Source: an uncultured delta proteobacterium (GTDB lineage Bacteria; Desulfobacterota; Binatia; UBA9968). Taken from it: DNA of 64,000 bases. Position numbers and translations under genes: made by a program. This document shows, in pieces, positions 1-64,000 of this stretch (within the stretch, counting starts at the first letter, position 1; each line of letters starts with the position of its first letter). Below the pieces are notes generated by a model, which worked only from the letters and a program-made list of their open reading frames with translations, did no database searches and was not told the DNA's origin. Location: the NCBI GenBank assembly GCA_963727625.1, contig CAVSHR010000012.1, positions 448,001 through 512,000 on the forward strand. Direction: 5' to 3'.

Positions 1-375
1 GCCAACTTCGCGGGCCACCCGCGCCAGGATCGGCGCGCCACCCGTGCCAGTGCCGCCTCCCATGCCCGCGGTGATGAAGATCATGTCGGAGCCTTCGAGA
101 TATTCTTTGATCTTCTCTTGATCTTCGAGGGCGGCGCGCCGGCCGATTTCCGGATTGGCCCCCGCGCCCAACCCTTTGGTCACCATGCCGCCGAGTTGAA
201 TCCGCACCGGGGCTTCGCTCGCTTCCAACGATTGCGCGTCGGTGTTCGCCACCATGAAGTCGACTCCCGACAACTTGGCGCCGATCATGGTATTGACCGC
301 GTTGCCGCCGCCCCCACCGATGCCGATGACCTTGATGCGCGCGGTCATGCTATTTTGTTCCACTATCTCAAACAT
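1..375 (-). CDS. ftsZ: Cell division protein FtsZ (5' part; runs off window)
   Basis: Manual translation from ATG 375: [31 protein letters not shown]...NTDAQSL...[27 protein letters not shown] at 382-390. Directly downstream of ftsA. Absent from the ORF track because it has no stop in the window. Confidence 0.98.
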
Positions 376-419
376 AATTATTCCTCCTCCGGAAAAAGTC
401 GTTAAATTTGGTTATCCGA

Positions 420-1646
420 TCAAAAAAAATCGCTGAGCCAATCCGACATTCGATGCTTGACCTTAGAGAGAATCTTGTCGTCGCGGACACGATAAGTACC
501 GCGCTCGGCACGTTTCATGCCGTAGAGAACCAATCCGACGCCGGTGGCGTAGGTCGGGTTGCTAACGATATCGACCAAACCACCGACATGAGCGGGCACG
601 CCCAGTCGCACCGGCAAACCGAAACAACGCTCGGCCATTTCAACGGCGCCGGGCAAGAGCATCGACCCGCCGGTGACCACCAGTCCCGACGCCAAGGAGC
701 CTTCAAACCCCGTCTTGGCGATCTCTTTTTGGACCAGCTCGTAGATCTCGTCTAAACGCGGCTCGATGATTTCACAAAGAATTTGCCGGGAGACACTGTT
801 CGGGCCCTTGCCCGCCACTCCCGGCACATCGACTCGTTCATCGCCGTCCACCATCGACGCTTTAGCGTAGCCAAAGCGCTGCTTGATTCGTTCGGCATCG
901 TTGAACGGTGTGCGCAAGCCGGCCGCGATATCGTTGGTGACATGGTTGCCGCCGATGCCGATCACCCCGGTGTGTTTGACCGCGCCGTCGTGATAGACGG
1001 CAACGTCGGTGGTACCGCCGCCGATGTCGATGAGCGCGACGCCCAGTTCGCGCTCTTCGTCGGTCAGTACGGCTTCGGCCTCCGCCAAGGGCGCCAGGAC
1101 GATTTCGGCAACATTGAGACCGGTGCGGTTGCAGCACTTGACGATATTCTGTGTTGACGTCGCTGCGCCGGTGACGATGTGAACCTTCGCTTCGAGACGC
1201 ACGCCCGACATGCCCAAGGGCTCGCGGATGCCGTCCTGCTCGTCGATGATGTAATCTTGCGGCAAGACATGCAGCACGTCGCGATCCATCGGGATGGCCA
1301 CTGCCCGGGCCGCATCGATGACCCGATCCAGATCGCGCTGGGTAACTTCCTTGCTTTTGACCGCGACGATGCCATGGCTGTTAAAAGCCTTGATATGCCC
1401 TCCGGAAATGCTCGTGAACACGGTGTGAATCTCGCAGCCGGCCATCAGCCCGGCCTCTTCGACGGCGCGCTTGACCGAACTCACCGTGGCTTCGATGTTG
1501 ATCACCACGCCCTTGCGCAGCCCCTGCGAAGCGTGCGAGCCCACACCGATGATTTCGACGCCCTGCTCGGTCATCTCGCCGATCACGACGCAAACTTTTG
1601 TGGTTCCGATATCCAATCCGACTACGATGCTGCTTTTCTTCAACAT
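420..1646 (-). CDS. ftsA: Cell division protein FtsA
   Basis: GLDIGTTKV, GLRKGVVINIE, DIGGGTTD, GGNHVTNDIA. Start set at ATG 1646 (MLKKSS), since the longer ORF overlaps ftsQ. Confidence 0.97.
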   Translation of the reverse strand: MLKKSSIVVGLDIGTTKVCVVIGEMTEQGVEIIGVGSHASQGLRKGVVINIEATVSSVKRAVEEAGLMAGCEIHTVFTSISGGHIKAFNSHGIVAVKSKEVTQRDLDRVIDAARAVAIPMDRDVLHVLPQDYIIDEQDGIREPLGMSGVRLEAKVHIVTGAATSTQNIVKCCNRTGLNVAEIVLAPLAEAEAVLTDEERELGVALIDIGGGTTDVAVYHDGAVKHTGVIGIGGNHVTNDIAAGLRTPFNDAERIKQRFGYAKASMVDGDERVDVPGVAGKGPNSVSRQILCEIIEPRLDEIYELVQKEIAKTGFEGSLASGLVVTGGSMLLPGAVEMAERCFGLPVRLGVPAHVGGLVDIVSNPTYATGVGLVLYGMKRAERGTYRVRDDKILSKVKHRMSDWLSDFF

Positions 1647-1675
1647 GGCTCCGTCACAACTTCTCTCTTTGCTGC

Positions 1676-2491
1676 TTATCTTTGCGCTCCGCGTAAACGC
1701 GCGACCACTTGATCCCGAAAGCTCATATCCAAGGCGCCGAGGCGCTGTTCGTTGCCTTTCCACAGAGTGAGCAGACGCTCCATCCGGCTCAGCTTCTCGT
1801 TCCAATGGCCCCAGCCCATATGGAGGGCGATCGGATACTCGGTCGTATAGACCACTAGGCGGTCGGCCTTGGCGAAATGAATCTCCGAGAGCGAGTGCGA
1901 GCGCTGCACCATCATCTCGCCGAGACGAATCGCTTCCCGAATGCGTTTGCGCGTGGACGGGTCCGACGACATCAGCTGTTCGGCGCCCAGGCCGGTGAGC
2001 AAGGGAAATTGAACATTCTCCCCCGGGCTGACTTCCTTGAATACGACGCCGTCGGCGTCGACGTAGTAAAGCTTGCGCAGCGCCACGAGCGCCTTGGGCG
2101 TGCGTTCTTCGACGTCGATCACCACGCGCCGGGGAAATTCACGGCGCACGAGCACCCGGCGCACCCAGGGATGCTTGGCGATTTGTTTTTCAATTTTTGG
2201 CAGGTCGAGACTCCAGATGCTCATGCCACGGCGCAACCCAGCGAGGGCGACGATCTCGTTGCCGCTGACCTTGTCGCCACCGCGCACTTGAATTTCGCGC
2301 AGCGAGAAATAGGTATTTTCTACGACGAACTCGCGCAGGGAAAGCGCAGCCACCGCCAACGGCCCGCTGAGTCGATAAAGGAGCACAGCGGCAAACACCA
2401 GGCCCGCGGCGGTGCCGGCGCGCAACAAGCTGCGACGCCAGCGCCGCCGGTCCTTTTTTCGGTTATCCCTGCGGTAAACTTTTAATTGCAT
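1676..2491 (-). CDS. ftsQ: Cell division protein FtsQ/DivIB
   Basis: Basic N-terminus, one TM helix, POTRA-like HPWVRRVLVRREFP, C-terminal DMSFRDQVV. Position immediately before ftsA. Confidence 0.92.
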   Translation of the reverse strand: MQLKVYRRDNRKKDRRRWRRSLLRAGTAAGLVFAAVLLYRLSGPLAVAALSLREFVVENTYFSLREIQVRGGDKVSGNEIVALAGLRRGMSIWSLDLPKIEKQIAKHPWVRRVLVRREFPRRVVIDVEERTPKALVALRKLYYVDADGVVFKEVSPGENVQFPLLTGLGAEQLMSSDPSTRKRIREAIRLGEMMVQRSHSLSEIHFAKADRLVVYTTEYPIALHMGWGHWNEKLSRMERLLTLWKGNEQRLGALDMSFRDQVVARLRGAQR

Positions 2492-2501
2492 ATCGCCTTG
2501 C

Positions 2502-3443
2502 TCACTCAGCCGGCCACTCGCCGAAAAATTTTACTTCCGGCGTCAACTCGACGCCGAACTGGCGGCGCACTTCGGACTGCGCCCACGCCATTAATTGGCG
2601 CACCTCGCCCGCTCTGGCGCCGCCGAGGTTAACGATAAAATTGGCATGGCGCGGCGAGATTTGGCACTGACCGATGCGCTTGCCCTTGAGACCGGCGGCT
2701 TCGATGAGCCGCCCGGCGTAATCTCCCTGCGGATTACGAAACATCGAGCCGGAGTTGGGGAAGCCGGAAGGCTGGCTGCTTTTTCTTCTGCCGACGAGCT
2801 CGCGGAGTCGCGAGCCGGCGCTCGCCGCTTCGCCCTTTTGCAGGCCCATGACGACCCGCGTCACGACCGTGCCGGCTGGCAAATGCGAATCGCGGTAACT
2901 GAACGTCATTTCCTGCCGCGACAACCGCCATGGTTCTCCCTCCGGCGTCATCGCCTCGACGGCATCGACCACTTTTTCAAACTCCGAACCATAGGCGCCC
3001 GCGTTCATGTACAGAGCGCCGCCGACGCTGCCGGGAATTCCCTCGGCAAATTCCAAGCCCGTGTAACCTTTGCGCGCCGCTTCTCGGACTAATTGAGTCA
3101 CGGCGTAGGCCGCGCCCACACTCACGCGCACCGTGTCAGCTTCTTCAAGCCATTCCAGCCGCTTGAATTCACCGGTTAAACGAATCACCGCGCCGCGTAC
3201 GCCATGATCGCTGATCAACACATTGCTGCCGTTGCCAAGCAAGAAGTGACTTGCGTGACGGCGTTGAAGAAGCTGGAGCAGGCCCGCCAGCGCCGCCTCG
3301 CTGGCCGCTTCGATATAGTAATCTGCCGGCCCGCCGATCTTCATCGACGTGTAGCGTGCCAAGGGCTCGGCAGTCTTGACCGTGAGCCCGGCGATCAGGT
3401 TTAGCTCACCGATCAACGGCGTTTCCTCACTCGTTTGAGCCAT
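2502..3443 (-). CDS. murB: UDP-N-acetylenolpyruvoylglucosamine reductase
   Basis: YTSMKIGGPAD, LGNGSNVLISD, GIPGSVGGALYMNAGAYG, NSGSMFRNP, HANFIVN. Start uncertain (3443 or 3452). Confidence 0.96.
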   Translation of the reverse strand: MAQTSEETPLIGELNLIAGLTVKTAEPLARYTSMKIGGPADYYIEAASEAALAGLLQLLQRRHASHFLLGNGSNVLISDHGVRGAVIRLTGEFKRLEWLEEADTVRVSVGAAYAVTQLVREAARKGYTGLEFAEGIPGSVGGALYMNAGAYGSEFEKVVDAVEAMTPEGEPWRLSRQEMTFSYRDSHLPAGTVVTRVVMGLQKGEAASAGSRLRELVGRRKSSQPSGFPNSGSMFRNPQGDYAGRLIEAAGLKGKRIGQCQISPRHANFIVNLGGARAGEVRQLMAWAQSEVRRQFGVELTPEVKFFGEWPAE

Positions 3444-3463
3444 CGCAAACATCGCAAAAGGTT

Positions 3464-3530
3464 TGGAGTCATGGAGTGATGGAGTGTTGAAACTCCGCGC
3501 CCCACCCATCATTTCACTCCAGCGCTCCAT
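3464..3530. repeat. Short palindromic intergenic repeat (tandem TGGAGTnn units with complementary (A/G)CTCCA units)
   Basis: TGGAGTCA-TGGAGTGA-TGGAGTGT (3464-3487), followed by CACTCCAGCGCTCCAT (3515-3530), between murC and murB. Confidence 0.6.
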
Positions 3531-3542
3531 CCCGGCCGCTTT

Positions 3543-4913
3543 TCATTGGAGCGCCTCGACCAGCGCTTCACCCACTTTGTAAATGTCGCCCGCACCGAGG
3601 GTTAACACGACCTCGCCGCTTTCAAGCCCGCTGGCAAGTTGCCCGGCGATGGCGTCTTTGTCGGGCATGAATTCGACGTCCAGATGTCCCTTGCGCTTGA
3701 TCGCCTGGTAGAGCGCCTCGCCGTTGGCGCCGGCGATCGGATCTTCTCCGGCGGCGTAAATTTCCGTTAGGATCAGCCGATCCGCGCCTTCGAAGGCGGT
3801 TAAAAATTCATCGAACAAGTCTCGGGTCCGGGTGAAGCGGTGCGGCTGGAAGATCACTGTCAATGGCCGTTTCCAGCTGTCGCGGATGGCGCTGATGGTG
3901 GCGCGGATTTCCGTCGGATGATGACCGTAGTCGTCGATCACCAAAATTCCCCTGGGCTCGCCCTTGACTTCGAAGCGGCGATGAATGCCGGTGAACGCGC
4001 CGAGGGCTTCGGCCGCCTGCTTGAAGGGAATTTCCAATTCGTGGGCAACCGCCACCACCGCTAACGCGTTCGTCGCGCTGTGCCGCCCCGGCAGATTGAG
4101 GCGCAGTTTGCCCAGAGTTTTGCCCCGGTGCGTAACCGTGCATTCGACGCCGACGGCCGCGGTATTCAAGTCATGCGCCGAAAAATCCGCCTCCGACGAC
4201 AAACCATAGGTCGTGAAGCGTTTGCGCACCTTGGGCAACAGTCCGTGCACGCGCGGATCATCGAGGCAGAGCACGGCAAGACCGTAAAACGGAATCTTGT
4301 TAATGAAAGCGAGAAAGCTCTCGTCGAGCCGTTCCATGGTCTGATGGAAATCCATGTGCTCCTTATCGATATTGGTGACCACGGCGATGATCGGCGATAA
4401 GAGCAAAAAGCTGCCGTCGCTTTCATCAGCCTCCGCGACCAGTATTTCGCCCTGTCCCTTTCTGGCGTTGGCGCCGAACATATGCACCCGGCCGCCGATG
4501 ACCATCGTCGGATCGAGCCCCGCCGTGCTGAGCACCGCGGCGATCATCGACGTGGTCGTGGTCTTGCCATGGCTGCCGGCCACCGAGATGCCCTGTTTCA
4601 TACGCATCAACTCGGCGAGCATTTCAGCGCGCGGGATTACCGGAATATGCCGGCGGCGCGCTTCGAGCACTTCCGGGTTGGAGTATTTGACCGCCGTGGA
4701 AATCACGACCACCGAGGGTTCGCCGGCCAGATTTTCCTCCTGATGGCCGACATAGACGCGCGCGCCGAGCGCGCGCAGGCGCCGCGTCGCCTCGCTTTCC
4801 TGGAGATCGGAGCCGCTCACCACGTAGCCCGAATTGAGCAAGACTTCGGCAATTCCGCTCATGCCGATGCCGCCGATGCCGACGAAATGAATTTTATGCT
4901 TCTTTTGCAACAT
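3543..4913 (-). CDS. murC: UDP-N-acetylmuramate--L-alanine ligase
   Basis: HFVGIGGIGMSGIA, GSHGKTTTTS, EADESDGSF, DDYGHHPTE, FQPHRFTRT. Confidence 0.98.
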   Translation of the reverse strand: MLQKKHKIHFVGIGGIGMSGIAEVLLNSGYVVSGSDLQESEATRRLRALGARVYVGHQEENLAGEPSVVVISTAVKYSNPEVLEARRRHIPVIPRAEMLAELMRMKQGISVAGSHGKTTTTSMIAAVLSTAGLDPTMVIGGRVHMFGANARKGQGEILVAEADESDGSFLLLSPIIAVVTNIDKEHMDFHQTMERLDESFLAFINKIPFYGLAVLCLDDPRVHGLLPKVRKRFTTYGLSSEADFSAHDLNTAAVGVECTVTHRGKTLGKLRLNLPGRHSATNALAVVAVAHELEIPFKQAAEALGAFTGIHRRFEVKGEPRGILVIDDYGHHPTEIRATISAIRDSWKRPLTVIFQPHRFTRTRDLFDEFLTAFEGADRLILTEIYAAGEDPIAGANGEALYQAIKRKGHLDVEFMPDKDAIAGQLASGLESGEVVLTLGAGDIYKVGEALVEALQ

Positions 4914-4937
4914 GAAACTTCAGTCACGGCTCGATCG

Positions 4938-6005
4938 CTAGGTCCGCGCCAACCCATAACACTCATCGACGATACGCGCCGCCGCATCGGGGCGTCCGAG
5001 AGCGCGCGCCGCCGCCGCCATTTTTTTGATCCGCTCGCGATCTGCGAGATAGCCGCGGATCTTTTGCGCCAAAATTTGCCCGTTCAATTCCTGGTCCAAA
5101 ATCATTTCCGCCGCGCCCTGCTCCTGCAGCGCCTCGGCATTGCCACGCTGATGGTCGTAAATAGCGTAGGGGTAGGGCACCAGAATCGCCGCCTTACCAA
5201 ACCCGGTGAGCTCCGCAACCGTCGTCGCGCCGGCGCGGCAAAGCACCAAATCCGCCTGCGCGTAGGCCTCGTCCATGGCGTCGATAAACGGGGTCACCGC
5301 CGCCTCGAAGGGCAATTCCCGGTAAGCTTTTTCGATCGCCGCATAATCCAGCGCGCCGGTCTGATGGGTGATAAACAAGTCGGCTTTGAGATCGCTTAAC
5401 TGCTTGAGCGCTTCCACGACTGCGTAGTTGACGCGCCGCGCGCCCGCGCTTCCGCCGAAAATCAAAAGAGAAAATTTTCTCCGCTTGGCCGTTTCGGGAA
5501 GTCTTTGCCAACGCACCGGGTTGCCGGTCTCGATCACGCGCGCGCCTGGAAAAAACTCGGCGCTGCGCGCATAGGCGGTGAACACCCGAGCCACCCAGCG
5601 GCCTAAAAGCTTATTGGTAAATCCGGGGCGAAGATTTTGTTCCATGATTGCGCAGTGAACGCCGAATAATTTCGCCGCCAGCAGCACCGGACCGGAAGCA
5701 TAGCCGCCGAGGCCGATGACGCAATGCGGGCGAAAAGTTTTGATGATCGCCAACGATCGCAACAAACTTGCCGGTACGCCATAGATCGCGTCGAGCCATC
5801 CGCGCAGACCTCGTCCTTTTATTCCTTTAACCGCCAAAGTTTCCAGTTTGAATCCTTCCCTCGGTAACACGCGAAACTCGATTCCCTGTGCTGTGCCGAC
5901 GAACAAGATTTCCGTGGTTGCGTCGCGCCGCTGAAATTCCCGCGCCACCGCCAGCCCGGGGAAGAGATGACCGCCCGTTCCCCCACCGGCGAGAATCACC
6001 CGCAT
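4938..6005 (-). CDS. murG: Undecaprenyl-PP-MurNAc-pentapeptide GlcNAc transferase
   Basis: AGGGTGGHLFP, GGYASGP, GNPVR, GGSAGA, RAGATTVAE, HQRGNA. Confidence 0.98.
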   Translation of the reverse strand: MRVILAGGGTGGHLFPGLAVAREFQRRDATTEILFVGTAQGIEFRVLPREGFKLETLAVKGIKGRGLRGWLDAIYGVPASLLRSLAIIKTFRPHCVIGLGGYASGPVLLAAKLFGVHCAIMEQNLRPGFTNKLLGRWVARVFTAYARSAEFFPGARVIETGNPVRWQRLPETAKRRKFSLLIFGGSAGARRVNYAVVEALKQLSDLKADLFITHQTGALDYAAIEKAYRELPFEAAVTPFIDAMDEAYAQADLVLCRAGATTVAELTGFGKAAILVPYPYAIYDHQRGNAEALQEQGAAEMILDQELNGQILAQKIRGYLADRERIKKMAAAARALGRPDAAARIVDECYGLART

Positions 6006-6006
6006 C

Positions 6007-7101
6007 CTAGAGTCTCCGCCGCGAGAGACCCAATAAAATTCCCGCCTCCATCAAGTTGATCACCATCGCCGAACCACCGTAGCTGATAAACGGCAAAACC
6101 AACCCCTTCGTCGGCATCAGCCCCATCACCACGCCCATGTGAATCAATGCCTGCAGGCCGAGCAGCACCGTCAGGCCGAAGGCTAAATACTGATCGAAAG
6201 GTTCTTCGATTTTTGCGGTTAATTGAAGGCCGCGCACGATGATCACGCCGAACAGGGCCAGCACCGCCAACGCGCCCACCAAGCCGAGTTCTTCGCCGAT
6301 CACCGAATAGATAAAGTCGGTGTGGGCCTCGGGCAGATACAAGAGCTTCTGCCGGCTTTCGCCAAGACCACGACCCAACCATTGGCCCGAGCCGAACGCG
6401 ATCAACGATTGGATGACGTGAAAGCCGCTGCCCGTCGGATCGCTCCAGGGATCTAAAAAAGACAGCAGACGGCGCAAACGATACTCGGCCGTCGTCATGA
6501 CGTAGACCAACGCCGGTACAGCTAACAGCGCGGTGCCGAACAGATGGCGCATTCGCACGCCGCCAATGAAGAGCATGAAATAGAGCAGCATGGTCAAGAT
6601 CAGCGCGGTGCCGAAGTCCGGTTCCAACAGAAGCAGGCCGGCGAACGCGCCGCTGACGATGAGATGGGGCAAGACGCCGACGGCAAAAGTTCGAATCAAT
6701 TCTTCCTTCTTCGCCATGGAGTGAGCCAGATACACGACGATCGCCAGCTTAGCCAGCTCGGAAGGCTGAAACCCGAAGCCCGGAAACATGATCCAGCGTC
6801 GCGCGCCACCGCGGCTCACGCCGATGCCCGGGATCAAGACCATGACAAGAGTGATGAAAGTTGCGGCCAACAACGGATAGGAAAATCGCCGATAAAGCGC
6901 GGTCGGCGCCAACGAGCAGGCGACCAGCACGATCACGCCGGCACCCATGGCGAGCAATTGCTTGCGGAAAAAATAGGTGCCGTCGCCGTAACGCTCCTGG
7001 GAGTGCAAATAGCTGGTGCTCAGCACCATCGTCATCCCCAGCGCCAGCAGCGCAGCCACCGCAAGCAGCATCCACTTATCGACTGCCAGACCGTCTTTCA
7101 T
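6007..7101 (-). CDS. ftsW: SEDS peptidoglycan glycosyltransferase FtsW
   Basis: GARRWI, FQPSELAK, LPEAHTDFI, GEELG, PFISYGGS. Lies between murD and murG. Confidence 0.97.
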   Translation of the reverse strand: MKDGLAVDKWMLLAVAALLALGMTMVLSTSYLHSQERYGDGTYFFRKQLLAMGAGVIVLVACSLAPTALYRRFSYPLLAATFITLVMVLIPGIGVSRGGARRWIMFPGFGFQPSELAKLAIVVYLAHSMAKKEELIRTFAVGVLPHLIVSGAFAGLLLLEPDFGTALILTMLLYFMLFIGGVRMRHLFGTALLAVPALVYVMTTAEYRLRRLLSFLDPWSDPTGSGFHVIQSLIAFGSGQWLGRGLGESRQKLLYLPEAHTDFIYSVIGEELGLVGALAVLALFGVIIVRGLQLTAKIEEPFDQYLAFGLTVLLGLQALIHMGVVMGLMPTKGLVLPFISYGGSAMVINLMEAGILLGLSRRRL

Positions 7102-8432
7102 AGTTCCTGCGCCAAATCTTTGAAAACTTTGCCGCGCGCGGCGTAGTTGCGAAACTGGTCGAAGCTCGAACAGGCCGGCGAGAGCAGCACCACGTCGCCG
7201 GCGCGCGCATGCGCCGCCGCGTCGTTCACCGCCGCTCGCAGGTCTTCGACCACCGCCGTTTCAGTGAGCCCGCCCAGGGCGCCCGCGATGATTTCTTTCG
7301 CGGCGCCGAACAGCACCAGGCGGCGCACTTTTTGTCTGATCCCTTGCGCCAGAGGCGCGTAATCGCCGCCCTTGTCCACGCCCCCGGCCAACAAAATCAC
7401 CGGCCCGGGAAAGCTCGCCAGTGATTTCACCACCGCGCCGACGTTGGTGCCCTTGGAATCGTTGTAGTAGCGCACGCCGTCTTTCTCCCGGACGAATTCA
7501 AGCCGGTGCTCGAGCCCGGGAAAGCTCGTCAGAACCTCTTCAATAGGGTCGGCGGCCACGCCGGCGCATTTGGCCGCCGCGATCGCCGCCATCATGTTTT
7601 CCAAGTTATGCACGCCATGAATTTTCACGCGCTCAAGCGAAAAACGCTCCTCAACTTTACCGTCACGCCAAACGATCTCGCCGCCGGCCGCGAACACGCC
7701 CACTGGCACTTCGGAAAAGCCGAAAGAGACTACCCGCGAGCGGACTCGCTCGCGGAGCGCCCAGACCAGCGGATCGTCGCGATTCAGGACCGCGACATCC
7801 TCGCCATCCTGCGCCGCGAAAATCCGCTCTTTGACAGCGCAGTAATCGGCGAAACTCGAGTACCGGTCCAAGTGGTCCTCGGTCAAATTGAGCAGCACGG
7901 CAATGCGCGGGTGGAACTCGGCGATCCACTCGAGCTGAAAACTGCTGATCTCGACCACACCCCAATCCCACTCCCGTCCCAGCGAACCCACGAAGGGCGT
8001 GCCCAAATTGCCGCCGAGAAAAACTTTTTGGCCGCCCGCTTTAATCATCTCGCCGATCAAGGTGGTCGTAGTGCTTTTGCCGTTGGTGCCGGTAATCGCC
8101 GCCAGCGGCGCGCCGAAAAAGCGATAGGCCAGCTCGATCTCGCTCAACACCGCAACGTTGCGCGCGCCCGCCTGCTTGAGCAGCAGATTCTCCCGCGGCA
8201 CCCCGGGGCTTGGCACGACATAGTCGACGCCGTCGAGCCAGGCCGGATCTTCGCCGCCCAGACGGTAGCCGACGTCAAGCCCGGCGAGAGCTTCGATCTC
8301 CGCCTTGAGCTCGGCTTCTCCACGCAGATCGCTAATCAACACCCGCGCGCCTCGTTGGGCCAAAAAGCCGGCGCACTCCCTGCCGGTGCGCGCCAGCCCG
8401 ATCACCAAAAACTTTTTGCCTGCAAGCTCCAT
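7098..8432 (-). CDS. murD: UDP-MurNAc-L-Ala--D-glutamate ligase
   Basis: PSPGVP, TGTNGKSTTT, EISSFQL, DHLDRY, NDSKGTN, LSPACSSFDQF. Confidence 0.98.
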   Translation of the reverse strand: MELAGKKFLVIGLARTGRECAGFLAQRGARVLISDLRGEAELKAEIEALAGLDVGYRLGGEDPAWLDGVDYVVPSPGVPRENLLLKQAGARNVAVLSEIELAYRFFGAPLAAITGTNGKSTTTTLIGEMIKAGGQKVFLGGNLGTPFVGSLGREWDWGVVEISSFQLEWIAEFHPRIAVLLNLTEDHLDRYSSFADYCAVKERIFAAQDGEDVAVLNRDDPLVWALRERVRSRVVSFGFSEVPVGVFAAGGEIVWRDGKVEERFSLERVKIHGVHNLENMMAAIAAAKCAGVAADPIEEVLTSFPGLEHRLEFVREKDGVRYYNDSKGTNVGAVVKSLASFPGPVILLAGGVDKGGDYAPLAQGIRQKVRRLVLFGAAKEIIAGALGGLTETAVVEDLRAAVNDAAAHARAGDVVLLSPACSSFDQFRNYAARGKVFKDLAQEL

Positions 8433-8447
8433 CGATCATCGGCAACT

Positions 8448-9524
8448 TCATCTAAGCTTCAAGGTGCTCAAGCCAACCACCGCGCAAATAAACGAAATGA
8501 TCCAGAAGCGCACGATGATCTGGGGCTCCTTCCAGCCCTTGAGTTCATAATGATGATGAATCGGCGCCATGAGAAAAACTCGTTTGCGCCGGACTTTGTA
8601 CGACACGACCTGAAAAATCACCGACATCGCTTCCATGACGAATACGCCGCCGACGATGATTAAAAGAATTTCATTTTTCGTCATCACCGCAACCACTCCG
8701 AGCGCCGCGCCCAGAGACAGCGAGCCCACGTCACCCATGAACATCTGCGCCGGATAGGCGTTGTACCAGAGGAAACCCAAACCGGCGGCCACCACCGACG
8801 CGCAAAATACGCTGAGCTCGCCAACACCGGCCACGTAAGGAATTTGCAAATATTCGGCGAGCTTTAAATGACCGGTAACATAGGCGATCACGGCGTAAGT
8901 ACCGGCGGCAATCATCACCGGGCCGATCGCCAGACCGTCCAAGCCGTCGGTTAGATTCACCGCGTTGGACGTGCAGACGATCACCAACATCGCGAAGGGA
9001 ACGTAGAAAATCCCGAGGTCGAGACGAAATGTCTTGATGAACGGCACGGCAATTTCGGTACTGAAGCGCGGCTGGAAATAAAGCGCCACGGCAACCACCA
9101 ACGCGACCACCAATTGGCCGAGCAACTTGCCGCGAGGCGAAAGCCCCTTGCTGTTTTTGCGCGTCAACTTCAAGTAGTCGTCGGCAAATCCGACCACACC
9201 CGTGCCTACGGTAGCCACGAGCGCGAGCAAGACGTAACGATTGGCGATATCGGCCATCATCAGCGTCGACAACAATAGTGCCAGAATAATCAGTGCGCCG
9301 CCCATGGTCGGCGTGCCGGCCTTGACCGCGTGCGATGCTGGACCGTCGTCGCGGATCTGCTGGCCGATCTGTTTTTGCGTCAAGGTGCGGATCAACCACG
9401 GCCCGAGCAAAAACGAGATGAGCAGGGCGAGCAACGCCGCCATCGCGGCGCGAAAAGTGATGTAGCGAAAGACGTTGAATCCGGAGTACGTCATCGACAG
9501 TGGAAACGAGAGGTAATAAAGCAA
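8448..9524 (-). CDS. mraY: Phospho-N-acetylmuramoyl-pentapeptide transferase
   Basis: [43 protein letters not shown] at 9524 is best spaced from AGGAG (the ORF track starts at 9530). Confidence 0.97.
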
Positions 9525-9534
9525 GTCCAAACTC

Positions 9535-10938
9535 CTATGCCCTTCCGCGTTTCAGCGCCTCTAAAACTCGCTCCATTTTCATACCGCGGGAACCTTTGAA
9601 GAGCAGCCAATCACCCGGGCGCAAATGCTCGCGCAGTTTGCCGCCAAGGTCGCCGGGATCCTTGCCGATAATAATTTTCGCCGGCTCCATGCCACCAGCG
9701 CGCGCGCCCTTGCCGACCAACGCCGCTTGAGCGCCGAGAAGATATAGACCATCGAGCGCCGCGCTGGCCGCGGCTTTTCCCAACGCGCGATGCTCGCTGT
9801 CGCTGTGCCGGCCAAGCTCGAACATGTCGCCGAGCACGGCGATGCGTTTGCCGCGGCATTGAACTTCGACCAGGGTTTGCAACGCCGCTTTCATCGAAGC
9901 CGGATTGGCGTTGTAAGCGTCGTTGATGATGCCGATGCCGTTCCACTCTTCGATCTGCATGCGCATCGAAAACGGCTTTGCCTTGCCTAGACCGCGGCGA
10001 ACGGCGGACAGTGTTACGCCGGCGCCCAGCGCCAGCGCTGCCGCGCCTAGAGCGTTGGCAACGTTGTGCTGGCCGATGTAATTGAGCCGGACTTTGCAGC
10101 GTTCGGCACCGGCTTGCAGGATAAATTCCAGCCTGCCCTTGCCGCTCATGCGCCATGAGCGCGTTCGTAGCCGGCCGCGTTCGCCGTAGGTGATTTTTTT
10201 TCCTTTGAACTTGGCCGCAAGCTTTTTGACTCGCGGGTCGTCGACGTTGACGGCGATCATCCCGCCTGAGCGAATGTTTTGGTACAGCGCGCCCTTTTCC
10301 CGAGCGACGCCGGCCAAGCTATTCAGCCCCTCGAGATGGGCGGCGGCGACGGAGGTAATGATGCCGCAGTCCGGATCAGCGATCTCCGCCAAGCGGCGGA
10401 TTTCGCCGGGGCGGTTCGTGCCAAGTTCGACCACGGCGAATTTGTGCCGTTTGCGCAGGCGCAAGAGAGTCAAAGGCAGGCCGACGAGATTATTGAAATT
10501 CCCCTCGGTCTTTAGTACTCGGCCGCGCAAGCGCGCGCCGCCGAGCACAGCCTCTTCGAGAATCGCCGCAACCATTTCTTTCGTCGTGGTCTTGCCGTTG
10601 GAGCCGGTGATCGCCAAGACTTTCGGCCCAAGCTGCTCGCGGCGAAAGTGGGCGAGATCGCCCAACGCCGTCAGCGTATCGCGCACTTTGACGACGGTCG
10701 CGCACCCGTAATTTAATCGAGAAGCCGCCCGATGAGCGATGATGCAGGCGGCGCCGCTCCGCAGTGCGTCGCCGATGAAGCGATGACCGTCGTGGCGCTC
10801 GCCCTTCAAGGCGACGAACACCGAGCCAGCTCTAACCTTAGTCGAGTCGGTCACAACTTCCCCGAACTGTTTGGGTCTGCTATCACGCCAGAGCTTGCCG
10901 CCCGTCGCTGCGAGAATTTCCGCTTTGCTCCATCCCAT
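9535..10938 (-). CDS. murF: UDP-MurNAc-tripeptide--D-Ala-D-Ala ligase
   Basis: [45 protein letters not shown]. Confidence 0.97.
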
Positions 10939-10949
10939 CCCTCGCCCGC

Positions 10950-12494
10950 TTACGCGCCCGCGGCACGTGCCGCCGCCTCGCGCGCGACTTCACGGTCGTC
11001 AAAATGTATCTTTTTGGTGCCCAAAATTTGGTAATCTTCATGACCTTTGCCGGCGATCAACACCAAGTCTCCGGCCGCTGCCGCACCGATCGCAATCCCA
11101 ATCGCCTGGCGCCGATCGGCTTCGACAAAATAGCCGCGGCTAATTCCTCCCTGATCCAGCGAAGCTCCCGAAACGGCAGCACTGATTTTTTCTTGCCTCG
11201 CCCTTTTGACGCCGGCTTCCACTTCATCGATGATCGCCGCCGGGTCTTCGGTGCGCGGATTATCCGAAGTGAGCACCACGATGTCGCTCAGCCGCGCCGC
11301 GATCTCGCCCATCAGCGGGCGCTTGCCGCGGTCGCGATCGCCGCCGCAGCCGAAAACCGTAATCAGCTTTCCTCGAGTCAACGAACGGACAGCGCCAAGA
11401 ACTTTTTCCAGCGCATCAGGCGAATGAGCATAATCAACCAAGATTGCGATGCCGCGGTCGTTGGCAACTTTCTCCAGCCGACCGGGCACGGCTTTAAGTT
11501 GCCGGATCCCTCGAGTCATCGCTTCGGTGTCGATCCCTAAAGCACGCCCGACGCCGATCGCACCAAGAATATTTTGCAGATTCGCCGAGCCGATGAGCGC
11601 GGAATCAAACTCTACGGCTTGCTCTCTAGCTTGAATCGTGCCGCGCAACCCAGCGACATCTTTCTCGACGCGGATCGGATGGACGTCCCATTGTTGCCCC
11701 TCGCCGTAACTCCACACCTCCAGATCGACGGCGCGAACCTTTTCAATCAACTCATTACCGCGCCGATCTTCGCCAAAGATCACCGCGCTTTTGTGCGGCT
11801 TTGGACTAGCCTTCAAGTAGTCGGTAAAGAGTTTTGACTTGGCCAAAAAATATTCGTCCATGTCGCGGTGATAGTCGAGATGATCGCGCGACAAATTGGT
11901 AAAAACGCCGACGTCGAATTCCAGCCCGCGCACTCGATCCTGGACCAGCGCGTGGGATGAAACTTCCATGGCAACAGACTTGACGCCTGCGCCTATCATT
12001 TGAGCCAGCATCTCCTGCAAATCGAGGGACTCCGGCGTGGTTTGATGCGAAGGGACTTCATGCCCCGGGTAGCGATAGCTGATCGTGCCGATCACGCCGG
12101 GGGCCAGCGCCGCCGCGTCGAGCACCGACTCGATCAAATAGCTGAGCGTGGTCTTGCCGTTGGTACCGGTGACGCCGACGAGCCGGAGATTTTGGCTCGG
12201 CCGCCCATAGAAATGCGCCGCCCATAGTCCCATCGTGCGCCTGACATCTTTTACCCGCACCGACGCCGCCGTTCGCGGCCAATCGCCCTGTTGCGAAAAC
12301 ACCACCGCCACGGCGCCGCGTCGCACGGCCTCGGCGATAAAGTCATGACCGTCGGCTTTTTCCCCCGCCACGGCAAAAAAGATGTGGCCCGTGCCGACCT
12401 TGCGCGAGTCATAAACAAGGCCGCTTACCGTCTGATCGAAATCGCCGTCGGCTTGCTCCACTTCGCCTATCTCTAGGAGTTCCTTGATTTGCAT
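10950..12494 (-). CDS. murE: UDP-MurNAc-L-Ala-D-Glu--meso-DAP ligase
   Basis: TGTNGKTT, TTPES, MEVSSH, DHLDYH, DYAHSPD, DNPR (DAP-type motif), AGKGHE. Confidence 0.97.
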   Translation of the reverse strand: MQIKELLEIGEVEQADGDFDQTVSGLVYDSRKVGTGHIFFAVAGEKADGHDFIAEAVRRGAVAVVFSQQGDWPRTAASVRVKDVRRTMGLWAAHFYGRPSQNLRLVGVTGTNGKTTLSYLIESVLDAAALAPGVIGTISYRYPGHEVPSHQTTPESLDLQEMLAQMIGAGVKSVAMEVSSHALVQDRVRGLEFDVGVFTNLSRDHLDYHRDMDEYFLAKSKLFTDYLKASPKPHKSAVIFGEDRRGNELIEKVRAVDLEVWSYGEGQQWDVHPIRVEKDVAGLRGTIQAREQAVEFDSALIGSANLQNILGAIGVGRALGIDTEAMTRGIRQLKAVPGRLEKVANDRGIAILVDYAHSPDALEKVLGAVRSLTRGKLITVFGCGGDRDRGKRPLMGEIAARLSDIVVLTSDNPRTEDPAAIIDEVEAGVKRARQEKISAAVSGASLDQGGISRGYFVEADRRQAIGIAIGAAAAGDLVLIAGKGHEDYQILGTKKIHFDDREVAREAAARAAGA

Positions 12495-12499
12495 CGCCG

Positions 12500-14455
12500 C
12501 TAGCCTTGCAAGTTCAGCACCAAGTATCCGTCATCGCTCCGGCGGTTTCCCGGCGCCGGAGATTGTTTCACGACATAGCCGCTGCCCTGTAATCGCACTT
12601 TCACTTTCAACAATTGGGCTTTTTCTAATGCTTCGCGCAAACTCAAGCCGACAAAGTCAGGCGCCGCGTCGGCCGCTCCCACGGGCGCCGTACGACCCGG
12701 CCATTTAACGAGTTGGCGCACCGGCTGCTCGGACAAGCTCGGCGCGGCGGGAATAGGCGCGGCCTTTTGCGGCGCTACGGCGAGGTGGCGCAAAGCGCCT
12801 TGAGCGATGTTGCGAAAAACCGGTGCAGCAACGACACCGCCATAAACATTCACTTCGGGCTCGTCGATCAGCACCAAGGCAACCAGCCGGGGATTGTTTG
12901 CCGGTACGAAGCCGACAAAGGAAGCAACCCGCTTCTTTGCCGCATAGCCGCCGTGGATCGGGTCCGCCTTTTGCGCCGTGCCGGTTTTTCCCGCTACGTC
13001 GAAGCCGTCGAGGTTCGCCATGACGCCGGTGCCGCCTTCGCTAGTGACATCTTGCAGCATAGATGCCAGCAAAGTCGCTGTTCGTTCCGAGATGACTCGA
13101 CGCACCACATGGGGCTGGTTTTGCCGGAGCACCTCTCCCTTCGGTCCGACGACGCGGCGCATGACGAATGGACGCATAAGAAAACCGCCGTTCGCGATAG
13201 CGGCATAGGCCATCGCCATTTGCAGCGGGGTCGTCGAAAGTCCCTGGCCGAAGGAGTGGGTGGCCAGATCAATACCCGACCATCGATCGGGCTTGCGCAA
13301 AAGGCCCGAAGCTTCTCCCGGCACGTCAATTCCTGTCGGTTCGCCGAAGCCGAATTTTTCGATATACTTAAAAAAACGTTCCTTCTTTAGCTTCTCGGCG
13401 ACCTTGGTAAAGCCGATATTACTCGACACCTGAAGGATTTTGGCGAATGACAACCAGCCATGTGGATGGGTATCGTGGATGATTCTACCGGCATAAGGAT
13501 ATTTGCCCATTTCGCAATAGAAGAGATCGTCCTTACCGACAACCCCCTCTTCGAGGGCGGCGGCGGCGGTGATCGTTTTGAAGATAGACCCGGGTTCGAA
13601 ACTATCCGTCACGGCACGATTGCGCCGCTGCTCGGCTGACTCTTTTGAATAATGGTTGGGATCGAACGAAGGGTAATTCGCCATTGCGAGCACTTCGCCG
13701 GTAAACGGCTCGACGACAATTGCGACCCCCGCTTTGGCGCGGTATTTGAGAATCGAAGCCGCCAATTCCTTTTCCGCTATATGCTGGATCGAGGTATCGA
13801 GGGTCAGGTGGATGTCACTACCGGGCGGGACATGCAGTCCCTCGATGCCCTGGACCAAGACCCGCCGTCCCAACGCATCACGCTCGATCACTGACGAACC
13901 GGTTTCGCCGCGAATATCATCGTTGTACTTAAGCTCCAAGCCTTCGAGTCCCTCGGAGTCGCGTCCGACGAAACCGATCAACTGGCCGGCCAGCTGACCC
14001 TGAGGATAGTAGCGGTCGGGCTCATAGAACATGCCGATCCCGTCCGCGTTGAGCGCTTGAATTTTTTCCGCTTCAGCCGAAGAGATTTGCCGCTTGACCC
14101 AAACGAAGGGTTTTGCCGCGGTGATCCTTGCTCTGACGTCGGCCGGTCGCAGCTTAAGAATCTGCGCCAGGCTTCGGCTCAGCTCGTCGGCACCCTCAAT
14201 CCGATGCGGTCGCGCGTAAACCGACTGCGACTCCATGCTCAAGGCCAACGGCTCGTTGGTGCGGTCGAATAAAGCGCCGCGTTTGGGCAGGACGATCCAT
14301 TCTTTGAGATGCTGCCGCTGACCCAACCGCATGAGCTTGTCGCCTTGCAACAACTGCAGTTGCATGGCGCGCCCGCCCACGATCAGGAACATAAGCAAGA
14401 ATACCAACTTGGCGACGGTGACGCGGCGCTGATTACACCGAAGCGGCCGTCTCAT
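12500..14455 (-). CDS. ftsI: Class B PBP FtsI with one C-terminal PASTA domain
   Basis: EPGSIFK (SxxK), SSN, KTG motifs; N-terminal TM helix; PASTA-like PDFVGLSLREA...GSGYVVKQSPAPG. Confidence 0.96.
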   Translation of the reverse strand: MRRPLRCNQRRVTVAKLVFLLMFLIVGGRAMQLQLLQGDKLMRLGQRQHLKEWIVLPKRGALFDRTNEPLALSMESQSVYARPHRIEGADELSRSLAQILKLRPADVRARITAAKPFVWVKRQISSAEAEKIQALNADGIGMFYEPDRYYPQGQLAGQLIGFVGRDSEGLEGLELKYNDDIRGETGSSVIERDALGRRVLVQGIEGLHVPPGSDIHLTLDTSIQHIAEKELAASILKYRAKAGVAIVVEPFTGEVLAMANYPSFDPNHYSKESAEQRRNRAVTDSFEPGSIFKTITAAAALEEGVVGKDDLFYCEMGKYPYAGRIIHDTHPHGWLSFAKILQVSSNIGFTKVAEKLKKERFFKYIEKFGFGEPTGIDVPGEASGLLRKPDRWSGIDLATHSFGQGLSTTPLQMAMAYAAIANGGFLMRPFVMRRVVGPKGEVLRQNQPHVVRRVISERTATLLASMLQDVTSEGGTGVMANLDGFDVAGKTGTAQKADPIHGGYAAKKRVASFVGFVPANNPRLVALVLIDEPEVNVYGGVVAAPVFRNIAQGALRHLAVAPQKAAPIPAAPSLSEQPVRQLVKWPGRTAPVGAADAAPDFVGLSLREALEKAQLLKVKVRLQGSGYVVKQSPAPGNRRSDDGYLVLNLQG

Positions 14456-14799
14456 GGTAGAACGATGACCTGGCCTTTCTCCGGTGGTCTGAGCCCTAAG
14501 CGTCGGCGCGCGAGCGCCTCCAGGCGATCTGGGGACGTCATGGTAGCCAATTCAATTTTCAATTCGCGATTTTCATGCTCCAAGCGGTTTTGCAGCTTGC
14601 TGCTGGTCGATAGCCCGTACCCCAGGTTCACCACCTGCAAACGCAGCCACACATGAACCAAAACCAGACCGATCAAAGCCGCTGTCAAAAAAGCGGTCCA
14701 AACAAAGGCCCGGCGCCGGCGCGTTCGAGCGCTTCGCGCCGGGATTTCCCGTTTTGCCACCGTGATTTTGCGCGATTGCGCGCTGACAGCTGAGGCCAT
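14452..14799 (-). CDS. ftsL: Cell division protein FtsL
   Basis: Small bitopic protein with coiled coil and RLEALARRRLGL; lies between rsmH and ftsI. Confidence 0.9.
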   Translation of the reverse strand: MASAVSAQSRKITVAKREIPARSARTRRRRAFVWTAFLTAALIGLVLVHVWLRLQVVNLGYGLSTSSKLQNRLEHENRELKIELATMTSPDRLEALARRRLGLRPPEKGQVIVLP

Positions 14800-14808
14800 T
14801 TAAAATCT

Positions 14809-15735
14809 CTAAACTCGCTCCACTGCGCGCAGCTTCGCCGAACGGGCTCGCGGATTTGCCGCGATCTCACCGGCCGATGGAACGATCGGTTTTTTTGTCA
14901 ACAGCCGCGCCTTTTGGCTCCAGCCGCATTGACAACACAGCACGCGCGGCGGGCAAAGGCAGGAACGGCTCCATTTGCGAAAAGCCGACTTCACGATGCG
15001 ATCCTCAAGAGAGTGAAACGAGATGACCGCCATGCGCCCGCGGGGCAGCAGAGCCTCATATCCGCTCTCGAAAAAACTATCGAGTTGCTGCAGCTCCTGA
15101 TTGACCGCGATGCGCAGCGCTTGAAAGACCTGCGTTGCCGGATGATAGTCGCGCCGCCCGCGACCCTTGACATGCTCGACGACGGCGGCGAGCTCCATCG
15201 TCGTTTCGATCGGCCTTTCTTTTCGCGCGGCGACGATCGCTTGGGCGATCCGGCGCGCCCTGGGCTCTTCGCCATAGTCACGAAAAATTCGTTCGAGCTC
15301 GGCGACGGATCGCGAGCGCAGGAGCCCTTCCGCGTCGAGCGTTTGGCGACGATCCATGCGCATGTCGAGTCGAGCTTGCGAGCGAAAACTGAAGCCTCGC
15401 TCTGGAGAATTGATCTGGTGTGAGGAAACGCCCAAGTCCAAGACAACTCCGTCGACCCCGTTCCAGCCGAACTCGGCCAGAATCTCCTTCGCATTTGCGA
15501 AGCTCGCTTGACGCGCGACAAAGCGTTGATCAAATCGCTGCAATCGCTGGCGCGCCGCGGCGATTGCTTCAACATCCCGATCCAATCCTAAAACCCGACC
15601 ATCCGGACTGCTCGCGACAAGAATTGCCTCGCTGTGGCCCCCCGCTCCCACCGTGCCGTCGAGAAAACGCTTGCCCGGCGCGGGACGAAGCATTTCGACC
15701 ACCTCAGAAACCAGCACGGAAGCATGCGCAAACAC
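14809..15735 (-). CDS. rsmH: 16S rRNA m4C1402 methyltransferase
   Basis: DGTVGAGGHS, DLGVSSHQ, LDMRMD, FQALRIAVNQEL, ISFHSLEDR, NPRARSAKLR. Confidence 0.98.
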   Translation of the reverse strand: MFAHASVLVSEVVEMLRPAPGKRFLDGTVGAGGHSEAILVASSPDGRVLGLDRDVEAIAAARQRLQRFDQRFVARQASFANAKEILAEFGWNGVDGVVLDLGVSSHQINSPERGFSFRSQARLDMRMDRRQTLDAEGLLRSRSVAELERIFRDYGEEPRARRIAQAIVAARKERPIETTMELAAVVEHVKGRGRRDYHPATQVFQALRIAVNQELQQLDSFFESGYEALLPRGRMAVISFHSLEDRIVKSAFRKWSRSCLCPPRVLCCQCGWSQKARLLTKKPIVPSAGEIAANPRARSAKLRAVERV

Positions 15736-15738
15736 CGC

Positions 15739-16101
15739 TCAGTGACTTGTGCCGTCACCCTCCCAATCGTCATCAAAGCTTTCGATAGCGTCTTCGAGGG
15801 ACGTGTAGTCTTCGAAGAAACGATCCATGCCGACCACTTTGAATATATCGCGCAGGAACGGACTCATTCCCGCGAGCTTTAAATCTCCGTTCAGGTTGCG
15901 CAAAAGCTTCAGCCGCTCCAGCAGCACGCCGATGCTAAGATAATTGATATGATCCACAGATTTTAGATTGAGAACGACCTTCGTTTGCTCTCGCTCGATC
16001 AGCGAACCGATTACATCTTTGATGCGAATCATCTCACGAAAATCGATATCGCCGGCGATATCAATCACCGAAATATCTTGAATGGGTTTTCGTGCCAGCA
16101 T
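15739..16101 (-). CDS. STAS-domain (anti-sigma factor antagonist-like) protein embedded in the dcw operon
   Basis: VIDIAGDID...KVVLNLKSVDHINYLSIGVL...GDLKLAGMSPFLRDIFKVVG...SLEDAIESF. RBS AAAGGAG. Its stop is 3 nt before the rsmH start. Confidence 0.88.
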   Translation of the reverse strand: MLARKPIQDISVIDIAGDIDFREMIRIKDVIGSLIEREQTKVVLNLKSVDHINYLSIGVLLERLKLLRNLNGDLKLAGMSPFLRDIFKVVGMDRFFEDYTSLEDAIESFDDDWEGDGTSH

Positions 16102-16146
16102 TCGTTTTGCTCCTTTCCCCGACTCAGCCGCCGCGCCGTTGAGCTC

Positions 16147-16599
16147 CTAGAGCCCCAAGTCCCCGAGAAAATCTGGATCCTGCATAATTTTGTCTTCGGC
16201 CTCGCCGAAGATTTTCTTCCAGGCCTCGCGGTCCAACACGCGAAATTTTTCCAGCGCCGAAACCAGCACCACGTCGCGCTTGAGATCGGCGTACTTTCTG
16301 AGCCCCGGTGGAATGAGAATGCGCCCGTGCGTGTCCAAGCTGCATTCACAAGCGGACCCGAGATAGTAATTTTGGAACTTCACCATGCGCGGATCGAACT
16401 TGGGTTTCTTGCGAATTTCTTCTTCGAACGTCAGCCACGCGTCGATGGGATAAACATCGAGACAACGCTGGCCGTCGATGACGAAATTGGTCATGATGAT
16501 TCGCGCATCACCTGCACCGAGCAGGACGTCGCGAAACTTCGCCGGAATGCTCAGCCGCCCCTTTGCATCAAGAGTATGCTCAAAGCTGCCACGAAACAT
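16147..16599 (-). CDS. mraZ: Division/cell wall cluster repressor MraZ
   Basis: MFRGSFEHTLDAKGRLSIP and a second repeat LDTHGRILIP. Confidence 0.97.
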   Translation of the reverse strand: MFRGSFEHTLDAKGRLSIPAKFRDVLLGAGDARIIMTNFVIDGQRCLDVYPIDAWLTFEEEIRKKPKFDPRMVKFQNYYLGSACECSLDTHGRILIPPGLRKYADLKRDVVLVSALEKFRVLDREAWKKIFGEAEDKIMQDPDFLGDLGL

Positions 16600-16629
16600 A
16601 GTTTCCAACCGCTACCGATGTCCTGCTGT

Positions 16630-16692
16630 ACCAAATCATCCCACCTATTCCCACTATCGCACACTTATAACTTGCTCTCTCTAGCCTGTCAA
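16630..16692 (-). promoter_or_regulatory. dcw promoter with MraZ boxes
   Basis: TTGACA (16692-16687), N17, TATAAG (16669-16664), then GTGTG/GTGGG/GTGGG/TTGGT at exact 10-nt period (16664, 16654, 16644, 16634). Confidence 0.85.
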
Positions 16693-16949
16693 TAAAAAAG
16701 ATTGGAAATTACAAGGTTTTTTTGGAATTTTGAGGCGGTCGAATCAACATATCGAAGCTTTGCTTCTTACCCTCTACTAGGGGTAGAACATCGACGTATG
16801 CACACTGCAAAATTGACCTGCGAAAAGACGTGCTGACATGCAAACCGAACTCGAATCAAAAATCGTTGGAAAGGATTCGTATCGCTATGCGTCGTTGCAC
16901 GTGATGGGGAAGTCGACCGCGATGAATTGCAGATAATGCAGGGCCGAGT

Positions 16950-17323
16950 GGGCTAAAGTGGATCGGTAAGCCGGTTTCTGTGATGACTCGTAATATGAGC
17001 CACAGCGATCATTCATCTTGCCCCGAGATTGCTCACGGGGTCGAGCGACCGTACCCGAGGGCTATGGGCGGACCACCCAACCCTCCTATTTGGCCTTGCT
17101 CCGGGTGGGGTTTGCCATGCGCTCGCCATTACTGGCGAACCGGTGAGCTCTTACCTCGCCTTTTCAACCTTACCTGCCGGGAAACGGCAGGCGGTATGTT
17201 TTCTGTGGTACTTTCCCCCGATCACGCGGGGCCGTTGTTAACGGCCACCCTGTCCTTCGGAGTCCGGACTTTCCTCCCTCCATGATTGATCACGGAGAGC
17301 GACCGCTTGATCCACTTTAGCCC
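16950..17323 (-). ncRNA. rnpB: RNase P RNA (bacterial class A)
   Basis: GAGGAAAGTCCGGACTC near the 5' end and ACAGAAACCGGCTTA near the 3' end. Terminal helix GGGCTAAAGTGGATC / GATCCACTTTAGCCC. Confidence 0.97.
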
Positions 17324-17750
17324 GCAGTTGTGCGTTTGCCAGCTTGATCGACGCCTCGATTGGCCAACCGATCGGCGACTTTGTTCATCTCGCGACGCAC
17401 GTGAACAATACGATATGAGCCGAACCGGCGCAACAATTCCATGGCGTGCTGAAACAGGATTTTGAGCTTTTCATCCTTGACCGATATTCGCCGTTCAACT
17501 GCCGCACCCTAAGCTGTGAATCGCTTTGCACGGTAAGTTTTTTTGGCCAAGCTGTTGTAGCGCTTTGAGCCCCAGCAAAAGCCCTTCGTATTCGGCCACG
17601 TTATTGGTCGTCCGACCTAGATAACGGCCCAGCTCTTTAACCCGCACACCATTTGTCGTCAAAAATCGCCGCACCGCATCCGGCCTCGCCCGGATTGCCG
17701 CGCGCGGCTCCGTCCACCATCAAAAGCCACTGCTTTTTTGATTCCGGCAT
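17317..17750 (-). CDS. rnhA: Ribonuclease HI family protein (three apparent single-base frameshifts, probably sequencing errors)
   Basis: Stitched frames give MVDGAARGNPGEAGCG, TTNNVAEYEGL, SDSQL..RQLNGEY, HVRREMNKVADRLAN. Indels fall at runs near 17652, 17540 and 17482. The stop overlaps the 5' end of rnpB. Confidence 0.85.
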
Positions 17751-17908
17751 GAAATTTCGCCGCCATTGTCAGTCACAAGGAAAAGGAGCTAGAAACAACG
17801 GGCAAGTGATCGCCGCCTTGTTGGTGCGGCTATGTAGGTCATGACCCCGGAAAGAGGCCCAATAAGCGAGAAAAGACGAAATACAATGGCCGGGTAAAAC
17901 CCGTCAGA

Positions 17909-18640
17909 CTAAGCCGACTTAAGCGCTTCCTCACCGATCGGCTTGACGTAAACAATTCTCTGGCAGCTTGGGCATAGATGGAGCTTTTCGTTTCGGATGA
18001 TTTCGTTCCAGAGTTGCGGCGGAACGTTCATAAAGCAGCCTTGGCAAATGCCGGCAGTCACTTCCACGACCGCAATCCCGCCGCGGCGCGAAAAAATCAA
18101 CTCGTAACGCGAAATCAAATCGCCGTTCACTTGAGCGGCGATGCGCTGGCGGCGCGCGAGCGCCTCGGAGACCGCCGCGTCTATGCCTTTAACTTGCTGC
18201 TCTAGCTCTTTTTGCTTTTTTTGCCACTCATCTTGCAACGCAGCCATTTCCGCTTCTTTGCTTTGAATTTGGCCTTTTAGATTGTCCGTCTCCTGCATGA
18301 TCCCAATGAGCGCTTCCTCAAGCTCGCCGTTTCCCTGCCGCAACAGTTCGATCTCCCGTTGCAAAGCTTGCAGCTCTTTGGCATTTTTGATGCGGTTCAT
18401 GCGCATCCGCTTATCCACCGCCTTCTTGCCCTCGTCTTGAAACAGACGCTCTTTTTCCAAGCGCAATTTTTCTTTTTCAGCAAAGGCGGTCCCCAAGGCG
18501 TCGATCTCGCCTTTCTTGGCCCGGATTTCCTTCTCTCTGGCTTCGAGCTCGCTCAACAGGTCCTGCTTTCGCCCGGTGTGCTCCTTTATCTCACGATCGA
18601 TGGTTTGTAATGACGCTAAAAATTCAATTTGTGCTTGCAA
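17909..18640 (-). CDS. Coiled-coil protein with C4-type zinc ribbon (DUF164-like)
   Basis: Long coiled coil, then CQGC...CPSCQRIVY. Start at TTG 18640 or in-frame ATG 18655. Confidence 0.88.
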   Translation of the reverse strand: MQAQIEFLASLQTIDREIKEHTGRKQDLLSELEAREKEIRAKKGEIDALGTAFAEKEKLRLEKERLFQDEGKKAVDKRMRMNRIKNAKELQALQREIELLRQGNGELEEALIGIMQETDNLKGQIQSKEAEMAALQDEWQKKQKELEQQVKGIDAAVSEALARRQRIAAQVNGDLISRYELIFSRRGGIAVVEVTAGICQGCFMNVPPQLWNEIIRNEKLHLCPSCQRIVYVKPIGEEALKSA

Positions 18641-18655
18641 CTTCACTTCCCCCAT

Positions 18656-18687
18656 AAAGAAAAAAAATGCACCCATTTGGGTGCATT
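18656..18687 (-). terminator. Intrinsic terminator immediately upstream of the Zn-ribbon gene
   Basis: AATGCACCCA-AA-TGGGTGCATT perfect inverted repeat, followed by a T-rich tract on the minus strand. Confidence 0.75.
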
Positions 18688-18690
18688 ATT

Positions 18691-18735
18691 CTAAACAAAA
18701 TGTTGTCGATGAAAAATAATTTTGTCCTTGGTCAT
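18691..18735 (-). CDS. Putative 14-aa leader peptide MTKDKIIFHRQHFV
   Basis: GGAGTGA directly before ATG; TTGACA at 18791-18786 upstream; TAG ends 3 nt before the terminator stem. Confidence 0.4.
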   Translation of the reverse strand: MTKDKIIFHRQHFV

Positions 18736-18869
18736 TCACTCCAGTCTCAAACCCTTGTTTAATATTTATCTCGATTGATCCCCTTTGTCAAAGCCGTCTA
18801 AGCCGTCCTTCGAGTGCGCCGGATCACCACTCAAACACAGGCGCCGGGCCGGTTAGAAACGCGATCCAA

Positions 18870-20072
18870 TCACGGCCGGAAGCGATAGTTCGGGCGAAGT
18901 TGCTGACGTCTAAGCCGACGACCGATATTGCCGGTGGTGCGCATTACGTTGCCGAGCCAAACCATCAACTCACCGAGCCGGCTGCCGCCGTTTGAAGTGA
19001 TCTCGGACCACGGCCGGCCACGCCGATAATCATCGGCAATCCGATTGATCGAACCGCGTCCTAAATACCAAACTCCGCGGAGCGCCGCGTATTGTCCGTA
19101 ACCGACTTGCAGTTGCTGTCGTTCTTGAAACAGGCCCCGTGCGCTGGTTCGCAGTTCATAGGCCAGGGCCTCAACAACCGCACGCTCACCGTTTTGCTCT
19201 TCGACAAACTGATTGATCGCCTCGATACGCTTCAGCAGCTCCCGTTCCGCTTTGGCCGCCGGGCTATCCAAAGATGCCGCCGACGGGAGCCGTTCAATTT
19301 TCACATAGCTCGGTTGATAATAGCGCAAAGCCCCGGGGAGAAATGCGCGCAATTGCTCGATGCGGGTTTCGTACCCGGGATGGGTCGAGAGAATTTCTGG
19401 CGGCGCATCCCTGCCACCTTCTTTTTTTTCCATCCGTTGCCAAAGATCGAGGGCGACCCGCGGATCGTAACCCGCTTTGGCCATCAGGATCAGACCGATC
19501 CGATCCGCCTCGGTTTCTTGCGAGCGGCTGAACGGCAGCGCCACGCCGATGCCCGCGCCGATACCGTAAACCTGCAGCACTTGGTTTGCCACAGCTGGAT
19601 TCTTGCTCAATGCGACGCCGAGTCCGGCGCCGACCGCCTGCAGTATAAGCCCTTGGCTCATCCTTTCCGCCGGATGACGCGCTAGCGCATGGGCGACTTC
19701 ATGGCCCAAAACGACGGCCAGACCAGCCTCGTCCCGCGCCGGCCCAAAGATTCCCGTATAGACGGCGACCTTGCCGCCGGGCACGGCGAAAGCGTTGACC
19801 ATTTCAGGATCGTTGATGACCGAAAACTCCCAATTGTAAGCCGGCCTGTCGGCGACCCGCGCGATGCGCTCGCCGACTTTTCTAACGATTCGTTCAGCCT
19901 CGCCGGCATGGGTTAGGACACTATCCCGCAACACATGCCTGTAGGCGTCATTGCCAAGAGCCGCTTCCTGGCCCTCGGAAACCAAAATCACTTGGCGACG
20001 GCCCGTATAAGGCGCAGTCGCGCAGCCTATGACGAAACAGAGAGCCAAAATCAATGACGAGTTTTTTTTCAT
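18870..20072 (-). CDS. M48 family metallopeptidase lipoprotein with C-terminal extension
   Basis: Lipobox FVIGC, NAFAVPGG, HEVAH, FSRSQETEAD, STHP. Confidence 0.9.
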   Translation of the reverse strand: MKKNSSLILALCFVIGCATAPYTGRRQVILVSEGQEAALGNDAYRHVLRDSVLTHAGEAERIVRKVGERIARVADRPAYNWEFSVINDPEMVNAFAVPGGKVAVYTGIFGPARDEAGLAVVLGHEVAHALARHPAERMSQGLILQAVGAGLGVALSKNPAVANQVLQVYGIGAGIGVALPFSRSQETEADRIGLILMAKAGYDPRVALDLWQRMEKKEGGRDAPPEILSTHPGYETRIEQLRAFLPGALRYYQPSYVKIERLPSAASLDSPAAKAERELLKRIEAINQFVEEQNGERAVVEALAYELRTSARGLFQERQQLQVGYGQYAALRGVWYLGRGSINRIADDYRRGRPWSEITSNGGSRLGELMVWLGNVMRTTGNIGRRLRRQQLRPNYRFRP

Positions 20073-20218
20073 AATCTTGTCGCCGGCCGGTGCGTGCGAG
20101 TAGCTCTGCTCTCAATTTCAGCCAGCTTCGAAGGGATATTAACTGGTGATTTATTACACTGCAACAAACCGCCGCGCTGTTGATCGCATGATCGACGAAG
20201 GCGCAAGGACAAAGCTAA

Positions 20219-21616
20219 TCACAGCCCTAATTTGCCGGGATTCAAAATGTTGTTGGGGTCGAGGGTCTGCTTGATGTGGCGCATCACTTCCAAGCCATAA
20301 CCATGTTCCTCGGCCATTAGAGGCGCGAGCTTTATGCCAACGCCATGGGTGTATTCCATCGAGCCGCCCATTTGCTGGGCGAGACGAAGCAATTCCTCCA
20401 CGGTTTCTTGCAAGGCAAGCCGCGCGTTGGGCGTAGCCGCGCTCTCCTCGGCGCCGAGCCGCATGGAAAATAATTCCGGCTGCACCCACAAACCGTTCTC
20501 GTGCAAGCGCACGCCATGCCGGCGTACGACCCCCTGCGCCGCGCGTTTGTATTCAAGCACCTTAGACCCTGGCAGCGCGACGTGGATCCAATCACGATAG
20601 ACGCCGTCCCGGCCGCGCTCGCGGCGCTGGCGGCGGTTGCGCATGAAGCGGCGCGCGATGTCATGGCGTGCGAGCCAAAATTGTTCAGGTCCCTCTCGAG
20701 CTAAAGCTGCGCCGCCACCGGCTGTACATATCCGCTCGGCTAACACCTGCTCAGCCGATACCATCTCTTCGGTGCCCTCTAAAACCAGATACAACATCGA
20801 TCCCGGGGCATGCTTGTCCACGTCGTCGCCGAAGTCGAGCATCGCCGGCCGCAGGCGCGCTTCGAACAGCTGCTGAATCGCCTCGTATCCCGCTTCGAAG
20901 GAGGAAAACATGAAGCCCAGAAACCCCCGTGCCGCAGGCTTGGGAAAGATTCGAATCGTCGCCTCCGTGATGATGCCGAAACAGCCTTCGCCGCCGATTA
21001 GAAGACCGTTGAGATTCAAGCCGGCCGAATGTTTCGACACCGCACGCGTGCATAACAACTCGCCGTTGGGCAGCACCGCTTGCAATCCCAAAACCTGCTC
21101 GCCCATGGATCCGTAAATGGCCGCGCGATAGCCGACACTGTTAGTCGAGATCGCGCCGGCGACCGTCGCCACGGGTACCGTCCAAGGGTCGTGGCCGAGA
21201 ATGAAACCCACCTCGTTCAATTTCTGGTCCAAAGATTCCAAAACAACGCCGGCCTCGACCCGCGCCGCGCGCGCCAATGTATCGATTTCCAGAATCCGGT
21301 TCATGCCGCGCAAATCGACGGTCACGCAAGGGTGAATCGACAGCACCCCGCCCATCAGCCCCGAGCCGCCACCGAAGGGGACCAGGGCAATTTTTTCCTG
21401 ATTGGCAAACCGTACGATGCGTTGAACCTCGTCGGCGTTATGCGGCCGCACGGCGCAGAGCGGTGCGCGCACTTTGGGATCATGCGCCGGGTGGATCCGC
21501 CCCTCGCTCAAAGCATCCCACGACAGCTCGTCGAGCAGATCTGGATCGCGCGAAATATGCGCCGGATCGATCCAACTAGAAAGTCTATCGATAATTGCGT
21601 CCGCAGAAATACTCAT
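20219..21616 (-). CDS. FAD-linked oxidase (GlcD/alkyl-DHAP synthase-like)
   Basis: PFGGGSGLMGG, GHDP, GGEGCFGIIT, HGVG, DPNNILNPGK. Start taken at MSISADA. Confidence 0.85.
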   Translation of the reverse strand: MSISADAIIDRLSSWIDPAHISRDPDLLDELSWDALSEGRIHPAHDPKVRAPLCAVRPHNADEVQRIVRFANQEKIALVPFGGGSGLMGGVLSIHPCVTVDLRGMNRILEIDTLARAARVEAGVVLESLDQKLNEVGFILGHDPWTVPVATVAGAISTNSVGYRAAIYGSMGEQVLGLQAVLPNGELLCTRAVSKHSAGLNLNGLLIGGEGCFGIITEATIRIFPKPAARGFLGFMFSSFEAGYEAIQQLFEARLRPAMLDFGDDVDKHAPGSMLYLVLEGTEEMVSAEQVLAERICTAGGGAALAREGPEQFWLARHDIARRFMRNRRQRRERGRDGVYRDWIHVALPGSKVLEYKRAAQGVVRRHGVRLHENGLWVQPELFSMRLGAEESAATPNARLALQETVEELLRLAQQMGGSMEYTHGVGIKLAPLMAEEHGYGLEVMRHIKQTLDPNNILNPGKLGL

Positions 21617-21736
21617 GGCGATTTTTTCCCTGGGGCGTCGGAAATCATAGCGCAATCTCTCGGGTCGAGAAAGCACAATGCTGTCACACGAAGGCTTGGA
21701 ACTTGCCGATTGGAACTCGCGCACCACGGAGCCAAT

Positions 21737-23050
21737 TTAAAGCAACGTGCCTTCCAGGATCACCGCGGCGATAGTGAAATAAATAACTAAACCGGTCACG
21801 TCGACCAACGTGGCGACGAACGGTGCTGATGCACTGGCAGGGTCGAAGCCCAGACTACGCAGAATAAACGGCAGGATCGATCCCACCACCGAGCCCCACA
21901 GGACCACGCCGATCAGACTCAGGGCAACCGTCAAGGCGACCAGAAAATAATGATCGCCGTAAGCGTTGAACATATATTGCCAGAGAAGAATGCGGACGAG
22001 ACCGATCGAAGCAAGGATGGTACCCAAGCCGAAGCCGGTGATCACCTCACGCCGGATCACCCGCCACCAGTCGCGCAGTCGAACTTCGCCCAGAGCCATA
22101 GCGCGAATGACCAGCGTCGTCGCCTGCGAGCCGGAGTTGCCGCCGCTGCTGATGATCAGCGGAACGAACAACGCCAACACCACGGCGCGGGCGATCTCAG
22201 CTTGGAATTGTCCCATAGCAGTCGCGGTCAGCATTTCACCCAAAAACAATGCGGCCAGCCAACCGGCACGCTTGCGAATCATGCGCAACAAAGGCACCTG
22301 GAGATAGGGTTCCCCCAGCGTTTCCACGCCGCCGAGTTTTTGAATGTCCTCGGTCGCTTCCTCTTGGACGACGTCGACGATATCGTCGACGTTGACGACG
22401 CCTTTGATGCACCCCTCGGCGTCGACCACCGGCATCATGAGGAGATGATGGCGCATGAACAATTTGCTGAGCGCTTCCTGGTCGAGATCTTCTGGGACAG
22501 AAATGACCTCCGTACGCATGACGTCGCGCACCAGCTTATCTCCGGGCGACACCAGCAAATCGCGAAACGAAGCCACACCGAGCAGATGTTCCTCGGCATC
22601 GACAACAAAAACGTAATAGACGGTTTTTTCCCGGGTTCGCGCGTCCCTACGCAGGTAGCTAATCGCCTCGTCCACCGTCATCGTGGCGCGCAGGCGGGAG
22701 TAACGCGTGTTCATCAACCCGCCGGCTTCGTCTTCGGCGTAGTCGAGCAGCCCCTTGACCTCCCGCTTCATGGGATCCTCGAGGAGCGAAAGAAAATTCT
22801 CGCGTTCTTCTGCGAGCGCTTCTTGAATGACGTCGGCGGCATCGTCAGGCGCGAGTAGACGCATCCACAAGCGCTGCTCACCGGTCGGAAGTGTCGACAA
22901 GAGTTGGGCACGATCGCGCGCGCTCAGCTGCAGGAAAAAACTGTCAGCGTCGTTGCGCCCGAGATATTCAAACCCCTCGACGCGCTCTGGCAACGAGAGC
23001 ACCGGCCAGGCCTCATAGAGCTCCGCAGGTGAAAAATTTCGCTCTGCCAT
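21737..23050 (-). CDS. mgtE: Magnesium transporter MgtE
   Basis: EDEAGGLM, CBS pair, EEATEDI, GGNSGSQ, DPASASAPFVATLVDVTG. Confidence 0.95.
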   Translation of the reverse strand: MAERNFSPAELYEAWPVLSLPERVEGFEYLGRNDADSFFLQLSARDRAQLLSTLPTGEQRLWMRLLAPDDAADVIQEALAEERENFLSLLEDPMKREVKGLLDYAEDEAGGLMNTRYSRLRATMTVDEAISYLRRDARTREKTVYYVFVVDAEEHLLGVASFRDLLVSPGDKLVRDVMRTEVISVPEDLDQEALSKLFMRHHLLMMPVVDAEGCIKGVVNVDDIVDVVQEEATEDIQKLGGVETLGEPYLQVPLLRMIRKRAGWLAALFLGEMLTATAMGQFQAEIARAVVLALFVPLIISSGGNSGSQATTLVIRAMALGEVRLRDWWRVIRREVITGFGLGTILASIGLVRILLWQYMFNAYGDHYFLVALTVALSLIGVVLWGSVVGSILPFILRSLGFDPASASAPFVATLVDVTGLVIYFTIAAVILEGTLL

Positions 23051-23394
23051 TGCTGTAAACCCCCCGACACAACCGAAGACCTCACATAGGTAACATATCG
23101 CAAAGATGGCGCAAACCGGCGGGGGTTTAATGAACGAAGATGGGCACAACCTTAGCGAAAGGCACCAGAGGATTTGTTTTTAGTGTCATGGAAAATAGCG
23201 GGACGCCGTGCCGTTCAGTCAAATCGCCGACGCGGTATCTCGCGAAACATCATGGGTGCCTCCACAGGTGATCGAGCAGGCCGACATGGCTCAGATTCGT
23301 TACCAATCGCCGCATCCGGTTAGCGCCTACGGATCTAAACAGCCAGCCCATTTGATACGGCATTGGGAGCGGGTTAAGGTCGCTCCTAAACAGC

Positions 23395-24261
23395 ATGCTT
23401 GCCATCCTTCTCGGTCTCTTCGGTTCCTTCTGGTTCGCGGTTTCGATGATTTTGATCAACCGCGGCCTGCTGTCCGTAGACTATTTCCGCGGCCTGCTCG
23501 CCAATCTCGGCGTCAATGCTCTTTTTCTTTGGATTTACGTTTTGTTGTTCACCGAGCGGATCGACCTCTGGGCGCCGGCCAATCTGCTGTTCGTGCTGAT
23601 CGGCATCTTCGTTCCCGGCGTCGCGCGCTATTTCATTTTCAAAGGCATGGACAGACTCGGTGCGTCCATCTCATCGTGCTTGACTAACAGCAGCCCGCTG
23701 TTTGCCACGATTTTCGCGGTGGCCTTTCTCCAGGAGCACCCGAGCGTAACCAATCTCCTGGGGACACTTTCCATCGTCTCCGGTATCGCCTCGCTCTCCT
23801 GGCGCGGATCGAACAAGACGTGGCGCACCAAAGACTTGCTCTTTCCGCTCACAGCGGCCTTCCTGTTCGCCGCCCGCGATAACGTCGTCCGCGTCGGCGT
23901 GGTCCACATCAACTCGCCGATCCTCGGCGCAGCCATTGCCGCCACCACGTCGTTCGCCACCATGCTGCTCATGTACTTGGCTTTTGAGAAGAAGAAACCA
24001 CTCGCAGCATCGGCATTGCAGGGGCTGAAATTGTTCAGCGCCGCCGGCTTCATGAACTTTCTTTCTTACGCGTTTATCTTCACAGCACTTAGCATGGAGC
24101 GGGTGTCCATCCTCTCGCCCTTGGTCAACGCCTCATCCCTGTTCGTCGTGCCGCTCTCGGCGTTCTTTCTAAAAGGCGTCGAACAGCTCACGCCGAGAAA
24201 AATCGGCGCGGTGCCTTTGGTGATTCTCGGAGTATTTTTGATCGCGTGGGAAAAACTCTAA
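23395..24261 (+). CDS. EamA/DMT family transporter
   Basis: About 10 TM helices in two repeats (SPLFATIFAVAFLQE; SSLFVVPLSAFFLKGVE). Confidence 0.85.
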   Translation: MLAILLGLFGSFWFAVSMILINRGLLSVDYFRGLLANLGVNALFLWIYVLLFTERIDLWAPANLLFVLIGIFVPGVARYFIFKGMDRLGASISSCLTNSSPLFATIFAVAFLQEHPSVTNLLGTLSIVSGIASLSWRGSNKTWRTKDLLFPLTAAFLFAARDNVVRVGVVHINSPILGAAIAATTSFATMLLMYLAFEKKKPLAASALQGLKLFSAAGFMNFLSYAFIFTALSMERVSILSPLVNASSLFVVPLSAFFLKGVEQLTPRKIGAVPLVILGVFLIAWEKL

Positions 24262-24375
24262 CGGCTTTGCGCGCATGTCAGTGCGACAGGACACCCGTGA
24301 CGATCATGAGCCGCATCGATCGTCCTTACGGCTATGCGGCTCCCTACAGCCACCGAAGCCAACGGGCCATCAAAC

Positions 24376-25098
24376 TCAGTGAAACGTCGGACCACCGGAG
24401 TCGTCATCCTTGCCTCCAGGGACAATTTTGAAGCGACGCTTGAGCCGATCGAGCCGGCGGCGATCGAGATAGTCTTTGAAGCGATCCCAGGGATTGAACC
24501 CGCGCAAATAAATATAACCGAACACCATGCCGCCGAGATGGGCCAGGTGGGCGATCCCGCTGTGGCCTGATTGCATCGCAGAATAGAGCGCAATGGCTCC
24601 GATGATCATTACAAAATATTTTATCTTTATGGGAATCAAAAAATAGAAATAAACGATGCGGTTCGGATAGATCAAGCCATAGGCGAGTAAAATGCCATAG
24701 ACGCCGGCCGAGGCGCCGATACTCGGTCCCATTTGACCCGGAGCAAAAATGGTGTTGAGAATGCCGCCGCCGATGACCGAAACGAAGTAGTAACGCAGAA
24801 AAAAATTGCTTCCCCAGCGCCGTTCTAGATCGCAGCCAAACATCCACACCGCGAGCATATTAAAGAGTATGTGAAATATTCCCCCGTGCAAGAATTGGTA
24901 AGTAAATAGCTGCCAGATGTAAAGATCCCCTATGACCCGCTGCGGCACTAGACCGAAGTAGCGACTGAATTCGTAATCGAGATTCGTACCAACGATGGTC
25001 TGTAAAATGAAGACCGCGGTATTGGCGATGAGGAGAAACTTGATCGCGGGCGTCACCGCGCCCGGGCCGAAGATCATCTGTCGGGTCTGGTATTGCAC
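24376..25098 (-). CDS. Rhomboid family intramembrane serine protease
   Basis: WQLFTYQFLHG, HILFNM, GASAG (catalytic Ser), AHLAHLGG (catalytic His). Confidence 0.92.
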   Translation of the reverse strand: MQYQTRQMIFGPGAVTPAIKFLLIANTAVFILQTIVGTNLDYEFSRYFGLVPQRVIGDLYIWQLFTYQFLHGGIFHILFNMLAVWMFGCDLERRWGSNFFLRYYFVSVIGGGILNTIFAPGQMGPSIGASAGVYGILLAYGLIYPNRIVYFYFLIPIKIKYFVMIIGAIALYSAMQSGHSGIAHLAHLGGMVFGYIYLRGFNPWDRFKDYLDRRRLDRLKRRFKIVPGGKDDDSGGPTFH

Positions 25099-25151
25099 TG
25101 GGTTTGAGTTTAACCGTTCGGCGGCGCCGATTAAAGACGGCGACGATGAAT

Positions 25152-25839
25152 TTATCCACCCAAGTAGGCCTGGCGGACAAGATCGTTACCAGCCAATTCG
25201 CTGGCCGTACCTTCAAGAATCACGTTGCCGGTTTCCAGGACATAGCCGCGGTGCGATATCGCCAGCGCCATGGCGGCGTTTTGTTCTACCAGCAAAACGG
25301 TTACGCCGCTGTCGTTGATCGCGCGGATGTCCTCGAGAATTTGCTCGACGATCTTCGGCGCCAGTCCCATGGACGGCTCGTCGAGGAGGAGGAGCTTAGG
25401 TTTGGCCATCAGTGCCCGACCGATGGCGAGCATTTGCTGTTCACCGCCGGAGAGGGTGCCCGCGTATTGCTTCTGGCGCTCCCTCAAGCGAGGAAACATT
25501 TGGAAAACGAAATCCAACTCCGGCCCGAGTGCGCTTTGATGACGCGCGTAGCCGCCAATCTTGAGATTTTCCAACACGGTAAAGCGCGGGAAAACCTTGC
25601 GGCCCTCCGGCACATGGGCGATGCCCCGCCGCACGATCTCGTGGCTATCGATCTTGTGCAACGCTTCGTTTTCGAGCTGCACCGAACCGCGGACCGGCCG
25701 CAACAAACCGGACAGGGTTTTTAGCGTGGTGGTTTTGCCCGCGCCGTTGGCGCCAAGCAACGTCACCAATTCGCCCTGCTGGACGGCGAACGACACCCCT
25801 TTCAGAGCGTGGATCGCGCCGTAGCAGACGTGGATATCG

Positions 25840-25853
<14 letters not shown>
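25152..25853 (-). CDS. livF: Branched-chain amino acid ABC ATPase
   Basis: GANGAGKTT, HVPEGR, LSGGEQQM, DEPSMGLAP, VEQN. Confidence 0.92.
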
Positions 25854-26625
<772 letters not shown>

Positions 26626-26626
26626 A

Positions 26627-27874
26627 CTAATCCTTGCGCTCCCGGCCCGGCGGCAAAACTCCCTGCGGGCGAAAGATCATCATCAAAATCAATATCAAAC
26701 CGAACACCATGCGCTCGTATTTCGCCGGCTCGAACTGGACCGGCAGCTGGCTGAGCGGGTAGCTGCCGAGCAACGGAATCGTCAGCACCGCCCCCGACTG
26801 GCGCAGGCCGTTAAGCCAGAGCGACATCCCTTTGAGCAACTGCAAATTGAGAATTGTGACACCGGTGGCGCCGAGCACGGCGCCCGGGATGGAACCCATG
26901 CCGCCGAGAATGACCATCGCCAGGACACCGATGGATTCCATGAATGTAAAGCTCTCCGGATTGATGAAGACCTGCTTGGCGGCGAACAACACGCCGACGG
27001 CGGAGGCTAAGGACGCGCCGACGGCACAACCGAGCAACTTCATGCGCACCACCGGCACGCCCATCGCCGAGGCGGCGACCTCGTCTTCGCGGATTGCCTT
27101 CCAGGCCCGGCCGATGCGGGAATTTTCCAGCCGCCGCGTAGCCACGACGATTACGCAAACGATGATCAAAATCAAAAAATAAAAATACAGCGGATAGAGC
27201 TTCGCCTCGGGGACTTGCACGTTGAAGAATTCCAGCAGCGGTTGAAAAAATAACGGCGGCTTGGAAATCGGCGAGATGCCGCGCGGGCCGTTGGTGAGAT
27301 TGACCGGCTTGTCGAGATTGTTCACCAGCGCGCGCACCACTTCGGCGAAACCAAGGGTGACGATGGCGAGATAGTCGCCGCGCACGCGCATCACCGGCAG
27401 GCCCAACAGAAACCCGGTCACGGCGCCAATGGCGACGCTCAGGAGCAAGAATGGAAAAAACCAATTGGCTGAGAGCGGGAATAAACCGCCGGCGATAAAT
27501 TCGTTGGCCTGCGGCGAGCCGAAGATCGCCCAGAGATAGGCGCCGATGGCGTAGAAGGCGACAAAGCCCAAATTGAGCAGGCCGACGAAGCCGACAACGA
27601 TGTTGAGACCTAGCGCCAGCGCGACATAGATGCCGATCTGGATCGCCACTTCGAGATAGTAGCCGTTCAACCAGCCGAGCACTGGCAGCAACACCCCGAG
27701 CAAGAGCGCGCCGAGGATATATTTAACCTTGCGCGGCGCCGCGACGTAGTAAATCAAGAGCAGCGAGGCTTCGACGGCCAGGAAAGCGAGAACCGATTGG
27801 GGAAAGAAAAACGCGAGCAGGCAACTGGCAACAATATAGCCGCACAGAGACAACACAGTGAGAAAACGGTTCAC
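26627..27874 (-). CDS. livM: Branched-chain amino acid ABC permease
   Basis: LGLNIVVGFVGLL, RGDYLAIVTLGFAE, AIREDEVAA, GGMGS. Confidence 0.92.
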   Translation of the reverse strand: MNRFLTVLSLCGYIVASCLLAFFFPQSVLAFLAVEASLLLIYYVAAPRKVKYILGALLLGVLLPVLGWLNGYYLEVAIQIGIYVALALGLNIVVGFVGLLNLGFVAFYAIGAYLWAIFGSPQANEFIAGGLFPLSANWFFPFLLLSVAIGAVTGFLLGLPVMRVRGDYLAIVTLGFAEVVRALVNNLDKPVNLTNGPRGISPISKPPLFFQPLLEFFNVQVPEAKLYPLYFYFLILIIVCVIVVATRRLENSRIGRAWKAIREDEVAASAMGVPVVRMKLLGCAVGASLASAVGVLFAAKQVFINPESFTFMESIGVLAMVILGGMGSIPGAVLGATGVTILNLQLLKGMSLWLNGLRQSGAVLTIPLLGSYPLSQLPVQFEPAKYERMVFGLILILMMIFRPQGVLPPGRERKD

Positions 27875-28839
27875 GCCTTGCTCTCCCGTACCGTCTCTCC
27901 GAGCAGCCCTTTGGGACGAAAGATCAGGATGAGTATCAAGACCAAGAAAGCAACGACGTCTTTATACTCGGCGCCAAAAGCACCGTTCGTCAATAAGGAA
28001 AGATAAGAAGCTGCGAACGCCTCCAACAAACCGAGCATCATGCCGCCCACCATGGCGCCTGGGATGTTGCCGATGCCGCCGAGCACCGCCGCGGTGAAGG
28101 CTTTCATGCCGGGGATGAAACCGGTGTAAGGATTGACCAGGCTATAGTGGATGCCAAAAAGCACGCCGGCCAACCCGCCCAAGGCACCGCCGACAAAAAA
28201 CGTCAGCGCGATGACCCGATGAACCGGCACGCCCATCAGCGAAGCGGTGTCTGGATCTTGCGCCACGGCGCGAATCGCCATGCCCATTTTGGTCCGGTTG
28301 ACGAAGTAAGACAGCCCCGCCAGCGTCAACAACGCCATGACGATCACAAGCATCGATTTTACCGGAATCACCAGACTCGCAGTGATCGGCAGAGTCCGGT
28401 CGAGAAACTCCAGACTGGGATAGTTCAGATAAAATGTGTTGCGCCACAGACTTTCGAAAAGGCGCAGACTATCTTGCAAAAAAAATGACGCACCGATCGC
28501 CGAAATCAATGCCACCAGACGCGGGCCGCCGAGGAGGGGGCGGTAGGCGACGCGCTCTAGGGCCATCGCCGCGACGCCGCTGATCACCATCGCGGTAACG
28601 ATGACGAGAAACAATACGACCGCCGGATGGAGCGTGCCGAGGTAGCCCGAGCTCTGCAGCGACAACATCACTTCGACGCCGACAAAGGCGCCGAGCACAA
28701 AGATCTCGCTATGGGCGAAGTTAATAAACTCCAAGACGCCGTACACCATGGTATAGCCCAAGGCGATCAGCGCGTACATGAAGCCCAAGACGACGCCGTC
28801 CAGGAGAACTTGAGGCAGAATTTCCAGTGCGAGTTCCAA
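27871..28839 (-). CDS. livH: Branched-chain amino acid ABC permease
   Basis: YALIALGYTMVYG, INFAH, KAFTAAVLGGIG. Confidence 0.92.
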   Translation of the reverse strand: MELALEILPQVLLDGVVLGFMYALIALGYTMVYGVLEFINFAHSEIFVLGAFVGVEVMLSLQSSGYLGTLHPAVVLFLVIVTAMVISGVAAMALERVAYRPLLGGPRLVALISAIGASFFLQDSLRLFESLWRNTFYLNYPSLEFLDRTLPITASLVIPVKSMLVIVMALLTLAGLSYFVNRTKMGMAIRAVAQDPDTASLMGVPVHRVIALTFFVGGALGGLAGVLFGIHYSLVNPYTGFIPGMKAFTAAVLGGIGNIPGAMVGGMMLGLLEAFAASYLSLLTNGAFGAEYKDVVAFLVLILILIFRPKGLLGETVRESKA

Positions 28840-29055
28840 AGCGCTGTTGACCCTTCAAAGGCCGTCATGCTAACAAATAGTCGCCGCCGTCGCCACTATT
28901 ACGCCGGCGCATTTCGCAAATCGCCGTCTGATGGGCAACGACAATGACGCAAGCCTAATGATTCACGGCTGACAGTCGACGCCGGCACGGCCAAATGCTT
29001 TTGCGAATCCAACCGAGCCCGCGGCGGAACGACGGATAAACTTGCCGGCGATTCT

Positions 29056-29083
29056 TTGGAAACAAGGGCCGATCGCGTATAAT
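29056..29083 (+). promoter_or_regulatory. Probable sigma70 promoter for the AsmA-family gene
   Basis: TTGGAA-N16-TATAAT, ending 22 nt upstream of ATG 29106. Confidence 0.5.
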
Positions 29084-29105
29084 AAGCGCAACAAAGAATT
29101 GTAAT

Positions 29106-30680
29106 ATGCCGGACGCAGTTTCATCGCCGACCCTAGCTTTGCCGTCGTGGAGCTACAAGATCAAACGAGTGGCGTGGATTGCGCTCGGGGTCCTCACCTT
29201 CATATTCGCGGTCATCTTGATCGTGCCCCATTTCGTCGACCTTGGATTATTCAAGAGCACTTATCTGCCACGCGTCGAGGAGGCACTTAATCGCCATCTC
29301 GACATCGGCGAGGTTCGGCTGAGCCTCGTGCCCTCGCCGTCGATCCGCTTGTCTAACTTAAAAGTATTCGACGGCCCGGCTTTTGCGAACAACACCTTCT
29401 TCTCGGCGCAGCAAGTCCAATTGCGTCTCAGGCTCTGGCCGCTCTTGCATGGCCGCTTCGAAGTTTCCGAGCTGGTGCTCGACAAGCCGATTTTCAATTT
29501 ATTAAAGAAGCCGGACGGCACGATCCATTATTCCGATATCGCGGGCAAGAATACGGCGCCGGTCAGCCGGCGCGACGTGAGAAGACGGACCGTGGCGCCG
29601 CGCGCGGTCGAAACCGCCGCCCCGCCGCTGTTGATTCCCGGCAAAATGAGGGTCCGCGACGGCGAGCTCAACGTGGTCACCAAAGGGCAAGCACCGGTCA
29701 AAATCAAAGGCATCGATCTGTCGCTCCGCGAGTTTTCCAGTGACGCGCCGTTTCCGTTTCGCGCTTCGTTCAGCTATCCCGGGCTCAGGACCGTAACCTT
29801 GGAAGGCGAGCTGAATTATCAGGAAGACAAAGCACTTCTCGATCTCAAGAATAGTCGGATTAAAATTCAGGACCTGACTCTGCCCGTGCAGGGCAGCGTG
29901 AGCAATCTATCGGGTACGCCGCGGGTCAACCTCAATCTCAACACGGGTGATGTTGACGCCAAGCCGGTCTTTCAGATTCTGTCGGTTTTCGGTCTGGCGC
30001 CGCGTGACACCGAGATTTCCGGCCCCATGGGTTTGTCCGTGAACGTCGCCGGTCCTTCGACCGGTTTGGTGACTCAGGTTCGCGGCCGATTCAAGGATGT
30101 CAAAGTCGACGGCAAGCGCGCCTTAAAAGGCAACCTCAGCGGCGAAGTTTTGATCACCCTGCCCTTGGGAAGCGGACCCGTGAGCGGGCGACTGCGGGGC
30201 AACGGAAAATTGACCGCGCGCGACGGCGAGCTCACCAACGTCAATCTGATCAAAAAGATCGAGCGGGTCACCGGCATGATCGGCTTGTCGAAAGACGAGC
30301 GGCGCCAAGCCACCACGTTCAAAACGCTGGAAGCGGATTTTCTGATCGGCGGCGGCTATGCCGAATTTACTCGCCTTTACCTGGTCAATCCGCAGATGGA
30401 AGTCACCGGCAACGGCACGATGACCATCGAACAGCCGACCCTGGACATGGCGATCAGCACGGCGCTCGCGCCGCAGGCTTCGGCGCGCGCGGGGCGCGGC
30501 CGGATGACAAATTTTTTCAAGGACAAGCAAGGACGAATCGTCGTGCCGTTGAAAGTCACCGGTCTGGTGGAAAACCCGTCGGTCAACTTGAACACCGGCA
30601 AGCTCGCCGAGTCGGGAGTACCTCAAAATATCGAGCAGGGATTCAGCTCCTTCTTCAAACGGCTGTTCCGCAGCCGTTGA
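29106..30680 (+). CDS. AsmA family protein
   Basis: N-terminal TM anchor, AsmA-like N-domain (LRLWPLLHGRFEVSELVL), beta-rich body, C-terminal VPLKVTGLVENPSV. Confidence 0.85.
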   Translation: MPDAVSSPTLALPSWSYKIKRVAWIALGVLTFIFAVILIVPHFVDLGLFKSTYLPRVEEALNRHLDIGEVRLSLVPSPSIRLSNLKVFDGPAFANNTFFSAQQVQLRLRLWPLLHGRFEVSELVLDKPIFNLLKKPDGTIHYSDIAGKNTAPVSRRDVRRRTVAPRAVETAAPPLLIPGKMRVRDGELNVVTKGQAPVKIKGIDLSLREFSSDAPFPFRASFSYPGLRTVTLEGELNYQEDKALLDLKNSRIKIQDLTLPVQGSVSNLSGTPRVNLNLNTGDVDAKPVFQILSVFGLAPRDTEISGPMGLSVNVAGPSTGLVTQVRGRFKDVKVDGKRALKGNLSGEVLITLPLGSGPVSGRLRGNGKLTARDGELTNVNLIKKIERVTGMIGLSKDERRQATTFKTLEADFLIGGGYAEFTRLYLVNPQMEVTGNGTMTIEQPTLDMAISTALAPQASARAGRGRMTNFFKDKQGRIVVPLKVTGLVENPSVNLNTGKLAESGVPQNIEQGFSSFFKRLFRSR

Positions 30681-30700
30681 TGGGAAACTCCCGAACGCGA

Positions 30701-32068
30701 TCAACGGCGCCGTTCAGGCGGGCTGAGGCTCACGATCAAGGCTTGCAAATTTTTCCCTTCGAGCGCTTGCGCAGCGCTCTGATCCACGTCGGCTAACAAC
30801 TCATCGATGGCGTCTTCTTCCTTACTGCGCTCACCTTCGATGCGGACGCCTTTGCCGGCGTTTTTCACGCAATTTAAAATATCTTTAATGCCGATGGTCT
30901 CCGGATCGCGGCCCAAGACGTAGGTGTCTTCATGGGCCAAGGGCAGCACGAGTTTAGACTGCGCGAACATGACCATAAACTCTTGAACGATGCCGGCGGG
31001 CAGGCGCAGTCGCGCGCCGATCTCAGCAACGCCCATGGGATCGAGTCCGTGATAAAAATTGCGCCCGATCAGCAGCATCATGTGCAGTGCCAACTTCTCG
31101 CGCCCCGCCGGACTCTGCGCCAAGAGCTCCCGGTCGCCGAGAAAGTAATTGATATGCTGGTGCGCATAACTTACCTGCGCGCCCAATAAGACGATCACCC
31201 ACCCGACGTGGAGCCAAAGTAGAAAGAGCAATAGAATGGCGAAGCTAGAATAGATGACGTAATAGCGCGTCGATGAAGCCACGAACACGGCGAAACCCCA
31301 ACCGACAGTTTGCCAAAGAATCGCCGCCACCAAGCCGCCCACCAATGCCGAACGCAAGCGGACCCGCGTGTTCGGTATGAACATGTAAACGAACGTGAAA
31401 GCGGCCCAAAGCGTCAGATAAGGAACCAACTGGAGCAGAATGAGGATCACCGTACCGAGCGCCTGCAGTGACAAGAGGGCTTGGACGATGGCGGTGTTCT
31501 GCAACGTCGCGGTAATCGTCACTGCGGCGAACACCAGCACCGGACCGACGAGAATAGCGCTCAAGTAATCGCTGAAGCGGCGCGCCAGCTTGCGCGGCGC
31601 CTTGACGCGCCAGATGTGATTGAACGCCTCCTCGATGGTGCCCATCAGCGACAGAACGGTAATGAATAAAGTCACTAAACCGACGCTGCCCAACGCCCCG
31701 GCGCTCATTTTGTTGACGAAGCCGATCAAGTGGGCGGTAATTTCTTGACCCTTTTCGCCGAGCGGCGACAGCGCTTCGAGCAGAGCCGGCTCCATGCGAT
31801 TGTGCACACCGAATGCTTTGAGAAGTGAAAACACCACCGCCAACAAGGGCGCGAGGGACAAGAGCGTCTTGAAAGCCAGCGCCATCGCCTGGAGCTTCAC
31901 CAAGTTTTGAATGAAATCGTGCGCGACCATGACGACGATTTTCAGCACCAAACGGATCAATCGTGTGAAGCGGCTGACTTCCGATACATCGCTCGTAAGC
32001 AGTTGATCGAAGACTCTCTGCTTCATTGTTCTGATCGACCGATTTCGCTGTTGGGCGGCTGGGCTCAT
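30701..32068 (-). CDS. YihY/BrkB family membrane protein with C-terminal Rrf2-like winged helix
   Basis: ALAFKTLLSLAP, IEEAFNHIW, IYSSFAIL, LLGAQ, plus soluble tail YVLGRDPETIGIKDIL. Start may be 32026. Confidence 0.85.
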   Translation of the reverse strand: MSPAAQQRNRSIRTMKQRVFDQLLTSDVSEVSRFTRLIRLVLKIVVMVAHDFIQNLVKLQAMALAFKTLLSLAPLLAVVFSLLKAFGVHNRMEPALLEALSPLGEKGQEITAHLIGFVNKMSAGALGSVGLVTLFITVLSLMGTIEEAFNHIWRVKAPRKLARRFSDYLSAILVGPVLVFAAVTITATLQNTAIVQALLSLQALGTVILILLQLVPYLTLWAAFTFVYMFIPNTRVRLRSALVGGLVAAILWQTVGWGFAVFVASSTRYYVIYSSFAILLLFLLWLHVGWVIVLLGAQVSYAHQHINYFLGDRELLAQSPAGREKLALHMMLLIGRNFYHGLDPMGVAEIGARLRLPAGIVQEFMVMFAQSKLVLPLAHEDTYVLGRDPETIGIKDILNCVKNAGKGVRIEGERSKEEDAIDELLADVDQSAAQALEGKNLQALIVSLSPPERRR

Positions 32069-32505
32069 GGCAATCTCATCGAGGCCTGAATTCGAGCAGG
32101 GACTCCGGTGACGGTGATATGGCCCACGACCAGCACCGTCTCGTCTTGATGACGCCGCACCGCCGCGGCGACGGCCTGGATGTTTTCGCGCGATTTTCCT
32201 TCATAGACCGGAATAATTTTGGGCTCGCCCTTTAGTAACTTGGCTAACGGCGCCGCCGTGTCGCGGGTCCGGCGCCATTGAGTCGTGATGATCGTCGTGA
32301 CACCGGCATCGCTCAAGGTCGCCGGGAGTGATCGCGCCCGCGCTTCACCCTCGGCGGTCAGGGGCGGATCTTCGCCTTTCCACACGCGCTCCATGTGTAG
32401 GACCAAGAAGACATGACGGGTTGAAACCCTCCCCTCGGGTCTGCCAGGCTTGGTACGGGCAGCTCAACCGAACAAAGCCGCGGCCAAAACGATTATCGGT
32501 AGCAT
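32065..32505 (-). pseudogene. Histidine phosphatase (SixA-like) remnant
   Basis: Signal-like MLPIIVLAAALFG, then in-frame TGA; VFLVLHMER (RH motif lost), DPPLTAEG, RTRDTAAP, VLVVGH, then truncated. Confidence 0.6.
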
Positions 32506-32577
32506 TCCATTAGAGCCGAGCCGTAATATTCTCACGAGAATCATCGATAGCGGCATTAATTTGGGAACTAGAATGAA

Positions 32578-32918
32578 TCAGACGAACTTCGCCGTCTTCC
32601 CGCAATTCGGACACGCACGCCAATCGGCATTAATCGCAAAACCGCACCCCGCGCAACGATGTCGCGGCATGAAGCGCAGCTTGGGTTCGTCCAACTTCGC
32701 GGCCCTTCGGCCCAATAGATGCCGGTGAACAGACTGGTTTTGCAGGTCACCGTCTCCGTAACGCCTGAACGGTCCGTGTAACTCACCCTGTCGTGCCGCT
32801 CGTTTTTCTCAAAAAACCAGCCGTGCGCAAACGGACTCCATTGAATTGATAGGACGCGGCCACCCTTCGATTCGATCTCATTTCTGATCCGGTTCTTTTG
32901 GACGGCATTCGCATGGCT
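32578..32918 (-). pseudogene. Remnant of small protein with C-terminal zinc ribbon
   Basis: NRIRNEIESKGGRVLSIQWSPFAHGWF...CKTSLFTGIYWAE, then a frameshift to RHRCAGCGFAINADWRACPNCGK. No start codon. Confidence 0.5.
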
Positions 32919-34175
32919 TTAACTATTTTTCCTTCGCTCCCAACAAAACAAAAGGTAATTGGCCAAGAACGCCGGCGCTAACCAGGAGTACCACAACTCC
33001 TCCGCCAACGAAAATCTCAAAAGCAAATGAGCGACATTGATCATAATATAGACACGAGCCGTCCAGGATCTAAGCCATGACCGGGGCCGTTGGCGTACCC
33101 AGACCGCCCCTTCCAAGATCGCCGGGAGAAGCACGACCTGATCGTAAGTCCAAATAAAAATACTGCTTACGACCGAGACAACGCTAATGAGCGGCAACTG
33201 ATCCAGCCAACTCCATGCATCCTTGTGACGCCGCCAATAATAGAGAGCCCAGATAACGGCGATCACCGTGGGCGTAAGCTCCAACCAACGATTGTCAAAG
33301 CCAAGAAGGATGGCCAGCGAGTTCCTTAGCGTCGGGGCGGGCCATTCCAACGGCTTCCGAACATCAGCAATTCCGTATAGCGTGAAATATTCGGAATACA
33401 CATTCGAATTGAAGAGCAACGGCAGCAACACTGCGACGACACCGGGCAGCAAAGCCCCCAAGACCAGCCGCCAGGACCCTTGGTCCAGGATCCACAGAAA
33501 GAAGAAGATCCAAAACAAATACAAGACATGGGGCTTGATCGACAAGATCACCAGCGCTGCCCCCATCACCATGCTATTCCGCTTGCGTTCGGAATGCAGA
33601 AAAGCGGTCAGTCCAGCCAAAACCAGCGGAGTAATTTGGCCGATGATTAAAACAAAAACCGCCGGCACAAATGTTAATGCCAGAACCCACGACAACCGGG
33701 AACCTTGCGCCGAGCCTCCGTAGAGTCGCCAGAGTTGTCGAGCCGAAATCAGAATCAAGCAAACATGGAACAGCAGCCAAAAAAATTGGCTGACAGTAAA
33801 ATCAAAAAGGCCAAACGGCAATGTAAACACAAACGACCAAGGCGGATTCCACATGACTAGAGGCGCTGCGCCGCCCCATCCAACGCTGCGTTGAATGGTG
33901 AGAAGCTCGTCGGGCGAGTAGGGGTTTCCGCCATTTGCAAGTAGCCGGGCGGCGGCCCAGTACTCGACAAAATCCCGGATCCCGGCCTGCTTAGGAATTT
34001 CCGCGCCCTGCGCAAAAACCTGTCCCGCGCCCATAAGCCCCAACAATCCGACGAGCAGGATCACCGGACAATAGAGATAAATTCGCTGCCAGCTCAAAAG
34101 GTGCGAGTCGAACAAATTCTTAGCGTGTCTGAAAATCACCGCTCCGGTTACCCTAAACTTCGAGTTCCTCGGCAT
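32919..34175 (-). CDS. GT87/DUF2029 family membrane glycosyltransferase
   Basis: DFVEYWAAA, NPY, WNPP, GQIT, IKPH, YDQVVLL; polytopic. Start uncertain. Confidence 0.82.
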   Translation of the reverse strand: MPRNSKFRVTGAVIFRHAKNLFDSHLLSWQRIYLYCPVILLVGLLGLMGAGQVFAQGAEIPKQAGIRDFVEYWAAARLLANGGNPYSPDELLTIQRSVGWGGAAPLVMWNPPWSFVFTLPFGLFDFTVSQFFWLLFHVCLILISARQLWRLYGGSAQGSRLSWVLALTFVPAVFVLIIGQITPLVLAGLTAFLHSERKRNSMVMGAALVILSIKPHVLYLFWIFFFLWILDQGSWRLVLGALLPGVVAVLLPLLFNSNVYSEYFTLYGIADVRKPLEWPAPTLRNSLAILLGFDNRWLELTPTVIAVIWALYYWRRHKDAWSWLDQLPLISVVSVVSSIFIWTYDQVVLLPAILEGAVWVRQRPRSWLRSWTARVYIMINVAHLLLRFSLAEELWYSWLAPAFLANYLLFCWERRKNS

Positions 34176-34308
34176 TCAACCGCAAGAGCATAATTAAACT
34201 TCGTCCGACCTCAATGCACCGGCAACGAATCGTTGCCGAAAACACAAGAATTTTTCGATATGCGCACGCGGATTGAGACGACTTTACGCGGGTATTACGA
34301 CCGATCCA

Positions 34309-35045
34309 TTACCCGGTCCCGCTGAAAAAGTTGATAGTTGATCGGGAAGACCGGCGCCACCGTCTTTGACATTGTAAAGAACCGCCCCCCCTATCGCCCT
34401 TTTTCGCAATATTTCCTGTGATATTAGTAGTCATCAGAGCGCTAGGAATTGGTCGGGTTTCGCCGCTAGAATGTGATTGTCGCTCCAACGTGGTTTGCGT
34501 CTTCAACAGAGCGGCTTTTTCCTGGCGTAGTCTCTAATGTGTTGGGCGGCATCCTCCAGCCATAACAGCCCTCGCTCCAGTGCTTCCGCCCATCGGCGGA
34601 GTTTAGCATCGGCATCTGTAATGGCCGCTGCGATCGTCTTTCCCTCCGCAGTGGGCTTTTGCTTTTGTGCCATCGCGGCTGTGGCCAACGCGATAAATCT
34701 TCGCACGTTGTCGGTACTTAGAATGCGCTTGTGGATCCTATCTAAGACAGCATTCTCTAATTTGTTTTTGTTTAAGAGCGGCGCGTCACAAGCGCTTTTG
34801 CCCTTTTGCAAATATGTTTGGCAGCTATAATAGTGGAAGCGACTGCTTTTGGCGGCGGTTCCAACGTAATGGTGTGACCACCGATCATATACGACGAGTT
34901 GGCTGAGAAGATAGTTTGTGCGGTGAGCATAAGAGTTGTACCAGGACAAAGGAACCCCTTCACGTTTCTTTTGGACCCAATCGAATAAACTTTTTTCGAT
35001 GATGGTCGGGTAGAAACCAAGGATCGTGAACGGCTCTTGGCAGCT
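34309..35045 (-). pseudogene. Decayed large serine recombinase (recombinase/zinc-ribbon/coiled-coil part only)
   Basis: YPTIIEKSLFDWVQ..YLLSQLV..GTAAKSSRFHYYSCQTY..C..LENAVL, then coiled coil. First CxxC eroded; catalytic resolvase domain absent. Confidence 0.75.
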
Positions 35046-35079
35046 GTATATTATGGGTGATTCGGTACGGATAGAGTTG

Positions 35080-35943
35080 CTAAATTTGGGAGACGCTATG
35101 TTGCCCCTGGTTCGAAAATTGCCATGTTACGAGAGATGCAGCGCCCGAGGACCAACCCTTCGCCCAAATATATTCGACGGACGACGGTATCGCTGGCCCT
35201 AGAACACCTTGGAGAGCCACCCAGGCTAAAAGTTCGTTGGACACTCCGGCTTTTTTAATGTTCTCGGGCGTAACCCTGCGTACAAACTCCTCGATGTTTC
35301 CCTCCTTTAGCAATCCCAGGAACTCCATTTCGAAGGCTGTGTCTACACTGCCCATCGTCGGACCTCCGACGTCACCATAGATACTTCCGCTAACCAGGAC
35401 CGCCACTTTGCCGGTATAACTGTCGTTGATGAACTGGCGAATATGCTGACCCAATTTATAGCACCTCCGAGCCGTCGGCCCTGGTTGCAGCATTCCACCG
35501 ATATGTACCGGCACTATCGGAAGATCCATGTGCGGGGTGACGAAATTTAGGGGTACCATAAACGCGTGATCCAATATAAAGTCTTCAGAATACGAAAAAT
35601 CGATCTCGTTCTCGATTCCATAGTGGAGCAGTCCACGCGCCAATCTCGTATCGACTTTAAGCGTGGCCTTTGGCACCCGCAAATTTTGGATTTCTTTTGG
35701 TGCCGGTCCTGCGCACGTGTCCGAGACCGCGAGGCAGAACATCGGATTGTTATGGTAGAAAAAGTTGGTCATGTGATCTGTAGTCAGAACAATAAGACAA
35801 TCCGGTGACGCCTCGACCAAGCATTTGTGCAGATAGTCGAAGCCCTGCAACAACCGGTGCCGGTCGTCATCGGATATACCCTCCGGGCGGGATGTGATGT
35901 TTGGATTGTGAGGAGCTGCAAGACCGAGAACTATCTTACCCAT
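35080..35943 (-). CDS. LigB-like extradiol dioxygenase, large subunit (atypical active site)
   Basis: APHNP, TDHMTNFF, LDHAFMVP, RCYKLG, NELLAW. The TGGxSH motif reads SGSIYG. Confidence 0.85.
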   Translation of the reverse strand: MGKIVLGLAAPHNPNITSRPEGISDDDRHRLLQGFDYLHKCLVEASPDCLIVLTTDHMTNFFYHNNPMFCLAVSDTCAGPAPKEIQNLRVPKATLKVDTRLARGLLHYGIENEIDFSYSEDFILDHAFMVPLNFVTPHMDLPIVPVHIGGMLQPGPTARRCYKLGQHIRQFINDSYTGKVAVLVSGSIYGDVGGPTMGSVDTAFEMEFLGLLKEGNIEEFVRRVTPENIKKAGVSNELLAWVALQGVLGPAIPSSVEYIWAKGWSSGAASLVTWQFSNQGQHSVSQI

Positions 35944-36195
35944 TTAGACCTCCCGTATCTGCTTCAAATACTCATCAGTTCGAATTCCCACCATGTGGGC
36001 GAATTGGAAGAGGAGCCACGGGTTCACCCCCATTTGGTAAAGGCTCTTTATATCTTTTGATAATATGGCCAAGCGCTCAGTATGACTCAAGTCATAAGGC
36101 TTCGCGATTGATTCTGGCTTAGCAAGATAATTTTCCCGGAGATCGAGATCGTTATGGATGTCAAAGAATAGCCTTTGGACTTGGTAAAGGCTCAT
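35944..36195 (-). CDS. LigA-like small subunit
   Basis: MSLYQVQRLFF...YDLSHTERLAI..D..LYQMGVNPWLL; abuts the LigB-like gene. Confidence 0.8.
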   Translation of the reverse strand: MSLYQVQRLFFDIHNDLDLRENYLAKPESIAKPYDLSHTERLAILSKDIKSLYQMGVNPWLLFQFAHMVGIRTDEYLKQIREV

Positions 36196-36503
36196 GGTAT
36201 TCCTCCAAGATTAAGATCGCTTACAGTATTAACGCCTCACATGAGTTTTTGGAAGCCTATTTGCTCTTGATGAAATTGCAGTCTTTGAAGTTCGGTAGCG
36301 TCTGAGCCTAAATCGAGGCAGCCCGAGGATCGATCCGGCGACTTCCTTCACCATCTGCTGCAATCACGCCCGGTTCCAAAAAATCTTCAAAGTCGCGATG
36401 CATTATCAGGGCCGCACTATTGAATCATCTCACAAATCACACTGGTTGAAGCATTGCACGACGCCAATCATTGGAATGAAATATCAAAAATGTGCCTTAC
36501 AGG

Positions 36504-37550
36504 TCAGAAACCCCATTTCCTCACTGCGGCCTCCGCTTTCTTCAATGCAGGTTGCAATTCCGGTCGTCCACGGACTTCCTGATAGGCGGCCGTGACCAAG
36601 GCGCCGCGCACCACCTCTTCGGGATCAATCGGTAGATCCAGTTGCTTGAGGTGAAGCATCTCTTGGATCGTTTCGACAACGTCAGTCCGGGAAACAGCGA
36701 GGTCGATGGGTAACGTCCAACCCTCGACTTTTTCCGGACTACTGAGAAGCTGCACGACTCGTTCTTCATCATTGTGGCTACTCTCGCGTAACCTGAGCTC
36801 GAGATCTCGGAGATATTCAAAGTGGTCACGGTCCCGCATAAACCAGAATGAGCGAATGATTGCGCGAAGAAAAGCAGAGAGTTCGGTTTCGCGCTCCTCT
36901 ATTGTCTGCTTTGTTGCGACGATAACTTTGCCAAGCCGCCCCCGCGACCGGTTTGTCTTGGGGTCCAGAATCGTAGAATAGCCCTCCGCCTCAAGCTGTT
37001 CCGAGAAAGGTGGCGCCGACGACACCATGTCCACTTTTCCCGATTTAAGCATCTCGACGTGCGCGGGATTACTTCGGTAAGCAAATGCTGGATCGTAAAT
37101 CCAGGAAACATCCTTTTCTGGGTTCAGCCCTGCCGCGCGCAATGCCTTCGATAGAGAGTACTGCATGAGATCGCCTGGCTCTCGAACACCGATTTTACAA
37201 CCGCGCAGCTGACTTAGTTCTCGAATACCTTTGCGAGCGTACCACTTCAGGTCCGGATTGCTCTCGTACCGCCAACCAGCAACCAAATAGAGGTCAACTC
37301 CTCTGGCGCGCTGGCAAATGATCGAGTCGATATTAACGGCCGTAACAATATCTAGCCCGTGATCCTTCACGGCCGCTTCTAATCCTTCAGATTCAAGAAG
37401 CCCAGGAACGAGTCCGCGACATTCATATTCGTAATTTAAAAACCCTTCCTCGCGAAAATAGCCTTGCTCCTCGGCAACCCGAACCGCTATTTGTTGCCCG
37501 ACATGGTAGTTGCTGTTTGCGACTAAAAGTGCCTGATCACGGTTACTCAA
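36504..37550 (-). CDS. NMT1/THI5/SsuA-fold protein without signal peptide
   Basis: AEEQGYFREEG, LRGCKIGV, AGLNPEKDV. TTG start after GGGAG. Paralog of 39553..40602. Confidence 0.78.
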   Translation of the reverse strand: MSNRDQALLVANSNYHVGQQIAVRVAEEQGYFREEGFLNYEYECRGLVPGLLESEGLEAAVKDHGLDIVTAVNIDSIICQRARGVDLYLVAGWRYESNPDLKWYARKGIRELSQLRGCKIGVREPGDLMQYSLSKALRAAGLNPEKDVSWIYDPAFAYRSNPAHVEMLKSGKVDMVSSAPPFSEQLEAEGYSTILDPKTNRSRGRLGKVIVATKQTIEERETELSAFLRAIIRSFWFMRDRDHFEYLRDLELRLRESSHNDEERVVQLLSSPEKVEGWTLPIDLAVSRTDVVETIQEMLHLKQLDLPIDPEEVVRGALVTAAYQEVRGRPELQPALKKAEAAVRKWGF

Positions 37551-38158
37551 GATACTCCCTAGAAGCTGTTACCTTATGACCCATCCAGTTTGTTGCTAAT
37601 TACCATCGCCCTCTTTCCGCGTGGTGTATAGCGACGGAAACCCTAGACATGAACACGTCAAAATCCGCAGTTCGCAAGTGTATCGTTATCTTTTTACGTC
37701 GTTGATTGCTCAAAACGAGACAAGCCATGCAAAACGCTAGCGCCCAAAATGAAAAAATGACAAACATAATATCGACTCGAACCAACTATTCAACGCTACG
37801 CTCGAGCCAATATGCAATTGCCGTCCTCATATCACCCTGCCGATTACCGGTCAACTTGATTTGACCGCTAATTTTGCTCTGTGTTTTTAGAAGATCAAGA
37901 AAATTATCGGTAATGAGGATTATGCGACCGAGGAGAGAAGTTTCAGAGGTCGGGCTCAAGAGAGGAGCTGTGGACGGGACCTTGTACTTTCTCATTCTGT
38001 TCATCGGTTTCTGTCTCGGGCTTGGGTTTGAAACCAGAAACCATAGTCGCTTGACATTATTTATCACTTGCACAATAGATGTTTTAGTGATGCGCGTTGC
38101 ATTTTTTTGGATAGAAGCCATTGGCACAGACGTCGTAGCACGCGCTTCGATTTGATGT

Positions 38159-39115
38159 ATGGCCGATATAGCCTTAACGCTTTCCTGTGGGGACTATGAT
38201 CGCACGCGCCCACTCATTGATCACACAGTTCCTACACCCGGCTTGGATCTCAAGGTCATGCCGGTGTCGTCATCCGAGCGTCACGCTCGGTTCGTCACCA
38301 ATTTTGAGTTTGACGCTTGCGAGCTGCAAATTGCCCTGTTTTTGGGTCTAAAGAGCCGCGGGGTGCCGATCACAGCGATCCCGGTTTTCCCTCATCGCCG
38401 ATTCAATCATAGCTGTGTCATGGTCCGTCTGGACTCCGACATCAGGCGTCCTGAAGATCTCCGCGGGCGCCGTGTCGGTATCCATGGACACTTCAATCCA
38501 ATCGCACTTTGGACACGGGGCGTGTTGCAGCATGAATTCGGGGTACCACCAAGCTCGATCCAATGGGTCGCTGATGGCGTCGATCTTGTGCCAGCCTGGT
38601 CACCCCCTTCCTGGTTACGCATCGAGCGCGCACCGGCCGGGAAGAAAATGCAAAGTTTAGTGGCAACCGGCAAGCTGGATGTCCAAATACTTTCCGATAG
38701 CGGAGCCGACGCCTTGGCCATGAACAAGGTCGTGCGAAGGCTATGGCCCAACTATCGCGAGGTGGAGGCGGACTACTATCGCCGCACTGGAATTTTCCCG
38801 ATTCGCGAAGTTGTTGCCGTCAAGGACGAAGTGCTTCAGCGCGATCCCGAGGTGGCGGTACTGCTGGTGCGCGCATTCGAAGATGCCAAACAGCGCGCCT
38901 ACCGTTATTGGGCCGACCACCGCCGCTCGTATCTTGCCTGGTACGGGGCCGAACAGGAAGAAGAAAGGGCCCTATTCGGGGCCGATCCGTGGCCCTACTC
39001 GATCGAGAAGAACCGAGTTGCCATTGAGACGCTGCTGGACTACGCGTTTGAGCAGGGACTCACTGAGCGGCGCCTCGACGTCAAAGAAATTTTTACCCCC
39101 GAGACACTTGATTGA
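38159..39115 (+). CDS. 4,5-dihydroxyphthalate decarboxylase-like protein (PBP2 fold)
   Basis: LTLSCGDYDRT, AIPVFPHRRF, TGIFPI, DPWPY, YAFEQGL. Substrate not established. Confidence 0.78.
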   Translation: MADIALTLSCGDYDRTRPLIDHTVPTPGLDLKVMPVSSSERHARFVTNFEFDACELQIALFLGLKSRGVPITAIPVFPHRRFNHSCVMVRLDSDIRRPEDLRGRRVGIHGHFNPIALWTRGVLQHEFGVPPSSIQWVADGVDLVPAWSPPSWLRIERAPAGKKMQSLVATGKLDVQILSDSGADALAMNKVVRRLWPNYREVEADYYRRTGIFPIREVVAVKDEVLQRDPEVAVLLVRAFEDAKQRAYRYWADHRRSYLAWYGAEQEEERALFGADPWPYSIEKNRVAIETLLDYAFEQGLTERRLDVKEIFTPETLD

Positions 39116-39552
39116 GAATCGGCGCCGCTCTTTCACTTTAATTCCCATTGATATCGTGGCGACTGACCGGCAAAAATCGTTTTTGAACTGATGAAAGATA
39201 AATCAGTTTGACAGTAACCGGGTTACGCGGTAAGGGAAATCTAGTCACAACGTTGACGGCCGAACCAATTATCTCGTGGCTTTTTTCGAGACGCCGCTCA
39301 TCACTTCGATTCGAGCTACAGATTCGGACAATGCAGCGAGGCTGCCCTAAAAAATCGGTTCAAAATCGTTTTCGAATTTGACACCCGCTTTTCGCGGCTT
39401 CTTATCGACGGCAAAGTACAAAAGCGTCCAAAACAAATAATTTCCATCCTAAAAAAGGTTCTCCAGCTACGCTACCAGATCACAGCGCAAAGCATGCATG
39501 ACTTCATCCTTGTGCGTGCGGCAAACAAATTGTTAGAAAAAGGAGATTCACA

Positions 39553-40602
39553 ATGAGCATTTTGGATCAACCTATTTTAATCGCCAATGTGAACTACCAC
39601 GTCGGCCATTGGGTAGCCATTTACCTCGCCGAGGAACAGGGCTTTTTCAAGCAGGAAGGTCTCGAACATTATGAGTATGAGCGTGGTGGACTCCTACCTG
39701 GGCCGTGGGAAGGCCTGGGTCTCGGTCTGGCAATCAAAGAGCATGGGGTTGATATCGCAACAGCGGTGGACACGGAATCGGCCATCTTGCAGAGGGCCCG
39801 AGGTGCCGATGTGTATATTGTCGGCGGTTGGCGCTACACGCCATTACTCAAGTGGTATGGTTCCAAACATATCACTGATATGGCTAAGCTCCGCGGCGGT
39901 AAAATCGGCGTCAGGGAGAGCTCAGCCGAGGGTGGAGGACTCGTTGAGTTCTTTATCGAGGAGGCCTTGAAAGAAGCTGGCGTCAACCCCCAAACAGAAG
40001 TGGAAAAGGTCCGAAACCGCGTGTTCGGTTACCGCAATAACCCGGCTCATATCGAAATGCTTCGGTCCGGAAAAGTCAATGCGATCACGTCTTCGCCCCC
40101 GTTCTCCGATCAACTCGAAAAAGAAGGTTATCCTGTCATCCTCGACCCCAACAAGGTATTTCCACGGCGCCCGGGTAAGGTTACCGTGGCGCCGCTAAGA
40201 ACAATCGAAAAACGGGGTGAGGAGCTTAAGGCTTATTTCCGAGCGATCATTCGGGCTTTTTGGTTCATGCGGGATCCAAATAGCTTCGAATATCTCCACG
40301 ATCTCGAAGCGCGGCTAAGGAAGCTCACGCATAACGAAGACGAGCGTAGCCTCTTTATTGCTTCAGCGCCTGATAGACTTGAAAGTTGGGCATTGCCTGT
40401 CGACGGATGCATAGAACGCCAGGCGCTCGGTAGAATCATTCAAGAGATGGTCAAGAGAGGCAGGCTGGAGAGCCCGCTTCCTGTAGAGGAAGTTTTCAGA
40501 GACACAGCGGTACAGGATGCTTACCGCGACGTCAGCAGCCGGATGAATCTTAAGCCTGCCTTCGACACCGCCATGGGGGCCGTGAAAAAATACGGTTTCT
40601 AA
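39553..40602 (+). CDS. NMT1/THI5/SsuA-fold protein without signal peptide
   Basis: AAAGGAG RBS; AEEQGFFKQEG, LRGGKIGV; no hydrophobic N-terminus. Confidence 0.8.
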   Translation: MSILDQPILIANVNYHVGHWVAIYLAEEQGFFKQEGLEHYEYERGGLLPGPWEGLGLGLAIKEHGVDIATAVDTESAILQRARGADVYIVGGWRYTPLLKWYGSKHITDMAKLRGGKIGVRESSAEGGGLVEFFIEEALKEAGVNPQTEVEKVRNRVFGYRNNPAHIEMLRSGKVNAITSSPPFSDQLEKEGYPVILDPNKVFPRRPGKVTVAPLRTIEKRGEELKAYFRAIIRAFWFMRDPNSFEYLHDLEARLRKLTHNEDERSLFIASAPDRLESWALPVDGCIERQALGRIIQEMVKRGRLESPLPVEEVFRDTAVQDAYRDVSSRMNLKPAFDTAMGAVKKYGF

Positions 40603-40865
40603 GAAACTGTAAAATGATCTCGTTTGTGAGCGTTCAACAGCAGCTAGAACCCTTTATACATGATCTCGGTCATGCGCTCATGGGCGACTCGGATATCGCC
40701 ACTCGGGCAAACGCCGAAAATACCGGGCCCTAGAAGTCTTCGGAACGAAAGCGTGCGCACGATCGCTTACGTCATTGATTACTAACGATTGAAGAGACAA
40801 GGCGCCGTCGACGCAATTTTGCAAGAAGCCGCGCGCCATCTCTTAGAAAAGTCTATCGCAGCTAG

Positions 40866-40935
40866 TGTAAAAAATACAGGTTTCAATCTGTCACGCCGGA
40901 AGCTAAGTTGTAACGTAGGTGCTGTAACGTATACA
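40866..40935. promoter_or_regulatory. Paired TGTA-N5-TACA palindromes (candidate operator)
   Basis: TGTAAAAAATACA (40866-40878) and TGTAACGTATACA (40923-40935), upstream of the first ABC operon. Confidence 0.45.
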
Positions 40936-40966
40936 TTGATCCAACAGACAGAAAGGAGTGTCTCCA

Positions 40967-42118
40967 ATGATTTCAATGGCTGACCGTACAGTTTCTTTCT
41001 TTGTGTTCGCACTCGCCCTGGCGATCTCGATGGCGGTCTACTCGCCAACGTGCGGAGCGGCGAATCCTCTAGCGGATCTCGTAGCGGCTGCTAAAGGAGA
41101 GGGCGCCTTAAATGCCGCTGTTGTCTCGAGCTTACATGGCAAAGCTCACCCAAAACTTGCCGCGGCTTTCAAGAAGCGCTTCGGGCTTGATGATATTGAC
41201 CTAACGATTACAAACGTAACAAGCTCGACGCACTACGGCAGAGCTGCGGCTGCAACTCGGGCTGGTGCGGTGCCGACCTATGATACAATTGAAGGATCTG
41301 AGCTCAGCAATATTCAGCTCATCGGGATTGGCGGTACGCAGACAATTGAAAATTGGCAGTCCTTATTGGCCGGAATCAACCCGCTGGTGCACTCGGGAAA
41401 GGTTCGCCCTCAACAGATCAGCCCAAAGCCATTTACCGGTCACGGTTTCAAGTACATGTCGCGGGTGAAGGCATTATTATACAATCCCAAACTTATCTCT
41501 GAATCCGAATTGCCTAAGACGCATGCTGACCTCGGCAATCCAAAATATAAAGGTATGTGGACGCAGCCTCCGTGGACGTCCCATTGGGAGGTCGGCCCCC
41601 TGATTTTTCCCGATTTAGGCAAGGAAAAATGGGTGGACGTGGTACGGAAAGCTGGGAAAAACGCCCGCGCCGTGCAGTCAGCGTCGAAAGGTGTTCAGCG
41701 AGTCCTTTTGGGTGAGTTCGCCTTCGGGTTGGCTAACACTTACGAGGGGCTACGAGCGCAGGATCGAGATTCGGACTCCCCGATCGCAGTTGCCTATTTT
41801 GCGGATTACAACCAAACCAATTCGGGCTATTACGTCGTTCGGAAAGGGGCTCGGCACCCTGCGGCCGGGACCCTTTTTGCTTTGTGGATGGGAACGCCCG
41901 AAGCCAAAAGCATCTGGCAACCGGTGACCTATGGCACACAGTTTTTGTGGGGTGAAAGTAAGCTGGATCGTACCGTCAGAGAGCTGATCAAAAAGAGCGG
42001 GGCCCGTATCGTTGATTATCTGGAGAGTGACGAAAGTTTGGCGCTGTTAAAGTGGTACGGCACTGGAGAAGGGAGAAAATATAGCAAAGCCCTGGCCCAA
42101 GCTATAAGGGGACAGTAG
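40967..42118 (+). CDS. ABC substrate-binding protein (FbpA/AfuA-like cluster)
   Basis: Signal peptide, AAAKGEG, LLYNPKL, DLGNPKYKG, ARHPAAGTLF. ATG 40967 follows AAAGGAG. Confidence 0.85.
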   Translation: MISMADRTVSFFVFALALAISMAVYSPTCGAANPLADLVAAAKGEGALNAAVVSSLHGKAHPKLAAAFKKRFGLDDIDLTITNVTSSTHYGRAAAATRAGAVPTYDTIEGSELSNIQLIGIGGTQTIENWQSLLAGINPLVHSGKVRPQQISPKPFTGHGFKYMSRVKALLYNPKLISESELPKTHADLGNPKYKGMWTQPPWTSHWEVGPLIFPDLGKEKWVDVVRKAGKNARAVQSASKGVQRVLLGEFAFGLANTYEGLRAQDRDSDSPIAVAYFADYNQTNSGYYVVRKGARHPAAGTLFALWMGTPEAKSIWQPVTYGTQFLWGESKLDRTVRELIKKSGARIVDYLESDESLALLKWYGTGEGRKYSKALAQAIRGQ

Positions 42119-42187
42119 AGAAGTGGAAACCCACGCTGGTTTTGGCCTTCCGCTGGCTCGGCCAGCGGTCTGTTAATCGGTATTTTA

Positions 42188-44032
42188 ATGTTCGAACACA
42201 AGAGCACTGACATGCATGGAGTCGAGCAGACTACGGCCAGAGACAAAGTCGACCGGATTCGCGCATGGTGGAGACCGAGGCTCGATTCCGACACTCTCGT
42301 GAATGGGTTACCTCTGGCATGTTCCTGGTTCATTTCATCACTTGTGCTGGCTCTAATGACATTTGTGTTTTATATGACGTTTGTCCCCGGACTGCCGACT
42401 GAGGCAGGGTGGACATTGAAACACTGGGCAAGTATTGCCACGCCACGCATGCTGACGGAAGTTCTGCCGAATACGTTAATCGTTGGGTTCGGCACGATAC
42501 TTGTGGTGACATTCTTCGCCTTGCCTCTGGCGTGGCTGCTCAATCGCACCTCTTTGCCCTTCCGAAACGTCTTTATCACTTTGATGGCTTTGGTGGTGGT
42601 TATACCCGGTTTTATCAAGGCCATGGGCTGGATTCTGCTCGTCAACGACCGGATTGGCCTCGTGAATAAAGCCGTAGCCAACTTATTGGGTTTGAAAACC
42701 GTCCCTTTGACAGTTGTCAATAATCCTTTCGGTATGGCATGGGTCATGGGATTGATGCTTACCCCAACGATGTTCTTCTTGATTTCGGGTCCCATGCGTG
42801 CGTTGGATCCGTCTTTGGAAGAAGCTGCAATGGTGTGCGGGCTCAATCGGTGGCGATTGATTCGTCGAATCAGCTTTCCTCTTGTTTGGCCGGGGACGCT
42901 CGCGGGAATCATATATATTTTTATGACGTCCATCTCCACCTTTGAAGTACCTGCGCTCCTGGGTGCGGCGAGCGGAAAGGTTCCCGTGTTGGCGACGGAA
43001 CTCTTTTATGCGGTGAGGCCAAGCGGCATCGAGATGATTGAACCCGCCTATGGTGCGGCTGGGGTGTACGGCACGCTGATCGCCGTTCCAAGCGTGGTCG
43101 CTCTTTACTGGTACCTGCGGCTGTTGAGCCGAGCCAGGGCGCACGAAGTGATTACTGGCAAAGGTTATAGGCCGCAAGCGTTTGACTTAGGGCGATTTAA
43201 ATGGGTGGCGCTGACGTTTGTCGTACTTTATCTCTTCCTTGCAGCTATCTTACCGTTGCTTGTGTTAATCTGGGCGTCGTTATTGCCGATCCTCCAGATG
43301 CCCTCGGCCGCAGCCTTTTCTAAGATCAACTTCTCGAACTACAACGATCTGATTCCCGCTCTCGGTGGCGCATCGGTTGTTTGGAATACAATCTTATTGA
43401 TGGGATGGGTGTCGGTTCTGGTCCTGTTTTTTAGCGTGATGATTTCTTGGGTCGTCGTCCGCGCGCGGGTCAGATTCCACAGCTTAATTGATTTAATCGC
43501 CATGGTGCCACACGCAATTCCGGGACTGGCGTTCGCGTTCGCACTGATGATGTTGGCGCTACTTTTGTCACGTTGGTTTCCATGGCTGCCGTTTAGCGGA
43601 ACCCTGGGGATAATCGTGATCGCGGGACTAATAAACCGATTGTCGTATGGCACTCGGGCGACGAACGCGGCCTTAATCCAAATCCAGGTGGATCTGGAGG
43701 AGTGTGCTCGAGTCTGCGGGCTTCGCAATCTTTCGATTATACGGAAGATTATTATTCCCTTGGCGATGCCGACTCTTCTCTTTACCGGTTTATGGACGGC
43801 CCTTCTGACGTTTCGTGAGGTGACCATGGCATTGTTTCTTTCCGAAAGCCGCAACAGAGTGCTGTCCGTCAACATCTGGTACCTTTGGCAAAATGGGAAT
43901 CTTGGAATTGCTGCAGCCGGGTCTGTACTGATGGTGGTTGTCGCGGGAGCCCTGATGCTAATCATCCTGTCATTTAGCGGTCGCCAGTTCGGCGATCAGG
44001 GACGTGCGGGTTTAAGCGTGTCGCGAATCTAA
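42188..44032 (+). CDS. ABC permease, fused double domain (FbpB-like)
   Basis: Two EAA loops (DPSLEEAA; DLEECARVCG), FEVP, VITGKGYRP. Confidence 0.9.
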   Translation: MFEHKSTDMHGVEQTTARDKVDRIRAWWRPRLDSDTLVNGLPLACSWFISSLVLALMTFVFYMTFVPGLPTEAGWTLKHWASIATPRMLTEVLPNTLIVGFGTILVVTFFALPLAWLLNRTSLPFRNVFITLMALVVVIPGFIKAMGWILLVNDRIGLVNKAVANLLGLKTVPLTVVNNPFGMAWVMGLMLTPTMFFLISGPMRALDPSLEEAAMVCGLNRWRLIRRISFPLVWPGTLAGIIYIFMTSISTFEVPALLGAASGKVPVLATELFYAVRPSGIEMIEPAYGAAGVYGTLIAVPSVVALYWYLRLLSRARAHEVITGKGYRPQAFDLGRFKWVALTFVVLYLFLAAILPLLVLIWASLLPILQMPSAAAFSKINFSNYNDLIPALGGASVVWNTILLMGWVSVLVLFFSVMISWVVVRARVRFHSLIDLIAMVPHAIPGLAFAFALMMLALLLSRWFPWLPFSGTLGIIVIAGLINRLSYGTRATNAALIQIQVDLEECARVCGLRNLSIIRKIIIPLAMPTLLFTGLWTALLTFREVTMALFLSESRNRVLSVNIWYLWQNGNLGIAAAGSVLMVVVAGALMLIILSFSGRQFGDQGRAGLSVSRI

Positions 44033-44167
44033 TGCACCCGTTGGGAAATGTGAACAACTGTCCCCGAGCCCGTAAGTCTTTTACTGATGTGGCCATTTCG
44101 ATTAGAGCTGTCGTGGCGGCTTGCGTTCGCTAAATTCCCCTACTTAAAACTTGAATAATTTATTAAG

Positions 44168-45268
44168 ATGGTCGGGATCTATCAGCTGCGAAAAAATTTC
44201 CGGATGCGAACTGGTGAAGTCCCTGCTCTAAGAGGGGTCGACTTGGAAGTCAAAGAAGGGGAGATATTTACGATGCTCGGCCCGTCAGGGTGTGGGAAAA
44301 CCACCATCCTTCGGTGTATCGCCGGGTTGGAGAAAGCGGATACAGGAAAAATCACCATTGATGGGGAAGTCGTTTTTGACGCGGATGCTAACGTGATGGT
44401 TCCTGCGTATGGGCGGGGTGTCGGCATGGTGTTTCAGTCCTACGCAATCTGGCCGCACATGAGTGTGTTTCAGAATGTTGCTTTGCCACTCCTGGAGGGG
44501 ACATTCAGGATCCCAAAGTCGGAAGTTAAGTCTAGAGTCAGTCAAGCGCTGTCCTTGGTGATGTTGGAAGGATTGGGGGAACGACCGGCCACATTGCTCA
44601 GCGGTGGTCAGCAACAGCGCGTTGCTTTAGCGCGGGCATTAGTTTATAGGCCAAAACTTTTACTGTTGGACGAGCCTTTGAGCAACCTCGACGCGCGTTT
44701 GAGAGCTGATATGCGATTAGAATTGCGTGAGCTCGTGGAAACGCTGAACATGACGTCGGTGTACGTGACGCATGACCAAGATGAGGCCTTGGCGCTTTCC
44801 GATCGGATTGCTGTGATGGAAAAGGGTATCATACTACAAATCGGCACGCCACGGGAGATTTACACGACGCCGGCAAACGACGCAGTCGCGTGTTTTATTG
44901 GGGAATCGAACCTGTTATCGGTCACGGTACAATCTGAGCGAGAAGGAGACGGATACCGACTGGTTAACAGTGCACTTGGCCTGATGTCATGTCGGATTCC
45001 AGGATCCATAGGAGTCGGAGCGGTGGTTACTGTTATGTTTCGCCCAAATGACGTCAGGTTGGAAAGAGAAGAAGCCGGCCCTGAGACGAACATGTACCAA
45101 GGATTCGTCAAACGGACTGTTTACCTTGGTAGCCGACTACGCTGTGAAGTTGAAGTCGCGTCCACAAAGATTTTGGCCGAGGTCCCGTCGTCTCGTGACA
45201 TCAAGGAGCGCCAGGCAGTAAGCGTGCACATTCCACCGGATCAAATATGCGTTCTAGCCGGTAACTGA
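44168..45268 (+). CDS. ABC ATPase (FbpC/PotA-like) with TOBE domain
   Basis: [39 protein letters not shown]. Confidence 0.92.
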   Translation: MVGIYQLRKNFRMRTGEVPALRGVDLEVKEGEIFTMLGPSGCGKTTILRCIAGLEKADTGKITIDGEVVFDADANVMVPAYGRGVGMVFQSYAIWPHMSVFQNVALPLLEGTFRIPKSEVKSRVSQALSLVMLEGLGERPATLLSGGQQQRVALARALVYRPKLLLLDEPLSNLDARLRADMRLELRELVETLNMTSVYVTHDQDEALALSDRIAVMEKGIILQIGTPREIYTTPANDAVACFIGESNLLSVTVQSEREGDGYRLVNSALGLMSCRIPGSIGVGAVVTVMFRPNDVRLEREEAGPETNMYQGFVKRTVYLGSRLRCEVEVASTKILAEVPSSRDIKERQAVSVHIPPDQICVLAGN

Positions 45269-45429
45269 ACTTTCTCAACTCGCATCCAATAATGCGAGTT
45301 TTTCGAAGGCAAGATCTGGCAACCTGCGTAAATACGACGCTGAGAATATCAAACGCTTGTTAAGGTAAGGGCGCATGTGCAATAAAGCATAAGTCCAGAC
45401 ATTCTGTAATTCGTCACGAGGAGAACCGT

Positions 45430-45810
45430 ATGGAACCCAAATTTGTTTTTCATGAGCCACCGAGGCGTTATTCCAAAGCTTGCGTCTACGGTGAATTCAA
45501 CTTTCTCGCCGGTGAAGATTCCAAAGATCCGACGACGCAGAAGGTGCAGGGAAACACCGTTGCCGAGCAGGCAGAATATCTATTTCGCAATATGAAGACT
45601 ACTCTTGAAAGCCTTGGGAGCTCGCTCACCAGCGTCATTAAGACGACCGTCTACCTGAAAGATCCGCGAGACCGGGCGAACTATCAAGAGGCCCGCGTCA
45701 AGTACTTGCCACAGACCCCTCCTAGCACGTTGATCATGGGGGTTCAGCTTGCCGAGCCGGAGATGCTGATTGAGATTAACGCGATCGCCGTTATGCCAGG
45801 AGCGAAATAA
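45430..45810 (+). CDS. Rid (YjgF/YER057c/UK114) family protein
   Basis: YSKA, EQAEYLFRN, VIKTTVYL, PPSTL, EMLIEINAIA. Confidence 0.85.
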   Translation: MEPKFVFHEPPRRYSKACVYGEFNFLAGEDSKDPTTQKVQGNTVAEQAEYLFRNMKTTLESLGSSLTSVIKTTVYLKDPRDRANYQEARVKYLPQTPPSTLIMGVQLAEPEMLIEINAIAVMPGAK

Positions 45811-46079
45811 GCCGGCGCAGATGATAAGATTGACAACGGCGAAGGCGTGCGTCCATAAAGAAACAATGAAACTCGACTCGTCAGGTGGTACGAGCAGTTT
45901 TTGCAAAACTGCGTGCGAAAACAACAGCAAGTCAGTGGTCGCTCAAGTGGCACCAGCGGAACGACGGCGGAAATATATGGATGCGGCGGTGTGGGCCATC
46001 CGCGCGGAAGAACCGACTGTCAGCGGCGCGTCGGAGCAGCAGACTTAATCACGCCACAAGATTAAAACAAAGGGAGGGA

Positions 46080-47304
46080 ATGATGGGAATCTTGCGTGAG
46101 GTCAGACAGGCCAGTATTGGCCTTGTTACGTGGCAAGTTCTAGTGTTTTTCTTGGTATTTTTTCTCATGCCATGGTGTATCTTGGCTTGGGCGCACCGAC
46201 GCTGTTTGCGGGGGAGGCGGCCGCTGCAGCAGAGACTCCTTCTAAGGGGAAACGGGCCGTCGATGAGTTGGTTGCAAAGGCGAAACAAGAAGGAGAGCTT
46301 GTTGCCACCATACAGTCGAGCTGGAACAAGGGGTTGATTCAGCCCCTCACTGACGCATTCAGAAAGCGCTTCGGGTTGGATATTAAGGTAACAGTCTCAA
46401 ATGTCAATTCGGCCCGGCATTTCCCAGTGGCGATTGCCGAGATTAGGCGGGTGCCCCGGCAACTTACGATGTTGTGCAGGGGGACGATGCCGAGACCATG
46501 CAAATCGTAGGAGCTGGCGCGACTCATAAAGTCGAGAACTGGGTGACACTGCTCGCCGAGATCAATCCTTTGGTGCGATCTCGGCAAGCGTAGACCGGAC
46601 GAGATCAGTCACGGACCGTTTAGAGACCATTCATTCATGTTCATGGCCAACGTTAAGCAGCTTATCTACAACACGAGACTGATCTCTCAAAAAAATCTGC
46701 CAAGAACGCATAGGGACCTTGCTAATCCCAAGTACAAGGGCAAGTTTGCGCAGCCGCCGTGGACCTCTCATTGGGAAATTGCGCCCGCCGCGTTTGATAA
46801 TTTCGACAAGAAGCAGTGGCTGGAGGTGGTGCGAAAAGCCGGCAAAAACACCGGAGCAGTGCTCGGTGAGTCTTCCGCGGTGCAGCGGGTGGTCCTCGGA
46901 GAGTTCGCCTTTGCTCTAGCGCAGGATCGATACGTACGGCAGATTCTCGCCAAAGATCCGAAGGCGCCGATCTCCTCGCGGTTTTTTGACGACTACAATG
47001 AACTCAATCAAGGGTGTATTATTCCGTCCGCACCCGGGCGCGCCATCCCGCCGCAGGCACTCTATGGGCGCTGTGGATGACCACGCCTGAGTCGGAGAAG
47101 ATCTGGCAGCCGAGCGATCTGCAATCCGTACCCTATGGTGATAGCCAACTCGATCATGAGTTCAGACAGAGTATAGAGAAGTCAAAAGCGAACGTGGTAG
47201 GGTTTTTGGACAACAAGAAGACCATCGAGCTGCTGAATTGGTATCGGACGGACGAGGGACGCAAATATTTAGACGCCATGGCTCGGGCTATTAGAGCGGA
47301 ATAG
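46080..47304 (+). CDS. Second ABC substrate-binding protein (multiple frameshifts)
   Basis: Fragments match 40967..42118 (AKQEGEL, KRFGLD, NPKYKG..QPPWTSHWE, ARHPAAGTL, EGRKY). Confidence 0.75.
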
Positions 47305-47354
47305 TCGGCGTTGAAGAGCCTTATGCTGGTGCGGCGACCTGGGTACGCCGAGCC

Positions 47355-49138
47355 GTGAGTTTACTCTTTAAGCAAAGGGAGCGCACGGGCGGCATGGATG
47401 CTATTCCGCTTATATGCTCGTGGTCGATTCTTTCGGTCATCATTGCCCTCGTCGCGTTTGTTCTGTACATGACCTTCGTGCCGGGCCTGCCCACCGAGCC
47501 AGGCTTTACGTTGCGGCACTGGTCCAACGTGTTCAGTTCGCGTCTGCTCACCAGGGTTATTCCGAATACAGTCATTGTGGGTTTCGGCACCATTTTCATC
47601 GGCGCGTTTTTCGCTTTGCCGCTGGCTTCGCTGCTCAACCGGACGACTCTCCCATTTCGTACAATCTTTACGACCATAATAGGCATTGTGCCTGTCATTC
47701 CGGGCTTCATACTGGCCATGGGGTGGATCATGCTCTTGGACGAGCGGATCGGCCTGATCAACAATGTTGCCGCGAGTGCTCGACCTTCGAGCATCGCGTT
47801 GAGCGTTAAAGACAGCCCTTGGGGAATCGCATGGGTATTAGGGTCGATATTGACCCCCGCCGATCTTCTTTTTGGTCGCCGGTCCTTTGAGCCGCATCGA
47901 CCCCTCTCTAGAAGAGGCGGCGAAGCGCTACCGCATGAGACATCTCACGATCCTTCGGCGCGTGACTTTGCCCTTGGTATCGCCTGGAAATTCTCGGCGG
48001 GATCATATACACGTTTCTGACAGCGGTGTCGATCTTCGAAATTCCAGCGCTGTTAGGCGCTGCGAGTGGAAGGGTCCCGGTCCTTGCAAGCGAGATCTTT
48101 TACTCGGTCAGGCCGGGGGGGCCAATGACGGCCACATTCGCATACGGGACGGCCGGGGTTTACGGAATGTTGCTGGCTATACCGAGTCTTGTAGCGTTAT
48201 ATCTTTATCTTCGAGCTCTTCATCGGGCGGAGCGTTATCAGGTGATCACCGGAAAGGGCTACCGAGCTCGAGAAATCGATCTTGGTCGTTTCGCCTGGGT
48301 TGGAGTCGTATTTGTTGTTCTTTACTTGAGCTTGGCCGTGGGACTACCCATACTGATCCGGGTATGGGCATCGCTCATGCCAGTGTTGCAAATGCCTTCT
48401 CGGGAAGCGCTCGAAAAACTTAGTTTCGAAAACTATCATGGCCTGCTGGAAGGGTTGGCAGGAGTAGACGTCGTTTGGAATACTGTCCTGGTAGTGGTCT
48501 GCGTATCTCTGCTCGTCATTTTCTTCAGCTTCATGATTTCATGGGTCGTGGTGCGGAGCCGAGCCCGGTCACGCAAGACGGTTGATTTGCTGGCGATGTT
48601 GCCTACGCGATTCCGGGCCTAGCGTTTGCGTTCGCACTGGCGATGATTGCGGTTCTGGCCTCCCGATGGCTTCCCTGGTTGCCGCTCTACGGAACCCTTG
48701 GCATCATCGTGATCGCCCATCTCATCAACAGGGTGCCCTATGGGACGCGCGTAATGAATTCCGCTCTGGGCCAGGTGCATCGCGATTTGGAAGAGATTGC
48801 CCAAGTTTGCGGCACGAAGACGCCGACGATCATGAGAAGGGTGGTCTTGCCGCTGGTCAAACCTTCGGTAGTCTATCTGGCTGTTTGGACGGCCATGCTA
48901 AGCTTCCAGGAGGTGACGATGGCGCTTTTTCTTTCAGGGCCGCACAATACCGTACTTTCGGTAAGTATCTGGTCACTTATGGGAAGCCGGCAGCCTGGGG
49001 ACGGCTGCCGCCGCAGCCGTTGCGATGGTGTCTATCATGGGAGTGTTGATGTTCGGTGTTCTGAAGATTGCGGGGCGTGCAGCAACGGGGCTCATCAGCC
49101 GAGGTGCCGCCGTGCTGCGTTCGTCTGAAGCGCGATGA
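47355..49138 (+). CDS. Second ABC permease (multiple frameshifts)
   Basis: Fragments match 42188..44032 (YMTFVPGLPTE, FEIPALLGAASG, VITGKGYR, EVTMALFLS). The repaired stop overlaps the next ATG. Confidence 0.75.
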
Positions 49139-50224
49139 TTCGAGTCATCAACCTCCACAAGGATTTTTTCACCCGAAATGCAAGCCAAGCGGCGGTCCGG
49201 GACGTTAATTTTGAAGTCAATGAGGGCGAAATTTTCATGCTCTTGGGACCCTCCGGCTGCGGCAAAACCACGACCCTACGTTGTATTGCCGGCCTGGAGA
49301 CTCCCGACGACGGAGAAATCTGGATCGATGACAAACTAGTCTTCGCGAACCAAGGTCAAATTATCGTTCCGGTTTATAGACGCGGCGTAGGAATGGTGTT
49401 CCAATCGTATGCTATCTGGCCGCATTTGACGGTATTGAAAACGTAGCGTATCCTCTGGTTTATGGAATCAACAAGGTCTCGAAGGGGCAAGTAGAGAACT
49501 GTACGAAAAGCTCTGCCTCGGTCGGTTTAAACGAATTTGAAGATTGTTTTTAGCGCCCTTGCTCAGCGGGGGCCAGCAGCAGCGAGTCTCGTTGGCCCGG
49601 GCTCTAGTCTATGAGCCGAAAGTATTGCTGCTGGATGAGCCCCTCAGTAATCTTGATGCCAAGCTGCGCACAGAAATGCGCGTGGAACTCAGGGCTTTCG
49701 ACAAAAAGACTAAAGATCACCGCCATTTACGTAACCCATGACCAAGAGGAGGCGCTGGTATTATCAGACCGCGTTGCGGTCATGCATGCGGGACAAATCC
49801 GGCAAATCGGAACTCCACGCGAGATCTATATCAATCCGAAAAGTGACGTGGTCGCCGGGTTTATAGGTACGGCCAATCTGCTGCAGGCGAGGGTCGAACG
49901 ACTACCGTTGGATGAGAAAGACGGCACATTGACTAGGCTTTAGGAAAGCTGAAGTCATCTGCCTGCTTCACTGTCTGTCGGACAGACCGTGACTGTTATG
50001 TTTCGGCCCGAGGACGTTATCATTGGCGGCGACTCGTCACGCAGCGGCAACAATTTATTCCCCGCCACTGTAGAGGACGCGCTGTTCGTGGGTAGTCGAT
50101 TTCAATGCCAAGTATCTATTAATACGCACAGAATTCATGGGGAGGTTTCCAAAACTCGGGTGGTAGAGGTGGGCCAGACGTCATGGTTGAGATTCCGCCG
50201 CATATCATTCACCTGCTCCTGTAA
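49135..50224 (+). CDS. Second ABC ATPase (multiple frameshifts)
   Basis: [30 protein letters not shown] and TOBE spread over several frames. Confidence 0.78.
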
Positions 50225-50303
50225 CTTTACATATTTCAAGCAGGCCGAGATTGGCGCCATCCACAAATTGAGGCGTCTTGACCTACTGAATCACGTCGAT
50301 ATT

Positions 50304-50756
50304 TCAAACTGAATGATCCCGAGAAGAGCGCATGGGAAGTATCAACGTACAGCGACCAGTAAGAATTTTTTTATCGTCTTGGTTCCCTCCTTGAAGTTCA
50401 CAAATGACCCATGGATCCGCGATGTTGGGCGACTTTTCCGCGATCCGCGCACTAAAGCGCATCATATCTCCTTCAAACGTGGAGTAGGTGTGCCGAACGC
50501 TAATTTTTCTCAACCATTCGCGGACGGATCGAATCGGTCAACATCGAATCAGTAGGGCCTGCTGGTAAGCTCTCGCTTGCGATGTTAATGTCTTTAGCCC
50601 GTTATGCTCGCGGACATGGTCTCTATCATAGTGAAGGCGCTGCCAGTTCTCCGTAAACTTGCCCAGCGCACAGCGTCAAATTGTAAGTCGGCCATGTTCG
50701 CGCGCCGGGATGGAGTCGCCGACGGCAACATCGTCTAAATAAACGGATTGATTCAC
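50304..50756 (-). CDS. MaoC-like dehydratase subunit (frameshifted)
   Basis: VYLDDVAVGDSIP..., ENWQRLHYDRD..., STFEGDMMRFSARI, stitched across frames. Confidence 0.65.
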
Positions 50757-50784
50757 AAAGGATATCTCTCTATTTTATTGGCTG

Positions 50785-51891
50785 TCAGCTGCATTGGGTA
50801 CCTTGGTACCAGGGAGCTAAAAAGTATTTCTTTAGAATTTGCTCGTTGTGCTCTCCGAGCCTAGGCGCCGGGCTCAGCCGAGTTCCCGTGACGCTGGCAA
50901 TCGCTCCTTGAGGAAAAAGTATCTTGCCATACTCGGGATGATCCATCTCGCTTAAAAAACCGCGCGCAATGAGTTGCGGATCGCTGACAAGGTCGAGCGG
51001 CGTGGAGACAGGGGAAGCGGGAAAGTGTAGGCGCTGACCCTGCTCGACCAACTCCGTTTTCGTGAAGCGCTTGGCCCAGTTATCCAGCCGCTGCATGATG
51101 AAATCGCGGCGCTTATGCTGATTTTCTTCTTCGGCCAGCGATGGATCGTTCCTTAGCTCGGGGTCCTGCACCCACTCGACGAATTTCGCCCAGCGGCCTG
51201 GCCGGTGAATTTGACTGATCACCCAGTGGCCGTCTTTACACGGCATCGCACCGGAGACCGCGGTGATTGCACCTCGGCTGCCGCGCCGCTCGGTGATCGT
51301 TCCGGAGAAACTATACTCAACCATCGCTTGCTCGACGAAAGAGGCTAGGGAGTCCCGCACCGAAACAGTGGCGACTAAACCGCGGCCCGAACCTTTGCGC
51401 ACCAGCAGAGCGGCAGCAGTGGCAACGGCGGCATAGATCCCGACCGCAAGATGAGGAACGTGACCACCCAATGTCACCGGCGCGCGATCGGGATGACCGG
51501 TAAGCGACATTAGCCCCGAGCGCGCCACCGCACACAGCTCCGGCGCGTCATCGACGATCTTGGTCAGAACGAGATTTGGATTGGCTGCATGACAGAATTG
51601 TTCGTCGAAAGGCGTGTTGGCCAGCAACACGTCGGCATGGCCGAGTAGATTGTGCAAGATCTTTTTCCGGCATCTGACTCGATATCGACAGTCACACCCT
51701 TCTTACCGGAGTTTAAGAACTGATGATACGCGCTGTGCTCCAGATTTTGCTTGTCGCGTAAAAAACGGCGGGAGTCGCCTAAGCTCGTCACCTTCTGGTG
51801 GTTCGACGCGAATCACTTCGTGCCCTTCTTCGGCGAAAAGCCGGGCTGCGTAAGCTCCGGTAAGCGAAGTTAAATCGATAACACGGAGCAT
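50785..51891 (-). CDS. CaiB/BaiF family III CoA-transferase subunit (frameshifted, no catalytic Asp)
   Basis: RVIDLT..GAYAARLFA, VIRVEPPEGD, LNSGKKGV, PCKDG, APRLGEHN. Confidence 0.8.
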
Positions 51892-52437
51892 CTAGTTTCG
51901 ATCCTGGACTACACCAGACAGCTTTTTTTCTGGAAAGACAGCGAGCGTATGCCGGCGACGGAGTACGATTTGTTGCTTAAAATTCAACACCTGTTCCTCC
52001 TGGTCGATGTATATTCCCAAGCCCGCCTTACCCTGGCGCGCGACGATGTCCGTGATGGAGCTTTGCGTGGACAATGGGTCGCCAAGGTAGGCTGGCTGCA
52101 GCTATTTAGTTTCGGAGCCAGCGTTACGTACGTTGGTGTATCCGGCGGGTAAGGGGGAGTTGACGCCGCAGGTCTGTTGGGTCTGTGCTTGCTCGCTCGG
52201 TACCTTCTTTAAAACTAAATGGCACCCAGCCGACGAGGAGCGGCGGCAGTATGCGGCCGCGATAGCCGGCGCGGCGTGCGTAGTCAGTGTCCAACCACAA
52301 TGGGTTGGCATCGTCGGTGGCGTCGACGTAGCGGCGAATGTCCGATGCACTGATGACTTCGAGGGATCGCAAAGGTGTTCTGCGACCGATCCAGCCACCC
52401 AGCTCCGGCGTGACGATAGTTTCGATAGACCAGTCAT
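51892..52437 (-). CDS. MaoC/FAS1-like dehydratase N-terminal-type subunit (frameshifted)
   Basis: IRRYVDATDDANPLW..YA..AGY..ILPP, NAGSET, ITDIVARQGKAG. ATGA overlap with the upstream gene. Confidence 0.72.
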
Positions 52438-53651
52438 TGCAGGACCCCTTGTTGTTGGATCTCCTCGATCTCCGTCGCGGAACAATTCAGCCAGGCGCGC
52501 AACACATAGACGCTATGTTCGCCCAAACTCGGCGCACTCTGGGGCGCGGGAAGCTCGACGAGGGACAACGAAAACGGTAGGGTGGTCGTCAGCATGGAAC
52601 CGCTCCGCCGCTCGGCCATCTTCGAGAAGACCGTCGGAGCGTCCGGGGAATCGATAACGTCATTGATGCGTCGCACGCGTTCGGCAGCGATGCCCACCGC
52701 TCTCAAGCGCTCTTCCACTTCTTTGCTGGAGTATTGTTTGCTCCAGTTGGAAATCGCTCGGTCGATCTCATCATGATGCTGCATGCGGCCGGCCACGGTT
52801 GCAAAGCGCGGTTCTGCGCCCCACTGTTCCCGCCCGATCAGTTTCGCCAGGGTTTGCCATTGGGTTTCGGTTGAGGTACATACGGCGCACCAGTTGTCGG
52901 TGCCGGCGCAAGGATAAACGCCTTGCGGAGCAAAGTGGTCCGAGCGGTTGCCCGCTCGGATCGGCTCCTTGCCGAGAATTACGCTGCTCAGTAACAAAGA
53001 GCCGATCATCGAAGCGCTGCATTCGAACTGGCTCAAATCGATCAGGCTTCCCTGACCGGTGGTGATGCGCTTATCTATCGCCTGCAGAATGGCGAAACAT
53101 GCATGCAGACCGCCGATGTAATCATTCCATGAGTTGGAGATCGCAGTCGGCGGATCACTTTCGGCTCCAGAGACCATCATCAAGCCGCTGTAGCCTTGCA
53201 AGTTCATGTTCATGCTGGTCCAATCACGGCGCGGGCCGTTATGGCCGTAGCCGGACATGCTGACGTAAATGATCTTCGGATTGGTCGCTTCTATTTGCTC
53301 ATAACCGAGTTTAAGCCGGTCCATTACCCCGGCACTGAAGTTTTCGATCACCACATCGGCGATTGCCGCCAAACGCGCGGCAACCCGTTGGCCGGTTTCC
53401 TTCTTCAAGTCGATGGCGATAGAGCGCTTGTTCCGATTCGTATTCAAATAGGAGGCGTGGCGATGGTCTTCGCTCACAAACGACGACTGCCACGGATGGT
53501 CTGGATGTTTGCTGCTCTCGACGCGGACAACATCGGCGCCCAGATCAGCCAGCAGTCGAGTGCAGAAAGGACCGGCGAGTACGTGCGTAAAATCCAAGAT
53601 TCGAATTCCCGCTAGTGGTGCGGAAAAGGTTGCTTCGGCGTCGGTGGACAT
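52434..53651 (-). CDS. CaiB/BaiF family III CoA-transferase
   Basis: PLAGIRILDFTHVLAGP, NRNKRS, ENFSAG, SGYGHNGP, WNDYIGG (catalytic Asp), APSLGEH. Confidence 0.92.
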   Translation of the reverse strand: MSTDAEATFSAPLAGIRILDFTHVLAGPFCTRLLADLGADVVRVESSKHPDHPWQSSFVSEDHRHASYLNTNRNKRSIAIDLKKETGQRVAARLAAIADVVIENFSAGVMDRLKLGYEQIEATNPKIIYVSMSGYGHNGPRRDWTSMNMNLQGYSGLMMVSGAESDPPTAISNSWNDYIGGLHACFAILQAIDKRITTGQGSLIDLSQFECSASMIGSLLLSSVILGKEPIRAGNRSDHFAPQGVYPCAGTDNWCAVCTSTETQWQTLAKLIGREQWGAEPRFATVAGRMQHHDEIDRAISNWSKQYSSKEVEERLRAVGIAAERVRRINDVIDSPDAPTVFSKMAERRSGSMLTTTLPFSLSLVELPAPQSAPSLGEHSVYVLRAWLNCSATEIEEIQQQGVLQ

Positions 53652-53923
53652 GGGGGTAACGAACCTTTAACTCCTTCTGTGCTTGTAGGAGCAAATTGCG
53701 GCTGGCCGCGTGCCACGGAACATCATCTCTGGATTCGCCTGTAAAAACTTGATGAGGGGGGTTCAAGCCTCTTATCTTATGCGCTGTCATGGCTTTTTGA
53801 CTTCAGCAATAGCCACGAGACCATCACAAGTAGAATCCTGAAATCGAAGTCTATGTCGTAAATAAGTTATTTGGTTTGCGTAGTCAAATATATTATTTTG
53901 ATGGCGACGATAGATAGGGGTCA

Positions 53924-54871
53924 ATGGATCTTAATCTTCATCAGTTGGAAATTTTTCTCTGTGTTGCGCGCGAGCGGAGCTTCTCGAAAGCAGCGGCGTA
54001 TTTACATATAAGTCAACCGTCGGTATCCATACAAATCAAGAAACTTGAGGATTCCCTACAGGTAAAACTCTTCGAGCGGTTGGGACGACAGATTTATTTG
54101 ACACGCGAGGGAGCAGCAGTTCTCAGCCATGTGACGCAATTAGCCGATATTATCTCCAATCTCGAGGGCGACCTTAAAGACCTCAAAGGCATTGGACAAG
54201 GGCAGCTTTCGGCAGGATGCAGCAGAGTTCCGAGCGCAACGCTGGTTCCATTGGCGGTGGCGGAGTTTAAAGAGCACTATCCCCAAACGGAAATCTCGAT
54301 CAAGACCGGCCGTCCTTACGAGATCGAGCAATGGATTTTGTCCAACGCTGTTGATTTCGGCGTCACTGAAGGAGACCCCTCTTCTTCACTTGTATTGAAG
54401 GAACCCTGGTATGAGGATGAACTTGTCTTGGTTTTGTCGCGACGATCGCATTTGCTCAAGAAACACCAATTGACATTGAAAGAAGTGGTCGAGGAGCCCT
54501 TCCTGCTTCAAGCTCCGTGGGGGCAGCCGACATTTATCGAAAGGGTATTCGCCCAAAAGGGGATTACGATCAAAAAGCCGGTTACACTCGGCTCTAGAGA
54601 AGCCGTTAAAGCAGGAATCGCGGCGGGATACGGAGTCTCGTTGTTGCCAAAGACGGTGATCGAGATCGAATTAAAGGCCGGAACACTCAAGATGAAAAAA
54701 ATTCGCGATTTCGACGTCACCTATCCAATGAACATCGTCTATCATCGAGACAAGCAGCTCTCGATTTACGCCAGGACATTTCTGGAGATTCTGAGAAAAC
54801 AAAGCATAAGATTACGCGAGGCGCACCTTTCGTATTCCGCTCACAAAGAAAAATCTCGACTGTCTTCGTGA
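53924..54871 (+). CDS. LysR family regulator (CysL/CbbR-like)
   Basis: SFSKAA..LHISQPSVSIQIKKLE..LFERLGR; divergent from the CoA-transferase operon. Confidence 0.93.
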   Translation: MDLNLHQLEIFLCVARERSFSKAAAYLHISQPSVSIQIKKLEDSLQVKLFERLGRQIYLTREGAAVLSHVTQLADIISNLEGDLKDLKGIGQGQLSAGCSRVPSATLVPLAVAEFKEHYPQTEISIKTGRPYEIEQWILSNAVDFGVTEGDPSSSLVLKEPWYEDELVLVLSRRSHLLKKHQLTLKEVVEEPFLLQAPWGQPTFIERVFAQKGITIKKPVTLGSREAVKAGIAAGYGVSLLPKTVIEIELKAGTLKMKKIRDFDVTYPMNIVYHRDKQLSIYARTFLEILRKQSIRLREAHLSYSAHKEKSRLSS

Positions 54872-55122
54872 TTCATTTTTGGTAAGTATTTTCCCCGGCT
54901 TTGAAGCGAATTCCGGGTGTTACAAATACTCAGAGTTTCTTGAATCGCATAGAGTATTAACTATATGAGCGATAAAAATTATCAATTTGTCGCGATAGTC
55001 CGTCCTAGTATAGGGTCGCGCTGTGAATAGCGTTGTGTTTGTCCGGCTCTTGCCTTCGGCGCGGTATTACTATTCCCCGAGGAAATCATGGCGTACGAGT
55101 TTAGCATAGCGATAAAAAACAC

Positions 55123-56283
55123 ATGACCGATCTGAAAAACAAGTGCGCCATCGTCGGAATTGGCGAGACTGCCGTGGGAAAGCTTCCCGCGACGAGCAGC
55201 ATGGGCATTCAACTCGAGGCCATTCGTTGGGCGCTTAAAGATGCCCAGCTTCGGCCGGTGGACGTCGACGGTCTCCTCGCAATCCAACCGGCTGACGATC
55301 CACGCCGCTCGTACGCGCTGTCGATCGCACAGGCGGCGGGCATTCGTCCTAATTACGCGACCGATCTTGCGTTGGGCGGCGCGACTCCAGTTGCGATGGT
55401 CGCGCATGCGGTGATGGCGATTGTGGCCGGTCTCTGTAAAACCGTCGTGTGTGTTTTGGGCCATAAGCAAGCCACCGGACGTCTGGGGGACAGACGGGGA
55501 CGACTCCGTGATGGACTGGAAGACTTTGAAGAGCCGTTTGGGCTGTTGGGAGCTCCCGCGATACATGCCGCGGTGGCCGCTCGCCACATGCATGAGTATG
55601 GGACCACGAGCGAACAACTGGCGGCGGTGGCTGTGGCGGCCCGCCGCCATGCCAGTGTGAATGCTAACGCTTCCATGCGCCAGCCGATCACGGTCAAGGA
55701 CGTTCTTGAATCGCGCTGGATCGTTAAGCCATTTCATCTTCTGGACTGCTGCTTGGTTTCTGACGGCGGTGGCGCGGTTGTTGTCACATCAAGCGAACGT
55801 GCTGGCGACTTCCCGCAGCGCCCGGTCTACATTCGAGGTTTCGGCGAGGGACATACACAGGGGCCGCTGGAATCACCGACGTTGACAACCCTCGGTGGTA
55901 AGCACTCTTCGACAGTAGCCTACAGGATGGCCGAGGTTGGCCCAAAAGACATAGATTTTGCGGAGCTCTATGACTGCTTTACGGCGATTACGATCGTGAC
56001 ACTTGAGGATTATGGTTTTTGCGCTAAAGGAGAGGGCGGCCCCTGGGTCGAGAACGGGCGGATCGAGATCGGTGGCGAATTGCCGGTGAATACGCACGGC
56101 GGTCTACTATCGCAGGCCCATATTGAAGGAATGCTGCATATCACAGAGGCGGTCAAGCAGCTTCGCGGCGACTTCGTGGAAATTGAGCGGCAAGTGAAGG
56201 ACGCAAAGTTAGGTATTGTCAGCGGGCACGGAGCGAATCTCGGCGCACATGCAACATTGATCCTGAGCCGGCAGTTTAACTGA
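55123..56283 (+). CDS. Thiolase-fold protein (SCP2/Ltp2-like, nucleophilic Cys absent)
   Basis: AIVGIGET, LDCCLVSDGG, ELYDCF, NTHGGLLS, EAVKQLRG. LGGAT at the nucleophile position. Confidence 0.9.
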   Translation: MTDLKNKCAIVGIGETAVGKLPATSSMGIQLEAIRWALKDAQLRPVDVDGLLAIQPADDPRRSYALSIAQAAGIRPNYATDLALGGATPVAMVAHAVMAIVAGLCKTVVCVLGHKQATGRLGDRRGRLRDGLEDFEEPFGLLGAPAIHAAVAARHMHEYGTTSEQLAAVAVAARRHASVNANASMRQPITVKDVLESRWIVKPFHLLDCCLVSDGGGAVVVTSSERAGDFPQRPVYIRGFGEGHTQGPLESPTLTTLGGKHSSTVAYRMAEVGPKDIDFAELYDCFTAITIVTLEDYGFCAKGEGGPWVENGRIEIGGELPVNTHGGLLSQAHIEGMLHITEAVKQLRGDFVEIERQVKDAKLGIVSGHGANLGAHATLILSRQFN

Positions 56284-56311
56284 GACGAAGGATTTAAAGA
56301 ACTCGTGATCT

Positions 56312-56719
56312 ATGGGTGATTACCTAAAGCCACTGCCGGCGCTCGATATCGACAGTCGGCTTTTCTGGGAAAGTTGCAAGAAGCATCAAATGGCGCTACA
56401 GCAATGCCTCTCGTGTAAACAATTCCGCTATCCGCCGCGACCCCTATGCCCTCAGTGTCACTCGCCGGAGGCGCAATGGACTCCCATCACTGGCAGGGGC
56501 CAAGTCTATGTGGCGCTCCTGATGTGCCGCAGCTATGGGCCCGCATGGGAGCACGATGTGCCGTACAATATTTCCTTAATTGATCTGGACGAGGGAGTAA
56601 GGGTCTGGAGCAATGTCATCGGCTCTCCCGCTCAAGATGTCAATATCGGCGATCATGTCGCGATCAGCTACGAGGATGTGACCGATGAGATAACTTTGCC
56701 CAAATTTCGTAAAGTCTGA
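56312..56719 (+). CDS. DUF35 Zn-ribbon/OB-fold protein
   Basis: FWE..QQCLSC..YPPRPLCPQC, GRGQVY, PY..LIDLDEG, LPKF. Confidence 0.9.
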   Translation: MGDYLKPLPALDIDSRLFWESCKKHQMALQQCLSCKQFRYPPRPLCPQCHSPEAQWTPITGRGQVYVALLMCRSYGPAWEHDVPYNISLIDLDEGVRVWSNVIGSPAQDVNIGDHVAISYEDVTDEITLPKFRKV

Positions 56720-56743
56720 TCTGCATTCGAAAGGAGACTGACA

Positions 56744-57846
56744 ATGGCTATTTGTGTATCGCACGGCGGCACCACTACTTACTCGTCGCAGGCGCCATCG
56801 TCCGAGTTATTCGTCGGAACAGTCAATGGGGTAATGATGCTGCGAAAAGGCAGTGACGGGCGCTGGAGTTGTCACGCAAAAGCTCTGGAGGGCATGCATG
56901 TTCATGCGCTTGTCATTGAGCCGACGAGCGGATTTATCTTTGCCGGTATTCACAAAGGATCTGTCTATGTTAGTAAAGACCAGGGCCTGACCTGGGGGAA
57001 GCAGGATAACGGAATAGCCCAGAACGATATCTATTGCCTCGCGACTGCCATCGTCGATGGCAAAGGGAGGCTTTACGCAGGTACCGAACCGGCTCATTTC
57101 TATCAAAGTGACGATTTGGGTGAGAGCTGGAATGAAATTAAATCGCTGCGCTCCGTTCCTAGCGTGTCCAAATGGACTTTTCCGGCACCTCCTCATATTG
57201 CGCACGTCAAAAATATCGCCCTCCATCCGGGGAATACCCAAAAGATATATGTATGCATTGAACAAGGCGGTCTATTGACAAGCGACGACGGCGGTTCCAC
57301 TTGGGAAGAGCTCCATGGTTTTGATACGGATTTAAAGTTCGATCTCCCGGAAGGCGCATTTGCCGACGATATTCATCGGGTTCTCATTCCTCCAACCGAT
57401 CCGAGCTTTACCTATATTTCCAGCGGTATTGGACTCTGTTGCAGTCCGAACCAAGGAAAAAGTTGGGAGCATCTCACAACGCCGCAAACGAGAATTGGCT
57501 ATCCCGATGCGCTGCTACTGCATCCACGCCGGCCTTCCCTTATGTTTGCCGCCGGTGCACGGGAGAATCCTCGCGCTTGGCGTACGACCCACGACGCGGA
57601 TTCAACAATCGCCCGAAGCAGAGACCGGGGAAAAAGCTGGGAGTCCCTAGAGGAGGCGCTTCCGGGACACCTGCGGGGCAATATCGAAGCCATGGCTATG
57701 GAAGTGTGCGAAAACTCTTTTTCTTTATTCGCGCAACGACGGACGGAGAAATCCTGTATAGCGATGACGAGGGCGATAAATGGTCGACAATTGTTAAAGG
57801 AATACCGGCTATATCTAAAAACGGCCATTATTTGAGACTACGGTAG
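56744..57846 (+). CDS. BNR/Asp-box beta-propeller protein (one frameshift near 57732)
   Basis: Asp boxes SKDQGLTW, SDDLGESW, SDDGGSTW, SRDRGKSW, and SDDEGDKW in a shifted frame. No signal peptide. Confidence 0.8.
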
Positions 57847-57911
57847 TGCACAGGGGCGCCGCAGCGTAAACGTCGAACTTAACCGTTAACTCCAAGGTAT
57901 TTGGAGTGGAA

Positions 57912-58060
57912 ATGGACATGAAACACTGAGCCAGCGGTTTAGAATCGGAGAAGCCACCAAACTTATCTACAGGTTGCTACATCGATACACGAATCTATAC
58001 GGATCAGAAGGTCTTTGACGAGGAGCGGCGTAAGATTTTTACCAAAGTATGGAATTTACG
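57912..58060 (+). pseudogene. N-terminal remnant of Rieske ring-hydroxylating oxygenase alpha subunit
   Basis: GGAG RBS, then MDMKH*ASG...YIDTRIYTDQKVFDEERRKIFTKVW. Ends before the Rieske motif. Confidence 0.6.
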
Positions 58061-58740
58061 GCCGAATCGGGCTGCCACCCTTGGAAGCGGCCTGCCGTGC
58101 CGGCTATGGCAACCGGAACGAAGGGGTAAACACAGGTTCTTTAGACCGTGATGCCGCCTCCATCCAGAAATACCGAACTCACGGGTTACGATAAATCGCA
58201 TTCTCAGACGAAACAGATTAATGACGGTATAAAATTGTCCGGCTCGAGTGGTTAACGATAACAAAGTCACCCCCGGCAACTTTTCGGACCAATATCACGT
58301 GAACTTATGCCTCCACCCGGAAAGCAACAGCCAAGCGATGCCAAAGAGGAACTCATGTCATAGAATATGATTTTGCTCCGGGCATGCACAGGTGAGAATC
58401 CGAGGCGGACTAAACGTTACAAACGCCCTACCGGAATCTACACCCAAAGAGTGTTGCCGGTCTAACAATGCAGTCGCGGGGTTTTCTCCGGTAAGCAGCA
58501 ATCTGATTACCGTCCAATAGCCGAAGAAATTATTACCTCGCTGCGCGCCTGGGGCGACACCCGCTTCGGCGACTGCCAAGGAAGCAAACTGAACGAAGAA
58601 TAAACCGGCGCGCAGCGACGATTTCAATGACGAATTTGACCGCGACTGGTGATCGTTTAAGGCTTTAGAGCCAATCATTGCAAGTCGGACGAAGTTGGTA
58701 AGCTCAACATTTTAAAGACGGTAAATTCGAGCGGGCGCAA

Positions 58741-60522
58741 TCAGTTCTGTTGGATACCGTAACGGCGCGCGAAGAGATAATAAACCAGCGCGATAGAAAC
58801 CAAGATCGCCGTCCAGAGCACGCCAAAAGCGGCCAGCTCGCCGATTTGAGCGTTCTCCCAGAGCTCGAAAATTGCCACGGAGACGACCGGTGTCTTCGGG
58901 CTGACCAGCAAGACCGACATGGAGAGTTCTTTGGCGGACAAAAGAAAAATAAACACCCAGCCGCCGATAAACGACGGTGTGATGAGCGGCACGATGATCC
59001 GGCGCATGCAGTTCGACCATGACGCCCCCGAGGTGTAAGCCGCTTCTTCCAACTCCTTATGGAGCTGCAACAAACCGGAATGGGTGTAGCGGATACCGTA
59101 AGGAATGTAACGCGTCACAAAGGCGATGAGCAAAATCCACAACGTGCCGTAAACCGGAATCGGCACGAACAGATAGAAGCGCAGGATCGCCAGCCCCATG
59201 ACGATGCCGGGAAACAGCAACGGCAGCGTCGTCAGCAAATCGAGCAACCAGCGGCCGCGCAGCTTCGTCCGCACCAAAAGCCAGGATGCGAATAGGGTCA
59301 GCAGCATCACCGCGCTGGCACTGCCAAGGCCGAGAAGAATGCTGTTCTTAATGGAATCGGTAATCTTCGGATAATACAGTGCCGTAATGTAATTTTTTAA
59401 GGTAAAGCGAGAGAGCGCCTCGAAGGACGGCTGGATATAAAATGGCAACAACGACGCCCAGAGAATGATTAGAAAGGGTAGCACCAAGAGCACCGTGGCA
59501 TAGATCAGCAAAGCTAAAGTTGCCAGGTAGCGCCAGCGGCCGAGAGAAATCACCGTCGGTCGATAACCCTTGCCCGTGACGGTTTGAAACCGCTCCCCTT
59601 CGCGAGTCACGCGAAAATAAAAATACAACGTGCCGGCCACCACGAACATGAGCAGCACGGAAAACGCTCCAGCACTGCCGTATTGTGCCGGCATTTTTTG
59701 CGCATCGATGTAAATCGACGTCGTAAGCACGCGCACGTCGCCCGGAAGTCCCACCAAGGCGGGAATCTCGAAGGACTCGAAAGAACGAATAAAAATCAAC
59801 AGCACCACCGAGAAGAATGCGGGCAGCATCAAACGGAGCGACACCCGGCGCATGGTCTGCCAGAGCCGCGCGCCGCACGCCGACGACGCTTCCTCGAGCG
59901 ATGGATCCATCGAGCGAAACGCCGCGGCCAGCATCAGAAAGACGAACGGCGACCATAGTAGCGACTCGATGAGAATCATTCCGAATAATGAATATACGTT
60001 GATGACCGGAGTGGATTGATTGAGCCATATCTTGAGCCAGTAGTTGACCGGTCCGGCCCGGCCGAGAAGCAAGAGCCAACCGATCGTATAAAGGATGAAC
60101 GGCGTGCCGAAGGAAGCGAAGGCGGTAAAATAACCCAGGCCGCGCAGCGGCGCGTTCGTGCGCGTGACGATCCACGCGATGGCGCCGCCGAGCGCGGTTG
60201 CCAGCAGGGCGCTGCCGATCGAAAAGTAAACCGTGTTGAGAAAGGGGCCAAGGACCCGCAGCTCGGTTAGGAGATCTCTATAGTAACGAAAAGTAAACTG
60301 ATCGATCTCGCCGGTGAGCTTGGTCGTAAACAGGCTGGTTTGAATGACCGAATAGAGCGGCGGCAGCACCAGATAGGCGGTGACGAGCGAGACTCCGACC
60401 ATCAGACCCGTTGCGCTGTCGAATCGGCGCAGCCAGGAAACGCCGAGCAACCCGCGCGCCGCACTTGCGGCGCCCGACTTTGGTGAAAAGCCGTAGGTCT
60501 GCGATGACGTTTGTTTGGCCAC
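58741..60522 (-). CDS. ABC permease, fused double domain (FbpB-like)
   Basis: DPSLEEAS, FEIPALVG, TVTGKGYRP, ELEEAAYTSGA. Confidence 0.9.
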   Translation of the reverse strand: MAKQTSSQTYGFSPKSGAASAARGLLGVSWLRRFDSATGLMVGVSLVTAYLVLPPLYSVIQTSLFTTKLTGEIDQFTFRYYRDLLTELRVLGPFLNTVYFSIGSALLATALGGAIAWIVTRTNAPLRGLGYFTAFASFGTPFILYTIGWLLLLGRAGPVNYWLKIWLNQSTPVINVYSLFGMILIESLLWSPFVFLMLAAAFRSMDPSLEEASSACGARLWQTMRRVSLRLMLPAFFSVVLLIFIRSFESFEIPALVGLPGDVRVLTTSIYIDAQKMPAQYGSAGAFSVLLMFVVAGTLYFYFRVTREGERFQTVTGKGYRPTVISLGRWRYLATLALLIYATVLLVLPFLIILWASLLPFYIQPSFEALSRFTLKNYITALYYPKITDSIKNSILLGLGSASAVMLLTLFASWLLVRTKLRGRWLLDLLTTLPLLFPGIVMGLAILRFYLFVPIPVYGTLWILLIAFVTRYIPYGIRYTHSGLLQLHKELEEAAYTSGASWSNCMRRIIVPLITPSFIGGWVFIFLLSAKELSMSVLLVSPKTPVVSVAIFELWENAQIGELAAFGVLWTAILVSIALVYYLFARRYGIQQN

Positions 60523-60537
60523 GGCGGTCGACCGCCA

Positions 60538-61632
60538 CTATTTCACAAAGACTTTGTTGAAGTAGTCTACCCACTCGTTGCCCTTGTCGTACTGGATGTC
60601 CGGGTTGATATAGTCGGCGCGTTTGAAACGGCCGCCACCGGGTTTCAGGTCGGCCTGCTTGGCGGGCACCTTCGGATGAGCCGGCAAATAGTTCGATTGT
60701 TGGAAAACTTTCTGTCCCTTCTCGGACATAACGAAATCGAGCAGCAACATCGCCGCGTGCGGATGCGGCGAATACTTCGCCAGGGCGATGGTTTGAATTG
60801 TCGCGGTCACCGGTTCCTGAGGCTGCCAATCCACCGGAGCGCCGGCGGATTGGCTGATATAAGCGTGATGATTGAAAATATGCAGCGCGAGCGGATACTC
60901 GCCGGCAATCGTCATGTCCAAGATCTGCCGGTTGCTGGCCGTACTTTTGGCAATGTTTTGCGTCTTTAATTTCTGCAAATAGGCTTTGCCCGCTTCTTCG
61001 CCCATCGCATGAAGAATCGTGCCGATAAAGATCGGCGCTCCGGAACCGCGGCTGGTGGACCAAATCATCTGTCCCTTCCAGCGCGGGTTGAGAAGATCTT
61101 CGTAGGTTTTCGGCACTTCGTTGGGCTTTACCATCCCGGTGTTATAACCGGTGGCGAAAAAGTACAAGTTCGTCGAGCCCCAGAACCCTTTCGGATCCTT
61201 AAGCTTGGCAGGGTATTCAGCCAAAAACGGCGAATAAAACCGCTGCAGATAACCCGCGCGCCGAACCATGGTCGGCGATACGGTGCCATCGATGATATCG
61301 ACATCGTATCGTTTGGCCTGATATTCAGAGAGCATTTTCTGCACGACGCGCGAAGAATTGCCGCGGAAAAACTCGACTTGAAGGAACGGGTATTCCTTCT
61401 CGAACGCCGCTTTGACAGGACGCACCACCTGATTGACGATGAGTGTAGTGTACCAAGAAACTTTACCTTCTTTCTTGGCGCCTTCGACGAGGAGTTTCTG
61501 GCGATCGGCACGGTTCATGAGTGCAATCTCTTCGACGCTCGCAGCGCCGGCGAACTGACTTAACCCCATCGTAGCCGCCACCGCAACAACCACAGCGAAA
61601 CGCAAAACTCCCCAGCGATTGAGCATCGTCAT
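60538..61632 (-). CDS. ABC substrate-binding protein (FbpA/AfuA-like cluster)
   Basis: Signal peptide, GAKKEGKVSWY, YEDLLNPRWKG, PHPHAAML. Confidence 0.88.
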   Translation of the reverse strand: MTMLNRWGVLRFAVVVAVAATMGLSQFAGAASVEEIALMNRADRQKLLVEGAKKEGKVSWYTTLIVNQVVRPVKAAFEKEYPFLQVEFFRGNSSRVVQKMLSEYQAKRYDVDIIDGTVSPTMVRRAGYLQRFYSPFLAEYPAKLKDPKGFWGSTNLYFFATGYNTGMVKPNEVPKTYEDLLNPRWKGQMIWSTSRGSGAPIFIGTILHAMGEEAGKAYLQKLKTQNIAKSTASNRQILDMTIAGEYPLALHIFNHHAYISQSAGAPVDWQPQEPVTATIQTIALAKYSPHPHAAMLLLDFVMSEKGQKVFQQSNYLPAHPKVPAKQADLKPGGGRFKRADYINPDIQYDKGNEWVDYFNKVFVK

Positions 61633-61819
61633 AAAATCGTCTCCTTAGGTATTGAAATGACCCTGCGCTGCTAATCGAAAGTTATTCTGAGACCCCTTGG
61701 CTTGTCAAGGCAAAACCGTGGCGCGTATCGCCCCTTGTCAGCGCGAATCCTTCGAATAAATTTGTGCCAAATGTTTCTTTCTTATGGATCGATCGTTTCG
61801 AATCACAAGGCCGCCGGCT

Positions 61820-62827
61820 TCACTGCCAAAGTTTTTTGATGAAACCGCTCTTTTCCAGCTCATTCATGTAGCTCGTGTCCATGAATTCGCCCGGCCGCCG
61901 GCCCCTGGCCTTCGGGTTGCTCTCACCGATAAGCTGAAGCGCATTCTGCGCGGCTTTGACGGTGAGCGTGGGTACTTTCTTGATATACTTGGAGACGAAC
62001 AGATCGTAAGTTGCGGCGAGCAGCTCCTGATCTTGAATCCCGCCGTATTTTTTTAGCGCCCTGATCCCCATTGCCCGGTCGGTGAGCAGCCGGTACGTCC
62101 CTTCAAGGTAAGCTTTCATGTAGCGCAGCACCAGATCGTGATGCGCGCTGGCGTAAGCGCGACTTACCGCAATGGTCGTCGTCGGCACTTCGATGCCCGA
62201 CTCGGACAAATCGTAAAGCGATTTAAGACCCAATTTCTCGGCAAAAAACGACGACGGAAAGGACAGCATGCCGGCAGCGATCCGCTTTTGCTGAATCGCC
62301 GGGACAATATCGGAAAGCCGGCCAATCTGCACGATGGTCACGTCTTTATTCGGCTCCAGCTTCCAGTGCTCCAGGACCGGCCGAAGCGCCAGGTCCGTGA
62401 GCGAGCCGAAGCGAGTCACGCCGATCGACTTATCCTTGAGGTCCGCGGGTCCGGAGATGCTTGGATGGGCGATGACTTTCATCAGATGGCTTTCGATGGA
62501 ATTTGCCAACAGGATCAGATCCGACCCGTTCACCGAGGATTGTAGGGTAACGATTCCAGACGTGCTGGTAAAATCCAGCTGCCCGGCGGTATGCACCTTC
62601 ACCATCTGCACGCCTTGCACGTAAATCAGCTCGGCGTCCAGTCCGTACTTCTCGAATAGCCCCGCTTCTTTGGTTACGAAGAGCGGATACATGCTCGCGC
62701 TCGGCGACGGATAACCGACGCGGATCTTGGTTAAACCCGCCGACACCGCTCGGGCTCTCGGCAGTTGAACGACGCCCAAGCCAAACAGCAGCACCCATAC
62801 TAAAAAATGAATTCGCCGGATAACCAT
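61820..62827 (-). CDS. NMT1/THI5/SsuA-like ABC substrate-binding protein
   Basis: Signal peptide, KEAGLFEKYGLD, DLKDKSIGVTRFGS, ELEKSGFIKKLW. Confidence 0.88.
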   Translation of the reverse strand: MVIRRIHFLVWVLLFGLGVVQLPRARAVSAGLTKIRVGYPSPSASMYPLFVTKEAGLFEKYGLDAELIYVQGVQMVKVHTAGQLDFTSTSGIVTLQSSVNGSDLILLANSIESHLMKVIAHPSISGPADLKDKSIGVTRFGSLTDLALRPVLEHWKLEPNKDVTIVQIGRLSDIVPAIQQKRIAAGMLSFPSSFFAEKLGLKSLYDLSESGIEVPTTTIAVSRAYASAHHDLVLRYMKAYLEGTYRLLTDRAMGIRALKKYGGIQDQELLAATYDLFVSKYIKKVPTLTVKAAQNALQLIGESNPKARGRRPGEFMDTSYMNELEKSGFIKKLWQ

Positions 62828-62983
62828 GCGAACCTCCTCACCGTCATAAGCTCCTCAGCGATAACCTGAGAACGCCTGCTCTCTTAACAACTTAGCGAGG
62901 CTGACGCAAACGTCGAATCGCCGCTGCCGTCGACTTGACAGGCACTGTCGCCGCAGATAGAGCATCGGTTGAGAAATCGATCG

Positions 62984-64000
62984 ATGATTACACGCCTTGT
63001 CGTCCAACACCGAGAGCCATTCGCCGACGGTCATGAGTTTCCGATTACCGGAGCCTATGAGAAGCTGATCGGCAAGATTTACGGTGAAGTCGATCCGACG
63101 AACCGGCTGAATAAAATCATCGTGAATCTCGACAAGGCGCGGCGTAACCGGCGCCGCAGAGTCGAATATTCGAGTGACTTTTGCGTTTTGAAACCCGTGG
63201 ACATGGCACGCGGCAACGGCAAGCTTTTTTTCGACGCGCCCAATCGCGGGAGTAAACGGATTCTGAGTTTTCTCAACGACGCGCCTGCTACGAACGACCC
63301 GAGCACGTTGGCACACGCCGGCAACGGCTTTCTCATGCGCCGTGGCTATACCATAGTCTGGTGCGGCTGGCAGGGCGATTTGATGCCGATCAAAAACTGG
63401 CTGGTGATGCACGTCCCAACGGCAACGAACCATGGTAAACCGATCATCAGTCGAGTCCGAACTGAAATCGTCGTCGATGAGCCCGGTGTCAAATCGCAGC
63501 CGCTCAGCGGCGACGATCGCGTTAAGAGTTACGCCGCCGCGTCGCGCGACAAGTCGCTAGCGAGCCTCACCGTGCGCGAGAAGTCCTACGGCGCGCGCGT
63601 TTCAGTTCCGCCCTCCGAGTGGGAATTTGCCGTCTGCGCCAAGAAGGAGCGAAGCGGCGAGGAGACCGTCAAACCGAACGCGAATCAACTCTACCTCCGC
63701 TCCGGTTTTAAGCCGGGGTATATTTATGAATTTATTTATTCGGCGAAAAATCCGCTCGTGCTCGGGCTGGGCTTCGCGGTCGCGCGCGATCTGATTTCAT
63801 TCCTGCGCTATGCGGCTAAAGATCGCGCCGGGAAACCGAATCCCTTGACATCAGGCAAAAGGTTGAGCGGCATCACACACGCGTATGCCTGGGGACGCTC
63901 GCAAAGCGGGCGATACCTTAGAGATTTCATTTACCATGGTTTCAATGAAGACGAAGCGCATCGAAAAGTGTTCGACGCGGCCGCGCCCCATGTCGCCGGC
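62984..64000 (+). CDS. Alpha/beta hydrolase domain-containing protein (5' part; runs off window)
   Basis: Manual translation: MITRLVVQHREPFADG..GAYEKL..GEVDP..VEYSSDF..PNRG..GWQGD..GLGFAVARDLISFLRY..WGRSQSGRYL (GxSxxG nucleophile elbow). Confidence 0.85.
   Translation, partial: MITRLVVQHREPFADGHEFPITGAYEKLIGKIYGEVDPTNRLNKIIVNLDKARRNRRRRVEYSSDFCVLKPVDMARGNGKLFFDAPNRGSKRILSFLNDAPATNDPSTLAHAGNGFLMRRGYTIVWCGWQGDLMPIKNWLVMHVPTATNHGKPIISRVRTEIVVDEPGVKSQPLSGDDRVKSYAAASRDKSLASLTVREKSYGARVSVPPSEWEFAVCAKKERSGEETVKPNANQLYLRSGFKPGYIYEFIYSAKNPLVLGLGFAVARDLISFLRYAAKDRAGKPNPLTSGKRLSGITHAYAWGRSQSGRYLRDFIYHGFNEDEAHRKVFDAAAPHVAG

Follow-up and report, generated by a model that had tools for sequence, protein, structure and literature searches.

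Are NmtA and NmtB, two proteins of the NMT1/SsuA binding-protein fold encoded beside an atypical LigAB-like pair, ordinary transport proteins, or do they act inside the cell as enzymes or receptors? The question goes back to a sequence-only reading of the window (the whole 64,000-nucleotide stretch of DNA that was analysed), which took both for cytoplasmic enzymes or ligand carriers that automatic annotation would mistake for ABC substrate-binding proteins. Public sources indeed call the homologs "ABC transporter substrate-binding protein".

Gene content of the locus

All five core genes were confirmed at the positions first proposed for them, and an ABC importer (40958-45268) adjoins the right-hand end of the core in this genome:

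35080-35943, minus strand: LigB-like gene, 287 aa, PF02900 (112.6 bits), atypical class III extradiol dioxygenase beta subunit
35944-36195, minus strand: LigA-like small subunit, 83 aa, PF07746 (39 bits)
36504-37550, minus strand: NmtA (A-type), 348 aa, TTG start, PF13379 and PF09084, leaderless NMT1/SsuA fold
37551-38158: divergent intergenic region between NmtA and the PhtD-like gene, collinear with the related locus L031
38159-39115, plus strand: PhtD-like gene (PhtD/OphC type), 318 aa, homolog of 4,5-dihydroxyphthalate decarboxylase, leaderless PBP2 fold, PF09084 match
39117-39531: segment in place of the 1.29-kb signal-peptide NMT1 gene of close relatives (blastn against L031)
39553-40602, plus strand: NmtB (B-type), 349 aa, PF09084 and PF13379, leaderless NMT1/SsuA fold
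40958-42118, plus strand: SBP_bac_8 solute-binding protein with signal peptide, 386 aa, PF13416, first gene of the ABC importer
42188-44032, plus strand: fused double ABC permease, 614 aa, two stretches of PF00528, PhnU2/FbpB-like (NCBIfam, below cut-off)
44168-45268, plus strand: ABC ATPase with TOBE domain, 366 aa, PF00005 and PF08402, PotA/PhnT2-like (NCBIfam)
45430-45810, plus strand: RidA/L-PSP family protein, 126 aa, PF01042 (77.6 bits)

NmtA and NmtB are divergently arranged paralogs, as had been described: they lie on opposite strands, are 51% identical over their full length (E 8e-129) and match PF09084 and PF13379 above the Pfam cut-offs. The six motifs quoted for them (NYHVG, GWRY, F(A/G)YRxNPAH, FWFMRD, HN(D/E)(E/D)ER and K(W/Y)GF) are all present in their alignment. 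With L031 as reference, dN/dS of the core genes ranges from 0.05 to 0.21 (LigB 0.05, NmtB 0.06, PhtD-like 0.07, LigA 0.09, NmtA 0.21), and both paralogs are under purifying selection. Pattern scans for promoters and terminators between 34900 and 46000 gave no more matches than chance.

The gene between the two had been described as a PBP2-fold gene of the dihydroxyphthalate decarboxylase type, in agreement with its match to PDB 9jp7 (E 1.8e-48, residues 4-317 against 24-344). It shares with 9jp7 the DYDRTRPL part of its CGDYDRTRPL motif, of which C10, D12-R15, P18 and L19 are invariant across nine members of its clade, and is about 36-40% identical to the other clade members. Since the genome holds at least six further PhtD-like paralogs (37-39% identity), its substrate may be other than 4,5-dihydroxyphthalate.

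The hydrophobic leader of the SBP_bac_8 protein is visible in its translation. Homologs with 74% identity directly follow LigB in the metagenome contigs L096 and L097, and L096 also carries a homolog of the fused permease (73% identity) after LigB and the SBP_bac_8 gene. Fused Fbp/PhnU-like permeases with their own SBP_bac_6/8 proteins recur near family loci, and the window itself contains two fused double permeases (42188-44032 and 58741-60522). The claim that it has no SsuC/TauC-type permease stands for intact genes but not for remnants, as a 161-aa BPD_transp_1 fragment lies at 48643-49128. Whether the RidA/L-PSP gene is part of the system is uncertain: it lies on the same strand, and its recurrence is weak (L113, 28% identity).

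Absence of an export leader

Neither NmtA nor NmtB has a signal peptide, which bears out the initial proposal. Both are maximal ORFs whose frames extend no further than 6 and 17 codons ahead of their starts, respectively, and the stop-to-stop frames measure only 354 and 366 codons, so that no upstream leader can be hidden. The first beta strand comprises residues 8-12 in the AF2 model of NmtB (pLDDT 91.3) and the maximal ORFs begin 7 residues earlier, in line with the view that both proteins start directly at this strand. Good ribosome-binding sites were rightly noted as well (AAGGAG ahead of the NmtB ATG and GGGAG ahead of the NmtA TTG), as was the contrast with the gene at 61820-62827, which does encode a hydrophobic leader.

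Across the family, leaders were called by a hydropathy heuristic rather than SignalP (hydropathy of at least 2.0 over the 12 N-terminal residues). A hydrophobic N-terminus was found in 0/71 full-length family ORFs (from 70 loci plus the window) and in 0/118 close hits, as against 56/69 pNMT1 and 11/11 pNMT1b proteins, their periplasmic neighbours. Maximal ORFs of the family are 337-387 aa long with non-hydrophobic N-termini. The whole NmtA/NmtB family is leaderless, and it forms a clade apart from the neighbouring periplasmic NMT1 proteins. In the few sequences inspected, the adjacent periplasmic paralogs have Sec-like, not twin-arginine, leaders, which makes hitch-hiking unlikely. On their sequences, NmtA and NmtB thus appear to represent a real, so far uncharacterised cytoplasmic family, and the earlier interpretation is partly supported.

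Conservation of the cluster and its LigAB variant

A cluster whose conserved core consists of these five genes occurs in Binatia-labelled MAGs and soil metagenomes, with two or three NmtA/NmtB-family paralogs per cluster and NmtB orthologs in MAGs that are 80-93% identical. B-type genes have LigB within 5 kb in 10 of 16 cases, a Rieske gene in 8 and PhtD in 7, and A and A2 types adjoin LigA or LigB in 6 of 6. The proposed association with the LigAB-like pair and the decarboxylase homolog is conserved, including when loci are gathered via LigB: in a reciprocal search from the LigB clade, 19 of the 20 assessable metagenome contigs (those with at least 2.5 kb upstream) carried a family member, within 2.5 kb in 16 and downstream in 3 more. 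This LigAB clade nearly always accompanies NmtA and NmtB. A Pfam scan of the 38 recurrent neighbour clusters from 70 loci found no cognate SsuC/NrtB-type permease and ATPase beside family genes. Counting against the enzyme reading, other subfamilies occur in non-aromatic settings with TctC, GlmL-like genes, CoA-transferases or a sulfopyruvate-decarboxylase-like TPP enzyme.

In relatives, the family gene is tightly paired with a signal-peptide NMT1 gene, overlapping it by 4 nt in 10 of 11 B-type cases and separated from it by -35 to 18 nt in 11 of 14 B2 cases. By blastn, L031 is collinear with the window over 35105-39116 and 39532-40609 and carries its pNMT1b gene between these blocks; the window has lost the signal-peptide NMT1 genes kept by its relatives. 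Such tight coupling also fits a transport or sensing partner.

Both in the window and at related loci, the LigA-like gene immediately precedes LigB, and the last ~25 nt of the LigB-like gene differ from those of relatives. All NCBIfam matches of the LigB-like protein are far below cut-off. Its H12, H57, H126 and E237 align with H12, H61, H127 and E242 of PDB 1b4u_B, of which H12, H61 and E242 are presumably the metal ligands (2-His-1-carboxylate), making H12, H57 and E237 their equivalents here. The histidine of the "GGxSHQ" motif (H195 of 1b4u_B), which we take to be the general base of LigB, is replaced in 12 of 12 members of the LigB-like clade by an "SGSxxGD" motif (G190), while DesB, MhpB and LigB all carry "SH" at the aligned site.

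Enzymes, receptors or subunits

The proposed comparison with DszB, THI5 and SsuA showed a shared fold, but the scores tie between enzymes and binding proteins, and the fold therefore shows no function. Structural Z of the NmtB model is 20.3 for THI5 (rmsd 4.8, 288 residues aligned), 20.1 for SsuA (19.5-20.1 for SsuA and ThiY), 17.8 for DszB (rmsd 4.8, 282 residues), 17.5-18.5 for the NrtC/CmpC domain, 16.9 for TauA and 13.6 for 9jp7; the top Foldseek match is ThiY (4e-15), with THI5, SsuA and DszB also among the fold matches. The family profile finds binding proteins and a cytoplasmic sensor domain (CmpC/NrtC CRD 2.2e-16, 3qsl 2.6e-15, SsuA 1.6e-13) more strongly than enzymes (THI5 5e-10, 9jp7 1.3e-4, DszB 0.037 over residues 156-228 only). 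Family against family, hhalign detects full-length profile homology with the decarboxylases (97.4%, E 9e-12, 275 columns) and aligns Y15/H16 with Y13/D14 of their CGDYDRTRPL motif; NmtA and NmtB do not contain this motif and have NYHVGH or NYHVGQ in its place. A quick tree places the NmtA/NmtB family in its own clade, not beside the decarboxylase clade, which has a long branch and 32% support.

Compared with the neighbouring periplasmic paralogs (22-26% identity), family-specific conserved residues and insertions lie, following the secondary structure of the AF2 model, in the beta1-alpha1 loop, the beta2-alpha2 loop, the hinge (GWR) and a domain-II loop. H16, H19 and R234 also occur in distant signal-peptide relatives (P0260, P0262, P0210) and may be ligand-binding rather than catalytic.

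We see about an even chance that NmtA and NmtB are cytoplasmic, cofactor-independent enzymes in a catabolic cluster with the LigAB-like dioxygenase and the PhtD/OphC-type decarboxylase. An enzyme function is plausible. Precedents for it exist in DszB, THI5, the decarboxylase and DnpB. Of the initial view of cytoplasmic enzymes or ligand carriers, the lack of leaders and the conserved link to the LigAB-like pair and the decarboxylase homolog hold up; catalysis is plausible, and the profile is nearer to binding proteins and a sensor domain. The five-gene core combines a LigAB-like non-haem-iron dioxygenase without the usual general-base histidine, a decarboxylase and these two proteins, which, as enzymes, would remain in the cytoplasm. 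Their substrate would be an anionic aromatic or heteroaromatic compound, brought in by the periplasmic NMT1 paralogs in relatives or by the ABC importer here. Their chemistry would probably be of a kind known for the fold, namely loss of a ring substituent (CO2, sulfinate or nitrite) or a related proton-transfer step, and this step would prepare or process the substrate of the decarboxylase and dioxygenase. A bolder version, offered tentatively and as rather unlikely, is that they form a new cytoplasmic, cofactor-independent enzyme family that removes or shifts ring substituents of aromatic acids, shares an operon with a periplasmic paralog recognising the same compound and feeds a LigAB variant whose ring cleavage dispenses with the canonical general-base histidine. 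If true, a series from binding protein to enzyme would be preserved side by side in one operon.

A possible but doubtful alternative is that NmtA and NmtB are cytoplasmic and non-catalytic, sensing or holding an imported compound like the NrtA-like C-terminal domain of NrtC/CmpC and either modulating a transporter or regulator or passing the compound to enzymes. The best solved sequence relatives of the profile are precisely those cytoplasmic CmpC/NrtC regulatory domains, followed by binding proteins; the operon coupling with periplasmic binding-protein genes in relatives, the uptake systems (TTT and Fbp-like ABC) that recur beside all subfamilies and the presence of H16, H19 and R234 in exported relatives point the same way. 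However, NmtA and NmtB stand alone: fused forms of 612-2000 aa were not found at E 1e-10 (weak evidence), and the annotated neighbours include neither an NrtB/NrtD-type transporter nor a DNA-binding domain. Moreover, sensing of the same ligand would not readily explain why a cluster has two or three paralogs whose cleft loops differ from those of the periplasmic proteins next to them. The only longer form, P0019 with 608 aa, was rejected as a true fusion, being a run-on of adjacent pNMT1 and family genes.

We consider it improbable that the A-type protein serves the atypical LigAB-like enzyme as a third subunit, structural or substrate-delivering, that supplies the role of the missing histidine. 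Such a part would suit the adjacency of A and A2 types to LigA or LigB in 6 of 6 cases and the lack of a His195 equivalent throughout the LigB clade, but several LigAB loci (L016, L022, L023) have no A-type gene and contain B2 or B types only, and the A-type to LigA gaps of 56-308 nt leave no translational coupling. That NmtA and NmtB are ordinary periplasmic transport binding proteins (their leader missed or another export route used) or decaying relics is very unlikely: their Pfam NMT1 matches and database names would agree with it, as would a window copy without the neighbouring genes kept in relatives, but the closed frames, the non-hydrophobic N-termini of the whole family and the Sec-like leaders next door argue against export, the dN/dS values of NmtA and NmtB argue against decay, and their NCBIfam SsuA_fam (TIGR01728) scores of 43.5 and 29.8 bits are far under the cut-off of 163.5.

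What is new here is the family-wide leaderlessness, the conserved five-gene core, the reciprocal link to LigB, a LigB clade without a His195 equivalent and the pairing with signal-peptide NMT1 genes that the window has lost. For the hundreds of public family sequences named as ABC transporter substrate-binding proteins, export by a classical leader is not possible. If NmtA and NmtB are enzymes, they would add one more entry to the short list of binding-protein-derived catalysts (DszB, THI5, OphC, DnpB) and mark an uncharacterised aromatic-acid pathway in Binatia-labelled soil lineages, and the accompanying LigAB variant would challenge the accepted need for a general-base histidine; as cytoplasmic receptors, they would instead be equivalents of the NrtC/CmpC sensor domain that stand on their own. 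On both readings the cluster offers five to ten defined genes for expression and screening.

Comparison with known systems

The dioxygenase-like pair resembles LigAB, DesB and MhpB in its LigB and LigA Pfam domains and metal-ligand positions but differs from these class III extradiol dioxygenases in the change of the "SH" histidine to Gly-Asp throughout its clade, a LigA-like subunit of only 83 aa and NCBIfam scores far below cut-offs. NmtA and NmtB share Pfam families and fold with the periplasmic binding proteins SsuA, TauA and ThiY but have no leader, no cognate permease next door and, by predicted secondary structure, family-specific insertions and invariant residues in cleft-side loops. 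The C-terminal regulatory domain of NrtC/CmpC (cyanobacterial nitrate/bicarbonate ABC transporters) is likewise a cytoplasmic NMT1/NrtA-like module, but one fused to an ABC ATPase, whereas NmtA and NmtB are separate proteins of 348-349 aa with no NrtB/D genes nearby.

Both DszB desulfinase and THI5 HMP-P synthase evolved from binding proteins into cytoplasmic enzymes; they have the same fold class but only 14-17% identity, and the DszB profile match is not significant. Their catalytic residues are Cys27 in DszB and Lys62/His66 in THI5, and C27 and H66 are named in the PDB titles of the fold matches. The 4,5-dihydroxyphthalate decarboxylase (OphC/PhtD type; 9jp7), an enzyme of aromatic acid catabolism, is leaderless with a PBP2/NMT1-like fold, and NmtA and NmtB show remote homology to its family over their full length and have the C-terminal helical part in common with it, though they lack its signature motif, reach a Z of 13.6 and a profile E of 1.3e-4 against 9jp7 and fall in a separate clade. 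DnpB, which eliminates nitrite in the 2,4-dinitrophenol catabolism of Paraburkholderia sp. KU-46, has been purified and has a PBP2 fold, and all of its homologs carry the annotation of a nitrate ABC substrate-binding protein (10.1101/749879). It works with a hydride transferase, none of which is seen at this locus; by description, not by sequence, it is nonetheless alike in being a cytoplasmic PBP2-fold enzyme from an aromatic catabolic operon that is subject to the same annotation trap.

A leaderless family of NMT1-fold proteins

The ORF list together with Pfam and NCBIfam scans gave the following five core genes:

35080-35943, minus strand, LigB-like
35944-36195, minus strand, LigA-like
36504-37550, minus strand, NmtA (348 aa)
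38159-39115, plus strand, PhtD-like, a third NMT1-matching gene (318 aa)
39553-40602, plus strand, NmtB (349 aa)

NmtA and NmtB share 51% identity over a full-length alignment, and all six motifs cited in the sequence-only reading recur in it (6/6). Each start is preceded by a ribosome-binding site and, because the stop-to-stop frames comprise merely 354 and 366 codons and the called ORFs are already the longest possible, there is no room for a hidden upstream leader. The comparison gene at 61820-62827 does have a hydrophobic leader, so that the contrast drawn earlier between leaderless and leader-bearing genes holds. The middle gene had been described as of the dihydroxyphthalate-decarboxylase type, and it indeed matches the solved 4,5-dihydroxyphthalate decarboxylase 9jp7 (E 1.8e-48); BLASTP detected no direct similarity between NmtA and this gene. 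Literature searches on structure 9JP7 found no paper, with structure and PBP-fold queries returning pathway papers only. The LigAB-like pair likewise deserves the label "atypical": H12, H57, H126 and E237 of the LigB-like protein align to H12, H61, H127 and E242 of LigB 1b4u_B, but the histidine of the GG(L/M)SHQ motif (DesB, MhpB, LigB) is replaced by SGSxxGD in 12/12 members of its clade, and every NCBIfam match lies far below cut-off. Promoter and terminator pattern scans of the cluster region gave matches at chance level.

The presence of signal peptides across homologs, a check set beforehand, was assessed by scanning the first 45 residues for the highest 12-residue hydropathy. The threshold of 2.0 was reached by none of 71 full-length family ORFs (loci and window; maximal ORFs span 337-387 aa) and by none of 118 close matches to NmtB, but by 56 of 69 neighbouring periplasmic NMT1 proteins (pNMT1), all 11 neighbouring proteins of a second such type (pNMT1b) and 6 of 39 distant representatives (32% identity or less). 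In a quick tree, the family types A (including NmtA), A2, B (including NmtB) and B2 form one clade with 99% support; a subfamily termed S2 forms a second one (99%) within the same 94%-supported group, while the neighbouring periplasmic NMT1 proteins are separate (95%). A few signal-bearing relatives were placed deep among the leaderless sequences in this quick tree, and the decarboxylase clade sat unplaced on a long branch.

Besides lacking a leader, the family differs from the neighbouring periplasmic NMT1 paralogs in several features: a beta1-alpha1 loop (xYHxGH) one residue longer, an eight-residue insertion after strand 2 (GL(L/I/V)PxxxE), a hinge strand ending in GWR, a four- to five-residue insertion in a domain-II loop (FGYRNNPAH; missing in S2), C-terminal helices carrying WFxRD and LExRLR...ER, and a C-terminal tail of around 25 residues with a final G(F/Y). 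Judging from AF2 secondary structure and the established topology of the fold class, xYHxGH, GL(L/I/V)PxxxE, GWR and FGYRNNPAH would lie in cleft-facing loops. In a set of 40 diverse members, residues A26 and R234 never vary, with conservation of at least 90% for H16, H19 and E264; H16, H19 and R234 are also found in signal-bearing distant relatives. A contrast in invariant columns (21 in the family, 2 in the periplasmic paralogs) was dismissed as evidence because divergence is unequal, with mean identities of 52% and 39%, respectively.

The NmtB search returned 519 proteins at E 0.001; among the 120 matches listed, 118 have at least 320 aa (nearly all 346-350 aa), and those homologs to which the sources give a name are called ABC transporter or nitrate/sulfonate/bicarbonate substrate-binding proteins, just as the sequence-only reading had anticipated. 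The family is small, since just 365 (E 0.001) or 45 (1e-30) of 1.84 billion cluster representatives match. It occurs in 70 loci of species-representative genomes, most of them MAGs labelled Binatia or delta proteobacterium, and at E 1e-30 in 2 of 301 sampled genomes of the window's phylum, including the window's own, which has four copies: NmtA, NmtB and two at 32-33% identity on other contigs (C2 and C9). Clusters returned by the ESM Atlas were NMT1-named and exclusively from Binatota and Myxococcota. No fused forms of 612-2000 aa appeared at E 1e-10, which is weak evidence; the public protein P0019 (608 aa), in which a full family member follows the C-terminal portion of a periplasmic NMT1 sequence, was rejected as a true fusion and reads as a run-on of adjacent genes across a 4-nt overlap of the kind seen in the loci. 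A sequencing-run search for the window DNA listed no RNA run and a single DNA run, in which few of the sequence words occurred. Literature searches on a leaderless NMT1 family found nothing, and "not in print" extends as far as these searches.

Linkage to the dioxygenase genes

Neighbour analysis of 70 loci and the window gave a consensus order of PhtD-like, family B2, pNMT1, LigA and LigB. Next come oppositely oriented A2-type family and pNMT1b genes, then pNMT1 and family B; the order closes with genes for pNMT1, Rieske oxygenase and beta-hydroxyacid dehydrogenase, which lie on the opposite strand. LigA or LigB adjoins all six A and A2 genes. B-type genes (n = 16) adjoin a signal-peptide NMT1 gene in 15 cases, the exception being the window, with a 4-nt overlap between the upstream pNMT1 and the family gene in 10/11; within 5 kb they have LigB (10), Rieske (8) and PhtD (7) genes. 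For B2 (n = 16), pNMT1 adjoins in 14, with PhtD (5), TctA (5) and a split sulfopyruvate-decarboxylase-like TPP enzyme (6) nearby, and for S2 (n = 33) TctC adjoins in 17, a GlmL-like gene lies within 5 kb in 19 and CoA-transferases are near in 10. The co-occurrence with dioxygenases, also a check set beforehand, was borne out reciprocally: among 68 metagenome contigs gathered via the LigB clade, 20 extend 2.5 kb or more upstream of LigA and were assessable, and 19 of these carry a family member, either within 2.5 kb (16) or as a B type downstream (3). The remaining one (L129) has no family gene in 3.5 kb. On two contigs (L096 and L097), the genes after LigB are homologous to those in the window for the SBP_bac_8 protein (74% identity in both) and the fused permease (73% in L096), and the ABC importer at 40958-45268 is therefore plausibly part of the system in the window.

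Some B2 genes (L019, L021, L025, L027, L032, L042) lie away from the dioxygenase between two signal-peptide NMT1 genes, alongside a TctABC transporter and the split TPP enzyme; the latter scores best, below cut-off, as sulfopyruvate or phosphonopyruvate decarboxylase, a hint of sulfonate or phosphonate chemistry. The second leaderless subfamily (31-35% identity; L003 at C2:786662-790696 and L004 at C9:182803-186843 in the window's genome, L049-L082) shows the motif CYH...GWRN...WFxRD...WGY and usually precedes a TctC-type receptor gene. Usually nearby are GlmL-like (methylaspartate mutase accessory), two CoA-transferase, enoyl-CoA hydratase and F420/LLM oxidoreductase genes; no mutase gene was noticed near these loci.

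State of the window copy

The window is collinear with the related locus L031 (84-88% nucleotide identity) over 35105-39116 and 39532-40609, but in the window 415 bp take the place of L031's 1.29-kb pNMT1b gene, and the pNMT1, Rieske and dehydrogenase genes are missing downstream of NmtB. Such a trio (44-50% identity) is found elsewhere in the same genome (C4:632-636 kb). On the left, similarity breaks off within the final ~25 nt of ligB (35080-35105; 287 aa here, 276 in relatives), adjoining a serine-recombinase fragment (34503-34949, minus strand, 148 aa, recombinase zinc-ribbon domain PF13408), and this junction looks like a rearrangement scar. GC content drops across the cluster from 0.58-0.60 to 0.49-0.53. 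Every one of the five core genes is under purifying selection, with dN/dS of 0.05 (LigB), 0.09 (LigA), 0.21 (NmtA), 0.07 (PhtD) and 0.06 (NmtB).

Elsewhere in the window, 46000-50500 holds no long clean ORFs; two ORFs near 48643-49128 have no Pfam match, and the 161-aa ORF at 48643-49128 (plus strand) covers only positions 46-148 of an ABC permease domain. These ORFs may be gene remnants. A CoA-transferase III gene (50785-51657, minus strand, 290 aa; profile positions 136-366 only) appears N-terminally truncated; a full-length paralog (52434-53651) lies alongside, together with genes for a LysR regulator (53924-54871) and a thiolase-like protein (55123-56283). At 58741-62827 (minus strand), the signal-peptide NMT1 gene 61820-62827 adjoins genes for an SBP_bac_6 protein and for a fused double permease, with no SsuC-type permease adjoining. 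The genome as a whole has large paralog families, with 35 NMT1-like matches to NmtB, 103 permease-domain matches (many in fused frames of 570-640 codons), no fewer than 7 copies of the decarboxylase type, among them the one in the window, and several LigB-like and Rieske paralogs; its NMT1 binding proteins may work with the fused double permease type.

Enzyme or receptor

The NmtA/NmtB family is thus leaderless, conserved, almost always co-located with this LigAB-like dioxygenase clade and often linked to a decarboxylase homolog. We propose that NmtA and NmtB may work as enzymes in the cytoplasm, with an anionic aromatic compound as substrate. In the leading alternative they would be receptors, likewise cytoplasmic but not catalytic, that resemble the NrtC/CmpC domain; this alternative is favoured by the tight pairing of family genes with periplasmic binding-protein genes as well as by the ranking of sequence-profile matches, which is led by the CmpC/NrtC cytoplasmic regulatory domain (E 2.2e-16), followed by 3qsl (2.6e-15), SsuA (1.6e-13), THI5 (5e-10), 9jp7 (1.3e-4) and DszB (0.037). 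The AF2 model of NmtB (pLDDT 91.3, pTM 0.89; strand 1 at residues 8-12) retrieved ThiY first in Foldseek (4e-15), then 3qsl, THI5, the CmpC regulatory domain, SsuA, TauA and DszB, and its VIA-align Z scores were 20.3 (THI5), 20.1 (SsuA 3uif), 20.1 (ThiY), 17.5-18.5 (CmpC/NrtC), 17.8 (DszB) and 13.6 (9jp7). The comparison with DszB, THI5 and SsuA that had been suggested thus recovers the shared fold, but on the predicted structure enzymes and binders tie. Profile-profile comparison with the decarboxylase family shows full-length homology (97.4%, E 9e-12, 275 columns) and aligns Y15/H16 of the family with Y13/D14 of the invariant decarboxylase motif CGDYDRTRPL. Tat hitch-hiking export of the family proteins was rejected as unlikely because the leaders seen in a few neighbouring sequences appear Sec-type.

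While the gene observation itself is confirmed, the sequence-only interpretation of cytoplasmic enzymes or carriers acting with LigAB on an aromatic substrate is partly supported, namely in cytoplasmic location and pathway linkage but not in catalysis. The proposed enzymatic role has four precedents in this fold: dihydroxyphthalate decarboxylase, DszB, THI5 and DnpB. For the last of these, a purified enzyme that eliminates nitrite, every homolog carries an annotation as a nitrate binding protein (10.1101/749879). Finally, a review assigns the decarboxylase to the 4,5-dioxygenase phthalate route (PMC13040137), which proceeds through a Rieske dioxygenase, then a dehydrogenase and then a decarboxylase; the gene set of the window's relatives resembles this route.
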